Positions 1 to 61,469 of a stretch of 61,469 nt of DNA are shown piece after piece. Origin of the DNA: an uncultured Candidatus Saccharibacteria bacterium (GTDB lineage: Bacteria; Patescibacteriota; Doudnabacteria; UBA920). The notes under the pieces were generated by a model. It was not told where the DNA came from. It made no database searches and saw only the letters and a program-made list of their open reading frames with translations. The position numbers and the translations under genes were made by a program. How positions within the stretch are numbered: the first letter of the stretch is position 1; every line of letters starts with the position of its first letter. The stretch is taken from NCBI GenBank assembly GCA_964504715.1, contig CAZDEP010000008.1, positions 1-61,469 of the forward strand, written 5' to 3'.

Positions 1-310
<310 letters not shown>

Positions 311-993
311 ACTTATTTATTGAGAAGACAAAACCTGACGGTTTTTTCTTCTCAACGCTCATCTTTTTCCCTATAGTGCTGTCTCGGCCCGACGTGAAGT
401 CGAGGCCTCGACTCTACTTAGTAGAAAAAAACGAAAAAGTTTTTTAGTTAGGCAATTTTACCCGCTAAAGGGAAAATTGCGAACTGGCGATGATTGTTTT
501 AAAGATGCAATCATCAAAAATCTTATCCGTAATATACGAATTTACTCAACTGAATTCCAAAAAGGAAGTTCAGCCGGAGTAACTCAAAAGAATTTATACC
601 ATGACCCCGATTGAATGGGCCCGCCCTTGTGGGGCGGATTCAATGGGGTAAATTTCTGTCACTATTTAGCTGTTAAAGAACAGACCGCGAATCCCTCGCG
701 GATACCTACGCGGATTTCTCGCTGATCGGCAGTGGCCTGGCTCAGCGTGTGATCTGCGTAACTATCTGCGTGCATTCCGCGTTTTGGGCTAAAAAAAACA
801 CATTCCTTTTATAGGAATTATGTTCAGTCTCCCGAGTTGCCGGGATCCCCAGTAATCTCCGCCCAAGGCGGATACACTAGAGTAAAATTGAACGTGTTTA
901 TGCCCTTTTTAATCTCCTAGTCCGCCATATGGCGGGTAATATCTAAATCCTTAGCAAGTATAGACCTTTTTCTATTCAGTGTCAAGCAAATAA

Positions 994-1019
994 AAACACC
1001 TCCAAAAAAGGAGGTGTTT
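994..1019 (-). terminator. terminator-like hairpin 3' of the pilin-like gene
   Basis: AAACACCTCC-AAAAAA-GGAGGTGTTT forms a perfect 10-bp stem just downstream of the stop at 1032. The minus strand is T-rich after it. Confidence 0.5.
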
Positions 1020-1031
1020 GTGAGGAAAATT

Positions 1032-1565
1032 CTATTGGAAACCGCCCGGAGTAAGCTTGCGGGTGCCGGACTGTACTCCGCCGCCGCCGCCGACATTCTC
1101 ACCGAGACAGAAAGTAATCGCGTAAGTCGCCCCGCTTGTAGGGGTCTGATACCAATAACTGTTGCCGCCTAAACCTGCCGTATTGCAGGCTACTGAGCCG
1201 CTAGGGTTGTCGGCAGGATTGGGAGCCGTGGGAATGAGGCTTAAATATTTTGGCGACAAACCGGGGGCATTGGTGGAATTCAATAGCGCACCGGCTGCGT
1301 TAACCGAACCTGCGCTGGTCGGGTAATAGCTGTTGTCGTTATAAAACAATTCCAGGGCTTTTGCGAGCTGGTTCATATCCGAAACCCTTTTTGCGTCACG
1401 GGATTTGGATCTCGCTCCATTTAATGCAACCAAAACCACGCTGGCCAAAAGTCCAATTATGGCAATGACGACTAAAAGTTCTATAAGCGTAAAACCCGCT
1501 CCCCGGTGGGCTTTTTTTTCACCTAACCCCAAAGGAAAAAAATTAAGCTTATTTTTTATTTTCAT
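1032..1565 (-). CDS. prepilin-type N-terminal cleavage/methylation domain protein (type IV pilin/pseudopilin-like)
   Basis: It has a G/FTLIELLVVIAIIGLLASVVLVAL class III signal motif after a short basic leader. ATG start. Confidence 0.85.
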   Translation of the reverse strand: MKIKNKLNFFPLGLGEKKAHRGAGFTLIELLVVIAIIGLLASVVLVALNGARSKSRDAKRVSDMNQLAKALELFYNDNSYYPTSAGSVNAAGALLNSTNAPGLSPKYLSLIPTAPNPADNPSGSVACNTAGLGGNSYWYQTPTSGATYAITFCLGENVGGGGGVQSGTRKLTPGGFQ

Positions 1566-1666
1566 TTCTTTAATTCCTATACTTACCCACCAAACCTGTG
1601 GATATGTAACTTAAATATATGGGTATTATATACCCAATGGCCCATTGAACGCAAAAATCATCCTTA

Positions 1667-2242
1667 TTAAAGGATGATTTTATCTATAATACCGTATTTT
1701 TTTGCTTCCTCGGCAGTCAGAAAATAGTCGCGGTCCGTGTCCTTCTCCAGCCTGTTTACCGACTGTCCGGTATGCTTGGCTAAAATTAAATTGAGCTGAT
1801 TTTTTATCCTTAACATTTCCCGAGCCTGGATTTCCACGTCTTTCTGCTGGCCTTCCACTCCGCCCATGACCTGGTGTATTAGCACCCGGGCGTTAGGCAG
1901 AGCGAATCTTTTTCCCTTTCTCCCGCAAGCAAGCAATACTGCCGCCGCCGATGCGGCCTGCCCAATACAAATTGTCGACACATCGGCTTTTACGTGCTGA
2001 ATAGTGTCATATAAAGCCAAGGCTGAAGTTACACTGCCGCCCGGGGAATTTATATAAATTTTTATGTCTTCTTTACTGTTTTCCGCATCTAAAAACAGCA
2101 TTTGGGCTATAACCGTATTGGCTACGGCGTCGTCTATGGGTTCGCCCAAAAAAATGATTCTCTCCCTTAAAAGGCGACTGTAAATGTCATAAGCCCTTTC
2201 ACCCATGGCAGACTTTTCAATTACGATCGGTACAAGTGGCAT
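1667..2242 (-). CDS. clpP: ATP-dependent Clp protease proteolytic subunit
   Basis: The full-length protein matches the ClpP pattern ([39 protein letters not shown]). Confidence 0.95.
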
Positions 2243-2288
2243 AATTTTAAATAATGAATTATGAAGTAAGAATTATGAATTAGGGTAT

Positions 2289-3491
2289 TTATGAAAGTGT
2301 AGGTTGATCCGTTTTTGATTCGTCAACTGACTGTTCATCGGCAACATTTTCTGATGATGCATGAGGTTCGTCCCTTACTTCTTGCTTCTTACTTCCTGCT
2401 TCATTTTCCGCCGCCTTGTCACCACCCAAACTCACGCCGTTAATATCTATTTTCCAACCCGTTAAACGGGCTGCCAAGCGCACGTTTTGCCCGGCTTTGC
2501 CGATCGCAAGAGAAAGCTGGTCTTCCAAAACCTCAACTTTAGCTTCTTTATTCTCTTCGTTTAATTGCACGCTTAAAATTTTGGCAGGCGAGAGCGAGTT
2601 GGCAATAAATTTCACTTGATCTTCGTCAAACTGAATAATGTCTATTTTTTCGCCGCCCAGTTCCGCCATAACCGTCTGGACGCGGCTGCCTTTTTGGCCA
2701 ACGCAAGCGCCAATAGGATCTATGCCGTCTTGGTTTGCAATAACGGCAATTTTGCTTCTGGAGCCGGCTTCCCTGGCCACGGCCTTAATTTCCACGCTGC
2801 CGTTGTATATTTCCGGCACTTCAAGTTCAAATAATTTTCTGACCATGTCGGGATGGCAGCGGGAAAGGGTAATTTTTGGGCCCTTGGCCGCGGGCTCCAC
2901 GTGAAGAATTAAAACTTTCAAACGCTGGCCAATACTATAGCGTTCCCCGCGGATTTGTTCGCTCGGGAAAAGCACGCCTGTGGCCTTGCCCATGTCCACC
3001 AGCACCGTGTCGCCTTCTACCCGCTGGACTATGCCGTTCTGCAGCGTCCGTTCTTTGGCTTTAAAATCTGAAAATTGCATATTCCTTTCGGCTTCGCGCA
3101 GTTTTTGGATAATCACCTGCTTGGCGGTTTGCGCCGCAATGCGTCCGAAATTGGTGCCCGTGGAAGGCGTAATATCGGTTTTTATTATGTCGCCCACTTT
3201 ATAAGATTTCTTGATCTTTTTGGCTTCCTCTAAGGCAATCTGCTTTTGCGGATCGAATTCATTGGTTTCGTCCTCCGGATCGCCTTCGCTTTCCACCACT
3301 TCTTTTACGTCAAAAACTTTGACCGACAAATTTTCGGGGTCAAATTCCACCTGCACGTTCTGGTTTTTTTGGCCGTAATCTTTCCTAAAAGCCGCGGCCA
3401 AACTGGCTTCAATCATGCTTAAAATTTCGGCGCGGGGTATGCCTTTTTCATCTTCTATTTGCTGCAATGCCTGTTCTAATTGATCGTTCAT
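2289..3491 (-). CDS. nusA: transcription termination/antitermination factor NusA
   Basis: It has an S1-like segment (IVQRVEGDTVLVDMG) and two KH segments (GACVGQKGSRVQ, IGKAGQNVRLAARLTGW). I chose the internal ATG at 3491 (MNDQLEQALQQIEDEKGIPRAEIL is a typical NusA N-terminus). The long ORF to 3596 adds 35 aa that cover a hairpin repeat. Confidence 0.9.
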   Translation of the reverse strand: MNDQLEQALQQIEDEKGIPRAEILSMIEASLAAAFRKDYGQKNQNVQVEFDPENLSVKVFDVKEVVESEGDPEDETNEFDPQKQIALEEAKKIKKSYKVGDIIKTDITPSTGTNFGRIAAQTAKQVIIQKLREAERNMQFSDFKAKERTLQNGIVQRVEGDTVLVDMGKATGVLFPSEQIRGERYSIGQRLKVLILHVEPAAKGPKITLSRCHPDMVRKLFELEVPEIYNGSVEIKAVAREAGSRSKIAVIANQDGIDPIGACVGQKGSRVQTVMAELGGEKIDIIQFDEDQVKFIANSLSPAKILSVQLNEENKEAKVEVLEDQLSLAIGKAGQNVRLAARLTGWKIDINGVSLGGDKAAENEAGSKKQEVRDEPHASSENVADEQSVDESKTDQPTLS

Positions 3492-3673
3492 AAGTGGTAT
3501 TGAAAAGGACAAAACCAAGGTTTTTTCCTTTTCAAGACTTATCCTTTTTCCTATTTTGGTTCCTCGGCCCGGAATAAATTCGAGGCCTCGGAGCATTGGA
3601 AAATATTTAATTGTAGATTTAATTTAATCGTTAATGCATTTAAGAATAAAAAAGATGAGCTCGGCTCATCTGG

Positions 3674-4099
3674 TTAGTTCCAATCCTCAACTGCATTCAT
3701 ATATATTTTAACAGACTCAGGGGCTTTGTCAATATCAGGCAATATTATGGCACACACGTCAATTTGCGGGCGAAGATTGGCTAAGTTTTGGTGTTTCTGC
3801 AAATACAGCTTGACGGCCTTTAATATTTTTAACTGCTTAAAATGGTCCACGGCCTCAAGCGGGCCTCCAAAAAAACCTTTTTCACTCTGCCTGGTTTTTA
3901 CTTCCACAAAAGCCAGCACGGAATTATTTTTGGCGATAAAATCTATTTCGCCCAAGCGTTTACCCTTCTTATTGAATTCGTTTTTCGCGATTATTTTAAA
4001 GCCTTTTTTTTCATATTCTGTTTGCGCAATTTCTTCCCCCACCTGGCCCAGGGTTTTTGGTTTTAGGGGTTCCAACGTTTTACGAAGCCATTTAAACAT
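3674..4099 (-). CDS. yraN: YraN family (UPF0102) endonuclease-like protein
   Basis: GEIDFIAKNNSVLAFVEVKTR and the C-terminal IDVCAI pattern are typical of UPF0102. Confidence 0.8.
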   Translation of the reverse strand: MFKWLRKTLEPLKPKTLGQVGEEIAQTEYEKKGFKIIAKNEFNKKGKRLGEIDFIAKNNSVLAFVEVKTRQSEKGFFGGPLEAVDHFKQLKILKAVKLYLQKHQNLANLRPQIDVCAIILPDIDKAPESVKIYMNAVEDWN

Positions 4100-4179
4100 A
4101 GAATTGTAGCATATAACAAGTATTAAGTAGCAAGCTAAATAATTTTAACCCTTTATACTTATTTACCTGCTACTTGCTA

Positions 4180-4575
4180 CTATCTTGGTAAATATTTCAT
4201 TTTTACCTGCTCCTTTTCCCAGGCGGTTTTTTCGCTTCGATAGTGCCTGAACATTTTCCACGCAACGCCAAGAAGCCACAAAACAGCAATAAGCAAGATT
4301 ACCATGGCGACCAAATGCGTGCCAAAAAATCTTACAAATTGCCGCCGCGCCAAATACCACATAAATTCGCCCACCGACAAAAATAATAACGCATTAAATA
4401 ATTTGCTTCGATACGCCGCATCCACGGGGCTGGGTGAAAGTTTTTGTGCAACCTTTAAAAATACCGCGGCAGCCAAAGCGGCAAAACCCACAAATAAAAA
4501 GGCCTTGTCCACGGGCTCAATAATTACGCGGTTTATTTGAAATAAAAATTGGGGTGAAAATAATTGTTTAAACAT
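4180..4575 (-). CDS. hypothetical integral membrane protein
   Basis: 131 aa with about four hydrophobic helices. I recognise no family. Confidence 0.5.
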   Translation of the reverse strand: MFKQLFSPQFLFQINRVIIEPVDKAFLFVGFAALAAAVFLKVAQKLSPSPVDAAYRSKLFNALLFLSVGEFMWYLARRQFVRFFGTHLVAMVILLIAVLWLLGVAWKMFRHYRSEKTAWEKEQVKMKYLPR

Positions 4576-4604
4576 ATTGCTACAGAATTAATAACTATAT
4601 GAAC

Positions 4605-4639
4605 CTACAGATGCCTACAGATTCCGTAGGCATCTGTAG
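4605..4639. repeat. perfect 14-bp-stem intergenic hairpin built from CTACAG words
   Basis: CTACAGATGCCTAC-AGATTCC-GTAGGCATCTGTAG. More CTACAG/CTGTAG words flank it (4575-4666). Confidence 0.8.
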
Positions 4640-4666
4640 TGCCTAGTTCTCTGTAGTTCTGTAGCA

Positions 4667-5200
4667 TTATTTCAAAAATAACAACCCATAATGATATCCG
4701 TCCGACTGGAGCTCCTTGCCCTTCCTGAAACCCGCTTTCATAAGCAGCACCTCGGCCGTCTCCTGGTCTATGCGGTGCTCTAGCGGGGGGCCAATGGGGC
4801 TTAATTCCTTTTTCCATTCCACGACCGCCACTTTGCCGCCGGACTTTAAAACACGGTAAGCGTTTTTTAAAAGCGCTTCCCTGCCCTGCCCGATTTCGTG
4901 GAGGATATTGCTTAAAATGACCACATCGCAAAAAGCTTCGGGAATTTCCAAAATCGGCTTGGCCAAATCGGCCCTAACAACTTTCACATTCCTGTAGCCG
5001 TACTGGTTGGCAATGGAAACCGTAGCCGCCAGCTTTGATTCCTGCACATCAACCGCCACAACTTCCCCTTCCGCCCCCGCCAGCTGCGCCGCCGGCAAAA
5101 CAAAAAACCCGTTACCACAGCCAAAATCCGCGACTATATCGCCCCGCTGAATGCCCACCTGGGCAATTATGGCGCTGGGATTTATGAATTTTGTTGGCAT
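4667..5200 (-). CDS. class I SAM-dependent methyltransferase
   Basis: Motif I VADFGCGNGFF, followed by VVAVDV and a DVVILSNILHE pattern. Confidence 0.8.
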   Translation of the reverse strand: MPTKFINPSAIIAQVGIQRGDIVADFGCGNGFFVLPAAQLAGAEGEVVAVDVQESKLAATVSIANQYGYRNVKVVRADLAKPILEIPEAFCDVVILSNILHEIGQGREALLKNAYRVLKSGGKVAVVEWKKELSPIGPPLEHRIDQETAEVLLMKAGFRKGKELQSDGYHYGLLFLK

Positions 5201-5224
5201 ACAGTAAAATTTTCAATTTTATTT

Positions 5225-6025
5225 TTAAATTTCTTTATGCAAATGGCTTATGTTTGTGGCTTTTCCCGAGCTTTCCACCTCCACTATCACGGCATTTATT
5301 TGCATAATTCCTTCTTCTTCCGGCTCATTTTTAAACTTTGCGCTTGGGTCGAGGAATTTTTTTAGGGCATTTTGCCTCACCACCCCTATTACCCCATCCC
5401 TGGCGCCGGTCATACCGGCATCGGAAATATAAGCCGCACCTTGGGGAAGCACCCGGGCATCTGCCGTGGGCACATGGGTGTGGGTGCCAAAGACTGCCGT
5501 TACTTTGCCGTCCGCATGCCAGCCGAAGGCAATTTTCTCGCTGCTGGCCTCGCTATGGAAATCTACTACTATTATATCACCTTTTTGGGACTGCTCTTTA
5601 AGCAGGCTGTCCAACATGGAAAAAGGATTGGCAATTTGGCCGTCAAATTGCGCTTCCATAAACACTTGCGCGTTTAAATTAATAACCAGATATTGCTGGT
5701 TATCTTTGGAAAAGCGGAAGTAGCCGTGGCCGGGCAGCGCGCCCATAAAATTGGCGGGACGGATAAGGTTTGGATATTTTTCAAAAACCGCTTCAGCCAG
5801 TTCATGCTTGCTGAATATATGGTTGCCTCCGGTATACACATCTATACCCAAACTGTCTATTTCCTGCATGGTCGAAAGGGTCACTCCTTTGCCATGGGCC
5901 ATGTTTTCTACATTTACAATTACTACGTCCGGTTTATGCTCTTCCTGCCATTGGGGCAAGACCCGACGCAAAATATTGCGCCCGCCTTTTCCCACAACAT
6001 CTCCTATGAATAATATTTTTGCCAT
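5225..6025 (-). CDS. ymdB: YmdB-family metallophosphoesterase (2',3'-cyclic-nucleotide phosphodiesterase-like)
   Basis: MAKILFIGDVVGKGGR, NVENMAHGKG, GGNH, DFHSEASSEK and GTHTHVPTAD match the TIGR00282-type pattern. It lies downstream of rny, as in Bacillus. Confidence 0.85.
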   Translation of the reverse strand: MAKILFIGDVVGKGGRNILRRVLPQWQEEHKPDVVIVNVENMAHGKGVTLSTMQEIDSLGIDVYTGGNHIFSKHELAEAVFEKYPNLIRPANFMGALPGHGYFRFSKDNQQYLVINLNAQVFMEAQFDGQIANPFSMLDSLLKEQSQKGDIIVVDFHSEASSEKIAFGWHADGKVTAVFGTHTHVPTADARVLPQGAAYISDAGMTGARDGVIGVVRQNALKKFLDPSAKFKNEPEEEGIMQINAVIVEVESSGKATNISHLHKEI

Positions 6026-6110
6026 GCAAAAATGGAATTAAGAATTATGAAGTAAGTATTAAGTATGAACTGCAAATTCTTACTTCTTAATTCATACTTC
6101 CTACTTCTAG

Positions 6111-6170
6111 CTTATCTCGCATATTCTATTACCCTAGTTTCCCTAATTACGTGCACTTTTATTTCACCGG
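6111..6170. repeat. non-coding relic copy of the rny 3' end (60/60 identical to 6881-6940)
   Basis: A direct base-by-base comparison of the two 60-nt strings shows identity. Identity stops at both borders. Confidence 0.95.
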
Positions 6171-6172
6171 AG

Positions 6173-6892
6173 TTAATTTTCCCGGGTTTTTCTGGCCACC
6201 AAAAGCATATAGCCTTTGTCAATAATGTGCCTAACCTTTGTCTTCCGTGGAAGCTTTCCTAATTCTTCCACACTCATGCCTTCAAAAGTCGCTGTCTCTA
6301 CATCCATCTGCAATTCTTTTTCTAACAGGGAAACAATCTGCATGTTATCTACGGCCCGCTCCGGAGAAAAAACCTGCGAGTGCGTAAAGCCGCCCCTGTC
6401 AGGCGAATTAAAAATTAATAGCCTCCCTCCCACTTTTACGTATTTCAATATTTCTGGAACAACCTTCTTATAAGGCACATAATTTAAAACGGCGGTAAGA
6501 ATAACAGTGTCTACAACCGGCTCATTTTTTACTGGAATATCGTGGCCCCTTAGCCATTTGCGCGTATTTGCCAGCTCCCTTTTTTCGGCAAAACTTGGTC
6601 TTTCTATATTTCTCAAATCGGCTATAAACTGCCTCATACTTCCATCTTCCATATTTATAGCCGCTATATCTACGCGAATAATCTGAGTTTCAGGATATTT
6701 TATTAAGCTAGAAACCCCAAACCTTCCACTGCCAATATCTGCTATTACTTGGCCAAGTTTCTTTTCTTCCCTCAGCTTGTCTAATACCGGCACAACCCTC
6801 TCTTTTAAAAGGCCCAAATCGTATTCATGACCGGAAACCCAATCCTGTCGAAAAACTTTCTCTACACTTTCGGGATTGTACTTATCTCGCAT
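6173..6892 (-). CDS. methyltransferase-like protein (class I SAM-MTase fold, putative)
   Basis: VIADIGSGRFG resembles motif I, and there is a later LLIFNSPDRG segment. Its ATG lies inside the 60-bp repeat and overlaps the rny stop. Confidence 0.6.
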   Translation of the reverse strand: MRDKYNPESVEKVFRQDWVSGHEYDLGLLKERVVPVLDKLREEKKLGQVIADIGSGRFGVSSLIKYPETQIIRVDIAAINMEDGSMRQFIADLRNIERPSFAEKRELANTRKWLRGHDIPVKNEPVVDTVILTAVLNYVPYKKVVPEILKYVKVGGRLLIFNSPDRGGFTHSQVFSPERAVDNMQIVSLLEKELQMDVETATFEGMSVEELGKLPRKTKVRHIIDKGYMLLVARKTREN

Positions 6893-8420
6893 ATTCTATT
6901 ACCCTAGTTTCCCTAATTACGTGCACTTTTATTTCACCGGGGAATTTTAGCTCGCCCTGGATTTGGTTGGCTATGTCGCGCGCCATTTTTTGGGCGGCGG
7001 AATCGTCAATCTTTTCCGGCATAACAAAGACCCTTAGTTCCCTTCCGCCCTGAATGGCGTAAGATTTTTGCACACCTTCGTAATTGTTGGCAATATTTTC
7101 CAAATCCGTAAGGCGTTTTATGTAATTTTCCAAACTGTCTTTTCTCGCGCCCGGCCGGCTACCGGAAATGTTGTCGCAGACGTCCACAATAATTGCTTCA
7201 ATGCTATTGGCCCGTTCGGACTTGCCCGAAACGTCGGTGTCATGGTGGTGGGAAGCAATGGCTTCTTTTATGCGCGGATCGAGCGAGAATTTTTCCGCAA
7301 TTTTTACACCCAATTCCACGTGACTGCCTTCCAAATCCTGGTCAAGCGCTTTACCAATGTCATGAAGCAGGGCTCCCTGTTTGACTATGGAAACGTCCGC
7401 ACCCAGCTCCTCTGCCAAAAGCGCCCCAATTTTTGCCATTTCCACGGAGTGCCTTAAAATATTCTGCCCGTAAGAAGTCCTAAACATCATGCGCCCTACC
7501 AAATGAACCAATTTAGGCGGAAAGTTGGTAATGCCCAATTCGTAAACAGCCTGCTCCCCGGCCTGTTTGATTTGCTCATTAATTTCCGCCTTGCTTTTTT
7601 CGTACGCTTCCTCTATGCGGGCCGGATGTATGCGGCCGTCGGAAAGCAATTTTTCCAAAGTCAATTTGGCAATGTGCCGGCGTATGGAATTAAAGCCGGA
7701 AATTACCACGCTGTCCGGCGAATCATCGATTAAAATTTCCACGCCCATCATTTGCTCAAAAGTGCGGATATTGCGGCCTTCCTTACCAATAATCCTGCCC
7801 TTCATTTCTTCGCTCGGGATTTGGACTACGGTGGTGGTAACTTCGCTGGTGACTTCGCTTGAGACCCTTTCCAAGGCTTGGGCGACAAGGTTTCGAGCTT
7901 CCCGGTCGGCGCCTTCGTAGGCCTCATTAAGCAGCTTCTTGTGGAGTTCCACCATTTCTTCCTTAACCAGTTTTTCGGTGTTATCCAGTAAAACTTTTTT
8001 TGCCTCTTCCCGGGTTAAACCGGCAATTTTTTCCAAATTTTCCAGCTGTTTGGCCTTAATCTGCTTTATTTCTTCCTGCAAAGTTTTAACTTCCTGGTGC
8101 TTTATTTCCAAGTCCTGCTTTTGTCTTTCCACAGTCTGGGATTTGCTTTCCAGTTCTTTCTCCTTCCTGTCTACGCGCTCTTCAAAACGCACCATTTGCT
8201 GCCGGAATTCCGACTCCTGTTTTTTTGCCTGCTCAATAATTTCCAAAGATTTGGTTTTGGCCTCCAAAAGCAGCTCCTTCTCCTTATTCTTAGCTTCCTC
8301 CATAAGGCGTTCCGCCCTTGCTTCTGCCGAACCCACTTTTTTTGCGGCCATCTGTTGGCGCACAAAAAAACCGGCCGCCGCGCCAATAACGACTCCCAGC
8401 AAAATATATATGCCAATCAT
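6882..8420 (-). CDS. rny: ribonuclease Y
   Basis: N-terminal TM helix, long coiled coil, KH domain (GKEGRNIRTFE) and HD domain (LLHDIGKA, ASHHHD). Confidence 0.95.
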   Translation of the reverse strand: MIGIYILLGVVIGAAAGFFVRQQMAAKKVGSAEARAERLMEEAKNKEKELLLEAKTKSLEIIEQAKKQESEFRQQMVRFEERVDRKEKELESKSQTVERQKQDLEIKHQEVKTLQEEIKQIKAKQLENLEKIAGLTREEAKKVLLDNTEKLVKEEMVELHKKLLNEAYEGADREARNLVAQALERVSSEVTSEVTTTVVQIPSEEMKGRIIGKEGRNIRTFEQMMGVEILIDDSPDSVVISGFNSIRRHIAKLTLEKLLSDGRIHPARIEEAYEKSKAEINEQIKQAGEQAVYELGITNFPPKLVHLVGRMMFRTSYGQNILRHSVEMAKIGALLAEELGADVSIVKQGALLHDIGKALDQDLEGSHVELGVKIAEKFSLDPRIKEAIASHHHDTDVSGKSERANSIEAIIVDVCDNISGSRPGARKDSLENYIKRLTDLENIANNYEGVQKSYAIQGGRELRVFVMPEKIDDSAAQKMARDIANQIQGELKFPGEIKVHVIRETRVIEYAR

Positions 8421-8751
8421 AAAATTCCTTAACTTTCTGCAAAAGTTAGGCTAAAAAAATACACGCAAAAACCGGTCAATTCAGTTGAATTAACCTATAA
8501 CTACTTTTCCTTCTTGACTGATTACCTGAAAATACGATAACGAGTTAAGAATATTGAAAGGATTCGCAGATACAATTTGCATATACAACTTTCAGCCGTA
8601 ATTTCTTTTGCAAGTTTATCAATAAATTTCTATGGCTGTATGCTACCACAGTTTGCCTTTGTTGTCAAAGGATGGTATTCTTTTCATAAATAAAGATATA
8701 TTGAAATCAAAAATCTGTATATCACGTATTTATCAGTAATCAGTAAAATCA

Positions 8752-9336
8752 ATGAAGCACGAATTACCCAAATTAGCCTATTCTTATGACGCACTGGAGC
8801 CGTATATAGATACGCGGACAATGGAAATCCACCACACCAAGCACCACCAGGCATATGTGGATAAATTAAACGCGGTCTTGGAAAAATACCCCGCCCTACT
8901 GGGCCGACCAGTGGAAGAATTGCTGAAAGATCTGGCAAATCTTAATGTTGAAGAAGCCGACCGAACGGCCATAAGAAACCACGGCGGCGGCCATTTAAAT
9001 CACAGCATGTTTTGGCAAATTTTAGACCCGGCCAATAAAAAAGACGAGCTGCTCGAAAGGGAAATTATTTCCGCCTTCGGCTCAGTGGAAGAATTCAAAA
9101 AACAGTTTGGCGATTCTGCGGCCAAAGTTTTTGGCAGCGGCTGGACTTGGCTTGTTAGGGACGGCCAAAGCTCAAAACTCAAAATACAAAATATGCCCAA
9201 CCAAGATTCGCCGCTTATGCTGGGCTTGCAGCCAATTTTAGGCTTGGACGTCTGGGAACATGCGTATTATTTAAAATATCAAAACAAGCGCCCCGACTAC
9301 ATAGAGGCGTGGTGGAATGTGCTAAAGTTGATATAA
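8752..9336 (+). CDS. sodA: Fe/Mn-family superoxide dismutase
   Basis: LPKLAYSYDALEPYID, HHTKHHQAYV and DVWEHAYYLKYQN. The metal specificity cannot be called from the sequence. Confidence 0.9.
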   Translation: MKHELPKLAYSYDALEPYIDTRTMEIHHTKHHQAYVDKLNAVLEKYPALLGRPVEELLKDLANLNVEEADRTAIRNHGGGHLNHSMFWQILDPANKKDELLEREIISAFGSVEEFKKQFGDSAAKVFGSGWTWLVRDGQSSKLKIQNMPNQDSPLMLGLQPILGLDVWEHAYYLKYQNKRPDYIEAWWNVLKLI

Positions 9337-9360
9337 TTTTTAAAATAGTCGGCTAAAATA

Positions 9361-9402
9361 AAAACCTCCCTTGTGCCCGCAGGCAATTAGGGAGGTTTTT
9401 TA
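9361..9402. terminator. bidirectional terminator hairpin between sod and rplS
   Basis: AAAACCTCCC...GGGAGGTTTT is a 10-bp stem followed by a T-run, between convergent genes. Confidence 0.6.
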
Positions 9403-9416
9403 TTGTTTGGTTATGA

Positions 9417-9803
9417 TTATTTTTTTCTCGTGGCTTTTCTCATCCGCGGCATGCTGTCTTTCAGGGCTCTAACATAATAAAGTTTGGCTTTCCTGACTTC
9501 GGGAGTTTTAACCACTTCCAATTTAACAATGTTCGGGGAATGCAGGGGGAAAATCCTCTCGACGCCCACGCCATAGGAAATTTTACGGACGGTAAAGGTG
9601 GAATTGGTCCCCTGGCCACCTTTTTTGGCAATGACTACACCCTCAAAAACCTGGGCCCGTTCTTTCTTGCCTGTAACCTTGCCGGTTTTAGGATCGGTTA
9701 AAATATCTATTACTTTCTGGTGGACCCTCACGGTAAAGCCGGGCCGGATTTCCGGCATATCATTTCTGACTTGGGACTCCGATAAGTGTTTAATGTATGA
9801 CAT
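9417..9803 (-). CDS. rplS: 50S ribosomal protein L19
   Basis: IRPGFTVRVHQKV...ERAQVFEGVVIAKKG...FTVRK...GVERIFPLHSP matches the L19 pattern. Confidence 0.95.
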   Translation of the reverse strand: MSYIKHLSESQVRNDMPEIRPGFTVRVHQKVIDILTDPKTGKVTGKKERAQVFEGVVIAKKGGQGTNSTFTVRKISYGVGVERIFPLHSPNIVKLEVVKTPEVRKAKLYYVRALKDSMPRMRKATRKK

Positions 9804-9899
9804 TGAATTAGTAGCAAGTAGTAAGTATCAAGTACTTAGCATAAAAGCAGGGATCGTATTCCTTGCTACATACTACTTGATACATGCTACAAAAATTAA

Positions 9900-10946
9900 T
9901 TACAATTGATTTACCACTTTTGAATCTAAACTCACTAATACTTTTCGTAAATCTTCAGGAACAGCACTCTCCGCTTCTATCCACGTCCCATCCGGCAAAC
10001 GAACTTCAATTTTTTTTGCATGCAGGAATTGGCGGCCTAAACCTTCCAATTCAGTTTGTTTGCCGCCATAGAGCTGGTCACCCATTAAAGGATGGCCAAT
10101 CGAATTCATGTGCACCCTAATCTGGTGCGTTCTGCCTGTATGCAATTTTACCAGAAGAAGGGTGCATTGGTCAATACCTTGACTTCGCTCCGCACTTTCA
10201 GCCCCCTTCCCCCCATCTTTTCCCTTTTCTCCCCTTTCCAGATACTCTAAAACTTTATATTCCGTTACCGCCTCCTTGGCATCTTGCGGGTCTTTGGTCG
10301 TCTGTTTCCGAAAGTCCGTTTTGCTTTTGCCCATGGGGGTTTGTAGGACCCCTTGCGGCTTTTCCACCCTGCCTTTTACCAACGCCAAATATTCCTTTTT
10401 AACTTTTCGCTCCGCAAAAGCATTTTTTAAATACTCATACATTGCCTGGGTTTTAGCGACTAAAATGACCCCGCTGGTATCCTTGTCCAAGCGGTGGACT
10501 ATGCCAGGCCGGTTTTCCTCGCCCACCACTTCTATTCCTTTTGCGCCAAAGTCGGATCCCTGCCCGTCCGGCAGGCGGGCGCCTTTGCCGGAAAAATGAT
10601 AAAGAAGTGCGGAAGCCAGCGTCTCTCCCCTAAACCCCGCGCCCGGATGCACCACCATCCCCGCCGGCTTATCTATGATTAACAATCCATGATTATCATA
10701 AAGTATTTTCAATGGTGTATTAGTTGCCTTTATCCCCGCTGATAACTCACTAGCTGACTGCTGATAAACGACCACGTCTTCTTTCCTGACCACGAATTTA
10801 CTTTCTTTGACAACTTCACCATTAACCAAAACCGTCCCCGCTTCTATGTCGCGCTGAATTTGAGACCGAGAAATACTGGGTAGTTGCTCGGCTAGATATT
10901 TATCGAGTCTGGTCTTTAAATCTTGAACTATAAAATCTGTTTTCAT
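9900..10946 (-). CDS. RluA/RluD-family pseudouridine synthase with S4 domain
   Basis: S4-like N-terminus, HRLDKDTSGVILVAK catalytic motif and TGRTHQIRVH. It carries a G/K/E-rich insert (RGEKGKDGGKGAESAERSQG). Confidence 0.85.
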   Translation of the reverse strand: MKTDFIVQDLKTRLDKYLAEQLPSISRSQIQRDIEAGTVLVNGEVVKESKFVVRKEDVVVYQQSASELSAGIKATNTPLKILYDNHGLLIIDKPAGMVVHPGAGFRGETLASALLYHFSGKGARLPDGQGSDFGAKGIEVVGEENRPGIVHRLDKDTSGVILVAKTQAMYEYLKNAFAERKVKKEYLALVKGRVEKPQGVLQTPMGKSKTDFRKQTTKDPQDAKEAVTEYKVLEYLERGEKGKDGGKGAESAERSQGIDQCTLLLVKLHTGRTHQIRVHMNSIGHPLMGDQLYGGKQTELEGLGRQFLHAKKIEVRLPDGTWIEAESAVPEDLRKVLVSLDSKVVNQL

Positions 10947-11007
10947 GGATCAATATAACAATGTAACAAGATAACATTTAATCAAGTATGTTATTTTGTT
11001 AAATTGT

Positions 11008-11739
11008 TTAATTGTTATTTTGAATAAGATCCGGTCTCCTTTTTTTTGTCCGTTCAAGTACCTCATTTTGCCGCCAGTCGGCAATATTTTTGTGGTGGCC
11101 GGTGAGTAAAACTTTCGGCACCCTCATCTCCTTAATCTTAGCCCTTAGCCCTATACCCTTAGCCCTAAATACTTCCGGCTTCGTATATTGCGGATATTCA
11201 AGCATATTTTCACTGAATGATTCTTTTTCAACCGATTCGTCCTTTCCCAAAATTCCGGATCTCAAACGCATTACCGCTTCACAAAGAACCAATGCGGGCA
11301 GCTCGCCCCCCATTAAGACATAATCGCCGATTGATATCTCCTCATCAACAAACCCCCTAACACGCTCGTCGAAGCCCTCATACCTGCCGCAAACGAAAAT
11401 TAAATTGTCATATTTGGATAATCGTACCGCCTCTTTCTGTGTAAATTTTTTCCCTTGAGGCGTGAGCAAAATAATTTTAGACTTAGCCCTTAGCCCTTTA
11501 CGCTTAGCCCTCAAGATGGCTTTCAGCAATACATCAGCTCTCAGCACCATCCCCACCCCTCCGCCGTAAGGCCGGCCGTCTACCGTACCTCTTTTATCTA
11601 TCCCGAATTTGCGCAAATTTACAGCCTCGAGCTTTAAAAGCTTGAGTTTAACCGCCCTTTTAACAATGCCAAAATTTTCCACAAAATCTTCAACAAATTT
11701 TGGGAAAAGAGTGATAATTTTTATACTGAGTTTTGACAT
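11008..11739 (-). CDS. trmD: tRNA (guanine37-N1)-methyltransferase
   Basis: IITLFP, YGGGVGMVL, CGRYEGFDERV and GDYVLMGGELPA. It contains two GGGCTAAG-repeat inserts. Confidence 0.95.
   Translation of the reverse strand: MSKLSIKIITLFPKFVEDFVENFGIVKRAVKLKLLKLEAVNLRKFGIDKRGTVDGRPYGGGVGMVLRADVLLKAILRAKRKGLRAKSKIILLTPQGKKFTQKEAVRLSKYDNLIFVCGRYEGFDERVRGFVDEEISIGDYVLMGGELPALVLCEAVMRLRSGILGKDESVEKESFSENMLEYPQYTKPEVFRAKGIGLRAKIKEMRVPKVLLTGHHKNIADWRQNEVLERTKKRRPDLIQNNN
11137..11168. repeat. GGGCTAAG-type short tandem repeat inside trmD (copy 1)
   Basis: CTTAGCCCTTAGCCCTATACCCTTAGCCCTAAA encodes ..RAKGIGLRAKIK.. Confidence 0.8.
11482..11510. repeat. GGGCTAAG-type short tandem repeat inside trmD (copy 2)
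   Basis: CTTAGCCCTTAGCCCTTTACGCTTAGCCC encodes ..LRAKRKGLRAKS.. Confidence 0.8.
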
Positions 11740-11950
11740 AAGGTCTCTACTAAATACGAAATAGTACTAAAAATACTAAACTTGGAAAATTCGATTTCGT
11801 ACCTTTAGTACATTTTAGTATTTAGTAAAAGCTTTAGCGATAAAATAACCCCGGCCTGTCCGGTCAAAGACCGGTATGGTTCGGGGTTATTTCATTTATA
11901 GATTTAGCGTTTATCCGCGTTATAATCCGCGTGTATTCCGCGAGATCAAA

Positions 11951-12370
11951 TTAAAGCTTGAAGTCGTCAATGACATTTTCATCCGACATGCCGCCTTGCT
12001 GTCCGCCACCCATGCCCATTCCGCCTTCACGGCGGGGGCCGCGGTGGGAACCTTCCGGCTCATAGATCTTCAAATTGACTCTGGCCTTGTGCTTGGCGCC
12101 AACAACCCTCAACAGGGTCCTAATGGCTTTAGCGGTCTGGCCCATTCTGCCAATAACCTGACCCATGTCCTGCGGGTTCAAATGAAGCGTAATGAGTACG
12201 CCCATTTCGTCCACAGTCCTTTCGGTCTTAACGTCGTCGGGATGGTCAACCAACGATTTTACTACAAACTCTACAAACTGCTGGTCTTGTTCCATATATC
12301 TTAGAAATTCTGATAGCTGATTTTCTGCTTCGACCTTTTGACCGACCTCTATAAATTCTACAGAGGTCAT
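11951..12370 (-). CDS. KH-domain RNA-binding protein (KhpA/YlqC-like, UPF0109) with G-rich C-terminal tail
   Basis: VKSLVDHPDDVKT...GQVIGRMGQTAKAIRTLL. It lies between rpsP and trmD as in many bacteria. An alternative ATG sits at 12295. Confidence 0.8.
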   Translation of the reverse strand: MTSVEFIEVGQKVEAENQLSEFLRYMEQDQQFVEFVVKSLVDHPDDVKTERTVDEMGVLITLHLNPQDMGQVIGRMGQTAKAIRTLLRVVGAKHKARVNLKIYEPEGSHRGPRREGGMGMGGGQQGGMSDENVIDDFKL

Positions 12371-12478
12371 CCGCCACAGCTTTCCTGTCCGACGAAACTT
12401 TAGTGAAGTTGGAAGCGAAGGCGGATCAATTAGCTACGCTATCTATGGTAATTATAACTAATATATTTAGAGTGTCAA

Positions 12479-12871
12479 TTAAGCTTTCGCTTCTTCGCTT
12501 TTAGGCGTTTCTTCCGTTTTAGGCTGCTCTGGGGCCGTAGGTTCGGCCGGAGCGGCTTCAGCTGCCTTGGCAGGCTCTGTGGCGGCTACCGGTTCTGCCG
12601 GTTTTTTGGGAGTATTGAAAGCTTTAACCTTTGCGCCTTCCATAAGGCCCTTGCTTACAAAAAGGTTATGGATAGTGGGACTCATGGCCACGTGCTGGCT
12701 TATCCAATATTTGACCCTTTCCTCTTCGGCCTTAAAAACTTTTTTCCTCGGGTTGAAGCTGCCTAAAATTTCCTGGTACTTTTTGGAAGCCGAAGCGGTT
12801 TTTTCAGCAAGCACAATCCTGAAATCTGCCTGGTTCCTTTTACCGGTCCTTTGAAGTCTGATTATTAACAT
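12479..12871 (-). CDS. rpsP: 30S ribosomal protein S16 (with A/P/E-rich C-terminal extension)
   Basis: MLIIRLQRTGKRNQADFRIVLAE...GSFNP matches S16. Confidence 0.95.
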   Translation of the reverse strand: MLIIRLQRTGKRNQADFRIVLAEKTASASKKYQEILGSFNPRKKVFKAEEERVKYWISQHVAMSPTIHNLFVSKGLMEGAKVKAFNTPKKPAEPVAATEPAKAAEAAPAEPTAPEQPKTEETPKSEEAKA

Positions 12872-12998
12872 AATTCATGTACGCAGTTCAGCGTTCCTAA
12901 AAACAGAACGTAGCCTGCAAAAATATATTTAATGCCAACATATCTTACCATTTACGACGCCAAACGTCAACCGCCCCCAAAGCGCTTGCATGGGAGTT

Positions 12999-13649
12999 CT
13001 AAACCTGCCCCCTTCTTTCTTCCCGAATGTGGCGGATATGCCGCCAAATCCAAAATCCGGCTGCCAAAATTAAAATTACTATAACCGCAACATCAAAGCC
13101 ATGCAGGCGGTCGCGCAAATTATTCCAATTTTCGCCCAGCTTTAAGCCTAAATAGGCTAAAAACAAACTCCAAATAAAAGAACCGACAAAAGTATACAAA
13201 CAAAACTTCCAAAAATTTTCCCGGAAAATTCCGGCCGGTACGGAAATAAAAGTCCTCACAACAGGCAACAGCCTGCCTAAGAACACGGAGAGGGAACCAA
13301 ACCGCGCAAAAAACCTGTCGGCCATTTGAATGTCACGATTGGAAATAAATAACCATTTTCCATACTTTTGAACCAAAGGCCGTCCTCCCCAATAACCTAC
13401 CCAGTAGGTTAGTATTGAGCCGAGCAAATTCCCGATCGCGCCCGCAAGTGCGGCCCCGACAAGCGTCATCTCCTTGGTGTAAACCAAGTAGCCCGCAAAA
13501 GGCATAATTATTTCGCTGGGCAACGGTATGCAAGCAGACTCTATGGCCATTAAAAGCGCAACTCCCGGATACCCGAGAGTCGAAATGGTATGGATGATAA
13601 AGGTTGTGAGAGTTAGAATTATTTGTTCAATCATATTCCAATGCAACAA
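12999..13649 (-). CDS. DedA-family membrane protein
   Basis: GYPGVALLMAIESACIPLPSEIIMPFAGYL is the DedA/VTT signature. The ORF-track start is TTG, and an ATG lies at 13634. Confidence 0.85.
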   Translation of the reverse strand: MLHWNMIEQIILTLTTFIIHTISTLGYPGVALLMAIESACIPLPSEIIMPFAGYLVYTKEMTLVGAALAGAIGNLLGSILTYWVGYWGGRPLVQKYGKWLFISNRDIQMADRFFARFGSLSVFLGRLLPVVRTFISVPAGIFRENFWKFCLYTFVGSFIWSLFLAYLGLKLGENWNNLRDRLHGFDVAVIVILILAAGFWIWRHIRHIREERRGQV

Positions 13650-13714
13650 TTAAACAATATAACAAAATAACATTTTTACTTTTCTGTTTGTTATATTGCT
13701 AAATTGTTACCTTG

Positions 13715-16342
13715 TTATTTGGCAAAGGCTTTCGCCTGTTCCAGCTTAACCGACAATAATTTCGACACCCCATCATCCCCCATTGTCACGCCGTACAAAA
13801 TGTTGGCATGCGCCATGGTTTCGCGGTTATGACTAATGGTAACAAATTGGGTCGAATCCGCAAGCGAAGAAAGGATCTGCGCAAAACGGATGGTATTGGC
13901 GTCATCCAAAGCGGCATCCACTTCGTCCAAAACCACAAACGGCGAAGGGAAGCAGGTTAAAAGGCTACAAAGAAGCGCAATGGAAGTTAAGGATCGCTCG
14001 CCGCCGGAAAGCGCCTGCAGGGAATTTAATTTTTTCCCTACCGGCGTTGCTTTTATGTCTACGCCAATTATATTGGTGCCGCCCTTTTCGTACTTTTGGA
14101 CAATTTTTTCTTCTGGTCGCAGGACATTTGATTCATCTTTAATAGAATCCTGCGATCCATCCTCCGTAGCTTCAACGGAGGAGGACGGCTCATCTGCCGC
14201 TTTCACCAAACTCAAATACGCCCGCCCGCCGTTAAAGAGGATGCGGAAATAATGTTCAAACTTTTCGTTAATTTTCAAAAATGCCTGGTTGAATTTAAGT
14301 TTGATTTGCTCATCCAATTCGTCCATAATGCTGCGCAAATCCTGCATGCTCTTTTTTAAATCCTCAATTTGCGCACCCAAAGACTGGTACCGGCTCTCGG
14401 TTTCCTGGTACTCTTTCATGGTTAATTCGTCCATGCCGCCAATGGTGTCAAGCTGGGCGCGGAGCTTGAGCATCTTATTTTCCAAATCCGGCGTCTGGGA
14501 TTCCACTTTTTTTTCCGCCACCAGCTTCAGATCTTCTTCCCCCAGCATGCGGGTAATTTCCTCTTTTAATACCTGCATTTGGGTGTCAATTTTCGCTTTT
14601 TCTATTTGCACCCCGGAAATTTTGTCTTTTAACCTGGAAAGCTCGTCCTGCTTTTTCCGCACGCCGCTTTCGATTTCATGCAATTCCTTTTGATGATCTT
14701 CCTGCTGGCGCTGCTCGGATTTAAACAGCTCTCCCAGCTTGGCAATTTCCGCAGACAGCCTGTCCGCTTCCTCTTTAATGCGGCTTTCTTCCGCTATGAG
14801 GCCTTTTACAAAATCGTCAAAATTCTGGGTCTCGGCGCTTTTTAAATCCAACTCCAGCTGCCTTTTATCCTGCGCCAGTTTCTGTTTTTCCTTTTCCAAA
14901 AACTCCAGGGTAATTTTGTGCTTGGACAAAGAAAGCTCCAAGTCCTGGATCTTTTGGTTCAACTCTTCCTTTTCCCTTAAAACTTTCCTAAGCTCGGCCT
15001 GCAAATTTGCCGCGGCCTCTGGGTCATGGAAAGATTTGCTGACAAATTCCTTAAACTGCGCGAAGCTTCCCCGGAAGGCCTCCAGCGAAAGCCTTACCTG
15101 GTCCCACGGCTGGTTGGTTTGGATTTTATTGTAAAATTCTTCCACCGAATGGTCCAAAACCTTTAGCTCGCGGTTAAAACCTGCCCAGTCCACGGTGTTG
15201 GGATTTTGTAAAAATTCATACAGCTTCTCCAGCCGTTTGTTTAAAACTTCCAGAGCGCCCGAAGCTGTGTGGAGTTCGTTTTTATGACTCTCCTGTTCTT
15301 GGCGTCCGGTGTCAATTTTACCTTCGACATCTTTAAGCTTCTGCACGAGCTCGTGCAGGGTTAATTGCAAAGTTTTGGCGTCGGTCGCGCCCACATGCTT
15401 TTGGCTCTGCATCCTGCCCCTTACCAAACTCAAATCTTCAAGCAGCTTATTTTTTTGTTCCTGCAAACGACCAAGCTCTTCCTGGATTTGGCGGAATTTG
15501 CCGAACATCCCGTTTTTTTCCGTCTCCTTGCTTTCGGCCAAAGTTGTTTCGTTTTTCAGTTCGGCTTCCAGCTTGGCCCTGTGTTCCTCCAAGATTTTAA
15601 GTTCGCCTAAATATTTATCCAAAACTTCCTTTAAGCTCCAATAGGTTTTGCCGAAATATTCGCGCTGGTAAATTTTTAATTCCTGCTCTATGGCGCCGCG
15701 TTCTTCCATCCTTTTGGCCTGCCTTCTGAGCGACCTTAAGCGCGGCGCGATTTCGGCAATTAAGTCTTCGGCGCGCATTAGGTTTTGCGCGGTGGCTTCC
15801 AGGCGCCTTAAAGTTTTTTCCCGCCGGATGTAATAAGTTTTAACGCCACTGGCTTCATCCAAAAGGTTTTTGACTTCCTGCGGCCCGGCTAAAATCATTT
15901 GGTCTATGGTGCCCTGGCCGATTACCGTATAGCGCGAAGTGCCTATGTTGCTTTTTAAAACCAACTCTATAATATCCAAAAGCCTAACCTGCTGTCCGTT
16001 AAGCAGATATTCGCTGCTACCTGTTCTATCCACCCTTCTGCCTATGGCGACTTCGGCGGTGTCTAAGGGGATGCGGCGGTCGGCATTGTCAAAAGTGGCC
16101 GCCACTTCGCAAAAGCCCATTTTGGCTTTTTTTTCGCTTCCGGCAAAAATTACGTCGTCCGCTTTTTTGCCGCGGATGAGTTTGGCCGACTGCTCGCCCA
16201 AAACCCACCGCAAAGCATCCGCGACATTACTCTTGCCGCTGCCGTTCGGACCCACAATGGCGGTTATGCCCGGCCCGAATTCCATTGTAGTTTTGCTGGC
16301 AAAACTCTTAAACCCGTGAATTTCTAATCTTTTTAAATACAT
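13715..16342 (-). CDS. smc: SMC-family chromosome segregation ATPase (short, 875 aa)
   Basis: Walker A GPNGSGKSN, signature LSGGERSL, Walker B VVLDEVDAALD and long coiled coils. Confidence 0.85.
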   Translation of the reverse strand: MYLKRLEIHGFKSFASKTTMEFGPGITAIVGPNGSGKSNVADALRWVLGEQSAKLIRGKKADDVIFAGSEKKAKMGFCEVAATFDNADRRIPLDTAEVAIGRRVDRTGSSEYLLNGQQVRLLDIIELVLKSNIGTSRYTVIGQGTIDQMILAGPQEVKNLLDEASGVKTYYIRREKTLRRLEATAQNLMRAEDLIAEIAPRLRSLRRQAKRMEERGAIEQELKIYQREYFGKTYWSLKEVLDKYLGELKILEEHRAKLEAELKNETTLAESKETEKNGMFGKFRQIQEELGRLQEQKNKLLEDLSLVRGRMQSQKHVGATDAKTLQLTLHELVQKLKDVEGKIDTGRQEQESHKNELHTASGALEVLNKRLEKLYEFLQNPNTVDWAGFNRELKVLDHSVEEFYNKIQTNQPWDQVRLSLEAFRGSFAQFKEFVSKSFHDPEAAANLQAELRKVLREKEELNQKIQDLELSLSKHKITLEFLEKEKQKLAQDKRQLELDLKSAETQNFDDFVKGLIAEESRIKEEADRLSAEIAKLGELFKSEQRQQEDHQKELHEIESGVRKKQDELSRLKDKISGVQIEKAKIDTQMQVLKEEITRMLGEEDLKLVAEKKVESQTPDLENKMLKLRAQLDTIGGMDELTMKEYQETESRYQSLGAQIEDLKKSMQDLRSIMDELDEQIKLKFNQAFLKINEKFEHYFRILFNGGRAYLSLVKAADEPSSSVEATEDGSQDSIKDESNVLRPEEKIVQKYEKGGTNIIGVDIKATPVGKKLNSLQALSGGERSLTSIALLCSLLTCFPSPFVVLDEVDAALDDANTIRFAQILSSLADSTQFVTISHNRETMAHANILYGVTMGDDGVSKLLSVKLEQAKAFAK

Positions 16343-16348
16343 TTACTC

Positions 16349-16377
16349 TTGATTTATTTTGATATTTATGGTATAAT
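16349..16377 (+). promoter_or_regulatory. near-consensus sigma70-type promoter
   Basis: TTGATT (16349-16354), a 17-nt spacer, then TATAAT (16372-16377). Confidence 0.6.
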
Positions 16378-16383
16378 TTGCTC

Positions 16384-16590
16384 TTGAAAGGGGGACCAAT
16401 GCGACGTACTCATCGCATCCGCCCCTTGGGCAAGTACGATCTTGCCCAAGGGGGTTTGCTTCTCCTACTAATCCTCTGGATAGTAGGAGAAGTCCAGGTC
16501 GCTTGGCTCAGGGCTATCCATCCCTGAGCCAGGCCCCTTCGGCGGCCGGTCACTTAGCAATCAGCTTTGTGATCGGCCGCTTTCATTTTG
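16384..16590 (+). ncRNA. candidate structured small RNA, or mRNA of a 42-codon ORF (16399-16527)
   Basis: Five consecutive perfect or near-perfect hairpins with 6, 13, 11, 10 and 12 bp stems. The last is followed by TTTCATTTT, like an intrinsic terminator. GC content is higher than in the neighbours. Confidence 0.5.
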
Positions 16591-16699
16591 TAAAAAAACA
16601 AAAGTTAAAAAATGATAATTAAGAAATATAAAATAAAAAGCAGGATCGGAGTGGCAGCTCTTAATTCTTACTACTTACTTCTTAATTCTTAATTCTTTT

Positions 16700-17470
16700 T
16701 TAAAAGAGATTCTTCTTAAGCGCGTCTTCCGCTGCCGAAACTTCGGCTTCCTGCTTGGAAGGGCCAACGCCCCTCCCGACTTCCTTCTCGGCCACGAAAG
16801 CCGCCAGAACAAAAGTCTTGTTGTGGTCCGGGCCGGTTTCGCTTATAACCCCATAGTGCGGGGTTATGCCTGACTTTTCCTGGACCATTTCCTGCAGCTT
16901 TGATTTGGGGTCCATATACTTCCCGTCTTCTATAATATTTTCCAACTCCACTAAAATTTCGCGGCCAATAAAATTGGTGCAGGCCTGGTAACCCAGATCC
17001 AAATACATTGCGCCAATTAACGCCTCTATGCAGTTGGCAAGTATAACCTGCCTGGCCCTGCCCGTGTCTTTGGCCTCGCCCCGGCTCATAAGCAAAAACT
17101 GTTCCAAACCCAGGCGGGAAGCAATGGAAGAAAGCATTTTATAATTTACCAAAGCGGAACGGAAGTTGGTCAGTTCGCCTTCCGGATGGCTGTAATTTTT
17201 GTACAAATATTCGGTCGCGCACAATTCCAAAACGGCATCGCCCAAAAATTCCAGGCGCTCGTTATGCGGCAAATGAAAACCCCGGTTCTCGTTTAAATAC
17301 GACCTGTGCGTAAAAGCCGAAAGGTACAAGTCGGGGTCTTTAATTTTGGTTTGAAGAATTTTTTCCAATTCTTCTAAATCTAGGGTAGGCACGTCGTAGA
17401 AAATTTCCAAATCCCAATTTCCCTGCCTCGCCGGCAGGCAGGCAATTTCCAAACAAATTCCAAATTCCAA
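16700..17470 (-). CDS. rnc: ribonuclease III
   Basis: FTHRSYLNE, ERLEFLGDAVLEL and a C-terminal dsRBD. The longest ORF starts at a TTG and its first ~26 codons cover a repeat hairpin, so a GTG start at 17392 is plausible. Confidence 0.9.
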   Translation of the reverse strand: MEFGICLEIACLPARQGNWDLEIFYDVPTLDLEELEKILQTKIKDPDLYLSAFTHRSYLNENRGFHLPHNERLEFLGDAVLELCATEYLYKNYSHPEGELTNFRSALVNYKMLSSIASRLGLEQFLLMSRGEAKDTGRARQVILANCIEALIGAMYLDLGYQACTNFIGREILVELENIIEDGKYMDPKSKLQEMVQEKSGITPHYGVISETGPDHNKTFVLAAFVAEKEVGRGVGPSKQEAEVSAAEDALKKNLF

Positions 17471-17590
17471 ATTTTAATCTTGGATATTGAAATTTATTTA
17501 TGATTTGATGCTTGTTATTTGGCGCTTAATATTTTTTGTCCGACTTCTCGCCATTATTCCGTCTGGCCAAAGGCCGCGAGCGAAGTCGAG

Positions 17591-17665
17591 TGGTGGGCAG
17601 TATAGGATTTGAACCTATGACCCTCTCTACGTCAAAGAGATGCTCTACCCCTGAGCTAACTGCCC
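17591..17665 (-). tRNA. tRNA-Val (anticodon GAC)
   Basis: Hand-folded cloverleaf: GGGCAGT/ACTGCCC acceptor, anticodon loop TTGACGT, T-loop TTCAAAT, encoded CCA. Confidence 0.9.
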
Positions 17666-17722
17666 GAAGCTTAATGATTATACTAAAATCCGCCGTTTTT
17701 GACAAACGGCGGATAATTAAGA

Positions 17723-19600
17723 CTATACAACGGCTGCTGGCTCGAGCCCGGGGCTGAATTCCGGCATTTTTTTCTTTTCGGCCGGAATAATTTCCTTAAC
17801 CATTTCCGCAAACTCTTCCTGCTCTATGGTTTCCTGGCTAATAAGTTTTTTTGCAATGTTGTCCAAATATTCCCGATATCGGTTTAAAGTGTCCGTTGCC
17901 CTTTTAAGCCCCTCGGCCATAATGCGGCTGACTTCACTGTCAATCTGGCGGGCGACTTCTTCGCTGTAATTTTTGGATTCATGGATTTCGCGGCCCAAAA
18001 ATATCATATCCTGATGTTCGCCCAAGGCCACGGGCCCCAGCGCCTCGCTCATGCCGTAAGACATTACCAAGCGCCTGGCCATATTGGTGGCAACTTTCAG
18101 GTCATTGGAAGCGCCCGTAGTCAGTTCATTGAAAACCAACTTTTCTGCGGCAAACCCGCCCAAAAGTGCGGCTATCTCGTCCAGAAAACCCGATTTGGTA
18201 TGCAGATGCTTGTCTTCCACAGGCAGTTTCATAGTATAGCCCGCCGCCCGGCCCCGGGAGATTATTGAAACCTTGTGCACGGGATCCGAGAAAGGCAGTG
18301 CGGAACCAACCAAAGCGTGTCCGCCCTCGTGGTAAGCGGTGATTTGCTTTTCCTTGGACGAAAGCACGTGGCTTTTCCTCTCCGGCCCCAGCATGACTTT
18401 TTCCACGGCTTCCTTCAAATCCATTTGGCTGATTTCTTTTTTATCCCTGCGCGCCGCCAGAATTGCAGCTTCGTTTAAAATATTCGCCAAGTCCGCTCCG
18501 CTAAAGCCCGGCGTGCGTTCAGCAATGATTTTCAAATTTGTGTCTTTGGCCAAAGGCTTGTTTTTTGCGTGGATGTTCAAAATTTCTTGGCGGTCCCTTA
18601 TGTCAGGCAAATCCAAAATTACCTGCCGGTCAAAACGCCCCGGCCTTAAAAGCGCGGGATCCAAGACATCCGGCCGGTTTGTGGCCGCCATAACAATTAC
18701 GTTGGTATCGGTTTCAAAACCGTCCATTTCCACCAGGATTTGGTTTAAAGTCTGCTCCCTTTCGTCGTGTCCGCCGCCTAAGCCCGCTCCGCGCTGCCTG
18801 CCCACCGCATCTATTTCGTCCACAAATACAATGCACGGCGCATTCTTTTTGGCTTTTTTAAACAAGTCGCGCACCCTCGAAGCGCCTACGCCCACAAACA
18901 TTTCCACGAATTCGCTCCCGCTAATGTGGAAAAAAGGCACGTTGGCTTCGCCTGCCACCGCGCGGGCCAAAAGGGTTTTGCCCACGCCCGGGCTGCCCAA
19001 AAGCAGTACGCCTTTCGGGATTTTCGCGCCAAGCTGCAAAAACTTTTGCGGATAGCGCAAAAAGTCCACCACTTCTTTCAATTCTTCCTTGGCTTCCTTT
19101 GCGCCGGCCACATCTGCAAACTTAACTTTATTTTTCCGCTCGTCCGACAGCCTGACCGAAGACTGGCCGAAACTCAATGCGCGGTTGTTGGCCCCCTGCA
19201 CGTTGCGCATTAGGAAATATATGAACAATGAAATTAAAACAAAGGGGATTAAAAACGGCAAAATATTGCCCAAAAGCACGGTCATTGCGCTTTGGGTTTT
19301 ATAGCCAATTTTAAGGTTCTTTAATTTTTCCGCATCCACGCCGGTATTTTTGAAAAAATCAGTCACTTCCGTGTTCCTACCCAAGTGCGCCAGCAGCTTG
19401 GTGTCGGAATCTTTTACCGCGGCAGTCAAAGAGTCGTCCTGCACCACCACTTCTTCCACCTTGCCTTGGTTAATCAGCTGGCTGATTTCCGAAAGCTGAA
19501 CTTCCTGGGTCTTAACGCTCTTGTTGAACAAGCCGAAAATAAAAGAAATAATTAAAAACCCGGCCAGAATGTATATAATGTTGCGAATAATTTTACCCAT
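17723..19600 (-). CDS. ftsH: ATP-dependent zinc metalloprotease FtsH
   Basis: N-terminal TM helices, AAA Walker [19 protein letters not shown], and zinc site HEGGHAL. Confidence 0.95.
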
Positions 19601-19654
19601 AAAAATATATATTTATATTAGTATAATAATTTTTTAGGACTTTACGCATTTGCT

Positions 19655-19755
19655 GTCATCCCGACGGACCGAGTGCGGCCGAGGGAGTGGAGGGATCCCT
19701 TAAATTTTGATATTTAAGCGATTCCCTGCCTGTCCGGCAGGCGGCAGGGAATGAC
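19655..19755. repeat. MITE-like element, intergenic copy (GTCATCCCGAC ... CAGGGAATGAC)
   Basis: It shares the blocks GTCATCCCGAC, GGAGGGATCCCTTAAAT and CCTGCC..CCGGCAGGC with the in-frame copy in rnhB (45175-45318). Confidence 0.7.
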
Positions 19756-19880
19756 ATAAAATGATGGTCTGCGTAAGCTCTGATTTTAATAATCTATTTT
19801 CCAATAAGTCCTGTAATTATACAAATGCCGCAAGGATAGGGCAAGCCTAAAACTTTTAATTGCTTAAACAAAATGAAAAT

Positions 19881-19966
19881 TGGTGCCGGGAGAGGGAGTC
19901 GAACCCTCATGAGATTGCTCTCGCTAGCTCCTAAAGCTAGTGCGTCTGCCATTTCGCCACCCCGGC
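19881..19966 (-). tRNA. tRNA-Leu (anticodon TAG), type II with long variable arm
   Basis: Hand fold: GCCGGGG/TCCCGGC acceptor, anticodon loop TTTAGGA, variable arm, T-loop TTCGACT, encoded CCA. Confidence 0.9.
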
Positions 19967-20116
19967 TTATAAAAAGTGTACCTATGGGTTTAATCGCCCG
20001 GTTGATAAACTTAGGTGTTAACGATAAGCCAACTTGCCCACCGAAGCTTTATGCGAAGGCGGGTTCCGCCACCCGAGCGTAGACAAGCCCAAATATATTA
20101 CCATTTCTGTTAGGAC

Positions 20117-20145
20117 TTGACAAGCCTTCATTTTTCTGATATAAT
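20117..20145 (+). promoter_or_regulatory. consensus sigma70-type promoter
   Basis: TTGACA (20117-20122), a 17-nt spacer, then TATAAT (20140-20145). Both hexamers are perfect. Confidence 0.65.
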
Positions 20146-20484
20146 ATACGGTCAAATTTATATAGCCCTTAAAGGGCCCCAAATTTCCTAGGAAATTTGG
20201 GAAAGGGACACCAAGACGAAAGCCGAAATTTACGAATTTTATTCGCAAATAAAGGCTAAAATCTTGGATGGCCCGTCCTCGTGGTGGGGAAAACCCAGTG
20301 AAGATTTACCTTTATTTATGCGCTTTTTTGAAGCCATAAACATAGGCGAATACCCACCACACTTCACTGGGTTTTTCTTATCAGGAGAAATCTTGGTAAG
20401 GCTCTGGCAAGGTTAGACCTACCAGAGAAATTCGCTCTTTAACAACTTAAAAAAATAAAGAGCAGAAAGAAAGGAGGTGGCCTT

Positions 20485-21141
20485 ATGGCCCATCCTCCAA
20501 ACCCGCCCGGCGGCGTTGCCCCTGCAAGGGCAACCACCGGGCAACAGGGCGGGGGCACCCCCGCCGCCCAAACCACCCCTTCCGGGCCGACCCGGAAGGT
20601 GAAGGTGTTCGTTTCGGCCCCGACGTTCGACACGTCGGGAACCATTCAGGAAAACGTCTTTGACGTCTCAGTCATAACGACGGATCAAGACGGCAATGGC
20701 GTTTCGGAAGACGCCCGAGTTACGGTGGCCAACCACCATTTCGGAACTCGGGGCGTTCGCACAACTAACGGACGGTTTTCGGAAGAAGTCCGGGTTCGAT
20801 CCGGACAAACGGGCGTTGTCTATCAGGCCGTTTTGAACAACGGTCAAACAGACGAAAAGCCCCTCCCCGCTCCCGCAGCTCCCGCCACACCTCACCACCA
20901 AACTCGGGGCGAAAAAGCCTTGGCGATTTTTTACGCCTATGGCTTAAAAATCGCTTCCGTGTTAGCCGGCCTGATCGCGCTGCTCTTTTTTAAAGCCGCG
21001 ATTTTTGGGCCTTACGGGCTTGATATGGGCGAGAACGAAAGAAGTTATCTCGTCCTCGGCGGAGTTTTTTTGGCTGTCGCCATTGCTTTCGCTTCGAAGG
21101 CATTTGGCGGCGGACACACCCCATCCGGAGGAGGACATTAA
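20485..21141 (+). CDS. hypothetical GC-rich protein: P/G-rich N-terminus, Ig-like beta domain, C-terminal two-TM hairpin
   Basis: Strong RBS AAGGAGGTG 6 nt before the ATG. TM helices IASVLAGLIALLFFKAAIF and LVLGGVFLAVAIAFA are separated by the loop GPYGLDMGENERS. Confidence 0.7.
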   Translation: MAHPPNPPGGVAPARATTGQQGGGTPAAQTTPSGPTRKVKVFVSAPTFDTSGTIQENVFDVSVITTDQDGNGVSEDARVTVANHHFGTRGVRTTNGRFSEEVRVRSGQTGVVYQAVLNNGQTDEKPLPAPAAPATPHHQTRGEKALAIFYAYGLKIASVLAGLIALLFFKAAIFGPYGLDMGENERSYLVLGGVFLAVAIAFASKAFGGGHTPSGGGH

Positions 21142-21143
21142 CA

Positions 21144-21914
21144 ATGACCTTCCTTAAATGGTCCGCTGGACTCTCAGCGGGCCTCGTCATCATCGTTGCA
21201 GCCTTGAGCCTGAGCTCTTTGCTCGTCACCGACCGTTCCCTTTCTCAACACTGGAACGCGCCGCGCCTAACCATCCCCGAGGCCCAGCGAGAGCTGACTG
21301 CCAAGGCGGAAGACAAAATCGCCCGTGAAATCGGGAGAATTAAAAGTTTCCGCAGCTACGGAAACTCACCCGACGCTGTCGTTGCTGATGCCAAAAATCG
21401 CGCACGGCAACTTTCCGGCGCGGAAGATGGCCTAAGCCGGCTTCCGGGGCACGTGTCTCACGACACTCCCGGCACCACCGCTCCCACCTCGGGATATCCC
21501 ACCACGGACCTTCAGGAATTTGAAGTTTCGCCTGAAGGCGAAAACCGGTGGGTGGTTCAACTCGATGCCCGCCAAGCATGGGCGGGCACGGGAATTAGTC
21601 TAAGCCCTGGCGACACCGTTATCGCCGTGGCAGACGGATTGGTCTGCAGCCCGCCGGACCCGTGTTCGGGCCCGAGCGGGATGTACGGACCCGCCCGGAC
21701 GTCTCGCGTTCGGCCGGAAGAATTTCCGGCGCAGAACGCGCGATTCAAAGCGCTCATCGCCCGCGTGGGCGATGGGCAACCGTTCCAACTCGAGCGCGAG
21801 TTCACCGCCATTGGTGGCGGGGAACTACGCCTCATGTCCAATATCCGCTTGCCATATCTTCACGAGGCAAGCGGCGGGTACAGGATCGCTTTACAAGTGA
21901 TCCGGAAAAAATAG
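21144..21914 (+). CDS. hypothetical GC-rich membrane-anchored protein with PA-IL/LecA-like beta-sandwich domain (tentative)
   Basis: N-terminal signal anchor. The C-terminal pattern GDTVIAVADG...GPSG...FKALIARVGDG...GELRLMSN...SGGYRIAL recalls LecA-type lectins. It starts 2 nt after the upstream stop. Confidence 0.6.
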   Translation: MTFLKWSAGLSAGLVIIVAALSLSSLLVTDRSLSQHWNAPRLTIPEAQRELTAKAEDKIAREIGRIKSFRSYGNSPDAVVADAKNRARQLSGAEDGLSRLPGHVSHDTPGTTAPTSGYPTTDLQEFEVSPEGENRWVVQLDARQAWAGTGISLSPGDTVIAVADGLVCSPPDPCSGPSGMYGPARTSRVRPEEFPAQNARFKALIARVGDGQPFQLEREFTAIGGGELRLMSNIRLPYLHEASGGYRIALQVIRKK

Positions 21915-21992
21915 GAGGGCCCATGCTAACCCTTTGTAGGGGCCCGACGGGGAAGGGACAGGCTTTTTAAGCCTTTCCTTTCCCCTTCAACC

Positions 21993-22026
21993 AAAAACCC
22001 TCCCGATTTTTTCGGGGGGGTTTTTG
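21993..22026. terminator. bidirectional terminator between convergent operons
   Basis: AAACCCTCCCG-ATTTTTT-CGGGGGGGTTT hairpin flanked by A- and T-runs. Confidence 0.6.
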
Positions 22027-22048
22027 GTTGGAAATTTGAAATATAAAA

Positions 22049-22879
22049 TTAAACCTTTGCTTCTTTTTGCACGTAGCCTATGGGATTGTCGCCGCTTAGG
22101 GTGTTGGTAATTATGGTAATTACAGTTACGGCAAACACCACGGCAATTATGCCAATTACGGCATTGACTATGGTTTTCCTGCCCTGTTCGGCCGCTTCCT
22201 CGTTGCCAGCGGAGGTCATATATTGGTAACCGCCAATAATCAAATACACAGTGGCAACTATGCCCGCAAAAGTAAACAGCCACTTTAAGACAATAGTAAC
22301 CAGTTCAAACACGGAAGATGCGCCAACTATACCGGTGCTGGTCTTGGGCACCGGCACGCACACGCCGTTTATATAGCAAAAATTCGGCGCCGGGCACTGG
22401 TCATCGCTCTTTTGGCAGCCGGCCGCTGCGCCTCCTGTCGAAGTATTTCCTTCGGATCTACCGGAGGGTATTCCTGTATTACCACCGCCACTCTGGGAAG
22501 CTTTACAAACGGGATCATTGGGATTAGTCGAACAACATTCTTGTCCAATAAATCCATAATCCGCACATCCGCCTGAAGAATTTTCAATGCAAGTATATGT
22601 TTTACGACTGCAAAATAAACTCTTATTGGCGTCACAAAGATCTTGAGAAGTACTGCAGCTTTGTCCCTTTTGTAATGAACCTGCAACGCCGGAATCGATA
22701 ACACACTGACCTGAACCAGAATCGCAAACTAAACTTCTACTTCCATCGCAGAATTTCGTAACATCATCGCAAGGCTCTCCTACATTTAAGCCAGTCTGTG
22801 CAAAAGCCAATTGCGGGGCAAGCACTATTATTGTAATCGCGGTTGCGAAATATATTTTATATTTTGGTTTTATTGACAT
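22049..22879 (-). CDS. secreted cysteine-rich protein with C-terminal two-TM GGYQYMTSAGNEE module (T4SS-pilin/VirB2-like, putative)
   Basis: Signal peptide ...APQLAFAQ, 16 Cys in repeated C..C..SLxC..C modules, and the C-terminus IIGGYQYMTSAGNEEAAEQGRKTIVNAVIGIIAVV. Confidence 0.75.
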   Translation of the reverse strand: MSIKPKYKIYFATAITIIVLAPQLAFAQTGLNVGEPCDDVTKFCDGSRSLVCDSGSGQCVIDSGVAGSLQKGQSCSTSQDLCDANKSLFCSRKTYTCIENSSGGCADYGFIGQECCSTNPNDPVCKASQSGGGNTGIPSGRSEGNTSTGGAAAGCQKSDDQCPAPNFCYINGVCVPVPKTSTGIVGASSVFELVTIVLKWLFTFAGIVATVYLIIGGYQYMTSAGNEEAAEQGRKTIVNAVIGIIAVVFAVTVITIITNTLSGDNPIGYVQKEAKV

Positions 22880-22887
22880 ATGCTTTA

Positions 22888-23286
22888 CTAGCCGAATATC
22901 CCGCCCGTACCGGCAATGGTATTAATTACCACGTTTATAATCACGTATGACAAAATAATTACCACCACGCCGATTATGGCGTTGACCAAAGTTTTCTTGC
23001 CGCCTTCGGCCTGCTCTTCGTTGCCGCCTGCGGTTATGTACTGGTAACCGCCGTAAATTACGAACACCACGGCCAGGGCACCGGCAACCAGCAAAAGCAG
23101 CCTAATTACGTTGGCGATAAGCCCGTTGGAACCGGTTAAAGTTTGAGAACCCGCCACACCGGTAAAAGGGAACAGGGCGCGTATGCCTAAAAGCCCCTGC
23201 TGAACCTGCTGCTGCGCCAAGGCAACGGCCGGCAACAGAGAGGCTATGCTTAAACTAATAATTTGGATTAGTTTTTTGTGTCTCAT
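22888..23286 (-). CDS. minimal paralog: signal peptide plus two-TM GGYQYITAGGNEE module
   Basis: IYGGYQYITAGGNEEQAEGGKKTLVNAIIGVVVIILSYVIINVV. It ends 8 nt from the start of the downstream gene. Confidence 0.75.
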   Translation of the reverse strand: MRHKKLIQIISLSIASLLPAVALAQQQVQQGLLGIRALFPFTGVAGSQTLTGSNGLIANVIRLLLLVAGALAVVFVIYGGYQYITAGGNEEQAEGGKKTLVNAIIGVVVIILSYVIINVVINTIAGTGGIFG

Positions 23287-23376
23287 AAAATGTTTTTAAA
23301 ATTGAATCCGGGCAGACAATGGCAAAAGTTATCTAACCGGATCCGGCCCGCATAAAAAATAATGCGGGCCTAAAAA

Positions 23377-23796
23377 TTACGGACCGGTGTTTCCACCGCC
23401 GCCTACGTTGGTAACCAAATTGGCAACCACGTTGACTATTACGTAAGACAACACGATTATAACTATACCAATAAGCGCGTTAACGGCAGTACCTTTGCCT
23501 TTTTCAGCCGCTTCTTCGTTGCCGGCCGAGGTAATGTACTGGAAACCGCCCAAAATAAGGAACAATACGGCAACACCGAAGGCAATGCCGAGCAGCCAGT
23601 TAATAACAGTCCGAATAAGGCCGTTAATACTGGTGCCCGCGTTACAGTTAAGTCCGGTGGAAGGGTCGCATTGGAGGCCCCTGTTCAGCTGGCCGTGGGC
23701 CACCAAAAGAGGAGCGAACAACAAAAGGCTCACTAAAATAATTTGCGCCACTTGCAGCCAGTCGATTTTTCTTAGTATTTGTTTCACTCTTGTCAC
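23377..23796 (-). CDS. paralog: signal peptide, short Cys pair, two-TM GGFQYITSAGNEE module
   Basis: ILGGFQYITSAGNEEAAEKGKGTAVNALIGIVIIVLSYVIVNVV. The ORF-track start is GTG. Confidence 0.7.
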   Translation of the reverse strand: MTRVKQILRKIDWLQVAQIILVSLLLFAPLLVAHGQLNRGLQCDPSTGLNCNAGTSINGLIRTVINWLLGIAFGVAVLFLILGGFQYITSAGNEEAAEKGKGTAVNALIGIVIIVLSYVIVNVVANLVTNVGGGGNTGP

Positions 23797-23976
23797 CCCC
23801 TCTCCAGACCTCTTTCCCTGTTCTCCCTTCCTTCCCCTCCCTCCGAATGGGAGGGAATCTTTTTTGATTCCCCTCCCTATAAGGGGAGGGGTAAGGGGAG
23901 GGTTAAAAAGGGAACGAGGAATGAGGGAATTACTTTTAGAATTATACTATACTTTTTCAGTTTTTCAAAACTTGAA

Positions 23977-24507
23977 TCAGCGAGTGCCGTCGGCTGGAGG
24001 CGTAACCGGCTGCTGGCCACCTTGGGCCGGAGCTTGGGGCGAACCGGTATTGCCGCTCTGCTGGGTCGCGGGCGCGGAATTGTTCGTCTTGGATCCGCCC
24101 GTCCCTAAGGTACCCACGATTATTCTAACTATGGTCGCTGCTAATATTATTATAACCAATCCAATTACCGAAGTAGTCAAAGTTTTCCTGCCTGCTTCGG
24201 ACTGTTCTTCGTTGCCGCCGGAAGTTACATACCTGAATCCGCCTATCATAATAAATATAACTGCCACGCTGCCGGCAAACAGAAAAAACAGGTCTATTAC
24301 TTTTGTAACCAAAGTCCTGGCGTCACAAATTACCGGCAAGCCTTCTATGGCATTGGAGGATGAACCGTTATTGTATTGAATAGTAAACCACTTTAAAAAT
24401 TTCTCGCAGTTGCTATTTACGCCGGATGTTTGTGCCGCGGCAACAAACGGTAAAAACAGGCTCAATGCCAAGGCGAGCGAAATAAAAAGTTTTTTAAGTT
24501 TTTGCAT
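23977..24507 (-). CDS. paralog: signal peptide, small ectodomain, two-TM GGFRYVTSGGNEE module, Q/P-rich tail
   Basis: MIGGFRYVTSGGNEEQSEAGRKTLTTSVIGLVIIILAATIV, followed by the tail ...ATQQSGNTGSPQAPAQGGQQPVTPP. Confidence 0.75.
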   Translation of the reverse strand: MQKLKKLFISLALALSLFLPFVAAAQTSGVNSNCEKFLKWFTIQYNNGSSSNAIEGLPVICDARTLVTKVIDLFFLFAGSVAVIFIMIGGFRYVTSGGNEEQSEAGRKTLTTSVIGLVIIILAATIVRIIVGTLGTGGSKTNNSAPATQQSGNTGSPQAPAQGGQQPVTPPADGTR

Positions 24508-24568
24508 TGGGAGTATTTATTAAACTTAATGTCTCTTCATAATTCAAGGGAAAGACAGAGCTTTTAAG

Positions 24569-25795
24569 CTACTGATTTGTCTCTTGGTTCTTTACAACCG
24601 GCGTCTGGGAGTCGGGAAAATCCGGCACGGTAACGCCGAGCAGGCTTTGAACTATGGCTATTATGCTAAAAGATAGCATGGCCACTACAACTCCCAAAAC
24701 CGCCCAGGTAATGGTCTTTTTGGCCGCCAAATAAGCCTCTTCGTTGCCCTGGGATAAAACCATTCTAAACCCGCCGATAATTATAAACACCACAGCCCAC
24801 AGGGCAACTATGGCCAAAAACCCTTTGGCAATGGTAAGGATAGTGCCGGTTAAGGATTCGGTAGGAAGGGGGTTGTATAAAGTTTCGTTTAAAGTCGGAT
24901 CGGCCTCACCACCAGGCTGGTCGCCGGGGTTTTGTGTCTGTGGCAGATCGCCGGGATTGGTCGTCTTTGCGGGCGTGCCAGGGGTAGCATCTCCCAATCC
25001 TTTTACCAAAAAATTTGTCGTAACAGAACCAAGCCTTAACGTAGTTCCCGCTTTCCATGCTTCAACCCTGATTTCATTGGAGCCATTTTTATAATTATTT
25101 TGAGTGGTTACATTAATAGCAGGAGAGCGAAAAGTGTTTTTAAACTCACCAATCCCCATAGTTTTGTTATAAATAGATTTATTATTTACCCAAATCTCCA
25201 CAAATACATTTTCGGCCGACTGCAAGGGCGCATCCCCAAAAATCTTAAACACAATAGGGTCATTTGCGGAATATTCGCCTTTTTGGGGCTCCAAAACCAC
25301 TGTCATCGAATTTCCGGTTGCTGAGGTACTGGAGACACTGACTGTGAATGAATTGCTTCTGCCCGTGTTACCGTCGCCTAAAAACTGTGCAAAAGCGGTA
25401 AATTCAATTGCATTTTGGTTGGATAGATTATTTTTTATGGAGCTAAAAGAATTTTGCAAATTCAAACCGTAACTACCTGAAAATTTTCCATCAATAATAT
25501 TTAAGGTTGCTCTCCCTATGGTTAAAAAAGTTCCATTTTTATTTTTATACTGAAAGTCAATACTTGCGCTCCTGGCGCAAGTATTGGCGTCCCCCATAGC
25601 TGTTCCCGATACATACAATGTCACCTGGTCATTGGATGACACAGACCTTTTGTCAGCGGTCAAATCAATTGTATAACTGCATGCGGCGTAGGCGACTTTC
25701 GGTAAAGACAAAAACGCCAAATTGGCGAAAATTGCCACGCTTGCGATTGCCCATGCAAAAATTTTTTTCATATGAAATTTCCCATTCACTTTCAT
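24569..25795 (-). CDS. paralog: signal peptide, two beta-rich (Ig-like) repeats, Pro-rich linker, two-TM GGFRMVLSQGNEE module
   Basis: IIGGFRMVLSQGNEEAYLAAKKTITWAVLGVVVAMLSF. Its ATG overlaps the stop of the upstream gene (TAATG). Confidence 0.75.
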   Translation of the reverse strand: MKVNGKFHMKKIFAWAIASVAIFANLAFLSLPKVAYAACSYTIDLTADKRSVSSNDQVTLYVSGTAMGDANTCARSASIDFQYKNKNGTFLTIGRATLNIIDGKFSGSYGLNLQNSFSSIKNNLSNQNAIEFTAFAQFLGDGNTGRSNSFTVSVSSTSATGNSMTVVLEPQKGEYSANDPIVFKIFGDAPLQSAENVFVEIWVNNKSIYNKTMGIGEFKNTFRSPAINVTTQNNYKNGSNEIRVEAWKAGTTLRLGSVTTNFLVKGLGDATPGTPAKTTNPGDLPQTQNPGDQPGGEADPTLNETLYNPLPTESLTGTILTIAKGFLAIVALWAVVFIIIGGFRMVLSQGNEEAYLAAKKTITWAVLGVVVAMLSFSIIAIVQSLLGVTVPDFPDSQTPVVKNQETNQ

Positions 25796-26232
25796 TATTT
25801 ATTGCATTTTGCGTGCTCGGTGGGATTGTCGTGCACAATTAAATAATTTAACGGATCTTTTAAGTTCAGCCTGCATTCTTTTTTCTCCGCGCCCAGTAAA
25901 ATATAATTTACTGCCGTGTTGATTAAAATAAAGGCCATCATGGTAAAAACGAATCCCACTACAGCCTGGGTCAAGGTATTTTTATGTTTAGTTATAGATT
26001 CCTCGTTACCCATAGTTACCACCATCCAAAAACCGGCGCCGATAATTTGATAAACCGCGTAAATTCCGGCCAAACCAATAAGCGTATTGGTAACCCGTAT
26101 GGATAAAACAAATACATCTTTAACAGTGCAGGGGGATTCCCCCGGGCCGCCGCATGGCACCAACCCCCGCGCGCTGGCAAAAAGAGGGGTTATAAGTAAA
26201 ACTAGGCTAAAAATTAGGATTTTTGATTTCAT
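25795..26232 (-). CDS. divergent paralog: signal peptide, CGGPGESPC, two-TM ..VVTMGNEES.. module, Cys-containing tail
   Basis: IIGAGFWMVVTMGNEESITKHKNTLTQAVVGFVFTMMAFIL. Confidence 0.65.
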   Translation of the reverse strand: MKSKILIFSLVLLITPLFASARGLVPCGGPGESPCTVKDVFVLSIRVTNTLIGLAGIYAVYQIIGAGFWMVVTMGNEESITKHKNTLTQAVVGFVFTMMAFILINTAVNYILLGAEKKECRLNLKDPLNYLIVHDNPTEHAKCNK

Positions 26233-26315
26233 TTAGGCTTATTTTTTTCATTATAACACCTTTTTTAAATTATCCTAATTACTTTACTGCTCTGACATGG
26301 TAATCCGTTTATCGT

Positions 26316-26327
26316 CAGCGCCGCGCG
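26316..26327. repeat. left arm of GC-rich inverted repeat bracketing the four-helix-bundle gene
   Basis: CAGCGCCGCGCG is the exact reverse complement of 26820-26831. Confidence 0.8.
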
Positions 26328-26352
26328 CCTGCCTGACGGTAGGCAGGTATTG

Positions 26353-26790
26353 TTATGCATATTTGGGCGGCGTATCGGAAAGTAGTGTTCGACGGCGGTT
26401 CTGAAACTTATCCCAGGCTTCAGCTAAATTAAACAGTTGGCGGGAAATTTTATCATAATCGTCAATTAACTGATTACAAAGTCCGGGATTGATGTTATAA
26501 AGATCTTTGCATTGTTCCAGGCCTACAATAGTTTCATTGGATTCCGTGTGGGCATCATCAATATATTTTTGGAAACCTGCTTTTTGATGTTTTTTCGTAT
26601 AACCCTCCGCGATGAGCCTCGGCACAGCCTTTGTGGATCTGGAAAGCTGGTCTACTAAATCATATTTTTCCTGAGAAGGTAGCTTGGGCAATATTTCCTT
26701 ATGGACGGTCAACATGGCCTTATAGGCATTTTGATAAACGTCCAAGTCTCTAAAACTTCTTATAGGTTTTCTATTATTAATCTCTTCCAT
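26353..26790 (-). CDS. four-helix-bundle protein (23S rRNA intervening-sequence protein / Avd-like family)
   Basis: FRDLDVYQNAYKAMLTVHKEILPKLPSQEKYDLVDQLSRSTKAVPRLIAEGY is typical of the TIGR02436/PF05635-type family. Confidence 0.8.
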   Translation of the reverse strand: MEEINNRKPIRSFRDLDVYQNAYKAMLTVHKEILPKLPSQEKYDLVDQLSRSTKAVPRLIAEGYTKKHQKAGFQKYIDDAHTESNETIVGLEQCKDLYNINPGLCNQLIDDYDKISRQLFNLAEAWDKFQNRRRTLLSDTPPKYA

Positions 26791-26819
26791 AGCGCGCTTT
26801 CACTTAACGCATGCCGATA

Positions 26820-26831
26820 CGCGCGGCGCTG
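26820..26831. repeat. right arm of GC-rich inverted repeat bracketing the four-helix-bundle gene
   Basis: CGCGCGGCGCTG is the exact reverse complement of 26316-26327. Confidence 0.8.
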
Positions 26832-26900
26832 CCGTACACCGCCAACGCAGTACTGTAAATCTTATAAATCTATTGAGTAATAAACCCAACTTTTAACACT

Positions 26901-28199
26901 CTACTCTTGCGAAAGCGTAGAAATTTGCTGGTCTGCCGAAGAAACGGCCGAATCAATATCCACCCCTTTTAAAATTACACTGTCTATCATACTGCCAATA
27001 ACCGCGTCGAACTTCACCTGTTTTGGGCGGTAGAGCGACCGGGCGGTTAAATTAGCCGCGGCAAATACCCCAATTTCCGGGTCCTGAATTTGAAGCTCTA
27101 TTAAATCTTTTCGTGAGGAAGGCAGTTTGTGCTGGGCATAATATTTGTCCAGGCTGTCCTTGCTCGAAATAAATTTTAAAAAATCCCAGGCCACGGCCTG
27201 ATTTTTGCTCTGTTTGGAAACCGCTTCCCCCCAGTAATTGGCAAAATTTACGGCCGGGTCGGACAAATTATATTGCGGCACCATGGCCACATCATAATTT
27301 AAATTGGGCGCTTTTTGCCTTAGGGTGTCCTGGGTGTAGGCAAAGCTGTAAAGGTAGGCCGAACGCCCGTTGACAAAAGCGTCAATTGAATAGTCACTCC
27401 TTGAATTCCAATTGTAGTTTGCCGTGGTGGGATCGGCAAAGGAAGTATAAAAATCCAAAGCATCGCGCGCCGGGCTTATATTCTGCCCGTTTTTTTGCAC
27501 CTGCTGGTAAGCCAAACCCCCATAGCCCCCCGCCAGGGCATCGGGCTTAAAGCCAAGCTGCAGCATCATTAAATAATATATATCCACCGCGCGATTCACG
27601 TTTTGAGACATGCCCATAGCCACGCCGCTCCTTGTAAAGTAGCCTTTGCTATCCTGTCTTTTTAAAAGCTTGGTCTGGTCGGAAAGCTCCTGCCAAGTGC
27701 GGGCGGGTACGGCTATGCCGGCCGTGCCCAACAGGTCCTTATTATAGTAGAGGGCGAGCGAGTCAACCGAAAGCGGAACACCGTAAATTTTACCGTCTTT
27801 GGCAAAGTCAGCCACTGCCACATCCACAAATGAGTCCTTGTACTGCTTAAGCGTAAAAGTTTTGTCCGGCGCCGCGACAATTTTGTCCAAATACTGGGGC
27901 AGCCAGGAATTGTGGATGGAAAAAATGTCGGGCCCCTGGCCGGAAGCCAGCGCATTTAAAAGGTCGGCTTCGTAATTTTCCACGTTCTTTTTGCTGTAGA
28001 CTATTTGTACGTTCGGGTGGGCCTGCATGTAAGCCTGAATAAGGGGTTGCATATTTTCACTGTCCTCAAAAGTCTTCCACATAGTTAAGACCACGGGACC
28101 GGTGTTGGTTTGGCCGCCCCCTCCCCCGCAGCCGGCCGCTAGGAACATGATGCTAAATATTGCGATTAGAATTTTATTGAATTTTGTTTTTGGTTTCAT
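26901..28199 (-). CDS. ABC transporter extracellular solute-binding lipoprotein (sugar-type, family 1)
   Basis: Lipobox FLAAGCGGG and the overall SBP_bac_1-like pattern. No adjacent permease or ATPase genes. Confidence 0.75.
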   Translation of the reverse strand: MKPKTKFNKILIAIFSIMFLAAGCGGGGGQTNTGPVVLTMWKTFEDSENMQPLIQAYMQAHPNVQIVYSKKNVENYEADLLNALASGQGPDIFSIHNSWLPQYLDKIVAAPDKTFTLKQYKDSFVDVAVADFAKDGKIYGVPLSVDSLALYYNKDLLGTAGIAVPARTWQELSDQTKLLKRQDSKGYFTRSGVAMGMSQNVNRAVDIYYLMMLQLGFKPDALAGGYGGLAYQQVQKNGQNISPARDALDFYTSFADPTTANYNWNSRSDYSIDAFVNGRSAYLYSFAYTQDTLRQKAPNLNYDVAMVPQYNLSDPAVNFANYWGEAVSKQSKNQAVAWDFLKFISSKDSLDKYYAQHKLPSSRKDLIELQIQDPEIGVFAAANLTARSLYRPKQVKFDAVIGSMIDSVILKGVDIDSAVSSADQQISTLSQE

Positions 28200-28306
28200 T
28201 GTTGTAAATAAATTTTAAATTTACAATTTTTATTTTTCATTGAATTTTCAATGCAACATTGGTACATTGAACCATTTATTTAAAATTTTAAATTAAAAAT
28301 TGAAAA

Positions 28307-29227
28307 TTAGACTTTTAAATCCTTCAGGTATTCTCCAAACTCCTTTTTTAAATCCTCGTGCCTCAGCCCGAACTCCACCATGGCTTTTAAGTATTCCAGC
28401 TTGTTGCCGCAATCATAAAAACGGCTATTTTTAATTTCCAGCGCGTAAGCGGTCTTTTTTTCTTCCAGAAGGATATTGAGGGCATCTATATACACCAATT
28501 CCCGCGGGGTGTTTTCCTCCTGCAGGCGCCGCATGGATTCTTCTATGGCGCCAAACATTGCGGGCGTGTAAAGCGCGCCGGAAACCACGGCGTAATTAGA
28601 ATTTATTCTGCCCACTCCGGGTTTTTCGACTAAATTTTCGATTTTTAAAAGTCCCGTTTCGATTTCTGTGCCTTCCGCAAAACCATAACGTTTGTAATCC
28701 TCGTCGTTTTTTACCCGGATGCTGGCCAAAATTGCCGCGGCTTCGGGATGCTTTTGGTAAGCCTCAACCAGCTGCTGAGCGCGCGTGGGCGTACCGTAAA
28801 AAAAATCATCCCCCCACAAAACCAAAAACGGCTCATCGCCAATAAAATGCTTGGCATTCCAAATGGGAGTTGCATTGCCTAAGGGGCCTTTTTGCCTTAT
28901 ATAGTGGAAATTCGCCAGATCGGCGATTTTCCTGATTTTTTCCAGCTGTTCAAATTTACCCGACTCTTCCAGGCGCTTTTCGAGTTCAAAGGGGTAGTCA
29001 AAATGGTCTTCAATGCTCCGCTTCTGCCAACCGGTTACTATTATAATGTCTTCTATGCCCGCACTCACGGCATCTTCCACTACGTATTGGATGATGGGTT
29101 TGTCCACAACCGGCAGCATTTCTTTGGGGCTGGCTTTCGTGGCCGGCAAAAACCGCGTTCCGTAGCCCGCGGCGGGAATAATAGCTTTTCGGATTTTCTT
29201 GGTAGTCATATTTTTATTATACAACAT
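28307..29227 (-). CDS. galU: UTP--glucose-1-phosphate uridylyltransferase
   Basis: KAIIPAAGYGTRFLPATKASPKEMLPVVDKPIIQYVVEDA. Confidence 0.9.
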   Translation of the reverse strand: MLYNKNMTTKKIRKAIIPAAGYGTRFLPATKASPKEMLPVVDKPIIQYVVEDAVSAGIEDIIIVTGWQKRSIEDHFDYPFELEKRLEESGKFEQLEKIRKIADLANFHYIRQKGPLGNATPIWNAKHFIGDEPFLVLWGDDFFYGTPTRAQQLVEAYQKHPEAAAILASIRVKNDEDYKRYGFAEGTEIETGLLKIENLVEKPGVGRINSNYAVVSGALYTPAMFGAIEESMRRLQEENTPRELVYIDALNILLEEKKTAYALEIKNSRFYDCGNKLEYLKAMVEFGLRHEDLKKEFGEYLKDLKV

Positions 29228-29288
29228 TCTCTACTAAATACGAAAGATGCCGAATTACTAAAAATTAATTTTTAGTAATTAGTAGAAG

Positions 29289-30794
29289 CTATTCGCTCTT
29301 CGGCCTGTATATAACCGCCTCACCCAAATGCAAAGACAAAATTTTGTCCGATTTGGCCAAATCCGCTATGGTCCGCGCCACTTTAAGAATGCGGTGCAAA
29401 GAACGTCCGCTAAAATTATAGCGCTTGCTGGACTGCTTGAGCATTTCTTCGCCTTCTTTATCCAGCCCGCAATAGGCTTTAATTTCAACCACACTCATTT
29501 CACTGTTAGTTTTGCTGGAACCAAACCTTTCGCGCTGCAGGTCGCGTGCTGCCTGCACCCGCCTTTTTACGGATGCGGAGTCTTCGCTGCCGGTTGGCTG
29601 CGAAATTTTTTCGTATGGCAGCCTGGGCACTTCCACGTGCAAATCTATCCTGTCTAAAAGGGGGCCGGAAATTTTTTTCTGGTATTTAAAAATCTGCGCC
29701 GGATTGCATTGACACCTTTTGGTGGAATCGCCGAAGTAACCGCAAGGGCAAGGATTTTGCGCCGCTATTAAAGTGAACTTGGCCGGAAAAGTAAAACTGC
29801 CGCTCGCGCGCGAGACGGTAACTACTCCGTCTTCCAAGGGTTGGCGCAAGGCCTCCAAAACATTGCGGGGAAATTCGGGAAATTCGTCTAAAAATAATAT
29901 GCCGCGGTGCGAAAGCGTAATTTCTCCCGGCTTGGGCGAAGTTCCGCCGCCAACCAAAGCTACGTTGGAAGTAGTATGGTGGGGACTGCGTATGGGACGG
30001 GAAGAAACAAAACTTTCCTTCAACCGGCCGGCTATGCTGTAAATTTTGGTTAACTCTAAAATTTCTTCCAAACTTAAATCAGGCAGAATCCCGCCCATTG
30101 CCCTGGCCAACAGGGTTTTTCCGGAACCAGGCGGCCCAAAAAGAAGCACATTGTGCCCACCCGCGGCGGCTATTTCCAAAGCCCGTTTGGCCAACTCCTG
30201 CCCGGCCACATCTTTCATATCCAGAGAAATACGGGGATTCCCCAAAGCATTTTTTATATCCACATTCGGCTGGTCCGACAAAAATTTCAGGCCCGCCAAA
30301 TGTTCTAGCAACTCCTTTAAGCTCTGAGCAGGATAAACTTTAACGTCCGGCACCAGCGCCGCTTCGGCCGCGTTTCCCAAAGGCACAAAAATTTCTTTTA
30401 CACCCGCCTGTTTGGCTTTTAAACAGACAGCTAAAACCCCCGGTACGCTCCTTAATTTGCCGTCTAGGGACAGCTCGCCCAAAAATAATCTGTTTTCCAA
30501 ATTAAGGCTGGTCTGCTCAGAGGCCGCAATTATTGCCAGAGCAATGGGCAGGTCAAAATGGGTGCCCAATTTGGGCAAATCCGCCGGCGCCAAATTCACT
30601 GACACGCGGGTGACGGGATAACTGCACTCGGAATTCTTTATGGCGTTTTTAACCCTCTCCCGGCTTTCCTGGACGGCCGTGTCGGGCAAGCCAACAATAA
30701 CGGTATTGGTCAGGCCGTTGGAAATATCCGCCTCCACCTCTATAATTTCCGCATCAAGTCCTACTATAGTTGCGGACAATACTTTGGCAATCAT
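29289..30794 (-). CDS. YifB/ComM-family Mg-chelatase-like ATPase
   Basis: Lon-like N-terminal domain, AAA Walker A GPPGSGKTLLA, and CxC/CxC cluster NPCPCGYFG..KRCQC. Confidence 0.9.
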   Translation of the reverse strand: MIAKVLSATIVGLDAEIIEVEADISNGLTNTVIVGLPDTAVQESRERVKNAIKNSECSYPVTRVSVNLAPADLPKLGTHFDLPIALAIIAASEQTSLNLENRLFLGELSLDGKLRSVPGVLAVCLKAKQAGVKEIFVPLGNAAEAALVPDVKVYPAQSLKELLEHLAGLKFLSDQPNVDIKNALGNPRISLDMKDVAGQELAKRALEIAAAGGHNVLLFGPPGSGKTLLARAMGGILPDLSLEEILELTKIYSIAGRLKESFVSSRPIRSPHHTTSNVALVGGGTSPKPGEITLSHRGILFLDEFPEFPRNVLEALRQPLEDGVVTVSRASGSFTFPAKFTLIAAQNPCPCGYFGDSTKRCQCNPAQIFKYQKKISGPLLDRIDLHVEVPRLPYEKISQPTGSEDSASVKRRVQAARDLQRERFGSSKTNSEMSVVEIKAYCGLDKEGEEMLKQSSKRYNFSGRSLHRILKVARTIADLAKSDKILSLHLGEAVIYRPKSE

Positions 30795-30852
30795 AAATTT
30801 CAGATACTAATGTACAAATTAATACGAATGATGTGAATAATACGAATTACTC

Positions 30853-31287
30853 CTAAGTATTATTCGTATTATTAGTAAGCATGCGTATATTAGTATTACT
30901 CAAGATCAAAATAAGAATTCCCATAATTATATACGCATCCGCCAAATTAAAAATGCCGTTTAAAATATAAATAAAATCCCTCACGTATCCCAAGGCCACT
31001 CTTTCACCAATGTTAGATACCGCACCGGCAAGTATAAGTGTCCAGCCAATAAGGGCAGGCAAAGATAAAAGGAAATAATTTTTTGCCAAATAAAAAACTA
31101 TGGCGCCAACAACTAAAGAATAAATTAGGTACATTGCCACGGTCGGCACGGGCAAGCTAAAAGCAAAGTTATAATTGCGATAAATATTTGTACTAAAAAA
31201 TTTTGCAGCTTGGTCAAGCCCGATTAAAAATAAAAAAACAAAAGGCAAACACCTCTTGCTTTTATATATTTGATTCCTTTTATCCAT
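30853..31287 (-). CDS. lspA: lipoprotein signal peptidase II
   Basis: Four TM helices, NIGERVALGYVRDFI and FNLADAYI motifs. Confidence 0.8.
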   Translation of the reverse strand: MDKRNQIYKSKRCLPFVFLFLIGLDQAAKFFSTNIYRNYNFAFSLPVPTVAMYLIYSLVVGAIVFYLAKNYFLLSLPALIGWTLILAGAVSNIGERVALGYVRDFIYILNGIFNLADAYIIMGILILILSNTNIRMLTNNTNNT

Positions 31288-31340
31288 TTAAATTTCCGTT
31301 ATTTGGTCTGGGTTATCAGCGCAATCTGCGTATCTGTGAA

Positions 31341-31646
31341 CTACAGGGCTTTGTCAGCCCATGGTAAAACCTTTAGCCTCTCTTCGGTTATGGGATTGCC
31401 CTCATCGTCCGTGCCGTAAGTCCCATTCTCAATTTTGTCCAAAGCTTTCTTAACTTTTTCCAGGTCAGCGTTGACCCGCGCCTTAATGCCACGCCGGACT
31501 TCGTCATCTTCAGCCTCCAACGCATTGTCGTCATCGCGGTTACCCAGCTCAACGTGGGTCGGCAAACCCTTAAGTTCGTTTTCCAGACGCTCCTGTTCTT
31601 CAAGCAGTCGGCTTTTCATTTCTTTTATAAATTCTTGAGGTAGCAT
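31341..31646 (-). CDS. DksA/TraR-like protein lacking the zinc-finger cysteines
   Basis: A coiled-coil N-terminus and IENGTYGTDDEGNPITEERLKVLPWA align with the C4 finger region, but no Cys is present. Confidence 0.55.
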   Translation of the reverse strand: MLPQEFIKEMKSRLLEEQERLENELKGLPTHVELGNRDDDNALEAEDDEVRRGIKARVNADLEKVKKALDKIENGTYGTDDEGNPITEERLKVLPWADKAL

Positions 31647-32143
31647 ATTTTTCTGATTAATAAGTCAATTATACCAAAACCCCCGGTTAAAACAAGCCCT
31701 AAAATAAAAAAGCGCCTTCACGGCGCCCCATACAAAGTAATGATTGAGCGGTGAGAGGCGCTAAACCCGAAATCTCGGATCTTTTAGCGCCTTACATTCC
31801 AGGGGTCTACTTTTAAATCCCTAGAACGTAAGGCACTAAACGACACTTCACAGATTTCAGGCCTTTTCCCGCCATCGGCGGGAAAGAAGCGTCTGAATCC
31901 CAAACAGTTTTCAAACAACACTTTAGGCTTCCCTTGGGGTCACCGAAGTGACCATCAAACTTTTTTTGTATTTTTGTATTTTTTACGTCCCTGATACCTC
32001 AAGGACAGACATTTTTTTTGTTTTTGTTTTTCAAACAGCCTTAGTTGGGTTAAGGCTATGACGGAAAGTCTAAAGGAAAACGAAGTTCAAAAGGTTTAAA
32101 CTCCACTTCCCTTCAATGTTGTCTATTCTTTTGTTAAAGAGCC

Positions 32144-32152
32144 TTATCCACA
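32144..32152 (+). promoter_or_regulatory. perfect DnaA box TTATCCACA
   Basis: Exact 9-mer consensus. Confidence 0.5.
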
Positions 32153-32290
32153 AGTAATGTTATATTCATTTTAGCAGGCATTTTTGAAATTGTCAACTCT
32201 ATGCCCTAATAAAAACTTCTTTACGCTTATTTGGAAGGGATTTGGAAAATTTCTGCCGTCATAAACTAACAAAGAGCTCTTAGCATAACC

Positions 32291-32299
32291 TGTGGATAA
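32291..32299 (-). promoter_or_regulatory. perfect DnaA box (TGTGGATAA on the plus strand)
   Basis: Exact 9-mer consensus in the opposite orientation, 10 nt downstream of the stop of the 32309-34600 gene. Confidence 0.5.
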
Positions 32300-32308
32300 A
32301 GCCCTGGT

Positions 32309-34600
32309 TTAAACTTTCAGGTCATTTTCCAATAATTCCACAAAACAAGCAGCGTAATTTTTCGCCAGTTTGGAATCATACACCCAAATTTCTTTAAGTA
32401 AGGGTGTATAAAAGAACTTTATGATTTTGTGCAAATTCAAAAGTGCCTTGGGCAGGCTAAAATCTTCAAATGGATTTCCAAACTCCTTGGAGACTGCATC
32501 TAAATAAGGATGGGTAAACAACTCAAAAGGCAAATGCGTAATTGCCAAAGTTTTGACTTGCAAATTTTGAGGGATATCGCCGTTTCCGTTTGGTAAAATT
32601 GATTTTAAAAGAAACCTATCGCTGGCCAAAAGCAAGCTCTCTTTATGAATTCCAAAATTTCTTAAAATCCTACTGCCTCCCGAACCCATTTGGGCAGAAA
32701 CAAAAGCATACTTATTAAGCTCGGCGTGGTATTTATGATGAAATTCTTTTACCTGCAAAGCTGAACCAAATAGGATGGCCGCGGGCAACTGGCTCTTTGC
32801 ACTCAAATGCAAAATTTCGGTTTCCTGAATATTTACGGGATGGACTTTTAGTTTCACTTTATTTTGCCTTGCGGAGAGCAAAGAAAACAAATCTTTTTGT
32901 TTCACATCCCCCTGCTTTACACTTTCCATTAAAAAATCTTCCAAACCCAAACGTCTTTGGAAAAATGGCCAGACTTTTTCTTTCGGGAGACAATCACAAA
33001 AGGTATTTGAACTATTATGCCGCAAGGTCCCTTCCACCAAATGCCGGATGCGGATAGGCCGGCTGTGAAAAGCCACATTTGTGGGCGAAAGCTCCAGCCA
33101 TTTTATACAATTCTCTTCCGGGCTAAAAAACTTTTCGAGCCGCACAACAAAATTTTCCAAGTCTTCCGAAGCCAAACCTTGGTTAGCAGTGAGAATTTTA
33201 TTTTTAAAACTTTCCGAAGCGCTTTGAATTTTATTTAAAACCTCCTCGCGAAGGTCTTCCATCTTTGCCTCCACATAGGCCGATTGGTCATTCTTAAGCA
33301 CCGCGCTTATGACGCCAAAAAACAAGTCTGCGGCCAAAAGCGATTCTTCCACGGCCTGTTTATATTTTGTTTCACCCGCTCCGGTTTCAGGATTAAAACG
33401 GCTCTTAAGCAAATAATTCAAATAAGACCAGGAAAGGCGCTGGCCAATATTTTCGCTTATGGCTTTCTCAAACTCATCCAACCCTATAATTACCGCCTGA
33501 CGATTCTTGTAAAAACCTTTCTTTTGGAACTCCAAAAAAGTTGCCGTATCGCACGCTATTATTTTTTTCCTCTTTTTTTCGGCTGCAGTGAGGCCGTTGA
33601 TTAAATGACGAAACTGCCCGCCAAAAAAAGACAGATTCAAATTGAGTATGTTTTCTGTTTGCCAGTTGGTATGCTGCCACACCAAAACTTTTAAAATAAA
33701 TTTTATTTCTTCAGGACTCAGATCCTTCTTACTTTTTAAGGCCAGAAAGGCTTTTTCATTAAACAAACATTCGGGCAAAAATGCCGCCTCGGCAACACCC
33801 TGCTGCCAAAGTTCCATCACCTGTTTTACAGAAGGGACTATAAGCAGGCTCTTGGTCTCCTGCTTTGCGAGCTTTTGGGCGCAATGGTTCAAAAAATCTG
33901 CGCCAAGAGGAAAATTATAAAACTTTTTGTCTTCAAATTTTAAATCAGGTAAAGACGGACGGCTGGAACTTGTTCTTTTTGCAACCGACATTTTAAGTTT
34001 GGCCTTTAAAGAGGCGGTCAAAAAACTTTTCCAAAAAAATTTTTCCTTTTCCAAGAATTTCCAAATTTCTTTTTTTAGCTTTTCGGGAAAGGAAGAAAAG
34101 ACGCAGAGAAGCCCTTCCAGCACCTTAAGCGTAGCTTTGGAGTCAGCCAATGCCCTATGCGCATCGGTATGGGCTACTCCAAAATAGTGCATGAGATTTT
34201 CCAAATTATAGGACTGATGGGTGGGAAGTATAAATTGGGCCAACTCAAGAGTGTCCACGCTTTTCCCGCAAAAGTTAATGCCCAAACTTTTCAAAAAATT
34301 TATATCGAAATTTATATTGTGGCCCACAATGCAGGCGTCCTTTAGCTGCTCCTGTATTGCGGCCTTAAATTCCGAAAATTCCGGCGCAGCCTCAAGCTCC
34401 GCTTTACTTATGCCCGTTAGCGCCAAAATCGCCTCCGAGACCGGCTGCTTAGGCTTAAAGACCTGGCTAAATTCCTCTTTGAGTTTAATACCCTTTTCGC
34501 TGATTTCAAAAAACACATAACCCAATTCCAAAATTTCATCCTTTTGGGGATCAAAGCCGGTAGTCTCTATATCCAAGCTGCAATAAATAACTTTATCCAT
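32309..34600 (-). CDS. DnaQ-like 3'-5' exonuclease fused to a degenerate DinG-like helicase domain
   Basis: Exo motifs SLDIETTGFDP, VGHNINFDINFL and HRALADSKAT. The long C-terminal region has no recognisable GxGKS/T Walker A. Confidence 0.6.
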   Translation of the reverse strand: MDKVIYCSLDIETTGFDPQKDEILELGYVFFEISEKGIKLKEEFSQVFKPKQPVSEAILALTGISKAELEAAPEFSEFKAAIQEQLKDACIVGHNINFDINFLKSLGINFCGKSVDTLELAQFILPTHQSYNLENLMHYFGVAHTDAHRALADSKATLKVLEGLLCVFSSFPEKLKKEIWKFLEKEKFFWKSFLTASLKAKLKMSVAKRTSSSRPSLPDLKFEDKKFYNFPLGADFLNHCAQKLAKQETKSLLIVPSVKQVMELWQQGVAEAAFLPECLFNEKAFLALKSKKDLSPEEIKFILKVLVWQHTNWQTENILNLNLSFFGGQFRHLINGLTAAEKKRKKIIACDTATFLEFQKKGFYKNRQAVIIGLDEFEKAISENIGQRLSWSYLNYLLKSRFNPETGAGETKYKQAVEESLLAADLFFGVISAVLKNDQSAYVEAKMEDLREEVLNKIQSASESFKNKILTANQGLASEDLENFVVRLEKFFSPEENCIKWLELSPTNVAFHSRPIRIRHLVEGTLRHNSSNTFCDCLPKEKVWPFFQRRLGLEDFLMESVKQGDVKQKDLFSLLSARQNKVKLKVHPVNIQETEILHLSAKSQLPAAILFGSALQVKEFHHKYHAELNKYAFVSAQMGSGGSRILRNFGIHKESLLLASDRFLLKSILPNGNGDIPQNLQVKTLAITHLPFELFTHPYLDAVSKEFGNPFEDFSLPKALLNLHKIIKFFYTPLLKEIWVYDSKLAKNYAACFVELLENDLKV

Positions 34601-34773
34601 AACTTTGGTATTTTATCATTTTTACAGCCTCATGTCTTTAGAGCCAAACATTTTCAAAATACAGCCAACTCTTCTTTTTAATTCCATAAGCAAAAATAAC
34701 TAAAAACCCCATCCCTTTAGCAAACAAACTAAATGGATGGGGTATTATATAAAACCATTGTGGGCAAAACTTT

Positions 34774-35841
34774 TTACTCTTCTCCGCCTTCTTCGGGTTC
34801 CGGGGGTTTGGCCATAACTACGTCGCCGGCTTTTATTTTTTCCCTTATGGCCTTGTCCACTTCGGCCATAACTTTCTGGTTTTCTTTCAAAAAAGTTTTA
34901 CTGTTTTCGCGACCCACGCCTAATTTTACATCGCCGAACATATGAGTATTGCCGCTCTTTTCTATTACGCCCAAAGCCACGCCCGTGTCCAGTAAATCGC
35001 CCGCGGCCGAAATGCCTTCGTTATACATAATGTCGAACTCCGCCACCTTAAAAGGCGGGGCGACCTTGTTTTTAACGATTTTTACCTTGACGCGGTTGCC
35101 GACAATTTTGTCGCCGTTTTTAATTTGCGCCGTCCTCCGAACTTCAATCCGCACGCTGGCATAAAACTTCAGCGCGTTGCCGCCGGTGGTCGTTTCGGGG
35201 TTGCCGAACATCACGCCAATTTTCATCCTAATCTGGTTTATAAAAATTACCGTGGTTTTTGTCTTGGATATTATGGCAGTTAATTTTCTCAAAGCTTGGG
35301 ACATAAGGCGCGCCTGCAGACCCATATGGGAATCACCCATTTCGCCCTCAATTTCGTTTCTCGGGGTTAGCGCCGCCACTGAGTCTATGACTATTAAATC
35401 CAATCCGTTTGACCGGACCAAGGTTTCGCAAATATCCAAAGCCTGTTCGCCGTTGTCCGGCTGGGAAATAAGCAGGTCTTCAAGCTTAACGCCAATGCGT
35501 TTTGCATATTCAGGATCCAAAGCGTGTTCGGCATCTATAAAAGCCGAAAGGCCGCCTTTTTTTTGCACTTCGGCTATCATGTGCAAAGTCAAGGTGGTTT
35601 TGCCCGAGCTTTCGGGGCCATAGATCTCTATTACCCGTCCCCGAGGAATACCGCCGGCGCCCAGAGCCAAATCTAAAGAAATGCTGCCCGTGGGCGTGGT
35701 CTCAACATCCAAAGTTTTAGTGTCTGACAATTTCATTATGCTGCCGTCGCCGAATTTGTCTTTAATTTGGTCCAAGGCCGAAGTTATCGCCTTCCATTTT
35801 CCGTTTTCCGCCACTGGTGTTTTAGTCGATGTTTTTGCCAT
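34774..35841 (-). CDS. recA: recombinase RecA
   Basis: [24 protein letters not shown] and IFINQIR. I chose the ATG at 35841. The ORF-track start at 35877 is GTG. Confidence 0.95.
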
Positions 35842-35907
35842 ATGTTTTTTAGTCCTAAAATGATTTATATCTACCACTATAATACCATACTAAGGGTTAA
35901 TTATTAA

Positions 35908-36846
35908 TTATTTCTGACCGGCCTTAAACACAATATTCTCCACCTTTTCTCCCGATCTGCCCAAAACTCCCATATTCTGCCCATTTACCGAAATTTTTAG
36001 GGCACCCGCATCGCTGGCCGAAAGAATAATCAAGTTTTTTGCATTAAAAAGCCGACTCTCCGACGCCTTATGCCGCTCGCGGATTTCATCTCCTCCGTCT
36101 ATTTTCAGTGCTATTTCGGCATCTTGCAAAAATTGAATTTCCAAATTAACTTCGGCTTTGTTTTGACTGCCTTCCATTTGACCTATTACCGTTACGGTTT
36201 TGCTCGCCGACTTGTTAAATTTATTTTTTGCCGTAATAACCAAAAGCTTGGGACCCTGGGAAATGCCTAAGCTGGTTTCAAAGTTTCCGGCGGAATCTAC
36301 ATACACCGGTTCTTCATTAACAGTCAGGCTCGCATCAGGATCGGTTTTCCCCGCGACCACAACAAAAGTTTTTTCAACAACACTTAGGTCTTGGGGACTG
36401 TAAATTTCCAAAAGCGGGACTTTGCTTATGCCGGCAACCTGCCAAATTATATAGGCTACCGTAATTGTTATAAACAAGAACGCTGCGGCAAAACTCAAAT
36501 TTTTCGGCGTAATAACTAAATCTTTCCAAAAGCTCAGCTTTTTATTGTCTGTTTGTCCTGAAGTTTGGGTCCTGACATTTTTAAATATTTTCCGCTCTAT
36601 TTCATATTGTCTAATTAAAATCTCTTTATCTATTTTATAAATTTCGGAAAGCTTGGCCAAAAAACCTTTAACATACACCGAAGAGGGCAACTGCCTGTAT
36701 TCCCCGTCTTCCAAAGCGGCAATAATTTTTATCCCGACTCCGGTTTTTTTGCTCACCTGCTCCTGTGACATAGCCAAATCTTGCCTGACAGCCTTCAAAT
36801 ACTCAGACAAAGTTTCCAACTGAATTTTATGTTTTTCAAAGACCAC
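35908..36846 (-). CDS. RodZ-like HTH membrane protein
   Basis: N-terminal XRE-type HTH (MSQEQVSKKTGVGIKIIAALEDGEY..LPSSVYVKGFL), a single TM helix and a beta-rich C-terminal domain. GTG start. Confidence 0.65.
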   Translation of the reverse strand: MVFEKHKIQLETLSEYLKAVRQDLAMSQEQVSKKTGVGIKIIAALEDGEYRQLPSSVYVKGFLAKLSEIYKIDKEILIRQYEIERKIFKNVRTQTSGQTDNKKLSFWKDLVITPKNLSFAAAFLFITITVAYIIWQVAGISKVPLLEIYSPQDLSVVEKTFVVVAGKTDPDASLTVNEEPVYVDSAGNFETSLGISQGPKLLVITAKNKFNKSASKTVTVIGQMEGSQNKAEVNLEIQFLQDAEIALKIDGGDEIRERHKASESRLFNAKNLIILSASDAGALKISVNGQNMGVLGRSGEKVENIVFKAGQK

Positions 36847-36873
36847 AAAGTAATTCCAAGTGTAAAATTAAAA

Positions 36874-39102
36874 TTAGTTATTATCTTCTTCGGGTGCGCT
36901 CCCATATTCTTCCCTCTCTGCGTTCGAAACGCCATATACTTCCCTCGGCTTTGCGCCTTCTCCGGGACCTATTACCCCCTGCTGTTCCAAAATATCCAGC
37001 AGCCGGGCTGCCCTGGCATAACCCACCCGCAAGCGTCTTTGCAATAAAGATGCAGAAGCCTTGCCCGCGCGGGTTACTTCCTCAATCGCTTCAGGCAGCA
37101 AAGGATCATCATCCCCGACTTCTTCACCCTCAAAGCCCGGCACGCCCAAAGATTTTTTGGGTTTTTCTAAAATTTCCTCGTTATAAATCGGCGCACCCGA
37201 CTGTTGTTTGAAGAAATCCACCACCTTCTTTACTTCCTTTTCACCAATATAAGCGCCTTGCACGCGCTTGGGCTTGTTGAATTCGGACGAGGTGTAAAGC
37301 ATATCCCCGTTACCCAGCAGCTTTTCGGCCCCCGAAGTGTCCAAAATAGTCCGGCTATCTATTTGGCTCGCAACCGCAAAGGCAACGCGCGATGTAATGT
37401 TGGCCTTTATTAGCCCGGTAATTATATCCACGCTCGGCCTTTGGGTCGCTACCACCAAATGTATCCCCACCGCCCGGGCCATTTGAGCCAAACGAACGAT
37501 CGCCGCTTCCACGTCGGCCTGCGCAACAGCCATTAAGTCTGCAAGCTCATCTACCAAAATTACAATGTAGGGCATGGAAAGCTCTGTGGCTTCATTGTAT
37601 TCTAAAATATTCCGCTTCCCGACTTCCGACAAAAGCCTATACCTGCGATCCATTTCCGCCACCGACCACTTTAAGGCATTTACGGCTTTCTCATGATCAA
37701 TAATTACCGGTGTAAGGAGATGCGGTATACCGTTATATAAATTTAATTCTACCCTTTTAGGGTCAATGACTATAAATTTAACGTCTTGCGGTGTATTCCT
37801 ATAAAGCAAAGAAATAAACAGGCTATTTATAGAAACACTTTTGCCGGTACCCGTGGCGCCAGCGACCAGCAAATGAGGCATTTTAGCCAAATCAGCCACC
37901 ATGGGTTGTCCCGCAACATCCCGGCCCAAAGCCAATGCCAGTTTGGATTTATGATCCACAAACTGCGGCGTTTGCATTACATCGCGGATGCGGACAATGG
38001 CCGTGGACTTATTAGGCACTTCTATGCCCACCAAAGATTTTCCGGGGATGGGCAATTCCATGCGGACGGAATGTGCGGCCAGCGCCAATGCTAAATTATC
38101 CTGCAAAGCCGCAATCTGCGAAAGCCTGATTCCCGCTGCGGGGCGCAACGTATATTGGGTTACGGTCGGCCCCACGTTTACTTCGCCCATTTCCGCTTCG
38201 AGGCCAAAATCCGCCAAAGTCTTTTTTATAACTGCAACGTTGGATTCTATGTTGCCGCTGTCAACAGTTGCATCGCTGCTATCCAGCAGGTCGAAAGGAG
38301 GCAGTTTCCAGTCTTTGCGGTCTTTTATAGTAATAGCCTCTAACTGAATTTGTCCGGTTTTACCAAGCGCGTTTACTGCAACTGTAGTTTTGACGGGCTT
38401 GGGAATTTCCGAGTCTTCCCCTTCGTCTTCTCCTTCAATTTTTGGGTTAGCGGATGAGACTTTGTCTTTCAAAAATCCCTGGCTGGACAAAGTATTAATT
38501 TTTAACTGTCCCGGAGCGGTCTTGATGGCAAGATCCTCTTTTGCTTCCCTGCCCGGCCACAGCCTATGCAAGGCAATATCAAAAGCAATCAATACCCCGA
38601 TTACAAACAGGGCAAACAAAATCACATTGGCGGCAATAAACCCTAAAAACCTAAAAGCCACCCCGCCAAAAAAAGCGCCCAAAAAACCGCCGCCTCTTCC
38701 GGCTTCGGCCAAAGCAAAGGCCGTATAACCATTGTTCAAATAAAAAGTATGTATAATCCCGTCAATCGCCCCTGTCAAAAGTATTGCTCCCAAATATATG
38801 CGTAAATAAAAACCATTGTCCCGGCCCCTTTGGTCTTCTTCCAACTTTTGCCTGTAAAGCAGAATGGCAACTAAAGCAAGCAACAAAGGCATGACATAAG
38901 CCAACACTCCAAAGCCCCATGCCAAAACTTTCATTAGTCCGGCCCCAAAGCTTCCGGCAATGCCAAAAGCCGCCAAAGCCGAAATGACCGACAGGACCAC
39001 AAACACCACAACGGCCACGCCCCGTTTGGTGTCCTGAGAAAGGTTTAACTGGGGCGGGTTAAATATTTTATCCTTTTCTTGGTTTTTTTTGTTTCTGCCC
39101 AT
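36874..39102 (-). CDS. ftsK: DNA translocase FtsK/SpoIIIE
   Basis: N-terminal TM helices, motor domain with GATGTGKSV, and a C-terminal winged-helix gamma domain (LLQRRLRVGYARAARLLD). Confidence 0.95.
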   Translation of the reverse strand: MGRNKKNQEKDKIFNPPQLNLSQDTKRGVAVVVFVVLSVISALAAFGIAGSFGAGLMKVLAWGFGVLAYVMPLLLALVAILLYRQKLEEDQRGRDNGFYLRIYLGAILLTGAIDGIIHTFYLNNGYTAFALAEAGRGGGFLGAFFGGVAFRFLGFIAANVILFALFVIGVLIAFDIALHRLWPGREAKEDLAIKTAPGQLKINTLSSQGFLKDKVSSANPKIEGEDEGEDSEIPKPVKTTVAVNALGKTGQIQLEAITIKDRKDWKLPPFDLLDSSDATVDSGNIESNVAVIKKTLADFGLEAEMGEVNVGPTVTQYTLRPAAGIRLSQIAALQDNLALALAAHSVRMELPIPGKSLVGIEVPNKSTAIVRIRDVMQTPQFVDHKSKLALALGRDVAGQPMVADLAKMPHLLVAGATGTGKSVSINSLFISLLYRNTPQDVKFIVIDPKRVELNLYNGIPHLLTPVIIDHEKAVNALKWSVAEMDRRYRLLSEVGKRNILEYNEATELSMPYIVILVDELADLMAVAQADVEAAIVRLAQMARAVGIHLVVATQRPSVDIITGLIKANITSRVAFAVASQIDSRTILDTSGAEKLLGNGDMLYTSSEFNKPKRVQGAYIGEKEVKKVVDFFKQQSGAPIYNEEILEKPKKSLGVPGFEGEEVGDDDPLLPEAIEEVTRAGKASASLLQRRLRVGYARAARLLDILEQQGVIGPGEGAKPREVYGVSNAEREEYGSAPEEDNN

Positions 39103-39296
39103 GAATTTTCTTGTGTAAGTTTACCCCGAGCTTGTCGAAGGGAGCGGAGCCGAGGGGTAAATTCCAAATAATTAATCACGCTTCATTACTATACTATTCT
39201 AGCATTTTTCCCCCCACTTTAAAACCCCGTCCCCCACTTAGGAGGGACGAGGCTTATTATTCGTGCTGATCCGTTTCTAATTAGTGTTTATTTTGC

Positions 39297-39857
39297 TTAA
39301 AGGCCTTTAACTTTAACTTTCTTGGTCTTGGCCTTGGCGGCTTTGGGGATTATAACCGTTAAAATGCCGTCTTTGAGGTCGGCCTCAATGCCCTCGCTGT
39401 CAATGTCAACCGGAATTATTACGGAGCGGGAGAAGTTTCCCCAATAGCATTCCTGGTAAAAATAATCGTCCTGATTAACACTTTCTTCTTTCTTACGCGC
39501 GCCTTTTATAGTGAGCATGTCGTTGGCCACGGTAATGTCTATATCTTCCGGCCTTACGCCTGCAATGGTGGACTTAATTATGACATTGTCCTTGGTCTGA
39601 TACATGTCTATATTAAGTTGCCCCTCATAATCCGAAAGCCAGTCTTCGCCTTCTTTAGCCTTGTGGACAGGGGCACTGGCTGTCTCCTGAACCGGCTCTT
39701 GAGCCTCTTCCTCTTCCGCCTGCTCTTCCGGCTCTTCAACTATAAGCTCTTCGGCTTCCATTTCTTCGTCCTCAACTTGTGAAACCGAAACCGGCACGGC
39801 CTCTTCCGTTACGTTCCCGCCCATTATTTTCCCAAAAAAAGAAGTTTTCTTTGCCAT
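39297..39857 (-). CDS. Hsp20/alpha-crystallin family small heat-shock protein with acidic N-terminal extension
   Basis: DITVANDMLTIKGARKKE...GILTVIIPK matches the alpha-crystallin domain. Confidence 0.85.
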   Translation of the reverse strand: MAKKTSFFGKIMGGNVTEEAVPVSVSQVEDEEMEAEELIVEEPEEQAEEEEAQEPVQETASAPVHKAKEGEDWLSDYEGQLNIDMYQTKDNVIIKSTIAGVRPEDIDITVANDMLTIKGARKKEESVNQDDYFYQECYWGNFSRSVIIPVDIDSEGIEADLKDGILTVIIPKAAKAKTKKVKVKGL

Positions 39858-39902
39858 AAATTTTCTCTTTAATTCCTTACAGTTCTAAGGGTTACTAAAA
39901 CT

Positions 39903-39931
39903 ATAATAGACGATAAACAATAGTCCGTCAA
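39903..39931 (-). promoter_or_regulatory. candidate promoter for hsp20
   Basis: On the minus strand: TTGACG, a 17-nt spacer, then TATTAT, about 45 nt upstream of the ATG. Confidence 0.35.
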
Positions 39932-39991
39932 CCGCAGGTTTAGCTAAATTATAAAGGCAAATAAGGCTCTTTAGCAGGTGAAACCACCAGC

Positions 39992-40726
39992 CTACCTCAC
40001 GCTGTTATAGCCTTTTTTATTCAATGGCTTTTTGGTAATAATGACCCAAAAATAATTTATTAAGTACTGAAAAACTGTCTTAATAATCCCATTTTTATTG
40101 TAACGCCTAGCGCTGGTATAAACCCATAAAGATGGTGAAACTATAATTTTGCCTAAGGGATACAGCCTCTGTGAAAGCAAGGCCTCGTCCCCAAAAAATT
40201 CAGTGCCCTGCCCCAAGCCCCCCACTTGGTCCAAAGCGCGTTTTTTAACAGCAGTCATTCCTCCCACCAAATGGGCGGAATGATGAAATATATTATTCAT
40301 TAAAAACACCCACGGGTAAACAAAACAAAAGGTGCCCAAAGTTTGCAGGGCTTTTTTTAGCTGCGACATTCCGTAATACTTATAATGAGTAGAGACCGCG
40401 ACTACTTCGGTAGGGGCGATTTTTTCCACAAGCTTGGCAAGCCACATAGCTTTCGGCAGGCGGACATCGGCATCTAAAAAAATAAGTATATCTCCCAATG
40501 CCTCCATATAGCCTTTCTGCCGCGCCGCTACGGTGCCCGGTAATTTTTCATCCACAATTTTTACGGCCGGATATTTTTCCAAAACCAGGGAAGCGGTACT
40601 GTCTGTGGAATTATTATTTACAACCACAACTTCAAATTCTTCCTGAAAGTCTTGGGCAAAAATAGAATCCAGACAGCCGCCTATGTATTTTGACTCATTA
40701 TTTGCCGGGATAATAAATGAAATCAT
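39992..40726 (-). CDS. family 2 glycosyltransferase
   Basis: ISFIIPANNESKYIGGCLDSIFAQ and ...FLDADV (DxD). Confidence 0.85.
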   Translation of the reverse strand: MISFIIPANNESKYIGGCLDSIFAQDFQEEFEVVVVNNNSTDSTASLVLEKYPAVKIVDEKLPGTVAARQKGYMEALGDILIFLDADVRLPKAMWLAKLVEKIAPTEVVAVSTHYKYYGMSQLKKALQTLGTFCFVYPWVFLMNNIFHHSAHLVGGMTAVKKRALDQVGGLGQGTEFFGDEALLSQRLYPLGKIIVSPSLWVYTSARRYNKNGIIKTVFQYLINYFWVIITKKPLNKKGYNSVR

Positions 40727-40769
40727 AATCTTTTAAAATTATTTCAGTCGTCACCTATGACCTTGTCTT

Positions 40770-41381
40770 TTACGCCAATGATGCAATTACCCTGGTAGGG
40801 GCGGCTTCGGCCTGAAATTTTGCCGGCAAAGCGGTAATTTCAAAATTCTTACCGATCAATTTTTCTAAATTTGTTAGATTTTCCAAAACCAACACGTCAT
40901 TTTTAAAAAGTATATTATGGACAGCATAGGGCGCCTTGTCGGGCGAAGGCGTATCCATTCCAACCATGCTCGCTCCCGCCCGCGCCAGCTGTGTTGCGAA
41001 ATCCTGGCTAATTTCCGGGTAATTAAAATAGTACTCGTCCGCCCCAAAGGCCTTTGACCAGCCAAAGCATACCAAAACTATATTGCCTTTTTGAATATTT
41101 ACCCCCTGTAAAAGCTCTAAACCTGCGGAAGTTTTTCCGCGAGCATCTACTATAATGCCTTTGCCAAAAAATTTCTCTGGCGGATATTCATCCAAAAACT
41201 TGCCGCCTAAAACCATATGCGCGGGTGCGTCCATATGAGTACCGACGTGCATACCGGTTTTAATTTCGTAATGCAGTATGCCGTCCCGAGAGACTTCCGA
41301 AGTTTTCAAAAGTTGGGCGGCTGGATCGCCCGGAAAAACCGGCATATCGGGCGTAAAAGTGTGGGTGAGGTCTATGTACAT
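40770..41381 (-). CDS. cyclase-family protein (kynurenine formamidase-like)
   Basis: DLTHTF..MPVFPGDP and HVGTHMDAPAH motifs. Confidence 0.8.
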   Translation of the reverse strand: MYIDLTHTFTPDMPVFPGDPAAQLLKTSEVSRDGILHYEIKTGMHVGTHMDAPAHMVLGGKFLDEYPPEKFFGKGIIVDARGKTSAGLELLQGVNIQKGNIVLVCFGWSKAFGADEYYFNYPEISQDFATQLARAGASMVGMDTPSPDKAPYAVHNILFKNDVLVLENLTNLEKLIGKNFEITALPAKFQAEAAPTRVIASLA

Positions 41382-41386
41382 AATAT

Positions 41387-42493
41387 TCAGCGGTGTTCAG
41401 CGCCAACCGCCTCGGCAATATTTTTAAAACCGTCCTTCTCCAAAAGTTTAACCAGGCCTTTGCAAATTTTTTTTGGCAAACCCGGGCCTTCGTATATTAG
41501 TCCGCTGTAAACCTGGACCAAAGATGCGCCCGCCCTGATTTTTTCATAGGCATCGGCAGCGCTGCTTATCCCCCCGAGGCCAATAATACAGGGACGCTTT
41601 AGCCTTTTGTAGGCATGTCTTATAAGCTCGGTGGTTTTTTTGCGGATTGGCTCGCCCGAAAGTCCGCCGCGGCCGATCGATTCCAATTTCGCTTGGGAAG
41701 TCTTAAGCCCTTCCCGCATGCCGTGCGCGCAATTAGCCAGCACATAACCGGCGACACCGTATTTTTCCGTAATGTCCAATATCGCATCCAAGTCCTGAAA
41801 GCTAATGTCGGGAGACAACTTTACCAAAACCGGCTTATGGACTTTTTCTTGGTCAATAATTTTTTTTATTTCTATAAGCAGCGCTTCCAAAGACTCGCAT
41901 TCTTCAAAGGTCTTGCCCTCTGCGGTATTGGGGCAGCTCACGTTAATAAGTATGTAGTCGCCAAAGCGATGCAATTTTTTAAAAGTATAGCAATAATCCT
42001 CTATGCCCTGCTCGCCAAGTATTTCTGTGCTGTGAGTCTTGGCAATATTTATGCCCAGTGGGATCCGGCAAATGCCCTCGTTGGACCGCGCCCTTGCTTC
42101 CAGCTTTTTTTCCATGGCATCGGCGCCAATATTGTTAAGGCCCATGCGGTTAATAACCGCCCTGTCTTCGGGCAGGCGCCACATGCGAGGCTTGGCATTG
42201 CCTTTGCCGCCGCGTGCGGTTACGGAACCGATCTCTATAAAACCCAAACCCAGGCTGGGCCAAAAATCCAGCATGCGAGCGCTCTTGTCAAAGCCGCCCG
42301 GCACGCCCACAGGATTTTTGAATTTTATTCCTAAAAATTTTTGCTCCAACGCGGGATGATTAAACGTGTATACTGAAGAAAAAAATTGTTTGAAAGGAAA
42401 ATATCCAAAAATTTTCTCCCCCAGCCACAGCATAAGTTCATGAATGACTTCACTGTTTAAAATAAATATCAACGGACGCAAGTATTTATACAT
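41387..42493 (-). CDS. pyrD: dihydroorotate dehydrogenase, class 2 (quinone-type architecture)
   Basis: NRMGLNNIGADA, LINVSCPNT and GGISSAADAYEKIRAGASLVQVYSGLIYEGPG, plus an N-terminal extension typical of class 2. Confidence 0.9.
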   Translation of the reverse strand: MYKYLRPLIFILNSEVIHELMLWLGEKIFGYFPFKQFFSSVYTFNHPALEQKFLGIKFKNPVGVPGGFDKSARMLDFWPSLGLGFIEIGSVTARGGKGNAKPRMWRLPEDRAVINRMGLNNIGADAMEKKLEARARSNEGICRIPLGINIAKTHSTEILGEQGIEDYCYTFKKLHRFGDYILINVSCPNTAEGKTFEECESLEALLIEIKKIIDQEKVHKPVLVKLSPDISFQDLDAILDITEKYGVAGYVLANCAHGMREGLKTSQAKLESIGRGGLSGEPIRKKTTELIRHAYKRLKRPCIIGLGGISSAADAYEKIRAGASLVQVYSGLIYEGPGLPKKICKGLVKLLEKDGFKNIAEAVGAEHR

Positions 42494-43340
42494 AACGAAA
42501 CTTATTTATCTCGTCCTTTAATTTTTTTGCCTCTGCTTTTGGATCTTCGGAAAAAATTATCCCTTTGGAGGAATTTATTATTAAACCCCTTTTTTGAGAA
42601 TTCAACCCCGCCTTTATAACTGCTTCCACACTACCCCCTTGCGTGCCAACCCCGGGAACCAGCAAAGTCATTTCTCCGACAATATTTCTAACCTCTCCGA
42701 GTTCGGCAGGATAGGTTGCGCCGACTACCAACATGCAATTGTGGTTATAATTCCAGTCACTGGAAACTTTTTGTGCCACTATCTGCCAAAGTTTTTTCCC
42801 CCTCTCCCTTAATCCCTCCCCCTCTGGAGGGGAGGGCAGGGAGGAGGTGAATTCCAAATCCTGCAACTCTTTCGCGCCCGGATTGGAAGTCCTGCAAAGG
42901 ATAATGGAAACTTTGTCTTTCCTGTCTAAAAATGGTTTTATGGCATCTAGACCTAGATAGGGATGCAAAGTTACCGCATCAAAATCCAAGTTATCCAAAA
43001 TTGATTGTGCATACAGTTCGCTAGTGTAGCCAATATCTGCGCGCTTTGCGTCGCAAATAGTAAAAATATCCGGACAATTTTCCTGAAGATATAGCGCAGT
43101 CATCCGTAACTCTTCCCATCCTTCTCTGCCTCGGGCTTCATAAGATGCGACATTGGGCTTAAACGCCGCGGCAAATTCTGCCGTTTGGTCAATAATCCAC
43201 TTATTGAATTCAAATTGCGGATTTTCCATCCCTTTAAATTTTTCCGGCAATTTCCCAAAGTCAGGATCTAGACCCACGCATAAAAGCGAATTGATTTTTT
43301 GTGCCCTTTGGTTGTATTTTTCTTTGGCCGCGCTCATCAT
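42486..43340 (-). CDS. pyrF: orotidine 5'-phosphate decarboxylase (long type 2)
   Basis: CVGLDPD, DAKRADIG and VGATYP..VPGVGTQGG. It carries an in-frame P/G/E-rich hairpin insert. Confidence 0.9.
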   Translation of the reverse strand: MMSAAKEKYNQRAQKINSLLCVGLDPDFGKLPEKFKGMENPQFEFNKWIIDQTAEFAAAFKPNVASYEARGREGWEELRMTALYLQENCPDIFTICDAKRADIGYTSELYAQSILDNLDFDAVTLHPYLGLDAIKPFLDRKDKVSIILCRTSNPGAKELQDLEFTSSLPSPPEGEGLRERGKKLWQIVAQKVSSDWNYNHNCMLVVGATYPAELGEVRNIVGEMTLLVPGVGTQGGSVEAVIKAGLNSQKRGLIINSSKGIIFSEDPKAEAKKLKDEINKFRYV

Positions 43341-43345
43341 ATGGT

Positions 43346-43978
43346 TTATTTTTCCAAACCTTTAGCTTCTAAAAATTTTTTCCCGTGACCAATACCCGTA
43401 TTTATTGGCACGCCTTGTTGGCAAAGAACGCACTCCGCCTCCTCGTATACCGGCACCTCTAAAACATCCAGGGCGTAAAAAGGGACGCCAAAGTATTCGC
43501 TCGTCACCCCTTGAGGGTTTTTATTCACCATGACTATTACAGCCACAACCGTTGCGCCCGCCGCTTTTACGGACTCCACGACTTTTTTGGCGCTGCCGCC
43601 GGTGGTAGTTAAATCCTCTACCACTAAAACTTTTTTACCCGCCACCAGCTTGTCGTAGCCACGGGTAAATACCTGATTGTTTTTTTCAGCTTTTTCGGTA
43701 TATACTCCCAAAATTTCCCTGCCTTTTATTTCTGAAAGATAATGTGCAGTCCAAGTAGAAAGGATAATACCGCCCAGCGCCGGGCCTACTACTACCTCTA
43801 TATCCAAATTTTTTACTTTTTCAGCCAACAGCCTGCAAATTTCCGAAGTCGCTTTGGTATGGGGGTAAAGCGCGTCTTTATTTATATAAATGGGAAAATG
43901 TTTGCCAGACGTGCCGACAAAATGGCTGTCTGTTAAAACCGCGCCGGTGTGTTTAAGAATATCTAATACTTTGCTCAT
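43346..43978 (-). CDS. pyrE: orotate phosphoribosyltransferase
   Basis: The PRPP-binding motif VLVVEDLTTTGGS. Confidence 0.85.
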   Translation of the reverse strand: MSKVLDILKHTGAVLTDSHFVGTSGKHFPIYINKDALYPHTKATSEICRLLAEKVKNLDIEVVVGPALGGIILSTWTAHYLSEIKGREILGVYTEKAEKNNQVFTRGYDKLVAGKKVLVVEDLTTTGGSAKKVVESVKAAGATVVAVIVMVNKNPQGVTSEYFGVPFYALDVLEVPVYEEAECVLCQQGVPINTGIGHGKKFLEAKGLEK

Positions 43979-44051
43979 TTTGTTATCTAGCTATTATTAT
44001 TTAAAATTATCCAATGGGTGTTACCGTAACGGCGGCTTTCATTTTGGGATA

Positions 44052-44282
44052 TTAGAAATGTTTATTTAGGAATGCGCGACCTGATCCTGATTTTAAATAC
44101 TTTTCCAATTCAAATGCTTTATACTTATTTTCAAGCGCAATGTAAAAATCAAGCCTTACGGGCAACCTATTTTTGGTCGCTTGAACATACCCTTTTTGAT
44201 GCCGATTTAGCCTCTCCCTGAGGTTATCGGTACATCCAATATAGTATCCGTTCTTACATTTCAAACTATAAATGTAATGCAT
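44052..44282 (-). CDS. GIY-YIG nuclease-superfamily small protein (UPF0213-like)
   Basis: MHYIYSLKCKNGYYIGCTDNLRERLNRHQKG...E..LK. The ORF-track extension to 44330 starts at TTG and runs into repeats. Confidence 0.75.
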   Translation of the reverse strand: MHYIYSLKCKNGYYIGCTDNLRERLNRHQKGYVQATKNRLPVRLDFYIALENKYKAFELEKYLKSGSGRAFLNKHF

Positions 44283-44463
44283 AATTTGATGCCTGCTTTC
44301 ACTAAACAATGCAAGTCGTAGGTTTGCCAAGCAGCAGCTTCAGCGAAACCAGGACATAAGAGCGAGAGATTCGAACCCTGGTCCTTTTTTTTATAGGTTA
44401 TTGGTCGCTTTCGCAAACCTTGTGGCGGACTTCGTCACGCCTTAGGTTCGCTTCAGCGAACCG

Positions 44464-44485
44464 ATGGCGGAGAGGGTGGGATTCG
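44464..44485 (-). repeat. 22-nt duplicate of the tRNA-Ser 3' end (acceptor/T-arm fragment)
   Basis: ATGGCGGAGAGGGTGGGATTCG is identical to 44667-44688. It does not continue into a foldable tRNA. Confidence 0.85.
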
Positions 44486-44667
44486 GTCACTTCACGCTAT
44501 TCTCCTCATCCCTTCGGGATTCGTCGAATAACGCTACAGCGACCCCTGCCGCTATTTATTGCTCCAAATAATCGCAACAAATTTTTTGCTTCGCAAAAAT
44601 CGCTCTTTTTCGAATCCCACTATCATTTATTGGCAACCCGGCAGCCAGAAGGCTTCCGGTTTGCCAA

Positions 44668-44756
<89 letters not shown>

Positions 44757-44877
44757 AAGTGACAACAACCATATAACCCTTCAAGCTTTATCTTATGACT
44801 CTACCTATTATAAAACAAAAACCGCTGTTTGTCAGCGGTGGTTATTTATACATACATTTTACCACCTCACTCCCCCT

Positions 44878-45648
44878 CTACTTAAATACAGGAAGGAGAT
44901 GAGAACAAAAACTCAAGCGGTGCAGAGGTGAAAGACCATGTTTTACAATAGCTTCACGATGCTCGATTGTGCCGTAACCTTTGTGTTTTGCAAAATTATA
45001 CAAAGGATAAGTTGTATGGTGTTGGACCATTATTTCGTCACGGTAAACTTTGGCGATAATCGAAGCCGCGGCTATGGAAATAACTTTATTGTCGCCGCCA
45101 ACTATTGCTTCTTGCGGAAAATTTATGTTTGGAATTGTGAATTTGCCGTCTACGGCTATCATGAAATCTCTTTTGTCATCCCGACTGACGAGGAGTGCAT
45201 CTGATGAGGAATGGAGGGATCCCTTAAATGTCAAGATTTCATCGGATAAAGGATTGCCTGCCTCGCCGGCAGGCAGGCTCCGCTCGTCCTCTAAGACAAC
45301 GGGCTTGGTCGGAATGACAGAAGAGAGTAACCCTTCTACCGCCTTCCGCATTGCCAAAAGTGTGGCATTGTGAATATTAATTTCATCAATAATTTTTTCC
45401 GAAACAACGCCCACGCTCCACTGGGCATGCTGTTTTATAAGCTCGGATAATTCACTCCGTTTGTCTGCATTAAGCTGCTTGCTGTCTTTAATTTCCTTCC
45501 AGAATGTTTGGTGCTCCCTGCTAGCTAGTGGGAGCACCGCTGCCCCTGCCACTACGGGTCCTGCCAAACTGCCTCGGCCAACTTCGTCGCAGCCAATAAC
45601 CCAGACTACACTTTTTCTTGCCCGGTTTTTTTCGTAATTAAAATTCAT
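44878..45648 (-). CDS. rnhB: ribonuclease HII (with 48-codon repeat-element insert)
   Basis: VIGCDEVGRGSLAGPVVAGA and the DSKQL pattern. 256 aa versus about 200 aa typical. Confidence 0.9.
   Translation of the reverse strand: MNFNYEKNRARKSVVWVIGCDEVGRGSLAGPVVAGAAVLPLASREHQTFWKEIKDSKQLNADKRSELSELIKQHAQWSVGVVSEKIIDEINIHNATLLAMRKAVEGLLSSVIPTKPVVLEDERSLPAGEAGNPLSDEILTFKGSLHSSSDALLVSRDDKRDFMIAVDGKFTIPNINFPQEAIVGGDNKVISIAAASIIAKVYRDEIMVQHHTTYPLYNFAKHKGYGTIEHREAIVKHGLSPLHRLSFCSHLLPVFK
45175..45318. repeat. MITE-like element inserted in frame in rnhB
   Basis: Terminal inverted repeats GTCATCCCGAC / GTCGGAATGAC (10 of 11). 144 bp equals 48 codons. It is homologous to 19655-19755. Confidence 0.75.
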
Positions 45649-45709
45649 GTTTAATGTTAAACCACCTCGGTTTTGTTTCGTTTCACCAACCTATGAGAAA
45701 AAACTACAG

Positions 45710-46906
45710 CTATAGCTTGTTGGATTTGAACTTGGAACCTTTAAAACCGGTAAGTACGCTGGATTCAAAAGAATAATTAACCAACTTTTTTTGCTGAGAT
45801 TTTTCTTGGGCAAATTTTATTAGCTCCTTAAGCAAGTCCGGAAATTCCAGTCCGGAAGCCTGCCATAAGTGATGGTAAAGCGTACCGGGTAAAGGGTTTA
45901 CCTCGTTGGCAAAAAACTTATTAGTTGAACGATTTACCAAAAAGTCTACCCGCGCAATACCACTGCATTCCAAAATTTTATAAACTTGGATTGCCGCTTC
46001 CTTTATGCCGGCTGTCATAGTCGCATCCAGACGTGCCGGAATAACCACGCTTCTCTGGCTTTTGCCGGTTTGGGCGCCGCCCTCTTTTAAGTATTTGTCC
46101 TCAAAACTGAATAAATCCAAAGTGAACAACGACTCCTGCAGCTCCGAGGCTTTGGGCTGGTCATTACCAATTAAGCAACAAGTCACGTCCATTAAATCTT
46201 CCACTAATTCCTCTACCACAATTTTGGAATCATAATAAGCCGCAACCTCCACTTTTTGTTCAAGTTCTTTTTCGTCTTTTGCCTTCCCAATCCCTATTGA
46301 TGACCCAAGATGGGCAGGTTTTACAATCAGCGGATATTTGAGGCTTTTGCCGATGTCTTCAATTATGGCTTTTTTGCCATCTGCTTGATCCCACAGGGTT
46401 TTATAAAAATATGTAAACTTAGTGGTTGGAATCCCGGCGTCCCGCATCATTATTTTGGTTAAAGCCTTATCCATGGAAATTGCCGAGGCCGTTACGCCGC
46501 AACCCACATAAGGCACGCCGAACATTTCAAACAAGCCCTGAATAGTGCCGTCCTCGCCGTATGTGCCGTGCAGGGCGGGGAAAGCCAAATCTATAGTTAC
46601 GGTCTTGCCCATTATGCCTTTTTTCCTAAACACCATTTTACCCACGGACTCTTCCATATCCAAAAAGTATTCCTTGTACTCGCCCTGCTCTTCAATTTTT
46701 TTGCCGGGATCCGCAAACTTTTTTAGGTCGCCCAAGTCTTCCCCCAGGCACCACTTCCCTTGTTTGGATATATAAACCGGGACCACGTTATATTCCAAAC
46801 CTTTCAGGCCGGAAATAATCAGGTTGGCGGTAATTATGGAAATGTCATGCTCCACACTTCCGCTGCCAAAAAACACACCGATGGTTAAATTTGAATTTTG
46901 AATCAT
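45710..46906 (-). CDS. ddl: D-alanine--D-alanine ligase
   Basis: FGSGSVEHDISIITA, HGTYGEDGTIQG, and ATP-grasp segments. Confidence 0.9.
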   Translation of the reverse strand: MIQNSNLTIGVFFGSGSVEHDISIITANLIISGLKGLEYNVVPVYISKQGKWCLGEDLGDLKKFADPGKKIEEQGEYKEYFLDMEESVGKMVFRKKGIMGKTVTIDLAFPALHGTYGEDGTIQGLFEMFGVPYVGCGVTASAISMDKALTKIMMRDAGIPTTKFTYFYKTLWDQADGKKAIIEDIGKSLKYPLIVKPAHLGSSIGIGKAKDEKELEQKVEVAAYYDSKIVVEELVEDLMDVTCCLIGNDQPKASELQESLFTLDLFSFEDKYLKEGGAQTGKSQRSVVIPARLDATMTAGIKEAAIQVYKILECSGIARVDFLVNRSTNKFFANEVNPLPGTLYHHLWQASGLEFPDLLKELIKFAQEKSQQKKLVNYSFESSVLTGFKGSKFKSNKL

Positions 46907-47067
46907 GAATTTAGAATTATGAATTTAAATAATAATCTAATATTTTTTTATAGTTTTTAAATTACCCCACAAATTCATCCACACTCATTTACGTGTTGTT
47001 TTGAATATTGGTTACTACCGAGATATCAATTCCTTACTTCATAATTCTAACTTCTTAATTCTTGACT

Positions 47068-48585
47068 CTATACATACTGATCGCCCCAGTCATTTTGGAA
47101 AAGTATGACGTCGTTGGGCTTGAGGATTTTAGATAATGACGAGTGCGCCTCTTGCGCAGTTTCAAACCAAATTATCTTTAGTTTGTCATTGCGAGCCCCG
47201 AGTGCATCCGAAGGGCGCGGCAATCTGCCTGCACTAAAGATTGCTTCGTCAGATGCATTCCTCGCAATGACAGACAAAATCCCCTCCTCAATCCATCCAG
47301 TCACGCTGTTCCTAATTAGTATAACCACATCGGCCACTCCTGCCAACCGCCGGCCAATTTCCATATGCACATCTTTCGCAGCCGCGCCGGTTTCCACCAA
47401 GCCCGGGGTAATATAAATTTTCCGCCTGTTTTTAAAGCGCGACAAAACTTTTATAGCTTCATAAGCGCCTTCGGAATTGCCGTTATAAGCGTCATCAATA
47501 ACCAAAATATTTCCGGGAGAAATGGAAGGCTCAAGGCGGTGGTTAACGGGGTGGATCCTTTCCAAACCGTTTTTTATTTCCGCATCGCTCAAGCCAAGCA
47601 ACCGCCCAAGCTTTACGGCACACTCGGCATTTGCCAGGGCGTATTCGCCCAAAAGCCGAAGCTTTACGCTTTCCCCTCCCTCCATACTAAAATCCCAAAA
47701 AAGCCTTTCGGGATTAAAATCGGCCCCCACTTGGCTGTCCCTTTTGGCCGCCGCCGGTTTTTGGTAAGTTATAACCTTCATGTCGGGCCAAACATATTCC
47801 TTATAATGCCCCATAACCCTTTCGCTCTCGGCATTTAAAAATATTTTGGCGCCGGGCTTTGCGGTGCTGACTATTTCAAAAATGGTCGCAGTTACCGCTT
47901 CCATCTTTTTCATTCTTTCCAAATGCGCTTCGTCGATTCCGGTAATTACCGCAATATCCGGCCGGACAATTTTACAAATTTCCTCAACATCCCCTTTATA
48001 ATGCTCCCCCATTTCCACAATGGCTATTTCCAAATCGGCGGAAAATTTTTTTATTACCCAGCGTGATATACCAACGGGCGTATTTACGCTTTCGGGCGTA
48101 CTTAATACTTTATACTTACTACTTAATACTGCGCTGAGAACCTGCTTCATGGTGGTTTTGCCAAAACTCCCCGCAATCCCAATTATTTTTAAATTTGGCA
48201 GGTCCCTTACCTTAGCCTTTGCCCTTAAAATAATCCACTGTTTAAACAAAAAATCCGCGGGCTTAAACAAAACGGTAACGGCTACAAAAAAAATAAAAGA
48301 TAAAAAATTAAAACCTACCACCAAACCCGCGCCTGCCACAAAACAAGCCGCCCAATTTTCCAAAACGCTGCGCTGAAGCGCCCACGCTACGTACCCAGCC
48401 AAAGCAAAAATCAAAAATTCGGAAGCCAAAAAAATCACCAACGCCTTGCCTGTCCAAACCAGTCCTTTTCTAAGGGGCACTTTGGGGGGCAAGGAGCCTT
48501 TTTTATAGAGCAGCTTGAAATACCGCCCGAGCTCATAATTCTCAAGCTGTAAAAGGTATAGTTGGTAAATGGGGACTTTTAACAT
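47068..48585 (-). CDS. murF: Mur ligase family protein, MurF-like, with N-terminal membrane domain
   Basis: IGIAGSFGKTT P-loop, DDAYNGN and Mur ligase C-terminal domain. It is adjacent to ddl. The first ~125 aa are hydrophobic helices. Confidence 0.75.
   Translation of the reverse strand: MLKVPIYQLYLLQLENYELGRYFKLLYKKGSLPPKVPLRKGLVWTGKALVIFLASEFLIFALAGYVAWALQRSVLENWAACFVAGAGLVVGFNFLSFIFFVAVTVLFKPADFLFKQWIILRAKAKVRDLPNLKIIGIAGSFGKTTMKQVLSAVLSSKYKVLSTPESVNTPVGISRWVIKKFSADLEIAIVEMGEHYKGDVEEICKIVRPDIAVITGIDEAHLERMKKMEAVTATIFEIVSTAKPGAKIFLNAESERVMGHYKEYVWPDMKVITYQKPAAAKRDSQVGADFNPERLFWDFSMEGGESVKLRLLGEYALANAECAVKLGRLLGLSDAEIKNGLERIHPVNHRLEPSISPGNILVIDDAYNGNSEGAYEAIKVLSRFKNRRKIYITPGLVETGAAAKDVHMEIGRRLAGVADVVILIRNSVTGWIEEGILSVIARNASDEAIFSAGRLPRPSDALGARNDKLKIIWFETAQEAHSSLSKILKPNDVILFQNDWGDQYV
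47185..47271. repeat. MITE-like element inserted in frame in the murF-like gene
   Basis: Perfect 11-bp terminal inverted repeats GTCATTGCGAG ... CTCGCAATGAC. 87 bp equals 29 codons. Confidence 0.8.
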
Positions 48586-49352
48586 TAGGCGCTTATGAAT
48601 GGCAAAAATTCTTCCATAAATTCTTTCGGCTTGTCCAAAAAGCTGAAATGCCCGGCGTAAGGAAGAATAATAAATTTAGAATTATGGATTAAAAAATTCA
48701 TTCGCCGGCCGAACTCAACTGGGGTATCGATGTCATTATTGCCCCACACAATTAGCGTGGGGATGCTAATGCGCTTCATATCTGCCGACAAATCTTCGGA
48801 GACAACTTTAGCCAGGGTGGCTTGCAATTCGGGTGTTGCAATATAATCTTCGGCGCCTATATTTTTATATATTTTCTGCCTGAATAGCTGCATGAACCGG
48901 GGTTTAAACAACGGCCCTAACATTTTTGCCGCCAGTCCCATTAAAGTTTTTTTCCACGAATTCACTACAAAGCCGGCGCTGTCGACTAAAATTAATTTGC
49001 TTATTAATTCCGGATAATTTGCGGCCAGCTTTATTCCAATCCGGCCCCCAAAAGAATGCCCGACAACATATACATTTTGTAATTCCAGTTTTTCTATAAA
49101 CTGTTTTACGCATTCCGCATAATCCCCTACTCCCCAAGGACGTTTAGGCGCCGGCGAACTTCCAAAACCCGGCAGGTCAAGTGCCACAATTGATAATGAA
49201 TTATTTTCCCCCGGCAATTTTTGAATTACCGGATTCCAAATTTCTTTTTGGGCCCGCCAGCCGTGCAAAAATAACACCACTCGGCTGCTGGCACCGCTTA
49301 TTGTGTCGAGATACGAAATCAACTGCTCATTTATTATTATCTGCTTGGACAT
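48585..49352 (-). CDS. alpha/beta-fold hydrolase
   Basis: HGW, the nucleophile elbow VVGHSFGG, and a C-terminal GH. Confidence 0.8.
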   Translation of the reverse strand: MSKQIIINEQLISYLDTISGASSRVVLFLHGWRAQKEIWNPVIQKLPGENNSLSIVALDLPGFGSSPAPKRPWGVGDYAECVKQFIEKLELQNVYVVGHSFGGRIGIKLAANYPELISKLILVDSAGFVVNSWKKTLMGLAAKMLGPLFKPRFMQLFRQKIYKNIGAEDYIATPELQATLAKVVSEDLSADMKRISIPTLIVWGNNDIDTPVEFGRRMNFLIHNSKFIILPYAGHFSFLDKPKEFMEEFLPFISA

Positions 49353-49410
49353 AACTGCATTTTAACACCCTAATAAATAAAATTAAACCCCCAAAAGGGG
49401 GTTTAATTTT

Positions 49411-49484
49411 TGGTCGGGATGCAGGGAATTGAACCCTGTCTTCGCGCACCCGAAGCGCGCGTACTACCGGTATACTACATCCCG
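49411..49484 (-). tRNA. tRNA-Pro (anticodon CGG)
   Basis: Hand fold: CGGGATG/CATCCCG acceptor, anticodon loop TTCGGGT, T-loop TTCAATT, encoded CCA. Confidence 0.85.
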
Positions 49485-49554
49485 ATTATCACATTTATAT
49501 TATAGCTCAAGCTTAGCCACCAAAAAAGGCCTTCGATTCTTCAAAGACCTTTTT

Positions 49555-49630
49555 TGGTGGACCATACCGGATTTGAACCGGTCGCCTCTTCCATGCCATG
49601 GAAGCGCTCTACCAAATGAGCTAATGGCCC
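49555..49630 (-). tRNA. tRNA-Ala (anticodon GGC)
   Basis: Hand fold with a G3:U70 pair, anticodon loop ATGGCAT, T-loop TTCAAAT, encoded CCA. Confidence 0.9.
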
Positions 49631-49684
49631 TTGCTTGCCCTGTCATCTCCTATTCTCTAATCCCCAATCTCTAACCAAAACATT

Positions 49685-49948
49685 TTACCTAATTTTCCGG
49701 ACTTGTTCAAGCGTTTCTTGCCACATACTTTTCCATTCCCTTGCCTGTTCCCTAAAGCCCGGAATTACGCCCATAACATTTAACACCCAACCAATTGTGG
49801 CCACTGCGAGTGCAACTCCTAAAATACCGCCAATCCCCTGCAATATTCCCCTAACAAAAGCCCTCCACAAACTTTCGGTCTTATGGAAAATGCCAGTCAA
49901 ACTCCGGTTAATTTTATCCAATTCGGTTTTAAGTTCCGGATCAATCAT
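49685..49948 (-). CDS. small hypothetical membrane protein between tRNA genes
   Basis: 87 aa with a G-rich hydrophobic core GILQGIGGILGVALAVATIGWVL. Confidence 0.5.
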   Translation of the reverse strand: MIDPELKTELDKINRSLTGIFHKTESLWRAFVRGILQGIGGILGVALAVATIGWVLNVMGVIPGFREQAREWKSMWQETLEQVRKIR

Positions 49949-49996
49949 AATTTTTGTTTAATGTTCTGGTGACCACAGGCCACGAGCCAAGTCGAG

Positions 49997-50071
49997 TGGT
50001 GCCCTCGGAGGGAATCGAACCCCCATCTTATCCTTAGGACGGATCTGCTCTATCCATTGAGCTACGAAGGC
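49997..50071 (-). tRNA. tRNA-Arg (anticodon CCT)
   Basis: Hand fold: GCCTTCG/CGAGGGC acceptor, anticodon loop GTCCTAA, T-loop TTCGATT, encoded CCA. Confidence 0.8.
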
Positions 50072-50124
50072 AAATTACACCAATAGATTATATCAAATAA
50101 CATTAAATGTTAGAATGGTAATAT

Positions 50125-51582
50125 ATGGAAATAAGCAAAGAAAAATTTAACCCATTGCGGGTGGCCAAAATCTTTTTTTTACTGTTTTTAATATTCCTGT
50201 TTTTCCCTGTTCGTTATGTCTTCCCCACGGCTTCTAGCTTTATGACGGGTCTGTATTCAGACTTTACTTCATTTTCGTTATATTTAAGCGATATATTTCT
50301 TTTTATTGCCTTTTTCTTTGTTTTGTGGTATAATTATAAATACTTTACCAAATATATCTCTTTTCCTCATATTTTAGCCATTATTTGGCTTTTTTTATTG
50401 ATTTTTATACATTATAAATCTATTTCTGGCTTAAATATCTGGTATTTAGTAAAGTTCTTAGAAATAAGCCTTGTTTCATATGGAACAACAGTTGCAATTA
50501 CAAATATTTCCGCCAAAGGTGGCCAAATTTCAAAAAACTGGTTTCTATTTACTTTCCTAGGTTTAGGCACGCTTCAGTCAGCTATTGGGCTATTGCAGTT
50601 TATTGAGCAATCCTCACTTGGCCTAAATAAGTTAGGGGAGCAAATCCTTAAGCCTACTCTATGGGGAGTGGCCAAGGTTGTTTCAGGTGGAACAACATAT
50701 TTAAGGACCTATGGCACTTTTCCCCACCCCAACCCCCTTTCAGCCTTTCTTTTAGTTACAATTTTAATAAATATCTATCTCTTAATTTCCACCACGTGGA
50801 AAAGGGGTATTAAAATTTGGCTTAATCTAGCTCTTTTTATTAATATCCTGGGTATAACTGCTACTTTTTCACGTGGAGCATACTTAGCCCTAGGAGTAGG
50901 ATTATTATTATTCTTTAGTATTGCTGTCATTGCGAGGAGGAGGGCAGCCGACGAGGAAGCAATCTCAACGTTGAAAAAGATTACTTCGGTCTTCGACTCT
51001 GAGGGAAGAGAGGAATCGCCCCGACTCGAACGAGCTGCACTCGCAACGACCTTTATCAAACTACTATTTGCTTTACTAATTTCATTTTTGATCTTTAAAC
51101 CCTTTTTGCTTTCACGCGCAACTATTACAGACCAGGCAACAATTGAAAGGGGAGTATATAACCGAACTGCTCTAAGTATAATCAAAAACCAGCCTTTAAC
51201 AGGGATTGGGATGGGGGAAAGTGTGCTTCATATGGAACAATACAGCCCCACGCCCTTAAATCCTTACCAGATTCAGCCAATACACAATTTTTTCTTACTA
51301 TCAGCTGCGGAGTTGGGTATTCCAGGAATGTTAATTCTGATTTGGATATTTATCTCACATCTGAAAAAATTAGTATCAAGTATTAAGTATCAAGTATTAG
51401 GCGGGTTCCAAAACCTTACTACTTACTACTTACTTCTTACTTCTCTTTTATTATGCTTTTTCGTGCTTATGTTCTTTGACCACTATTTTTATACCCTCCA
51501 GCAAACCCAAATGCTGCTTTGGATAGTTTTGGGATTAATAGCGGCAGAAAAAAATCCCCAAAATGGGGATAATAATCTTTAA
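50125..51582 (+). CDS. O-antigen ligase (Wzy_C)-family polytopic membrane protein
   Basis: Many TM helices and a TFSRGAYLALGVG motif. It carries two in-frame repeat inserts. Confidence 0.7.
   Translation: MEISKEKFNPLRVAKIFFLLFLIFLFFPVRYVFPTASSFMTGLYSDFTSFSLYLSDIFLFIAFFFVLWYNYKYFTKYISFPHILAIIWLFLLIFIHYKSISGLNIWYLVKFLEISLVSYGTTVAITNISAKGGQISKNWFLFTFLGLGTLQSAIGLLQFIEQSSLGLNKLGEQILKPTLWGVAKVVSGGTTYLRTYGTFPHPNPLSAFLLVTILINIYLLISTTWKRGIKIWLNLALFINILGITATFSRGAYLALGVGLLLFFSIAVIARRRAADEEAISTLKKITSVFDSEGREESPRLERAALATTFIKLLFALLISFLIFKPFLLSRATITDQATIERGVYNRTALSIIKNQPLTGIGMGESVLHMEQYSPTPLNPYQIQPIHNFFLLSAAELGIPGMLILIWIFISHLKKLVSSIKYQVLGGFQNLTTYYLLLTSLLLCFFVLMFFDHYFYTLQQTQMLLWIVLGLIAAEKNPQNGDNNL
50926..51050. 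repeat. MITE-like element inside the O-antigen-ligase-like gene
   Basis: GTCATTGCGAG ... CTCGCAACGAC (terminal inverted repeat, 10 of 11). It encodes VIARRRAADEEAIS...LERAALATT. Confidence 0.7.
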
Positions 51583-51607
51583 ATCTTTTTATTTTTGAAT
51601 CTTTAAA

Positions 51608-52078
51608 TTATTTATGGTACTCTTTGCCCGCCAAAATCGTACACGCCCTGTAAATTTGTTCTTCTAAAATTACCCGCGCCATATTATGCGGGAAAGTAAG
51701 AGGGGAGAGTGAAATAGAGTAGTTAGAATAGGGTTTTAGGGTCTTCGAAAGACCAATACCGCTGCCAATAACAAAAACCAGCTCCTTGCCTAAAGCTCCG
51801 GTGCGTTGAATAAAATCGGCAAAAGTTTTGGAATCCCTCAGAGTGCCTTTTTCTTCCAGTAAAATTACAATTCCGCCTTCGGGCAACTGGTTGATAATTT
51901 TTTCTGCCTCTTCTTCCTTTATTCGGGCAATATCGTCGTTAATTCGGTAGGAGATTTCCGGAATTTCCACCATATTAATTTTGGCATAAGGCCCAAGTCG
52001 CTTTAAATACTCGGCTTCCAATTCCTTGTAAGCCTTTTCCTTAAATTTTCCAAGCGCAATAATACGGATTTTAAACAT
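51608..52078 (-). CDS. rlmH: 23S rRNA (pseudouridine1915-N3)-methyltransferase
   Basis: SPOUT RlmH pattern: IIALGKFKEK...VIGSGIGLS...SLSPLTFPH. Confidence 0.9.
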   Translation of the reverse strand: MFKIRIIALGKFKEKAYKELEAEYLKRLGPYAKINMVEIPEISYRINDDIARIKEEEAEKIINQLPEGGIVILLEEKGTLRDSKTFADFIQRTGALGKELVFVIGSGIGLSKTLKPYSNYSISLSPLTFPHNMARVILEEQIYRACTILAGKEYHK

Positions 52079-52228
52079 TTTTACAGTATTAATTCCGGGC
52101 TTTACTACTATATCATAATCATATAAAATTAATAAGATTTTAAAAATTACCCCAACCTTTTTGCGGCAATAATCCCGGGGATTTTATTTTCAGCGGACCT
52201 ATGGTCCAGAGGCCCCATCACTTTTGTT

Positions 52229-52302
52229 GGGCTCATAGTAAAGTGGTATTACGCGGCATTCGCATTGCCGAGGCCCGGGTTCGATTCCCGGTGAGTCCAC
52301 CA
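52229..52302 (+). tRNA. tRNA-Ala (anticodon CGC)
   Basis: Hand fold: GGGCTCA/TGAGTCC with G3:U70, anticodon loop TTCGCAT, T-loop TTCGATT, encoded CCA. Confidence 0.9.
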
Positions 52303-52370
52303 AAAGTGATGGGGTAAATAAGACACCGGCATTTTTACCCCGTAGTATCCGCAGAAGGCGGATTACTACT

Positions 52371-52448
52371 GGGGCGCATTGCCAAGACGCGAGTTCGACT
52401 TAGTCCTCCGAAGCTTTAGCGTAGGATGGATTCTCGCTAGGTCCACCA
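52371..52448 (+). ncRNA. unknown GGGGCG...TCCACCA module 1 (not a foldable tRNA)
   Basis: It starts GGGGCGCATTGCCAAGAC and ends GGATTCTCGCTAGGTCCACCA. It is a paralog of 52459-52564. Confidence 0.3.
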
Positions 52449-52458
52449 CTTGAGTGAC

Positions 52459-52564
52459 GGGGCGAGTTGCCGAGACTCGGCTTCAACCGCGTCCTGCAAA
52501 GCATCCTTGTCTGAGTAGCTTTACGCGTAGCAGGAAACAAAGGATGAATTCTATTGTTCCACCA
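52459..52564 (+). ncRNA. unknown GGGGCG...TCCACCA module 2
   Basis: It starts GGGGCGAGTTGCCGAGAC and ends GAATTCTATTGTTCCACCA. The ends can pair (GGGGCGA/TTGTTCC, 3 G:U pairs). An internal pseudoknot is possible. Confidence 0.3.
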
Positions 52565-52597
52565 AAATTAAAATCCCTGAAAAGGGATTTTAATTTT
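52565..52597. terminator. bidirectional terminator hairpin
   Basis: AAATTAAAATCCC-TGAAAA-GGGATTTTAATTT is a perfect 13-bp stem. Confidence 0.6.
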
Positions 52598-52629
52598 ATC
52601 AAGATATGCAAAAGATCTTTTTACATTCG

Positions 52630-53217
52630 CTAAAGCTTCCTCCAAAGGTTTTTGAGTTTGCCGGAAAATACTACGCGTTGCAAAATTATTATTACAATAA
52701 CCAAGCCCAAAACCACCAGCTCGGCATAGTGGATATAATTGTTAAGCAATGTAAACGACTTTCTTAGGGCAAAGCCTAAAGAGCCCATTACCAATAGCCA
52801 AAACACCATAATTGGCAATATGTGTTTGGCATAGGTTTTACCTGGTATGCCAATTACTCCGGCTCTCGCAACCGCGGCACGATGAACCCCGTAAACAAAT
52901 TTGGTAAGAAGCAAAGTAACTTTGGGCCGGCGCAAAAAATGCTCGTCAAAGTGGTTGCTCTTTTTTATAATCCATTGAGCCATTTGGTTGGAAGAATTTT
53001 TCAACTTTTTTCCGAACCAAAACCAAAAAAATTGCTCGACACCCGAACCTGCCAATGCAACAACAATTAATGCGGCGGGATTGTGGCGTCCTGCGCTAAT
53101 TAAAAAGCCCACCACTAACATAGTGACGTTACCTTCAATTAGCATCCCGACAAAAATTAGCAAATAAGGAAAAAAACTCCAGTCGGGGAAATATGGCCCT
53201 ATAAGTGAATCAAGCAT
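52630..53217 (-). CDS. DedA/VTT-domain membrane protein (second copy)
   Basis: Polytopic protein containing LIFVGMLIEGNVTMLVVGFL. The ATG at 53217 follows the TTG of the ORF track. Confidence 0.65.
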   Translation of the reverse strand: MLDSLIGPYFPDWSFFPYLLIFVGMLIEGNVTMLVVGFLISAGRHNPAALIVVALAGSGVEQFFWFWFGKKLKNSSNQMAQWIIKKSNHFDEHFLRRPKVTLLLTKFVYGVHRAAVARAGVIGIPGKTYAKHILPIMVFWLLVMGSLGFALRKSFTLLNNYIHYAELVVLGLVIVIIILQRVVFSGKLKNLWRKL

Positions 53218-53281
53218 CAATTATTAATTAAAATATGACAAGTAAAGTATAACAAAAAAGGCTTAAAATAAATTAAATTTT

Positions 53282-54805
53282 TCAACCCAAGTGCAAAATT
53301 TCGATTTTGGCCCCTAGCTTTTTTAGGCGATTGACCAAATCTTCATAACCCCTGTTTATTGAATAAACATTCCTCAAAACCGATTTGCCCTTGGCGGCCA
53401 ACATACCAATAAGCACAATGGCGGCGGGACGCAAAGCAGGGGGACAGATTAACTCGTTGGCTTTGAGCTCCTGCGGCCCTTCCACATACACCCTATGAGG
53501 GTCGGCCAAAATTATTTTAGCGCCCAGCTTGTTTAGCTCCATATAGTAGATAGCGCGATTTTCGTATGCCCAATCGTGGATTAAAGTTGTGCCAATCGCC
53601 TGGGTTGCTATGGGCACAAAATAAGGCAAATTATCCATATTCATGCCCGGATCATCGTGCGCTTCGAGCTTGTCCGGCAGTGCTTTTAACTTGGAGCTGT
53701 CTTGAAAAGTCACGTCTACCAAATTGGTTATTCCGTTTCTGGATTTGTAAGCTTTGCTGAGATTAAACTTAACCCCCATTTTTTCCAATTTTAAAAGTTC
53801 CAAATCCAAAAAATCTATCGGGCACCTTTTGACCGTAAGGGGGGAGTTGGTGGTCACGGCTATGCTAAAAAAAGTCATGGCTTCTATGGGGTCTTCGCTC
53901 GGAAAAAATTCCACATCCTTTTTTATGCGCGGAACTCCGTGGATTTTTAAGGTATGGGTGCCAATGCCTTCTACTTTTACGCCTAAAACTGTTAAAAAAT
54001 GACAGAGGTCTTGCACCATATAATTACTGGCCGCACGCCGAATTTCCAATTGCCCCTTAAGTTTGGCCGCCGCCAGAATAACATTTTCGGTCGGCGTGTT
54101 GCCGCTTTCATACATAACCACCTTTTGCGGATTTACGGGCAAAGAATTGCAATTATACCAGCCGTTGGCTGTCTCCACCTTAAGGCCTATATTGCCAAGA
54201 GCATATAAATGAGGCTTGACTGTCCTTTCCCCTAAACTGCAGCCGCCCGCGTAAGGCAGACGAAAATTCTTTAGCATATGCATAAGCGGCCCCATAAATA
54301 AAATAATGCTGCGGGTTTTTCGGCCAGCCTCATGGTTGATTTTGTTCAAATTAATCTTGGCGGGGGGCTTAATTTCCAAGTCATTGCCGTTAAGCCATCT
54401 GACGCTCACGCCAATGCTTTCCATTACTTCCAAAAGCCTGTTTACTTCTTCTATCCTCGGCATGGAACGCAGAGTTGTTTTGCCCTGGTTAAGCAAGGAG
54501 GCGCAAATTAAGGCCACGGCCGCATTTTTGGATGAGTTTATGGAAACTGCGCCTGAAAGTTTGTGGCCGCCTTCAATTGCCAGGCTGACGGAGTTGTCCG
54601 CCAGCTGGATAATTTCCTGGTTCAATACCCGGCTTATTTTAGCCAGCATGCCCGTGGAAAAATTCTGCACCCCGCTTTCCATGCGCGCCACGGCTGACTG
54701 GCTGGTGCCTAGCATGTTGGCAAACTGGCTTTGGGTTATGCCTTGTTGCTGCCTGATTTTTGATATAAAAGCGCCAATGCGTTTGCGATCTTCAAATATA
54801 GACAT
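53282..54805 (-). CDS. murA: XRE-family HTH domain fused to UDP-N-acetylglucosamine 1-carboxyvinyltransferase (MurA-like)
   Basis: The N-terminal ~65 aa (IRQQQGITQSQFANMLGTSQSAVARMESG) form the HTH. The rest is a full MurA/EPSP fold (GGHKLSGAVSINSSKNAAVALICASLL; active-site loop YAGGCSLGERTVKPH). Confidence 0.8.
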   Translation of the reverse strand: MSIFEDRKRIGAFISKIRQQQGITQSQFANMLGTSQSAVARMESGVQNFSTGMLAKISRVLNQEIIQLADNSVSLAIEGGHKLSGAVSINSSKNAAVALICASLLNQGKTTLRSMPRIEEVNRLLEVMESIGVSVRWLNGNDLEIKPPAKINLNKINHEAGRKTRSIILFMGPLMHMLKNFRLPYAGGCSLGERTVKPHLYALGNIGLKVETANGWYNCNSLPVNPQKVVMYESGNTPTENVILAAAKLKGQLEIRRAASNYMVQDLCHFLTVLGVKVEGIGTHTLKIHGVPRIKKDVEFFPSEDPIEAMTFFSIAVTTNSPLTVKRCPIDFLDLELLKLEKMGVKFNLSKAYKSRNGITNLVDVTFQDSSKLKALPDKLEAHDDPGMNMDNLPYFVPIATQAIGTTLIHDWAYENRAIYYMELNKLGAKIILADPHRVYVEGPQELKANELICPPALRPAAIVLIGMLAAKGKSVLRNVYSINRGYEDLVNRLKKLGAKIEILHLG

Positions 54806-54809
54806 AAAA

Positions 54810-54829
54810 TTATATCACTTATGATATAA
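54810..54829. promoter_or_regulatory. palindrome TTATATCA-CTTA-TGATATAA immediately upstream of the HTH-MurA start
   Basis: 8-bp perfect arms lying 5-24 nt upstream of the ATG. They overlap TGATATAAT (extended -10-like) on the coding strand. Confidence 0.45.
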
Positions 54830-54851
54830 TCATAACATATTTATCCAAATT

Positions 54852-54879
54852 AAAAAAGCCCCCACTGAGGGGCTTTTTT
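54852..54879. terminator. bidirectional terminator-like hairpin
   Basis: AAAAAAGCCCC-CACTGA-GGGGCTTTTTT. Confidence 0.55.
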
Positions 54880-54886
54880 AAAAAAT

Positions 54887-55120
54887 TTAGAAATTGAATA
54901 ACCTTGAAAACCACCGCTCTAAAAACAGGCTGTTTCGGTTGGCATAATATAGAGCCAGAATGCCGCCTAAATAGGCCAAGTTGAGCAAAAGCACGCGTAC
55001 AAGGTCGTGTTTGATTATTTTGTATTCTTCAGCGTGTTCGAAATTCTGATGAGTTGAAGTCGTCATGTAGTTTGGCTTAAATGTTTTTATAATTATAGTA
55101 CTTTTTATTTTTAATGCCAA
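54887..55120 (-). CDS. small hypothetical membrane protein
   Basis: 77-aa ORF with one hydrophobic helix (LLLNLAYLGGILALYY). The likely start is the internal ATG (MTTSTHQ). Confidence 0.4.
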   Translation of the reverse strand: MALKIKSTIIIKTFKPNYMTTSTHQNFEHAEEYKIIKHDLVRVLLLNLAYLGGILALYYANRNSLFLERWFSRLFNF

Positions 55121-55152
55121 GATGGCAAGGCTTAGCGAAAAATTTTGGCTGT

Positions 55153-55181
55153 TTGATAGGCCTGGCGAAGGGTGCTAAAAT
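55153..55181 (+). promoter_or_regulatory. candidate promoter giving a near-leaderless transcript
   Basis: TTGATA, a 17-nt spacer, then TAAAAT, ending 9 nt before the ATG at 55191. Confidence 0.4.
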
Positions 55182-55190
55182 ACAGCAGCT

Positions 55191-55661
55191 ATGTTTCAAC
55201 CAATTGTTATTTTATGCCTTTGCCTGGCCGTAATATCGCTGGGCATAGGCGGATGGGCGGCCTATAAAATTACCATTTTGAGCCGCGCGCAAAAAGTATT
55301 CTTTGCCGGCAAAACCGGCCAAGACTTAGAAGAGGCGCTTATGCAGCTTATTCAAAGAACCACGTCCCTGGAGGACGAAATGCTTGCGGCTTCGGGGGAA
55401 ATTAAAAAATTAGAAAATTCCCTGGGGTTTGCCGTTCAAAAAATGGGCCTGGTTCGCTACAGTCCGTTTGCCGACGGCGGAGGCAACTACAGCTTCTCGC
55501 TGGCATTGCTTAACCAACATGACAGCGGAATAGTTATAACCAACATGTACGGCCGGCAGCAAAGCCGAGTTTACACCAAAACCATTTACCAAGGGAAAAG
55601 CGAAACGCCTCTGACCGAAGAAGAACAGCAAGCCGTACGCCTTTCCAATGAAAAAAATTAA
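55191..55661 (+). CDS. DUF4446-like membrane-anchored protein
   Basis: An N-terminal TM helix and the pattern VRYSPFADGGGNYSFSLALLNQHDSGIVITNMYGRQQSRVYTK. Confidence 0.6.
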   Translation: MFQPIVILCLCLAVISLGIGGWAAYKITILSRAQKVFFAGKTGQDLEEALMQLIQRTTSLEDEMLAASGEIKKLENSLGFAVQKMGLVRYSPFADGGGNYSFSLALLNQHDSGIVITNMYGRQQSRVYTKTIYQGKSETPLTEEEQQAVRLSNEKN

Positions 55662-55724
55662 CCCGAGAACCTAGACGTAAAAAATAATATTTAAAAATAA
55701 CACCGGGAGGAGAAAGAAGAAATT

Positions 55725-56132
55725 ATGGACAAAGATCTAAACGGATTTGAAACTACGGCCGAAACCGTGGTAGGCCCCAGCGTAAAAATTCAGGGGGACC
55801 TAAACAGCGAAGGCAACATAAACGTAGAAGGCCAGGTAACCGGCAAAATTTCAACCACCCAGGGCGTATTTGTTAAGGAAGGCGCCAAAATTACCGCAGA
55901 CATTAGCGCCGGCAACGCCGTAATTGGCGGGGAAGTCCAGGGCAACATAAAAATTTCCGGCCATCTTATACTCCAGGCTTCCGCCCGGATAAATGGTGAC
56001 ATTGCCTGCCAAATTTTAAGAGTTGAGGACGGGGCTAACTTTTCCGGTAAATGCAATATGAAAGGCAGTAACGGCAACGGCAACGGCAAAAAGAGCGCGG
56101 TAATGGAAACAGAACTGGAAACGGAAGAATAA
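55725..56132 (+). CDS. bactofilin-family cytoskeletal protein
   Basis: Repetitive beta-helix pattern (IQGDLNSEGNINVEGQVTGKI...VIGGEVQGNIKISGHLIL...INGDI) and RBS GGGAGGAG. Confidence 0.85.
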   Translation: MDKDLNGFETTAETVVGPSVKIQGDLNSEGNINVEGQVTGKISTTQGVFVKEGAKITADISAGNAVIGGEVQGNIKISGHLILQASARINGDIACQILRVEDGANFSGKCNMKGSNGNGNGKKSAVMETELETEE

Positions 56133-56275
56133 AAAAACTATTGAACAAAATTAAATAAAATTGACATAATTGAGCAAAATTTTACTCCGAATTAATTTTG
56201 TCAATTTTTTAAATCTTGTCATTTTGTCAGTTAACTACTGTGTACTACTACATTTTCGACCAGGGCGGACTGCCA

Positions 56276-57082
56276 ATGGAAAAATACGAGCAAATGCAAA
56301 CCGAAGCCACGGGGCTTATGGCTGAATTTAAAATTGCCGGCGAAGCCGGCAGGGTTACCCCACTTCGTTCCATTGCCGACCTGGTAGACACCGCCAGCCA
56401 ACGCGGGGCCAAAACGCTTGTCGCCTGCGGCTCCGACGACACATTTAACCTTATGCTGGCGGCCTTAAAGGGTCGGGATTTTGTTTTGGGATTTATCCCT
56501 TTTGACCAAAATTCTTACCTTGCAAAAATCTTAGGCATAGACAGCATCCACACCGGAGTTAAAACTATTGCGGGCAGGCGCCTAGAAAGGCTCGATCTCG
56601 CTAAAATTTCCGGCAACTTTTTTTTAAGCTACCTGGAATTCGGCGTGATGAGCCAAGAGTTAAAGAGCACCGGACTTTTGTCGGGCTTAAGGATGCTTTC
56701 GGTGGAAACAAAAAATATCCAAATCCGAATCGACGATTCATACACCTTAAACCTCCAGGCATTAGGGGGACTGGCCGTAAACACCCGCTCGACTTCCAGC
56801 AAAACCAAAAGTTTGGCTAACCCCACCGACAGCAGCTTGGATTTGCTGATTTTGGAAAAATTGTCAAAAACGGAGATTTTAAAATACCGCAAAACCATTG
56901 CCGAAGGTTTTTTGGAAGAAGTGCCAAAAAGCTCGGTGATAAAATGCAAAAAAATTGAATTTTTGGAACCGCGCGGCATGAGCCTTACCATGCTAGGGAG
57001 GGTCGTAGCCAAATTCCCCGCCACCGTGGAGATTATTCCCCAAAGGCTGCGGATAATCGTAGGTAAAAACCGGACGTTCTAA
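56276..57082 (+). CDS. diacylglycerol-kinase-catalytic-domain-like (YegS/LCB5-type) protein, degenerate motif
   Basis: LVACGSDDTFNLMLAAL...LGFIPFDQNSYLAKILGI resembles GGDGT...iPlGtgNd. The ATG at 56276 is preferred over the TTG at 56216. Confidence 0.55.
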   Translation: MEKYEQMQTEATGLMAEFKIAGEAGRVTPLRSIADLVDTASQRGAKTLVACGSDDTFNLMLAALKGRDFVLGFIPFDQNSYLAKILGIDSIHTGVKTIAGRRLERLDLAKISGNFFLSYLEFGVMSQELKSTGLLSGLRMLSVETKNIQIRIDDSYTLNLQALGGLAVNTRSTSSKTKSLANPTDSSLDLLILEKLSKTEILKYRKTIAEGFLEEVPKSSVIKCKKIEFLEPRGMSLTMLGRVVAKFPATVEIIPQRLRIIVGKNRTF

Positions 57083-57083
57083 T

Positions 57084-57106
57084 CCCGATAAGATCGGGGT
57101 TTTTTC
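57084..57106 (+). terminator. intrinsic terminator
   Basis: CCCGAT-AAG-ATCGGG followed by GTTTTTT. Confidence 0.6.
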
Positions 57107-57199
57107 TTGATTTTATTAAGATTTTCTGGTAAAGTTAATAAGTTGTACTCTGCAAGAAGGTAAAAAAATTGCATAGCCTTGCGGATTCAACCATAAATT

Positions 57200-59134
57200 A
57201 TGGACATATCATCCCTTTCCTCCCAGCTGAATATTTCGGTCCAGGACTTACGCGTTAAGGCGCGGGAGAAGGGTTTTTTTATTTCACCCCGAGCCAACAA
57301 AATAGACAACCACCTGGCCAAACAGCTCTTGGAAGCCTTGGGCAAAATCCCGGACTCAAAAAATCAGCCCGATACAACCGAACTTAAACCCGCCAAGCAA
57401 ATACAACTGCCAGGCTTTATTAAAGTCCGCGACTTTGCCGTGCTTTTGAATTTGCCGGTCACCGAAGTTATTAAGGTCTTAATCCGGAACGGGGTAATGG
57501 CTACCATCAACGAAGAAGTGGATTTTGACACTGCCAGCATAGTCGCCCAGGATTTGGGATTCGAAGTTGCGAGCGAAGCCCAAAAAGAAGAAGTGGATTT
57601 TGGCATGTCCTTCCTCCAAAAAATCCTGACAGAAGAAAAGGAAGAGAACCTTAAAGCGCGGCCGCCGATAGTGGCCATTATGGGGCATGTTGACCACGGC
57701 AAAACCACGCTTTTGGATACCATAAGGAAAACCAGCGTGGCGGCAGGGGAAAGCGGGGGCATTACCCAGCATATTGGCGCTTACCGCGTAAAAAAAGACG
57801 ACAAGTGGATTACATTTTTAGATACTCCAGGACACGAGGCTTTTAGCGAAATGCGCGCCCGCGGCGCCAACGTAACGGATATTATTGTTTTGGTGGTAGC
57901 CGCCGACGACGGCGTAAGGCCGCAGACCTTGGAAGTCATAAACCGCGCCAAATTTTCCGGCACTCCCATGATTGTCGCCATAAACAAAATCGACAAGCCC
58001 GAAGCCAACATTATTCGGGTCAAGCAGGAATTGGCCGGAGCCGGAGTTTTGACGGAAGAATGGGGCGGTAAAACTATTGCGGTGGAAATAAGCGCCAAGC
58101 AAAACCTGGGCTTGGAAAATTTATTTGAAATGATCCTTTTAACCGCGGAAGTGGAAAATTTCCGCGCCAATCCCCATGGCCAAACTTTGGGAACCATTAT
58201 TGAATCCCGGGTTAGCCAGGGCAAAGGCGCGACCGCGACGGTAATTGTGCAAAACGGCTCCTTAAAGGTGGGGGACATTGTAGCCGCCGGACAGGCCTTT
58301 GGCCGCATCCGTTCATTGGAAGATGAGCACGGCAGGAAATTAAAAGAAGCTATGCCCTCCGTACCCGCGCAAATTTCCGGCCTTTCTGAACTCCCTCAGG
58401 CCGGAGACATTTTGCAAGTAGTAAACGACTTGGACAAAGCCAAGGAAATCGCCTCTATTACGCAAAAGAAACTTCGCAGCCATAAATTGGCCGCGCGCAA
58501 ATTGTCGGGCGATATTGAAAGCAAAACCTTAAATTTGATTATCAAGGCCGATGTGGCCGGTTCCTTGGAAGCCATTAAACAGTCGATCGCCAAACTTAAA
58601 AATGACGAAGTTAAAATCAGCATTTTAGGGGAAGGGATTGGCGAAGTTAACGACAACGATGTACTGCTGGCCTCCAGCAGCAAAGCTACCGTAATAGCTT
58701 TTCGGGCAAAAGTTGGCCCCAAGTCTGCCGCTTTAGCCAAAGCCAAGCAGGTAACTATTGACTCTTACGAAGTTATTTACGAACTCATAGAAGACGTAAC
58801 CAGCGCGGTTATTAAAATGTTTACGCCCGAAATAGAAAAACTTGTTTTTGGCAAGGGCAAAATTTTGGGAATTTTCCGGACCGAAAAAGTCCAAATGATT
58901 ATTGGCGGGAGAGTGGAAGAAGGCGAAATAAAAAAACAGGGCAAAGTCGCCGTATGGCGGGACGGGGCAGAAATAGGCACGGGCGAAATTATGGAATTAC
59001 AGCATAATAAAGTCATTTCCAAATCGGTATTGGCAGGGAGCGAATTCGGCGCCAAAATTAAAACCAATCTTAAAATCAAAGAAGGCGATATACTGGAAAG
59101 TTACGAGGAAAAAATAAAGCAAAAGACTTTGTAA
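57200..59134 (+). CDS. infB: translation initiation factor IF-2
   Basis: G domain with GHVDHGKTTLLD, DTPGHEAF and NKID, plus the C-terminal IF2 domains. Confidence 0.95.
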   Translation: MDISSLSSQLNISVQDLRVKAREKGFFISPRANKIDNHLAKQLLEALGKIPDSKNQPDTTELKPAKQIQLPGFIKVRDFAVLLNLPVTEVIKVLIRNGVMATINEEVDFDTASIVAQDLGFEVASEAQKEEVDFGMSFLQKILTEEKEENLKARPPIVAIMGHVDHGKTTLLDTIRKTSVAAGESGGITQHIGAYRVKKDDKWITFLDTPGHEAFSEMRARGANVTDIIVLVVAADDGVRPQTLEVINRAKFSGTPMIVAINKIDKPEANIIRVKQELAGAGVLTEEWGGKTIAVEISAKQNLGLENLFEMILLTAEVENFRANPHGQTLGTIIESRVSQGKGATATVIVQNGSLKVGDIVAAGQAFGRIRSLEDEHGRKLKEAMPSVPAQISGLSELPQAGDILQVVNDLDKAKEIASITQKKLRSHKLAARKLSGDIESKTLNLIIKADVAGSLEAIKQSIAKLKNDEVKISILGEGIGEVNDNDVLLASSSKATVIAFRAKVGPKSAALAKAKQVTIDSYEVIYELIEDVTSAVIKMFTPEIEKLVFGKGKILGIFRTEKVQMIIGGRVEEGEIKKQGKVAVWRDGAEIGTGEIMELQHNKVISKSVLAGSEFGAKIKTNLKIKEGDILESYEEKIKQKTL

Positions 59135-59144
59135 AATCGCAAAT

Positions 59145-59192
59145 ACATAAATAGCACTAATTTCACAAATTTTAAATTAGTGCTATTTATGT
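59145..59192. terminator. perfect 19-bp-stem hairpin after infB
   Basis: ACATAAATAGCACTAATTT, a 10-nt loop, then AAATTAGTGCTATTTATGT. Confidence 0.5.
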
Positions 59193-59268
59193 TATGTTGT
59201 ATTTATGATCTATTTACACGAACCCAAATTTCTTTTATACTACTTAGCTCTATAAAATTTGAGCGAGT

Positions 59269-59622
59269 ATGAAACCCGTAAAAAAAGACATTAACCGAAT
59301 AGCTAAAGTAAACTCCCACATTCAGCACGAATTGGGGCCGATTTTGCATGAGGAATTGGGCGGCGGGCCCGGCATTGTGACTATTACAAAAGTCGACACC
59401 TCTAAAGATATGAAATATGCGAAGGTCTGGATTTCCATTTTGGGAGGCGACGATGAAAAAATTATCGCCCACTTGACCAAGCATATTTACGAAATCCAGG
59501 GAGAATTAAACCGGCATTTTGCCACCAAAATTATCCCGCGCCTTTCCTTCCACCTGGATACCAGCCCGCGTTATGTGGAACATATTGAGGAAGTTATAAA
59601 GAAGATACATGAAGAAAAGTAG
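59269..59622 (+). CDS. rbfA: ribosome-binding factor A
   Basis: RIAKVNSHIQHEL...VTITKVDTSKDMKYAKVWIS..., downstream of infB. Confidence 0.9.
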   Translation: MKPVKKDINRIAKVNSHIQHELGPILHEELGGGPGIVTITKVDTSKDMKYAKVWISILGGDDEKIIAHLTKHIYEIQGELNRHFATKIIPRLSFHLDTSPRYVEHIEEVIKKIHEEK

Positions 59623-59711
59623 TAAGAAGCAAGAAGTAAGTATTAAGGAACCAAAATCTTCCTGGCCTTACTTCTTAACTCATAATTCATACTTCTTACT
59701 TCCATTACGAA

Positions 59712-60686
59712 ATGCAAGAAAACTTTGATAAAGCAAAACAGTTAATAGACGCATCCAACAACATCCTTCTCACCATGCACGAACGCATGGATGGGGACGA
59801 CGGCGGGGCGCTTTTGGCCTTGGACAGCCATTTAAAAAAAATGGGCAAGAATGTCGTCTGCGCCATAAAAAAAAGAGTGCCCCCTTCTTTGGCTTTTTTA
59901 TTTGGCAGCCATTTAATAGTCGACGATATTGAGCATGACAATTTTGACCTGGTAATTACCTTTGGTTGCTCCAACATTGAAAGAACCGGGTCGTTAAAAA
60001 TTAAAAATCTGTTTCTCTCCAACGACCGCAACCAAAATTTAAAAGTCATTAACATTGACCATCATCCGGACAATGAAATGTTTGGGGACGTTAATGTGGT
60101 AGACTCTCATAAATCTTCGGTGGCCGAACTGGTTTATGATTTTTTCCTTTACAACCACTGGCCCATAAGCAAACCGGTGGCCGAATGCCTATTGACCGGC
60201 ATTATTACCGACACGGGATGCTTTATGCATTCCAATACGCAAAAAACCACATTGGAAGCAGCAGGTAACTTAATGAAAAAAGGCGCGCTGGCAGAAAAAA
60301 TTATTAGCCACACCTTTAGGGCCAAAAATGTTAGTACCCTAAAAGCCTGGGGCAAAGCTCTTGCCAACCTTAAATACGATCCTAAAACCAAAATCATTTA
60401 TTCTTTAATTACCGACCAGGATTTAAATGAATTAGGCCAGCTTCCCCAAAGCGCTTTTGAAGGCTTGGCAGAAACTTTAAACACTTACCCGGAAGCCAAG
60501 TTCGCCATGTTTTTGAGACAAGATGGGGAAGTAATAAAAGGCAGCTTAAGAACTGAACCATTTAAAAAAACTGACGTTTCTAACATTGCCAAATTTTTCG
60601 GCGGGGGCGGACATAAAATGGCGGCCGGTTTTTCGGTCAGCGGCAGGTTGGTGCGGGACGAAGCAGGCAAGTGGACTGTGGTGTAA
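59712..60686 (+). CDS. DHH-family phosphoesterase (NrnA-like oligoribonuclease/pAp phosphatase)
   Basis: HERMDGDDGGA, DHHPDN, and DHHA1 GGGGHKMAAG. Confidence 0.85.
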   Translation: MQENFDKAKQLIDASNNILLTMHERMDGDDGGALLALDSHLKKMGKNVVCAIKKRVPPSLAFLFGSHLIVDDIEHDNFDLVITFGCSNIERTGSLKIKNLFLSNDRNQNLKVINIDHHPDNEMFGDVNVVDSHKSSVAELVYDFFLYNHWPISKPVAECLLTGIITDTGCFMHSNTQKTTLEAAGNLMKKGALAEKIISHTFRAKNVSTLKAWGKALANLKYDPKTKIIYSLITDQDLNELGQLPQSAFEGLAETLNTYPEAKFAMFLRQDGEVIKGSLRTEPFKKTDVSNIAKFFGGGGHKMAAGFSVSGRLVRDEAGKWTVV

Positions 60687-60740
60687 TTCAGAGAAAATAG
60701 CGCAAATTTAAAACACCCAACTTGGGTGTTTTAAATTTCT

Positions 60741-61322
60741 TTAGCGGACAAGCTTGGACCTTATAGGCTTCATTACTTGTGCCGCCGCAACCAAATTTTT
60801 TAAAAAATTATCTATACGCTTCAAATAAGCCTCGTCAACAAGGTCACCGTTTTCATTGAACATACTGGGAGCTTTTATAAAATTCACAGTTTCCCGAATT
60901 GCAAAAGCGCCAAAATTTTCCACCACCTGCCTAAGCTGTTCCAAGGCCCGAATGCCGCCGTAAGAGCCGTCGGACACCCCCACCAGCCCAAAAGGCTTTT
61001 TTTCAAATTCTTTATACAGCCAATCCAAAGCGTTTTTAATTACGGCCGGATAGCCGTGGTTGTATTCAGGAGTGACTATTACAAAAGCGTCAGCGGCAAG
61101 CGCTATCTCACTCCATTTCTGCACGTTCGGATATGGATATACACCTTTTAGCGCCACGGGCACCAAAGGCGAATCAAAAAAAGGCAAAGTCAGCTCCTTA
61201 AAATCCACCAATTGGGTAATGTGTCCCTGGGCGGCCACCTGTTTAAGCAAAAGCCTGGCCGCATCGAAGCTGCGGCGCCCTTGCCTGACTGAGCCTAAAA
61301 TTATTGGTATATTTAAATTCAT
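60741..61322 (-). CDS. NADPH-dependent FMN reductase family protein
   Basis: IILGSVRQGRRS and TPEYNHGYPAVIKNALDW. Confidence 0.85.
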   Translation of the reverse strand: MNLNIPIILGSVRQGRRSFDAARLLLKQVAAQGHITQLVDFKELTLPFFDSPLVPVALKGVYPYPNVQKWSEIALAADAFVIVTPEYNHGYPAVIKNALDWLYKEFEKKPFGLVGVSDGSYGGIRALEQLRQVVENFGAFAIRETVNFIKAPSMFNENGDLVDEAYLKRIDNFLKNLVAAAQVMKPIRSKLVR

Positions 61323-61392
61323 TGTTAAACTTTTTACCCCTCCCTAGATTTTATAGCATATATATATTATAATATCCAAGTTAAAAATCTTT

Positions 61393-61469
61393 GCCCAGGT
61401 GGCGGAATTGGTATACGCACTACCTTGAGGTGGTAGCGGGAGCAATCCCATGGAGGTTCAAGTCCTCTC
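61393..61469 (+). tRNA. tRNA-Leu (anticodon GAG), truncated by the right edge
   Basis: GCCCAGG acceptor 5' strand, D-arm, anticodon loop TTGAGGT, long variable arm, T-loop TTCAAGT. The 3' acceptor lies beyond the window. Confidence 0.85.

Follow-up and report, generated by a model that had tools for sequence, protein, structure and literature searches.

A probable self-contained small gene in the rnc-smc spacer of a Patescibacteria lineage, predicted to encode a membrane peptide on a highly base-paired messenger

The DNA analyzed here, which we call the window, is a stretch of 61,469 nucleotides (assembly GCA_964504715.1, contig CAZDEP010000008.1) from an uncultured Candidatus Saccharibacteria bacterium (GTDB lineage Bacteria; Patescibacteriota; Doudnabacteria; UBA920). 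At positions 16349-16590 it carries a compact unit between the genes for SMC and RNase III (Table 1). Both of these genes are on the minus strand, and the plus-strand unit therefore sits in opposite orientation within the rnc-smc spacer. The original prediction, made from the sequence alone, had described the segment as a promoter-to-terminator unit that holds either a hairpin-dense RNA or a 42-codon micro-ORF, and its account of the architecture was largely borne out. A promoter scan recovered the proposed TTGATT-17-TATAAT promoter, which matches at 10 of 12 positions and has the TG of an extended -10 element. The ORF behind AAAGGGGG and its 42-residue peptide were found exactly as quoted, and the last hairpin, noted earlier as terminator-like, is a stem followed by TTTCATTTT, a U-tract that is absent from the opposite strand. 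The segment is also, as had been claimed, richer in GC than its surroundings (0.545 at 16400-16599 versus ~0.40 directly beside it and 0.45 in the genome).

Table 1. Positions of the predicted features of the unit and of its flanks, numbered as in the window.
Feature	Position	Strand	Description
SMC gene (smc)	13715-16342	-	flank of the unit
rnc-to-smc spacer on the operon strand	16343-16699	-	probable read-through from rnc; would be fully antisense to the small transcript
sigma-70-type promoter	16349-16377	+	-35 TTGATT 16349-16354, 17-nt spacer, extended -10 TGgTATAAT
-10 element	16372-16377	+	within extended -10 TGgTATAAT
closing helix P1	16386-16540	+	strands 16386-16391/16535-16540 (the latter immediately beyond the stop codon) and 16394-16397/16497-16500
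SD-like AAAGGGGG	16387-16394	+	4-5 nt upstream of the ATG; paired in helix P1
42-codon ORF	16399-16527	+	basic N-terminal head, one hydrophobic helix; 41 codons in L050
hairpin 1	16399-16418	+	6 bp; start codon in 5' arm; 4-5 pairs kept in the other alleles
hairpin 2	16422-16453	+	13 perfect bp, 6-nt loop
hairpin 3	16458-16493	+	12 perfect bp (16459-16492) and one G.U; encodes the core of the hydrophobic helix
hairpin 4	16501-16534	+	13 bp, one U.G (C-G in the other alleles); UGA stop in 3' arm
intrinsic terminator	16542-16589	+	12-bp GC-rich stem 16542-16553/16569-16580, one G.U, then TTTCATTTT 16581-16589
RNase III gene (rnc)	16700-17470	-	flank of the unit

Protein searches found only two further alleles of the unit. 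One, at locus L049, comes from a MAG and encodes a peptide (P0001) with 86% identity to that of the window; the other, at loci L050 and L051 in aquatic metagenomes, encodes a peptide of 41 residues (P0002) with 68% identity. A search started from P0002 returned P0002 alone and no more peptide relatives. Both alleles lie in the same smc(-)/unit(+)/rnc(-)/ftsH(-) context as in the window. A comparison of the window with L049 across 15850-18500 revealed a mosaic of identity: 77-97% over the 5' end of smc, the cassette and most of rnc, and 100% from ~17300 onward (the start of rnc, tRNA-Val and ftsH). This pattern suggests a recombination tract or a chimeric assembly.

The promoter is the same in L050/L051 and differs from that of L049 by one spacer base. 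Across the three alleles, the 49 nt that span promoter and leader between the smc start codon and the Shine-Dalgarno (SD) motif have a single variable base, and the window is identical to L050 throughout this segment. Since this segment is unchanged where the flanking genes show a synonymous divergence (pS) of 0.25-0.51, the promoter and leader appear to be under strong constraint. Promoters of the same type stand ahead of ordinary genes in relatives, and the BLAST matches in relatives to the promoter segment proved to be just such ordinary promoters of ordinary genes. Transcription probably starts near 16384-16387, and the predicted plus-strand transcript is ~205-207 nt long. The SD-like motif reads AAAGGGGG in the window and AAAGGAGG in L049 and L050/L051, and is thus the canonical AGGAGG in the two other alleles. 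The 3' end of the 16S rRNA of this genome carries CACCUCCUU, whose CCUCC can pair with both versions. In a rough count that took the first ATG of each ORF, GGAGG stood upstream of 14 of 786 long ORFs, so the use of SD motifs looks rare in this genome and the strong SD of the cassette atypical. Between the terminator and the rnc stop codon we also observed an AT-rich tract (16660-16699) with short TTCTTAA/TTACT-like repeats, which all three alleles retain; inserts in the rnc-smc spacers of relatives are flanked by short-word repeats of a similar kind.

We folded the plus-strand RNA of 16378-16595 and obtained a minimum free energy (MFE) of -125.2 kcal/mol, compared to -71.7 +/- 5.0 kcal/mol for 200 dinucleotide shuffles (z = -10.6), none of which was as stable. 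The L049 RNA gave a z of -8.2 against its shuffles. The predicted fold is a multi-branch junction closed by helix P1, with four hairpins of 6, 13, 12 and 13 bp, followed by the terminator stem. All five hairpins named by the original prediction are present, and its base-pair counts needed correction for two of them: hairpin 3 has 12 bp rather than 11, and hairpin 4 has 13 rather than 10. All nine pairs of P1 are kept in the three alleles, one of them through A-U/G.U alternation, and the SD has a predicted mean unpaired probability of only 0.21-0.28 in each allele. Within the ORF, about two thirds of the nucleotides fall in the four near-perfect hairpins of 6-13 bp, and ~72% are predicted to be paired overall. 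Perfect hairpins are common in this genome (~700 with stems of at least 9 bp), and clusters of at least three per 220 nt occur at only ~5 loci. Two other loci, C1:115374-115823 (L055) and C1:58290-58570 (L054), are also hairpin-dense, GC-rich and without a credible Rfam match; the former has a GC content of 0.59 and an MFE of -221 kcal/mol across 450 nt. The long perfect hairpins of the genome form sequence families at gene ends, often in tandem, and resemble REP-type terminator repeats. Members of such families lie, for example, at C1:129010, C6:18190, C1:18700 and C1:58280, with arms that start with GATGACGGTCTTCTTGC in one family and AAAGGCTCAACC in another.

The Rfam scan that had been proposed as a check (Rfam 15, including 6S, SRP, tmRNA and RNase P) gave no credible family match. 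Over the whole window only tRNAs and rRNA passed the gathering scores, and a search of 16250-16750 at E <= 10 returned noise on the element. The RNase P RNA of this genome was found on another contig (C6:18282-18690), so the element cannot be RNase P, and its absence from all relatives searched is unlike a universal RNA. We also rejected identities as SRP RNA, tmRNA or 6S RNA, as the hallmark motifs of these RNAs and of RNase P are absent from the element and no relative carries it. Several of these RNAs also escaped detection elsewhere in the genome, in which ARAGORN gave no tmRNA, RF00023 had no hit above the cut-off, and RF00013 gave no 6S RNA. In the same genome (92% complete), searches for SRP RNA (RF00169, RF01854), the Ffh M domain (PF02978) and the SRP54-type GTPase (PF00448) were all negative, as were NCBIfam searches for ffh and ftsY. 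Across the order, none of 21 genomes, among them the present one, had a match to RF00169, and none of 31 had one to PF02978; the same SRP searches were positive in 12-14 of 14 model genomes used as controls. The missing SRP components may reflect a lineage that lacks SRP or extreme sequence divergence.

We examined the ORF in the three alleles. Its ATG, UGA and frame are kept at 24% nucleotide divergence, and the sole indel within it is an in-frame deletion of 3 nt in L050; indels of 1, 2, 3 and 16 nt occur just outside, starting directly after the stop codon. Variable columns number 14, 5 and 15 at codon positions 1, 2 and 3, a depletion at position 2 (p = 0.013), and the amino-acid replacements are mostly conservative, chiefly hydrophobic for hydrophobic. 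The dN/dS ratio is 0.39-0.76 on 12-33 changes and not significantly below 1, compared to 0.03-0.08 for rnc, smc and ftsH. By codon usage the ORF frame scores best of the six, yet falls between typical in-frame and out-of-frame values. ORFs of ~40 codons arise easily in sequence of 58% GC, and one is present in three of the six frames of this stretch; the other spacer ORFs (47 codons on the minus strand and 39 on the plus strand) were set aside, as they are not retained in the other alleles.

The encoded peptide has a head with a net charge of +3 to +5 over its first 13 residues and a best 19-residue Kyte-Doolittle window of 1.7-2.1. AlphaFold2 predicts a single helix over residues 12-40 (pLDDT 94-97 in the core), along which Trp, Gly-Glu and Trp positions are conserved. 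No Pfam match to the peptide was found. A search against longer proteins gave no match, and we therefore rejected a reading of the ORF as an N-terminal fragment of a larger gene. A leader peptide or attenuator was rejected as well because the plus strand has no following gene: the terminator is succeeded by the convergent end of rnc. Together, the kept frame, the in-frame deletion, the depletion at position 2 and the conserved hydrophobic core make a purely non-coding RNA less likely.

The same three sequences (window, L049, L050/L051) were used for both the coding and the covariation tests and, as there are only three alleles, every statistic on the cassette is weak. In their alignment, 94.4% of pair cells hold standard pairs. 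Double compensatory changes affect three pairs, all of them in hairpins 2 and 3; among 500 shuffles, 14 matched the observed covariation. The basal pair of hairpin 2 is C-G in the window and G-C in L050, and hairpin 3 of L050 carries two compensatory double changes, C-G to G-C and U-A to C-G. The first of these replaces Leu by Val on one arm and Val by Leu on the opposite arm, an exchange across the stem in which protein and fold constraints share the same bases. In L049, the terminator stem has been rebuilt with different bases and loop indels and is still a perfect stem, a further compensatory change. One-sided changes of A-U or G-C to G.U, at four pairs, keep pairing on the plus strand only, and the reverse pattern occurs at no pair, which indicates that the plus strand is the folded one. 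Paired columns of the ORF are less variable than unpaired ones (18 of 84 versus 16 of 42, p = 0.057). Against these observations, the window and L049 form the mosaic described above, L049 has five stem mismatches without compensation, and templated mutation at the DNA level within palindromes could imitate compensatory changes. The three sequences thus indicate, with weak support, that the helices are kept by compensatory changes. Frame and helices were both retained in the two further alleles, the outcome of the conservation check on homologous spacers that had been suggested, and this supports the view that selection acts on both the peptide and the helices. The original prediction had left a micro-ORF and a pure RNA as equal possibilities; frame and compensatory changes favor the former, as a structured messenger, and make the purely non-coding version less likely.

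To define the distribution of the unit, we searched widely among relatives. It was found neither with a six-frame peptide HMM in a further 94 genomes of the family nor with a covariance model of the three alleles in 150 relatives, and a DNA search revealed no copy in 60 relatives and none elsewhere in its own genome. Three other congeneric species were searched, and they too lack it. Collections of phages, plasmids and viral contigs gave no match, exact and gapped patterns found none in metagenome and genome contigs, and neither did a peptide-based locus search in metagenomic, genomic and viral sequences. The synteny of rnc and smc is kept in 28 of 30 relatives examined. The spacer between them measures 0-1079 nt in relatives and holds unrelated cargo (small genes on either strand, terminator hairpins); in many relatives the two genes are 0-35 nt apart. 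The GC content of spacer cargo in relatives (L020-L048) is ~0.50 in some and just 0.27-0.34 in others. When we looked for equivalent elements in these spacers, the candidates were only terminator hairpins or unrelated inserted genes. By these comparisons, the unit appears to be a lineage-restricted cassette in an insertion hot spot. It has its own promoter and terminator, and its occurrence at a conserved site varies among close relatives, as expected of an autonomous accessory cassette; a search for carriage by a mobile element gave no match in the phage, plasmid and viral-contig collections.

Taken together, we give a probability of about 65% to the reading that the unit at 16349-16590 is a genuine self-contained small gene of Patescibacteria, which encodes a 42-residue membrane peptide on a highly base-paired messenger. 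At the same level, the best explanation is a lineage-restricted cassette of promoter, gene and terminator that encodes a single-pass membrane peptide, with a messenger that occludes its own ribosome-binding site. Such an autonomous cassette would lie in opposite orientation within the rnc-smc spacer of one narrow Patescibacteria lineage, and its ~205-nt transcript would have as its sole product a single-pass membrane peptide of 41-42 residues with a basic cytoplasmic head. The extreme 5' end, including the ribosome-binding site, would pair with the segment past the stop codon. By analogy with the design of type I toxin mRNAs, we infer a messenger that may be long-lived and poorly translated, its own fold limiting its output. 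In the two alleles searched, the minus strand of the spacer showed nothing that resembles a promoter or a terminator; given this and the abutting rnc and smc of many relatives, the operon transcript probably reads through the cassette in antisense. A sense/antisense duplex of ~200 bp would be a natural substrate for the RNase III encoded directly upstream.

A more specific version of this explanation, compatible with it, is a type I toxin-antitoxin-like module, in which the peptide would act as a toxin that damages membranes, its folded mRNA would be kept silent, and read-through from rnc into smc would serve as the antisense RNA, with the duplex cut by RNase III. We judge this version to be rather unlikely. 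Many small membrane peptides are harmless, which speaks against assuming toxicity here. In its favor, the peptide is small (41-42 residues, where type I toxins have fewer than 60), with a basic head and one transmembrane helix by both Kyte-Doolittle and AlphaFold2. The fold is predicted to hide the SD in all alleles by pairing the 5' end past the stop codon, as type I messengers hide their ribosome-binding sites through 5'-3' pairing. The unit is also convergent with an operon that shows no minus-strand promoter or terminator in the spacer, so that a full-length antisense RNA is expected; this probable rnc-to-smc read-through transcript is the sole candidate antisense RNA. There is precedent as well, since silencing of type I toxin mRNAs by RNase III is established in B. 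subtilis (PMC3531473). On the other side, a dedicated antitoxin promoter was not found in the spacer of two alleles, no type I toxin family in Rfam or Pfam matched by sequence or profile, and the unit has no association with a phage or plasmid. It is present in a single copy, and the search for an antisense partner that had been suggested turned up no trans-encoded complementarity of at least 13 nt elsewhere in the genome. The proposed resemblance to type I toxin transcripts thus stays an analogy: the small helical peptide and the occluded ribosome-binding site agree with it, and an antitoxin promoter and a toxin-family match were not found.

A bolder form of the same idea, which we regard as improbable, is a type I-like addiction module without an antitoxin gene of its own. 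Here the essential rnc-smc transcript would neutralize the messenger, and the RNase III that this transcript encodes would destroy the duplex.

The unit could also be a non-coding regulatory RNA, either cis-antisense to the rnc-smc operon or a trans-acting sRNA, with an ORF that is fortuitous; we judge this unlikely. The extreme fold, the absence of an Rfam match, the compensatory changes and the G.U pairs confined to the plus strand would all suit such an RNA, as would the ease with which chance ORFs arise in a GC-rich stretch. Furthermore, 42 nt comprising hairpin 3, its loop and the linker after it are invariant between the window and L049, beyond what coding alone would predict. These points are outweighed, in our view, by the coding signature described above (start, stop and frame kept at 24% divergence, the in-frame deletion, the depletion at position 2 and hydrophobic-for-hydrophobic replacements), by an SD that has become canonical in two alleles, and by a covariance model that recovered no homologue in 150 relatives.

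A third reading places the function on the minus strand, where the element would serve the intercistronic processing or the stability of the rnc-smc mRNA and where, for example, RNase III cuts would uncouple the two genes. The minus strand does fold strongly (z = -10.0), and the element follows directly after rnc in a conserved operon. However, the G.U pairs of the plus strand become C.A mismatches on the minus strand, with no pair behaving the other way round; the promoter, SD, ORF and U-tract terminator can be understood on the plus strand only; and most relatives lack the element and have spacers of 0-150 nt. We consider this reading very unlikely. A relic without function, left by a mobile or foreign element and palindrome-rich by chance, would fit a sequence that is GC-rich relative to its genome and confined to one lineage at an insertion hot spot, and is the least credible of all, since the unit persists with invariant promoter, intact frame and maintained stems where flanking-gene dS is 0.3-0.9, and no second copy exists in its genome, nor any in the collections of phages, plasmids, viruses, genomes and metagenomes.

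We compared the cassette, as a probable small membrane-peptide gene, with known systems. Like type I toxin mRNAs (hok/Sok, aapA1/IsoA1, tisB/IstR-1, txpA/RatA, bsrG/SR4), it encodes a peptide of at most 50 residues with one transmembrane helix; it is predicted to form a compact, highly paired messenger with a buried ribosome-binding site and a 5' end paired to the 3' region; and it is a stand-alone promoter-to-terminator unit for which an overlapping antisense RNase III substrate is plausible. Unlike them, it gave no match to a described family, no promoter for an antitoxin sRNA was found, its antisense candidate is the transcript of a housekeeping operon, and its host belongs to a Patescibacteria lineage. 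In a full-text literature search, type I toxins and Patescibacteria were not mentioned together in any paper.

Small membrane proteins from unannotated sORFs (the AcrZ, KdpF, MgrB and CydX class) share with the peptide their size, single transmembrane helix and positive-inside N-terminus, as well as lineage restriction and fast evolution. The unit differs from this class in having ~70% of its ORF within near-perfect helices; to our knowledge, the class is not known for coding messengers that are ~70% helical with compensatory changes, some of them non-synonymous. Dual-function RNAs (SgrS/SgrT, RNAIII/hld, SR1/SR1P) are likewise small structured transcripts with a short peptide, in which fold and frame are both selected. 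In contrast to these, the helices of the unit lie inside the ORF rather than in a separate base-pairing domain, and no trans target (at least 13 nt of antisense in its own genome) was found. The unit also resembles moron-like cassettes in being a promoter-gene-terminator unit between conserved genes, present or absent in close relatives and above its host in GC; unlike them it is not on a phage, and it is a single cassette in antisense within an operon spacer, beside the RNase III gene. On sequence grounds, therefore, the unit matches no described family, though it is similar to type I toxin genes and small membrane-protein genes.

The cassette is an instructive case in which selection on a protein and on an RNA fold would act on the same nucleotides, including Leu/Val swaps across a stem. 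It would also represent a type of gene that standard annotation overlooks: a GC-rich, SD-led, hairpin-packed small gene in an ultrasmall CPR bacterium. Its antisense position in the operon of RNase III and SMC suggests a connection with RNase III. If the addiction-module reading were true, silencing of the cassette would be tied to the expression of the host's RNase III and SMC, in a host that also appears to lack the SRP pathway for the insertion of membrane proteins. Should the peptide prove toxic, it would be a first candidate type I toxin in Patescibacteria.

Follow-up and report, generated by a model that had tools for sequence, protein, structure and literature searches.

A tandem array of six pilin-like genes with cassette-like ectodomain replacement in a Doudnabacteria-like bacterium

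Six co-directional genes and their features

We analyzed a stretch of 61 469 nt of DNA (hereafter, the window). At 22049–26232, the first-pass annotation had noted six consecutive minus-strand genes, all encoding a signal peptide and, towards the C-terminus, a two-helix module whose loop carries GNEE; the ORF listing verified this co-directional tandem arrangement together with the coordinates and lengths (Table 1), and the loop strings quoted for the six proteins matched the translations exactly. The proposed operon-like coupling could also be read in the sequence, as a TAATG stop/start overlap at 25795 and an 8-nt gap at 22880–22887, and this translational coupling points to co-expression of the array genes. 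Gene C probably starts at the second GTG, at 23787, where its orthologues start, giving a protein of 136 aa. Promoter-like sites in the array region were no more numerous than expected from shuffled sequences. The element TGTTATAAT may act as an extended –10 of gene F, the hairpin formed by GGCCCGCAT and ATGCGGGCC is a possible attenuator, and array transcription likely ends at the terminator-like hairpin.

Table 1. Features of the array region, given as positions in the window
Feature	Position	Strand	Description
Extended –10-like element	26250..26258	-	TGTTATAAT; 18 nt upstream of gene F start; read from sequence
Gene F	25795..26232	-	145 aa; signal peptide, short Cys-pair N-part, pilin-like hairpin module aa 35–114
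Gene E	24569..25795	-	408 aa; signal peptide aa 1–37, two Ig-like beta-sandwich domains aa 40–265, Pro-rich linker 271–313, hairpin module 315–386, short tail
Hypervariable ectodomain cassette in gene E	24983..25670	-	No blastn match to L035 in this stretch
Gene D	23977..24507	-	176 aa; signal peptide, Cys pair in 32-aa N-part, module aa 58–137
Promoter-like site	23941..23968	-	TTGAAA-16-TATAAT, 11/12 matches, in 180-nt gap upstream of gene C; consensus match only
Gene C	23377..23796	-	Minimal pilin; 139 aa as listed
GC-rich hairpin, 9 bp	23345..23370	-	GGCCCGCAT-8 nt-ATGCGGGCC; directly past gene C stop; without T tract
Gene B	22888..23286	-	132 aa; minimal pilin without cysteines
Gene A	22049..22879	-	276 aa; signal peptide, 16-Cys ectodomain, module aa 185–264, 12-aa tail
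Variable N-terminal part, gene A ectodomain	22427..22798	-	Differs from L033 (blastn)
Terminator-like hairpin and T-run	22002..22016	-	Downstream of gene A; consensus match only

Outside the module, the six proteins had been described as unrelated, with two Ig-like repeats and a Pro-rich linker in the 408-aa protein, 16 cysteines in repeated SLxC modules in the 276-aa protein, and Q/P-rich and Cys-containing tails in two others, and all of these features were recovered. Comparison of the ectodomains with one another by blastp gave nothing significant (best E = 0.06). An AlphaFold model of the gene E protein contained two confident beta-sandwich domains (pLDDT ~90 each) and a helical hairpin, with the Pro-rich linker modelled as disordered, and the beta domains matched tandem Ig/FnIII-like domains in Foldseek searches (E ~1e-7). 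In the gene A ectodomain, two C-x6-C-x7-C-x6-C repeats holding 'SLxC' are accompanied by a unit that contains CC and by a conserved 4-Cys unit close to the membrane. The C-terminal tails measure 39 aa in gene D (Q/P-rich) and 31 aa in gene F, the latter holding a second Cys pair.

Shared module and family membership

Three hydrophobic segments were found in each of the six proteins, one resembling a signal helix at the N-terminus and two forming helices at the C-terminus, and a heuristic reading placed an AxA-type site behind the first of them in all six (AFA/Q, ALA/Q, AHG/Q, AAA/Q, AYA/A and ASA/R). In the predicted topology, all 28 cysteines of the six proteins fall in outside segments, with an even number per segment and none within the signal peptide, helices or loop. 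A model of the gene C protein contained helices at 54–86 and 91–126 (pLDDT ~90). Pairwise identity of the modules was 28–56% over 80 aligned residues, with G-N-E-E invariant. Leave-one-out module profiles recovered all six (E = 1e-13 to 3e-28; 1.5e-13 for gene F), which is far past chance, and a six-frame scan of the window with the six-module profile matched these six only. The strict conservation of the GNEE loop, which is predicted to be cytoplasmic, suggests an interaction with a partner.

A relationship to the T4SS_pilin and TrbC families had been guessed, and the profile comparison bore this out. In the Pfam scan, five of the six proteins exceeded the PF18895 (T4SS_pilin) cutoff of 26.6 bits, with scores of 38–53 bits (A 38.1, B 47.0, C 53.1, D 44.3 and E 40.6); gene F alone remained below it (19.4 bits), and its L002 orthologue carries PF18895. 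For TrbC/VirB2 (PF04956), two to three proteins gave significant matches (E ~1e-5) that were nevertheless below the curated cutoff, including gene C (26.1 bits) and gene D (25.9 bits). By these profile matches, the six genes are assigned to the T4SS_pilin family, in an array of the CPR type. Foldseek comparison of the minimal pilin model with the PDB gave no significant match, VirB2 and TraA included (best E = 1.3), and the module profile had no match among PDB sequences.

Conserved slot and replacement of ectodomains

The order F-E-D-C-B-A was observed in the slot SBP-[array]-FtsH-RNase III-SMC in ~20 species-level Doudnabacteria-like genomes, and the six genes are a fixed, ordered set of positional orthologue groups with distinctive features. 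This single chromosomal site between housekeeping genes indicates vertical inheritance of the array. Gene C was the most conserved, with a median module identity of 78% (13 genomes) compared with 48–60% at the other positions. Orthologues of gene B were 69% and 53% identical (100% for the L035 copy), and those of gene F were 65% and 42% identical with the tail counted in. Approximately 25 full-length orthologues were found for gene E, the C-terminal tail at the gene D position was as short as 1 aa and as long as 257 aa in the 13 genomes compared, and protein length at the gene A position was 133–301 aa in relatives.

Comparison of syntenic loci in related genomes, which had been proposed as a check for ectodomain turnover against a constant module, revealed such turnover: the ectodomains of E and A have been replaced as cassettes between near-identical strains. 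The gene E cassette is flanked by DNA 95–98% identical to L035 and by neighbouring genes whose proteins are 98–100% identical, and protein identity in the allele alignment changes from ~95% to ~20% and then to 100% at sharp boundaries; one allele of this cassette is a domain-level mosaic. At gene A, 22427–22888 had no blastn match in L033 and 22049–22426 was 92% identical, and a 216-aa allele carries a different Cys-rich N-terminal part. For the variable part of gene A, only one database protein shares >50% of the length, and many E-type modules are joined to unrelated N-terminal parts in proteins of 236–583 aa. The turnover is allelic and occurs mainly at two positions (the 408-aa and 276-aa genes), while a third (176 aa) varies in its C-terminal tail. 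Of the earlier suggestion that display domains are swapped on a shared module, the turnover therefore stands, but the six paralogs are not interchangeable carriers.

Secretion machinery in the window and in relatives

In agreement with the first-pass annotation, which had seen no secretion ATPase or channel gene, neither VirB4, VirB6 and VirD4 nor a relaxase was detected in the 61 kb when every ORF of 90 aa or more was scanned against Pfam, and tblastn of the window with a CPR VirB4, VirB6 and PrgI found nothing. VirB4, VirB6, PrgI and T4CP were also not found within 10 kb of the ~20 window-type arrays. In the more distant relative L029, however, seven PF18895 genes occupy this GalU-SBP slot, and directly after them come a pair of TrbL/VirB6-like genes, PrgI and a VirB4-type ATPase whose homologues are annotated in sources as 'VirB4-like conjugal transfer ATPase'; one of these pilin paralogs passes the PF04956 cutoff (32.1 bits). 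A PF18895 gene also heads a canonical conjugative T4SS operon of an actinomycete (Embleya plasmid NZ_CP108778.1; 72 bits). According to Quinonero-Coronel et al. (2025, PMC12102498), Patescibacteria contain 441 arrays of 2–11 pilins, and only 1135 of 1948 assemblies have pilins close to virB4, the pilins being away from it in ~40%, so the lack of VirB4 and VirB6 in these 61 kb is ordinary. This lack does not set the array apart as a separate, machinery-less system: related arrays directly adjoin VirB6, PrgI and VirB4, and pilins remote from virB4 are found in many CPR genomes. Neither is such an array novel in itself, as tandem VirB2-like pilin arrays in Patescibacteria have been described since 2018 (McLean 2018; Wang 2023; Quinonero-Coronel 2025): these sources report a signal-peptide protein array in TM7x (McLean et al., bioRxiv 10.1101/258137) and, in Southlakia epibionticum ML1, a series of six pilins that the cell cannot do without, as is also true of its T4SS (Wang et al. 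2023, PMC10633639). In co-cultures of Patescibacteria, T4SS pilins rank with the most strongly expressed genes whose function is unknown, and the one class-Doudnabacteria genome among the rows listed in a published Table S1 has VirB4. As far as the literature on PF18895 proteins was surveyed, no pilus built from them was described in any organism.

Interpretation of the array

The best explanation as a whole, to which we assign a probability of roughly 0.6, is that the array provides the VirB2-like pilins of a T4SS from the chromosome of a Doudnabacteria-like member of the CPR/Patescibacteria. Each protein would be exported by Sec and its signal peptide cut, after which the two hydrophobic helices would insert as a hairpin with both termini outside and the conserved GNEE...(K/R)KT loop on the cytoplasmic side. 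By analogy with VirB2/TraA, a VirB4/VirB6/VirB3(PrgI) machine, presumably specified by another part of the genome, would pull the subunits out of the membrane and assemble them into a polymeric surface filament, with the loop lining the lumen and both termini facing outward. The minimal and most conserved C and B may form the shaft, with gene C as the candidate major subunit; E (tandem Ig-like) and A (Cys-rich) may be rarer subunits, D with its C-terminal tail and F with its disulfide tail may likewise be accessory, and all four would display outward-facing domains for host-cell contact. Homologous recombination via the constant signal-peptide and linker/module sequences could generate the variation, which might adapt host recognition. 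Pilus formation and adhesin function are both inferred here, and because a 270-aa ectodomain per subunit would be hard to pack in a VirB2-type helical filament, the products of E and A may never polymerise.

We also considered the possibility, which we regard as rather unlikely, that there is no filament and that the module is only a cytoplasmic-membrane anchor, with the proteins forming a membrane-resident complex or individual adhesins independent of a T4SS. The lack of T4SS core genes within 10 kb of every window-type array and of a structural match to solved pilins is consistent with this, and large ectodomains suit a membrane-anchored adhesin better than a tightly packed pilus. However, the minimal B and C would display almost nothing outside the membrane, yet C has the highest module identity and B is retained among orthologues at 53–69%; the strictly conserved loop suggests a partner, homologous genes lie directly upstream of VirB6, PrgI and VirB4 (L029 and the actinomycete plasmid), and the Southlakia series is essential alongside the T4SS. 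It is improbable that this is an antigenic or phase-variation array, of the sort suggested for the VirB2 paralogs of Bartonella and Anaplasma, with the paralogs as alternative versions of one pilin, expressed singly or exchanged by gene conversion: although this reading is offered for CPR arrays in PMC12102498, and module identity of 61–71% over 146 nt (family D1) could support gene conversion, the positions form separate orthologue groups whose order and features are conserved in ~20 species, the overlap and short gap point to co-expression, and the differences lie in ectodomains at two fixed positions rather than in paralog presence.

Two further explanations appear very improbable. Diversity-generating retroelements (DGRs) are common in CPR, and the ectodomains could be DGR targets if the four-helix-bundle gene just upstream (26353–26790) were an Avd-like accessory driving their hypervariation; this gene matches PF05635, its orthologues also match PF22296 bAvd, and there is a weak NCBIfam DivGenRetAVD match (E = 0.096). 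This reading is largely refuted, however, by the way the alleles differ, through wholesale replacement with indels and domain mosaics where a DGR would leave adenine-specific substitutions confined to a short variable region; moreover, neither a reverse transcriptase in the 61 kb nor a template/variable repeat pair matching the E or A ectodomain was found, and the position of the IVP gene shifts among relatives. Equally hard to credit is a remnant of a decayed integrated conjugative element that left pilin-like conjugal transfer genes behind; conjugative plasmids do carry PF18895 genes, and matches to the Mycoplasma-ICE family NF045849 come near its cutoff (39.3 versus 40 bits), but the array occupies the same site between housekeeping genes in ~20 species-level genomes, integrase, relaxase and T4CP are absent from the 61 kb, and none of the six reading frames is broken, all being conserved.

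Comparison with known systems

The closest likeness of this pilin gene set is to the VirB2-like arrays of Patescibacteria, where PF18895/VirB2-like genes likewise stand in tandem on the chromosome of a CPR host, all encode a signal peptide and come without a relaxase; their copy number (4–11, with six in Southlakia) includes the six found here, and paralog identity is similarly low (28–56% here versus a mean of 25% and a maximum of 54% in PMC12102498). The present array differs in lying outside a T4SS cluster in its own conserved slot. VirB2/TraA/TrbC pilins of diderm T4SSs (PF04956) share the leader peptide, the hydrophobic two-helix hairpin and the short polar loop, and matches here are significant, with the L029 paralog passing the cutoff; however, scores in the window are sub-cutoff, Foldseek found no match, this organism is monoderm, and the proteins here bear large N- or C-terminal extensions. 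We know of no such extensions among characterised VirB2-type pilins. The Embleya PF18895 gene has the same topology, and the order there of pilin, VirB6-like, PrgI and VirB4-like genes is the same as in L029, but it is a single copy without ectodomain on a mobile element with T4CP and a relaxase-like gene, whereas the window has six chromosomal copies and no DNA-transfer genes nearby. The Mycoplasma ICE Mbov_0395 family (NF045849) is related to the PF18895 pilins of monoderm conjugation.

In Bartonella and Anaplasma, tandem divergent VirB2 paralogs are thought to vary the host-facing surface (cited in PMC12102498), although these are diderm, effector-translocating systems in which variation is among paralogs. 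In the window array, by contrast, the paralogs are fixed orthologue groups and variation is allelic, within fused ectodomains. An analogy is provided by pili with one major subunit and minor or tip subunits bearing variable receptor-binding domains, such as chaperone-usher tip adhesins, type IV pilus minor pilins and sortase-pilus tip adhesins with Ig-like domains. These combine a conserved polymerisation module with variable Ig-like binding domains and have one minimal, conserved and probably abundant subunit, but their folds and assembly machines are unrelated, and a tip location of the array proteins would be by analogy alone. Published Patescibacteria pilins are described as small in the available text, which does not mention fused ectodomains of 150–400 aa, cross-species positional orthology or cassette-like allelic replacement. 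Our analysis adds positional orthology in a conserved slot and cassette-like replacement at E and A; large outward-facing domains on two of six pilins, swapped wholesale between otherwise near-identical strains, seem to be new, and such swapping is as expected for host-recognition parts.

Six tandem paralogs share a C-terminal hairpin module

The six minus-strand genes F, E, D, C, B and A (from upstream to downstream; array at 22049-26232) were recovered with exactly the coordinates and lengths reported in the first-pass annotation, and that annotation was also correct on the loop strings, the cysteine count of A (16), the stop/start overlap (TAATG) at 25795 and the 8-nt spacing of B and A. 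The start of C is probably a GTG at 23787, which matches the start of its orthologues. By hydropathy, all six proteins contain an N-terminal hydrophobic segment and an AxA-type site, followed by two C-terminal hydrophobic helices that flank a GNEE loop (this hairpin is hereafter the module, and the parts outside it are ectodomains or tails). Together with the helices of the AlphaFold models, these features reproduce the T4SS_pilin layout of a leader peptide, two hydrophobic helices and a short polar loop, with the signal peptides being predicted.

We compared the modules pairwise over 80 aligned residues and found identities of 28-56%, with G-N-E-E invariant. Leave-one-out profiles recovered each member (E = 1e-13 to 3e-28), in support of the proposal that the C-termini are related beyond their hydrophobicity, and a six-frame scan of the window with the six-module profile yielded nothing beyond the six genes. 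The non-module parts were said to be unrelated, and accordingly no significant similarity was detected among those of the six proteins. All 28 cysteines are located in predicted outside segments, with an even number per segment, and none occurs in the signal peptides, helices or loops. This placement is consistent with an N-out/C-out hairpin and disulfide-bonded external parts.

The plus-strand ORF at 20485-21141 was considered as a seventh member, as it has two C-terminal hydrophobic helices and an 'MGENERS' loop, yet it is missed by the module profile (E <= 10) and has no signal peptide; it was rejected. This ORF and the adjacent plus-strand ORF (21144-21914), neither of which matched Pfam, NCBIfam or PHROG, are in a GC-rich patch (20001-22000; 0.549 versus ~0.45 in the flanks) between the array and tRNA-Leu/FtsH. 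In relatives, the slot of the patch is occupied by different genes, and at a locus of another genome (L003) a homologue of 21144-21914 adjoins a solo E-like pilin gene.

Table. Array genes and AT-rich repeats of the window. Length ranges at each position are from 13 complete arrays; counts including partial arrays give slightly wider ranges.
Feature	Coordinates	Strand or orientation	Length	Length range at position	Part outside the module
Gene F	25795-26232	minus	145 aa	145-189 aa	conserved Cys-pair C-terminal tail
Gene E	24569-25795	minus	408 aa	143-527 aa	variable N-terminal part, 53-415 aa
Gene D	23977-24507	minus	176 aa	133-395 aa	variable C-terminal tail, 1-257 aa
Gene C	23377-23796	minus	139 aa as listed	128-140 aa	minimal
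Gene B	22888-23286	minus	132 aa	126-179 aa	minimal
Gene A	22049-22879	minus	276 aa	153-301 aa	variable N-terminal part, 74-220 aa
AT-rich repeats	2242-2281, 6028-6069, 16609-16702, 46886-47068, 51366-51450, 59612-59702	both			

Assignment of the array to the T4SS_pilin family

The first-pass annotation had placed the six proteins near the T4SS_pilin (PF18895) and VirB2/TrbC (PF04956) families, and its guess of T4SS_pilin was right for A to E. These scored 38.1 (A), 47.0 (B), 53.1 (C), 44.3 (D) and 40.6 bits (E) against PF18895, for which the curated whole-protein gathering score is 26.6 bits, whereas F remained below it at 19.4 bits. A profile built without F, from the five remaining modules, recovered F at E = 1.5e-13, and the orthologue of F in another genome (L002) has a PF18895 match on record. 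Against PF04956 (gathering score 27.9 bits), the best scores were all below the cutoff (C, 26.1; D, 25.9; A, 20.4 bits; E = 1e-5 to 6e-4). As judged from profile scores, this indicates remote homology rather than curated TrbC/VirB2 membership. One array paralog in a more distant Patescibacteria genome (L029) passes PF04956 at 32.1 bits. The best NCBIfam match was NF045849 (Mycoplasma-ICE Mbov_0395 pilin-like conjugal transfer protein), below its 40-bit cutoff, with A at 39.3 bits and the others at 17-31 bits. No PHROGs matches were obtained for the six proteins or for two neighbouring ORFs, and none of the six proteins matched the N-terminal methylation motif of type IV pilus pilins, PF07963 (class III signal peptide). 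In the window, this motif occurs only in a type IV pilus-type pilin gene at 1032-1565, which lies 20 kb from the array and has no relationship to T4SS_pilin.

T4SS_pilin is a very large family, with 69,526 cluster representatives matching the module profile (E <= 1e-3), and multi-module proteins dominate the best 150 of these 69,526 matches. For example, the database proteins P0088 (820 aa), P0089 (552 aa), P0125 (1775 aa) and P0132 (188 aa) contain 2-17 tandem hairpin modules per polypeptide, preceded by one signal peptide in P0088, P0089 and P0132. Possible interpretations of such proteins are pilin 'polyproteins' formed by concatenation, or polytopic membrane proteins whose building blocks are pilin hairpins.

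In the AlphaFold model of E (mean pLDDT 77), a signal helix is followed by two beta-sandwich domains (aa 40-155 and 158-265, pLDDT ~90), a disordered linker (271-313) and the helical hairpin (315-347 and 352-386). Foldseek returned generic tandem Ig/FnIII-like folds for E (E ~1e-7, TM-scores 0.2-0.37), including transglutaminase beta-barrels, the Vibrio cholerae matrix protein RbmA, PECAM-1 and complement MG domains. The model of C consists of a signal helix and a confident hairpin (helices 54-86 and 91-126). Its best Foldseek match in the PDB had E = 1.3, with no VirB2/TraA or other pilin among the best 50, the bare hairpin being too simple to discriminate, and the module profile had no match among PDB sequences. 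Sequence profiles and gene context, and not structure, are therefore the basis for the VirB2 relationship.

Six fixed positions in a conserved chromosomal slot

We scanned GTDB species genomes with protein C and obtained 27 loci. In about 20 of these, the array occupies the same slot (DinG-like exonuclease, DksA-like, LspA, ComM, GalU, SBP, [array], FtsH, RNase III, SMC), which is also the gene order of the window, and the member order F-E-D-C-B-A is kept in the relatives. Based on best versus second-best blast scores, F, E and C were separable as individual positions, D and A less sharply so, and B was ambiguous. The most conserved position was C, with a median module identity of 78% compared with 48-60% at the other positions (13 complete arrays). 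As far as these sequence comparisons go, the six genes are distinct subunits kept together and not interchangeable copies. Such a fixed set of six orthologues speaks for a heteromeric structure in which the subunits have divided roles.

A 23S-rRNA-IVS/bAvd-like four-helix-bundle gene (26353-26790) sits upstream of the array in the window and in close relatives, and inside the array in three other genomes (L010, L017 and L024); it seems to move independently of the array. Elsewhere in the window, an exact 60-nt direct repeat (6111-6170 and 6881-6940), one copy of which extends into the RNase Y gene at its 3' end, flanks an ORF of 239 aa (6173-6892; no Pfam match at 1e-5), an arrangement suggestive of insertion with target duplication. 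An AT-rich intergenic repeat family (CTTACTTCTTA... and its complement GAAGTAAGAATTATGAA) occurs at at least six gene boundaries.

Cassette-like replacement of ectodomains

The first-pass annotation had suggested ectodomain turnover against a constant module, and this was borne out at the syntenic loci of two close relatives, L035 and L033. At L035, the F, D, C and B proteins are 98-100% identical to those of the window and the flanking DNA is 95-98% identical; nevertheless, blastn of the window's gene E against L035 gave no match over ~690 nt (24983-25670). In the E protein alignment, identity is ~95% across the signal peptide and the first mature residues, drops to ~20% over both Ig-like domains, and returns to 100% from the Pro-rich linker through the stop codon. 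At L033, where the flanks are 83-92% identical to the window, the ectodomain of E (401 aa in total) and the N-terminal part of the ectodomain of A (216 aa in total) were unalignable with those of the window.

A further allele of gene E, P0006, is a mosaic: over residues 1-119 it matches domain 2 of the L035 allele at 86% identity, and over residues 116-339 it matches the L033 allele at 98% identity. Moreover, dozens of database proteins (236-583 aa) carry an E-type module at 55-94% identity with unrelated N-terminal parts, and a search with A returned only 12 relatives, one of which covers more than half of its length. Boundaries this sharp in such similar backgrounds exclude gradual divergence as their source, and we infer that the ectodomains are replaced by recombination through constant flanks. 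Cassette-like exchange of the Ig-like ectodomain of E and the Cys-rich ectodomain of A between strains with 98-100% identical neighbouring genes is what would be expected for a determinant of host specificity.

Two identical E-like pilin genes of 419 aa are present in inverted orientation beside ftsZ at L004 (565-1824, plus strand; 1975-3234, minus strand), and a single copy is found on the related contig of L003 (10001-11260). An invertible duplication would explain the inverted pair, as would an error of assembly.

T4SS genes in the window and elsewhere

The remainder of the window is ordinary CPR chromosome (ClpP, NusA, RNase Y, SMC, FtsH, RecA, FtsK, Mur ligases, IF-2). In agreement with the first-pass annotation, Pfam scans of the ORFs detected no VirB4, VirB6, VirD4 or relaxase within the 61 kb, and tblastn of the window with CPR VirB4, VirB6 and PrgI queries detected nothing. 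No T4SS core genes were found within 10 kb of window-type arrays (F-E-D-C-B-A between SBP and FtsH). This absence is ordinary, because just 1135 of the 1948 assemblies surveyed by Quinonero-Coronel et al. 2025 (PMC12102498) have pilins close to virB4. Their Table S1, in the portion available, includes one class-Doudnabacteria genome carrying VirB4.

Homologues elsewhere do adjoin T4SS genes. In the more distant genome, L029, the same GalU-SBP slot contains seven PF18895 genes, directly followed by two TrbL/VirB6-like genes, PrgI (VirB3-like), a 243-aa unknown protein and a VirB4-type ATPase; among the matches listed, homologues of this ATPase are named VirB4-like conjugal transfer ATPase by their sources. 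On an Embleya sp. plasmid (NZ_CP108778.1, 273859-274389; L036, 11806-12336), a gene without annotation that scores 72 bits against PF18895 and encodes a signal peptide stands at the head of a canonical actinomycete conjugative T4SS operon (PF18895 gene, TrbL-like, PrgI, XF1762, VirB4-like, T4CP, Replic_Relax, NlpC/P60). This pilin-headed operon sits uneasily with review statements that describe Gram-positive T4SSs without VirB2-like pilins.

Proposed function and alternative explanations

Each protein would be exported by Sec, with cleavage of the predicted signal peptide, and the hairpin would insert in the membrane such that the two termini lie outside and the GNEE...(K/R)KT loop lies inside. 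A VirB4/VirB6/PrgI machine encoded elsewhere may then extract and polymerise the subunits. In the solved F- and T-pilus structures, the loop lines the lumen and the termini face outward. By analogy, the GNEE loop would line the lumen of the assembled filament, and its surface would be decorated by whatever the outward termini carry, namely N-terminal domains in E and A and C-terminal tails in D and F. The shaft would consist of C and B, with the large-domain subunits sparse or terminal and mediating host contact. A promoter-like site 5' of C, a hairpin after C and a terminator-like site after A are weak supporting signals that C is the most strongly expressed gene. Within the 180-nt gap between D and C (23797-23976), the promoter-like site is closely followed by direct repeats rich in C and T (ccctcccctt...) and by an inverted repeat (CCCTCCC-7 nt-GGGAGGG), possibly a regulatory leader of gene C.

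We put forward, tentatively and with a probability of about 0.3, that the Doudnabacteria-type array encodes a monoderm heteromeric T4SS pilus in which E, A and perhaps D are display subunits with host-recognition domains fused to a VirB2-like polymerisation module, and that these domains circulate within the population as recombining, mosaic cassettes flanked by constant signal-peptide and module sequences. If true, the array would be a host-range determinant of CPR epibionts and the first 'adhesin-on-pilin' design known for a conjugative-type pilus. The main alternative, which we consider unlikely, is that the proteins are membrane-anchored adhesins that never polymerise; the array would then simply be a family of hairpin-anchored variable surface proteins.

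Antigenic variation is the reading offered for CPR pilin arrays in PMC12102498. Phase or antigenic variation among the paralogs appears improbable here, since the positional orthology of the six genes counts against it in its simple form and the translational coupling of the genes also speaks against it. Targeting of the ectodomains by a DGR might be suspected from the four-helix-bundle gene upstream, which matches bAvd in relatives; however, no window ORF has an RT domain and no template/variable repeat in the window matches the ectodomains, so that variation driven by this Avd-like neighbour is essentially excluded. The same holds for a remnant of an ICE, which is ruled out by the conserved chromosomal synteny.

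Comparison with known systems

The array findings may bear on the question of how CPR/Patescibacteria recognise and exploit their hosts. The T4SS of these bacteria is essential in the one species tested, and its function is described as completely unknown; in co-cultures, T4SS pilins are among the top-expressed genes of unknown function. A 2018 preprint (McLean, bioRxiv 10.1101/258137) described Saccharibacteria arrays of 4-6 small VirB2-related signal-peptide proteins. In Southlakia epibionticum, Wang et al. 2023 (PMC10633639) found a predicted pilin series inside the T4SS cluster to be essential, and a 2025 review counts six 'structurally conserved, sequence-divergent VirB2-like pilins'. Using PF18895 and PF04956, Quinonero-Coronel et al. 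identified 441 arrays, each with 2-11 pilin genes, across 383 assemblies of Patescibacteria, with a mean paralog identity of 25% and a maximum of 54%.

A tandem array is therefore a known Patescibacteria feature and not new. In the published literature searched, three features appear to be undescribed: the arrangement of six fixed positions in a conserved chromosomal slot that is not a T4SS locus, the fusion of large ectodomains to a VirB2-like module, and the cassette-like mosaic turnover of ectodomains between near-identical strains. With six tandem genes at 28-56% identity, the present array agrees with the published pilin arrays in gene number, family and low paralog identity, and it agrees in host as well, the homologues and syntenic loci being from MAGs titled Candidatus Doudnabacteria or Patescibacteria group. 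It differs in that proximity to virB4 and the T4SS core, a non-obligatory feature in the published survey, is missing from window-type arrays but present in L029.

Follow-up and report, generated by a model that had tools for sequence, protein, structure and literature searches.

A fused HTH-MurA gene

The window, which is the whole stretch of 61,469 nucleotides analyzed here, carries on its reverse strand a gene whose product joins an N-terminal helix-turn-helix (HTH) domain to a complete MurA, with an operator-like palindrome immediately upstream (Table 1). The earlier note on this DNA had described an open reading frame of 507 amino acids that starts with a Cro/C1-type HTH and continues after about 65 amino acids as a full MurA. 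Both parts of this description are borne out by the list of reading frames and by Pfam, which places HTH_3 at amino acids 14–62 (E 2e-13) and EPSP_synthase at amino acids 78–494 (E 6e-42). The open frame upstream of the ATG comprises only three sense codons, which rules out an earlier start of the fused protein.

Table 1. Features of the fused gene and its upstream region (positions in the window).
Feature	Position	Strand	Basis
HTH-MurA coding sequence, 507 aa and stop	53282..54805	-	ORF list, Pfam, NCBIfam
XRE/Cro-C1-type helix-turn-helix, aa 1–62, recognition-helix region TSQSAVARME	54620..54805	-	Pfam HTH_3, AlphaFold2
Flexible linker, aa 63–73	54587..54619	-	AlphaFold2 pLDDT
Complete MurA (UDP-GlcNAc 1-carboxyvinyltransferase) domain, aa 74–507	53285..54586	-	Structure alignment, residues
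Operator-like perfect palindrome TTATATCA-N4-TGATATAA	54810..54829	.	Genome-unique, conserved with the fusion
TGATATAAT, extended -10-like string from the right operator arm, 3 nt before the ATG	54809..54817	-	Sequence
TGTTATGAT, alternative extended -10 adjoining the palindrome	54829..54837	-	Sequence
Terminator-like hairpin and T-run of the upstream 77-aa gene	54852..54876	-	Terminator scan, sequence

The HTH_3 profile (PF01381) is matched with 50.4 bits (cut-off 23), and the recognition-helix motif TSQSA..R.E is common to all fused relatives in the alignments. The AlphaFold2 model places HTH helices at residues 3–20, 25–32, 36–43, and 51–61 (pLDDT 84–93). Residues 62–73 have no predicted secondary structure and pLDDT drops below 50 at residues 66–71; the linker of about 10 amino acids between HTH and MurA is thus predicted to be disordered. 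The nearest solved HTH domains by sequence are those of C.BclI, lambda cI and HipB (E 6e-5 to 4e-3). C.BclI-type controllers, the N-terminal domain of lambda cI and HipB bind as dimers to inverted repeats at their own promoters, but they dimerise via the HTH or a small C-terminal domain, whereas the partner of the HTH in the fused protein is an enzyme of 434 amino acids.

The MurA half matches PF00275 with 144 bits over profile positions 2–417 of 417. Among the NCBIfam models, its score lies above the cut-off of the subfamily model NF006873 (318.6 bits, cut-off 297) and below those of the equivalog TIGR01072 (309.4 bits, cut-off 392.7) and of NF009470 (218 bits, cut-off 552). On account of the TIGR01072 score, which counts against the model proposed below, the protein is classed by sequence as a divergent MurA subtype. 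It shares 24–30% identity with canonical MurA (EC 2.5.1.7; E. coli and E. cloacae, 1uae and 3kqj), belongs to a separate “MurA2-type” clade (SH-aLRT 99–100), and differs further in the additional N-terminal HTH and linker. Alignment to solved MurA structures gave 190 bits for 5ujs and 130 bits for 1uae, and an AlphaFold2 model, a check that the earlier note had proposed (mean pLDDT 91.8), superposes on E. coli MurA 1uae with a TM score of 0.96 and an rmsd of 1.7 Å, in keeping with the two-domain inside-out alpha/beta barrel of the canonical enzyme.

Also kept are the catalytic Cys loop of canonical MurA and its Lys, Asn, Arg, and Asp residues. Equivalents of all eight E. coli MurA residues checked (K22, N23, R91, C115, R120, D305, R371, and R397) are present as K93, N94, R165, C189, R194, D391, R417, and R485, and the active-site loop YAGGCSLGERTVKPH retains its cysteine at residue 189, as had been noted before. 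These eight residues are invariant in 34 of 34 active fused proteins aligned, comprising eight from the same family, 20 from other Patescibacteria, five from actinomycetes and the present protein. The search for a second, unfused murA that the earlier note had suggested found none in the 1,011,762-bp genome, where the fused gene is the sole MurA/EPSP-fold locus and the pathway is further represented by murB, mraY and three Mur ligases. Since the only EPSP-fold gene shares its genome with these pathway genes, its catalytic residues are invariant and its model fits 1uae, the MurA half looks active.

A palindrome at the start of the gene

The two arms of the palindrome enclose the spacer CTTA (TTATATCA-CTTA-TGATATAA, full motif TATATCA-N4-TGATATA), and its perfect symmetry, already described in the earlier note, is confirmed in the sequence. 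This palindrome is far from chance. The core TATCA-N4-TGATA has a single copy in the entire genome, and ATATCA-N4-TGATAT has one exact occurrence and two with one mismatch. In eight of ten relatives checked, TATCA-N4-TGATA occurs one to three times per genome, always including the site or sites before the fused murA. A wider regulon is accordingly not apparent, with no other target site found in this genome and nearly none in the relatives.

The palindrome is also present before fused orthologues from other genera and families. At a threshold of at most one mismatch within 150 nt, for which about 4.5e-4 matches per 150 nt are expected by chance, it is found at 19 of 32 fused Patescibacteria loci and at none of 14 loci encoding the same MurA subtype without the HTH. 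It is also gone where the HTH has been lost or its recognition helix has decayed (L129, L132, and L134–L148). Six of the 32 fused loci have no recognisable palindrome (three or more mismatches), which counts against the model proposed below. About 70 of 75 actinomycete loci carry the variant ATCTCA-N4-TGAGAT 10–15 nt before the start, with unconserved flanks and one or two exact matches per 8–13 Mb genome. The group motif AT[AC]TCA-N4-TGA[TG]AT (6-N4-6), located right before the start codon, is the one present here at 54810–54829. These patterns suggest that the palindrome behaves as an operator and that the XRE-type HTH, with which it is kept and lost, is a putative sequence-specific binder of this inverted repeat.

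The position of the palindrome relative to the promoter was also considered. As the earlier note had observed, the -10-like string TGATATAAT overlaps the palindrome and ends 3 nt before the ATG. The possible leaderless transcript raised there fits most relatives, the -10-like right arm lying 6–9 nt before the ATG in 37 of 82 loci, which is a leaderless geometry, but the 3-nt spacing at this gene deviates from the 6–7 nt mode of its own genome. On sequence, TGTTATGAT appears to be an equally good promoter. With a start from it, the operator would span about +1 to +20 and the leader would measure about 17 nt, and TGnTAnnnT is also found right upstream of the palindrome in L004, L006, L007, L009, L010, and L013. 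On the distal side, the terminator-like hairpin predicted for the 77-aa gene isolates the murA promoter region. The lack of a Shine-Dalgarno sequence before the fused gene is confirmed, although it can be dismissed as a special trait of this gene: SD-like 4-mers precede 10.7% of 786 long ORFs as opposed to 9.7% of control windows, so that the genome shows no enrichment at all. Downstream, a DedA identity of the 196-aa membrane protein was dropped for want of Pfam support.

Distribution of the fusion and Streptomyces murA2

A search for the combination of HTH_3 and EPSP_synthase, likewise suggested by the earlier note, revealed that the fusion is widespread in Patescibacteria and actinomycetes. 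More than 120 protein clusters from independent assemblies share the architecture (64–97% identity). Sampling recovered it from 18 of 24 genomes in the same family and from 28 of 300 Patescibacteria genomes, where it spans at least 15 families, and at least 592 actinomycete species have it in their genomes, some of which are complete chromosomes. Among these, chromosomes from isolates of Streptomyces and Nonomuraea carry the in-frame fusion with the same linker position. Due to this recurrence in independent assemblies and complete chromosomes, the fusion is considered genuine. In the sampled Patescibacteria (the 24 same-family genomes and the sample of 300), fused and canonical MurA were never found together.

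In phylogenetic trees the MurA2-type clade is split from canonical MurA with SH-aLRT values of 98–100. The maximum-likelihood tree nests the actinomycete clade within one Patescibacteria family; an AU test on the direction of transfer between the two groups did not reject the alternative (p = 0.18). Several distant relatives (P0131, P0139, P0195, P0197, P0201, and L149) keep the HTH and have lost the Cys loop and the equivalents of R91 and R120. That such catalytically dead fused proteins appear to keep the fold hints that the fold matters for regulation. A metagenome scan for further dead relatives retrieved mostly active forms, because its search patterns were derived from the HTH, and L149 is the only dead one among them.

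By synteny and promoter match, the actinomycete fused gene is equated with murA2 of Streptomyces (SCO5998 in S. coelicolor, sven5810 or vnz_28735 in S. venezuelae). This equation is based on the neighboring aconitase gene, on an iron-box-like sequence between the aconitase gene and the fused gene, and on the published SigB promoter SCO5998p (PMC8346170), which is matched about 350 nt ahead of the fused gene in L092. Because the published murA2 primers were found neither in the record “S. venezuelae strain L12” nor in the loci collected, it relies on this synteny and promoter match. The aconitase next to murA2 is SCO5999 according to PMC12161575, which also contains a predicted DmdR1 site for murA2; two other papers assign murA2 to developmental control by BldM-WhiI (PMC4125116) and to stress control by SigB (PMC8346170). 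As far as consulted, the three papers treat MurA2 as an enzyme and make no mention of the HTH.

Streptomyces MurA2 resembles the present protein in its HTH_3 and EPSP_synthase domains (509–512 aa), in 55% identity over the MurA domain and membership of the same tree clade, in the shared TSQSA..R.E motif, and in an equivalent 6-N4-6 palindrome right before the start, with the half-site ATCTCA instead of ATATCA. It differs in being accessory to a canonical MurA in a genome with four EPSP-fold loci, whereas the gene described here encodes the only MurA. The earlier note had considered that the fusion might turn out to be both common and already characterized. It is indeed common, occurring in hundreds of species and including Streptomyces murA2, while no description of an HTH-MurA fusion or of its HTH half was found in the literature searched; MurA is not mentioned in the Southlakia genetics paper.

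Proposed autoregulation and alternative readings

Taken together, the protein is probably bifunctional, a working MurA with an XRE repressor head that exerts negative autoregulation through the palindrome in its own promoter. Two HTH heads would bind the two half-sites of the motif and, as the palindrome overlaps the core promoter and the transcription start region, the bound protein would limit its own synthesis. The earlier suggestion of a self-regulating first enzyme of peptidoglycan synthesis is thus well supported at the sequence level by the conservation of the operator, its uniqueness in the genome, its loss together with the HTH, and by the intact residues of the sole MurA. From these patterns we infer that the protein binds DNA, that it represses rather than activates, and that it forms a dimer. 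The absence of an obvious dimerisation helix from the HTH domain is a point against an autorepressor, and canonical MurA is generally described as a monomer. Enzymes that carry a DNA-binding domain and act on the promoter of their own gene or pathway are known as “trigger enzymes,” among them BirA, PutA and NadR. The fused protein likewise combines a catalytic and a DNA-binding domain in one polypeptide, as judged by Pfam and AlphaFold2, but the enzyme families and the DNA-binding fold differ, the latter being of the XRE type here, and the ligand or redox link to DNA binding demonstrated for those proteins is a proposal for HTH-MurA.

More speculatively, DNA binding may be under ligand control. 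The state of MurA, either free and open or closed with bound UDP-GlcNAc and PEP or with the feedback ligand UDP-MurNAc, would then set the affinity of the HTH for the operator and match the amount of enzyme to the available precursors in a cell that has hardly any regulators. A broader scenario, which is possible but rather doubtful, regards MurA as the ligand sensor of a one-component switch that would have originated in ultra-small epibiotic Patescibacteria, been gained by their actinomycete hosts as murA2, and decayed in a few lineages to a pure MurA-fold transcription factor.

Several other readings compete with autorepression by an active enzyme. The earlier note had left room for a MurA-fold sensor without enzyme function, in which case the whole protein would be a pure transcription factor. 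This reading suits the rare, distant relatives without the Cys loop, which point to a regulator-only form of the architecture. For the present protein this is very unlikely, since every catalytic residue checked is invariant in its close fused relatives, no other MurA is encoded in its genome, which keeps the remaining pathway genes, and canonical MurA never accompanies the fused form in the sampled Patescibacteria. Artefactual joining of two genes by a frameshift or by the assembly, named in the earlier note as what might overturn its reading, has a next to negligible probability and is excluded by the same in-frame architecture and linker position in hundreds of independent assemblies.

The palindrome itself might instead form a hairpin in the 5' leader RNA or be bound by a different protein, with the HTH acting elsewhere or only mediating protein contacts. 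Its RNA can fold (-7.1 kcal/mol), but this is ordinary given its composition (z = -1.67, with 12 of 200 shuffled sequences folding equally well), and across phyla the arms are conserved in sequence, beyond mere pairing. Moreover, several orthologues have the palindrome twice, the distal copy lying upstream of the promoter and outside any transcript, which argues for a DNA site. Its near-uniqueness in each genome, always at the fused murA, and its disappearance with the HTH or the recognition helix also speak against this explanation, which is considered quite improbable. Activation of murA transcription by the HTH is unlikely as well. Activation from promoter-adjacent sites does occur in the XRE family, for instance by lambda cI at PRM and by the C proteins that act as controllers in restriction-modification systems, and the two sites of some orthologues could be taken to favor such a role. 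In nearly all loci, however, the proximal site lies over the -10 or the start, or between the -10 and the ATG; a site over the -10 or start region is a repressor position, from which the bound protein would occlude RNA polymerase. Autorepression by a catalytically active MurA is the preferred reading.

MurA catalyzes the committed step of peptidoglycan synthesis and is an antibiotic target. It is known to be controlled by UDP-MurNAc feedback and by regulated proteolysis, the latter through ClpCP with ReoM/IreB in Firmicutes. If the proposed model is true, binding of MurA to its own promoter would add a third mode of control, and a very direct one, which in this lineage, where genomes are tiny, regulators few and building blocks obtained from a host, would fall on the only MurA of the cell. 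The lineages without HTH and operator, together with the dead relatives, would provide a natural series leading from enzyme to regulator. As murA2 of Streptomyces, already known to be induced during sporulation, carries the same module, the hypothesis may be tested in a tractable model organism.

The fused enzyme and its genomic setting

The earlier note had described an HTH domain joined to a complete MurA within 507 aa, which the ORF list, Pfam and NCBIfam bear out. NCBIfam assigns the C-terminal part to MurA (NF006873, 318.6 bits, cut-off 297), while the score for the TIGR01072 equivalog (309 bits) lies under its stricter cut-off of 392.7. Alignment with solved MurA structures revealed equivalents of E. 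coli K22, N23, R91, C115, R120, D305, R371, and R397, including the active-site cysteine (C115) that had been thought to be retained, and all eight are invariant across the active fused forms in an alignment of 67 relatives. The AlphaFold2 model (mean pLDDT 91.8) exhibits four HTH helices (aa 3–61), a disordered linker (pLDDT <50 at 66–71) and a MurA fold which matches E. coli MurA 1uae with a TM score of 0.96 and an rmsd of 1.7 Å. Publicly, the protein is annotated as either “UDP-N-acetylglucosamine 1-carboxyvinyltransferase” or “helix-turn-helix domain-containing protein.”

The genome containing the window (1.01 Mb, 30 contigs, 92% complete), whose relatives are named Saccharimonadales or Patescibacteria XX, a possibility raised earlier: the fused gene is its only EPSP-fold locus. 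The same genome also encodes murB, three Mur ligases, and two MraY-family genes. The membrane protein genes flanking murA recur in orthologous loci (downstream gene in 5 of 11, upstream gene in 7 of 11), with an extended -10 of its own, TGTTATACT, for the downstream gene.

Features of the fused gene and its surroundings
Feature	Position	Strand	Remark
196-aa polytopic membrane protein	52630-53220	-	no Pfam family; downstream of murA
HTH-MurA ORF	53282-54805	-	507 aa
HTH_3	aa 14-62		Pfam
EPSP_synthase	aa 78-494		Pfam
TGATATAAT			ends 3 nt before ATG of fused gene
Palindrome TTATATCA-CTTA-TGATATAA	54810-54829		upstream of fused gene
Second extended -10, TGTTATGAT	54837-54829		abuts palindrome on its upstream side
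Terminator-like hairpin	~54852-54876		of upstream 77-aa gene
77-aa membrane protein	54887-55120	-	upstream of murA
DUF4446 gene and bactofilin gene	55191-56132	+	divergent from small gene upstream of murA

The HTH-MurA architecture is found in more than 120 protein clusters (64–97% identity). Sampling turned it up in 18 of 24 genomes from the same family and in 28 of 300 from Patescibacteria at large, the latter spread over 15 families; in none of these same-family or Patescibacteria genomes does it occur together with a canonical MurA. This recurrence over many clusters, genomes and families excludes an assembly artefact joining two genes, which had been considered as a cause of the fusion. 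The fusion is indeed common, the other reservation voiced earlier, yet no characterization was found in the literature, neither a description of an HTH-MurA fusion nor one of a DNA-binding function for MurA2. In three near-complete genomes of the family (98–100%; G014, G018, and G022), a protein query gave no MurA-domain match of either type, and G018 gave a weak match to the HTH part only; these genomes may have lost MurA or may carry a very divergent one. Fourteen Patescibacteria genomes of several lineages (L134–L148) carry an enzyme of the MurA2-type, the subtype containing all fused forms, without HTH and without palindrome.

The palindrome as a putative operator

The perfect palindrome reported immediately upstream of the gene is present. 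The entire genome contains a single TATCA-N4-TGATA, and ATATCA-N4-TGATAT has one exact match, two with one mismatch and 46 with two. The same palindrome lies just before the start in eleven orthologues from other genera, several of which carry a second, distal copy directly past the upstream terminator. Of 10 relatives, 8 have only one to three copies of TATCA-N4-TGATA per genome, the murA site(s) always being among them. Among 32 fused Patescibacteria loci, the match is perfect (12/12) in 14, within one mismatch in 19 and within two in 26. No palindrome with up to one mismatch was found in 14 genomes with a same-subtype MurA lacking the HTH, nor any HTH gene within 700 nt upstream of that MurA, and in two fused loci of family f13 (L129 and L132) the recognition helix is decayed and the palindrome is absent, too. 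The arm sequence is conserved beyond mere pairing, some copies sit outside any transcript, and the RNA fold is not unusually stable (-7.1 kcal/mol, z = -1.67), all of which speaks for a DNA site bound by a protein, and the gene product's own HTH would be its obvious, putative binder.

As the terminator-like hairpin of the upstream gene lies between the two genes, the fused gene has its own promoter region of 50 nt. The earlier note saw no Shine-Dalgarno sequence, and there is none; this is, however, not a feature of this gene, since enrichment is absent genome-wide (10.7% of 786 long ORFs vs. 9.7% of control windows) despite a 16S tail reading CCTCC. Extended -10 elements lie 6 and 7 nt before the ATG in 19 and 7 genes, respectively (~2–3 per position elsewhere), and this sharp excess together with the missing Shine-Dalgarno enrichment suggests that many mRNAs of the genome are leaderless. 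A -10-like hexamer in the right operator arm lies 6–9 nt before the ATG in 37 of 82 fused loci, a spacing at which, in most relatives, the operator would overlap a leaderless promoter at its -10. The leaderless transcript proposed earlier fits these relatives, but in the window gene the spacing is only 3 nt, off the genome's 6–7 nt mode, and the second extended -10, likewise found abutting the palindrome in several orthologues, is an equally good candidate. Whichever promoter serves, either its -10 or its start site is covered by the putative operator, as expected of a repressor site.

Actinomycete relatives and a possible transfer

With only the MurA domain as query, 1.84 billion representatives were searched, which yielded fused forms at 31–55% identity and unfused near relatives. 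The 55% representative is from Nonomuraea, and 509-aa fused proteins 85–97% identical to the Nonomuraea query protein occur in at least 592 actinomycete species genomes (Streptomyces, Kitasatospora, Actinacidiphila, and Nonomuraea). On a Streptomyces chromosome, the fused gene adjoins a divergent aconitase gene with an iron-box-like sequence between them, exactly the arrangement which the literature gives for SCO5998 (murA2) and SCO5999 (acnA; PMC12161575). The published SigB-dependent SCO5998 promoter (PMC8346170) has a match in locus L092 that carries 6 substitutions relative to the 36-nt query and lies ~350 nt upstream of the fused gene. From these features we infer that the actinomycete fused gene is Streptomyces murA2; the primers published for murA2 had no match in the “S. 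venezuelae strain L12” record. This gene is a BldM-WhiI target (PMC4125116), and its overexpression left exploration unaffected (PMC11005364). In contrast to the window genome with its fused MurA only, Streptomyces keeps a canonical MurA beside murA2 (four EPSP-fold loci).

In ~70 of 75 actinomycete loci, ATCTCA-N4-TGAGAT, flanked by unconserved sequence, lies 10–15 nt before the start and is followed by TAnnnT 6–7 nt from the ATG; exact copies number one or two per 8–13 Mb genome. Although the half-site differs by one base from that of the window (ATATCA), the palindrome stands beside the fused gene here, too, so that HTH and putative operator have been kept together across two phyla. A second, related palindrome, GATATCTCG-ATGT-CGAGATAAC, is located on a Streptomyces chromosome (L079:7408-7430), ~75 nt upstream of the divergent aconitase gene and adjoining the iron-box-like sequence (~7350-7380); it could serve either MurA2, as a further site, or another regulator.

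Trees of the MurA domain only, rooted on canonical MurA for nesting, separate the MurA2-type clade with all fused forms from the canonical group (SH-aLRT 99–100), where the Streptomyces housekeeping copy falls together with the unfused enzymes from the same order and family. Several times a fused form has an unfused one as its sister, implying that the HTH was lost repeatedly. The very tight actinomycete clade (L014–L093) is nested in one Patescibacteria family, f16 (SH-aLRT 99; loci compared: L122, L128, L130, and L131), and the fused forms are much more diverse in Patescibacteria; both observations favour, but do not establish, a transfer out of Patescibacteria into actinomycetes. The nesting suggests a transfer from an epibiont lineage to the host phylum, and the reverse is compatible with the AU test, by which a tree with all Patescibacteria together is not rejected (p = 0.18).

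Catalysis and proposed regulation

Rare relatives (P0131, P0139, P0195/P0285, P0197, P0201, and L149:1615-3129) keep the HTH (TSQSAVARIEKGEQN) and the fold but lack the Cys loop as well as the counterparts of R91 and R120. In L149, the palindrome is a different one (TATAAC-N6-GTTATA) and sits between TTGACT and TATAAT. These catalytically dead proteins have probably evolved from the enzyme into pure regulators. They also suggest that the fold plays a regulatory role beyond catalysis. For the fused gene itself, the best-supported reading is a self-repressing enzyme: an active MurA would repress its own promoter via its own HTH.
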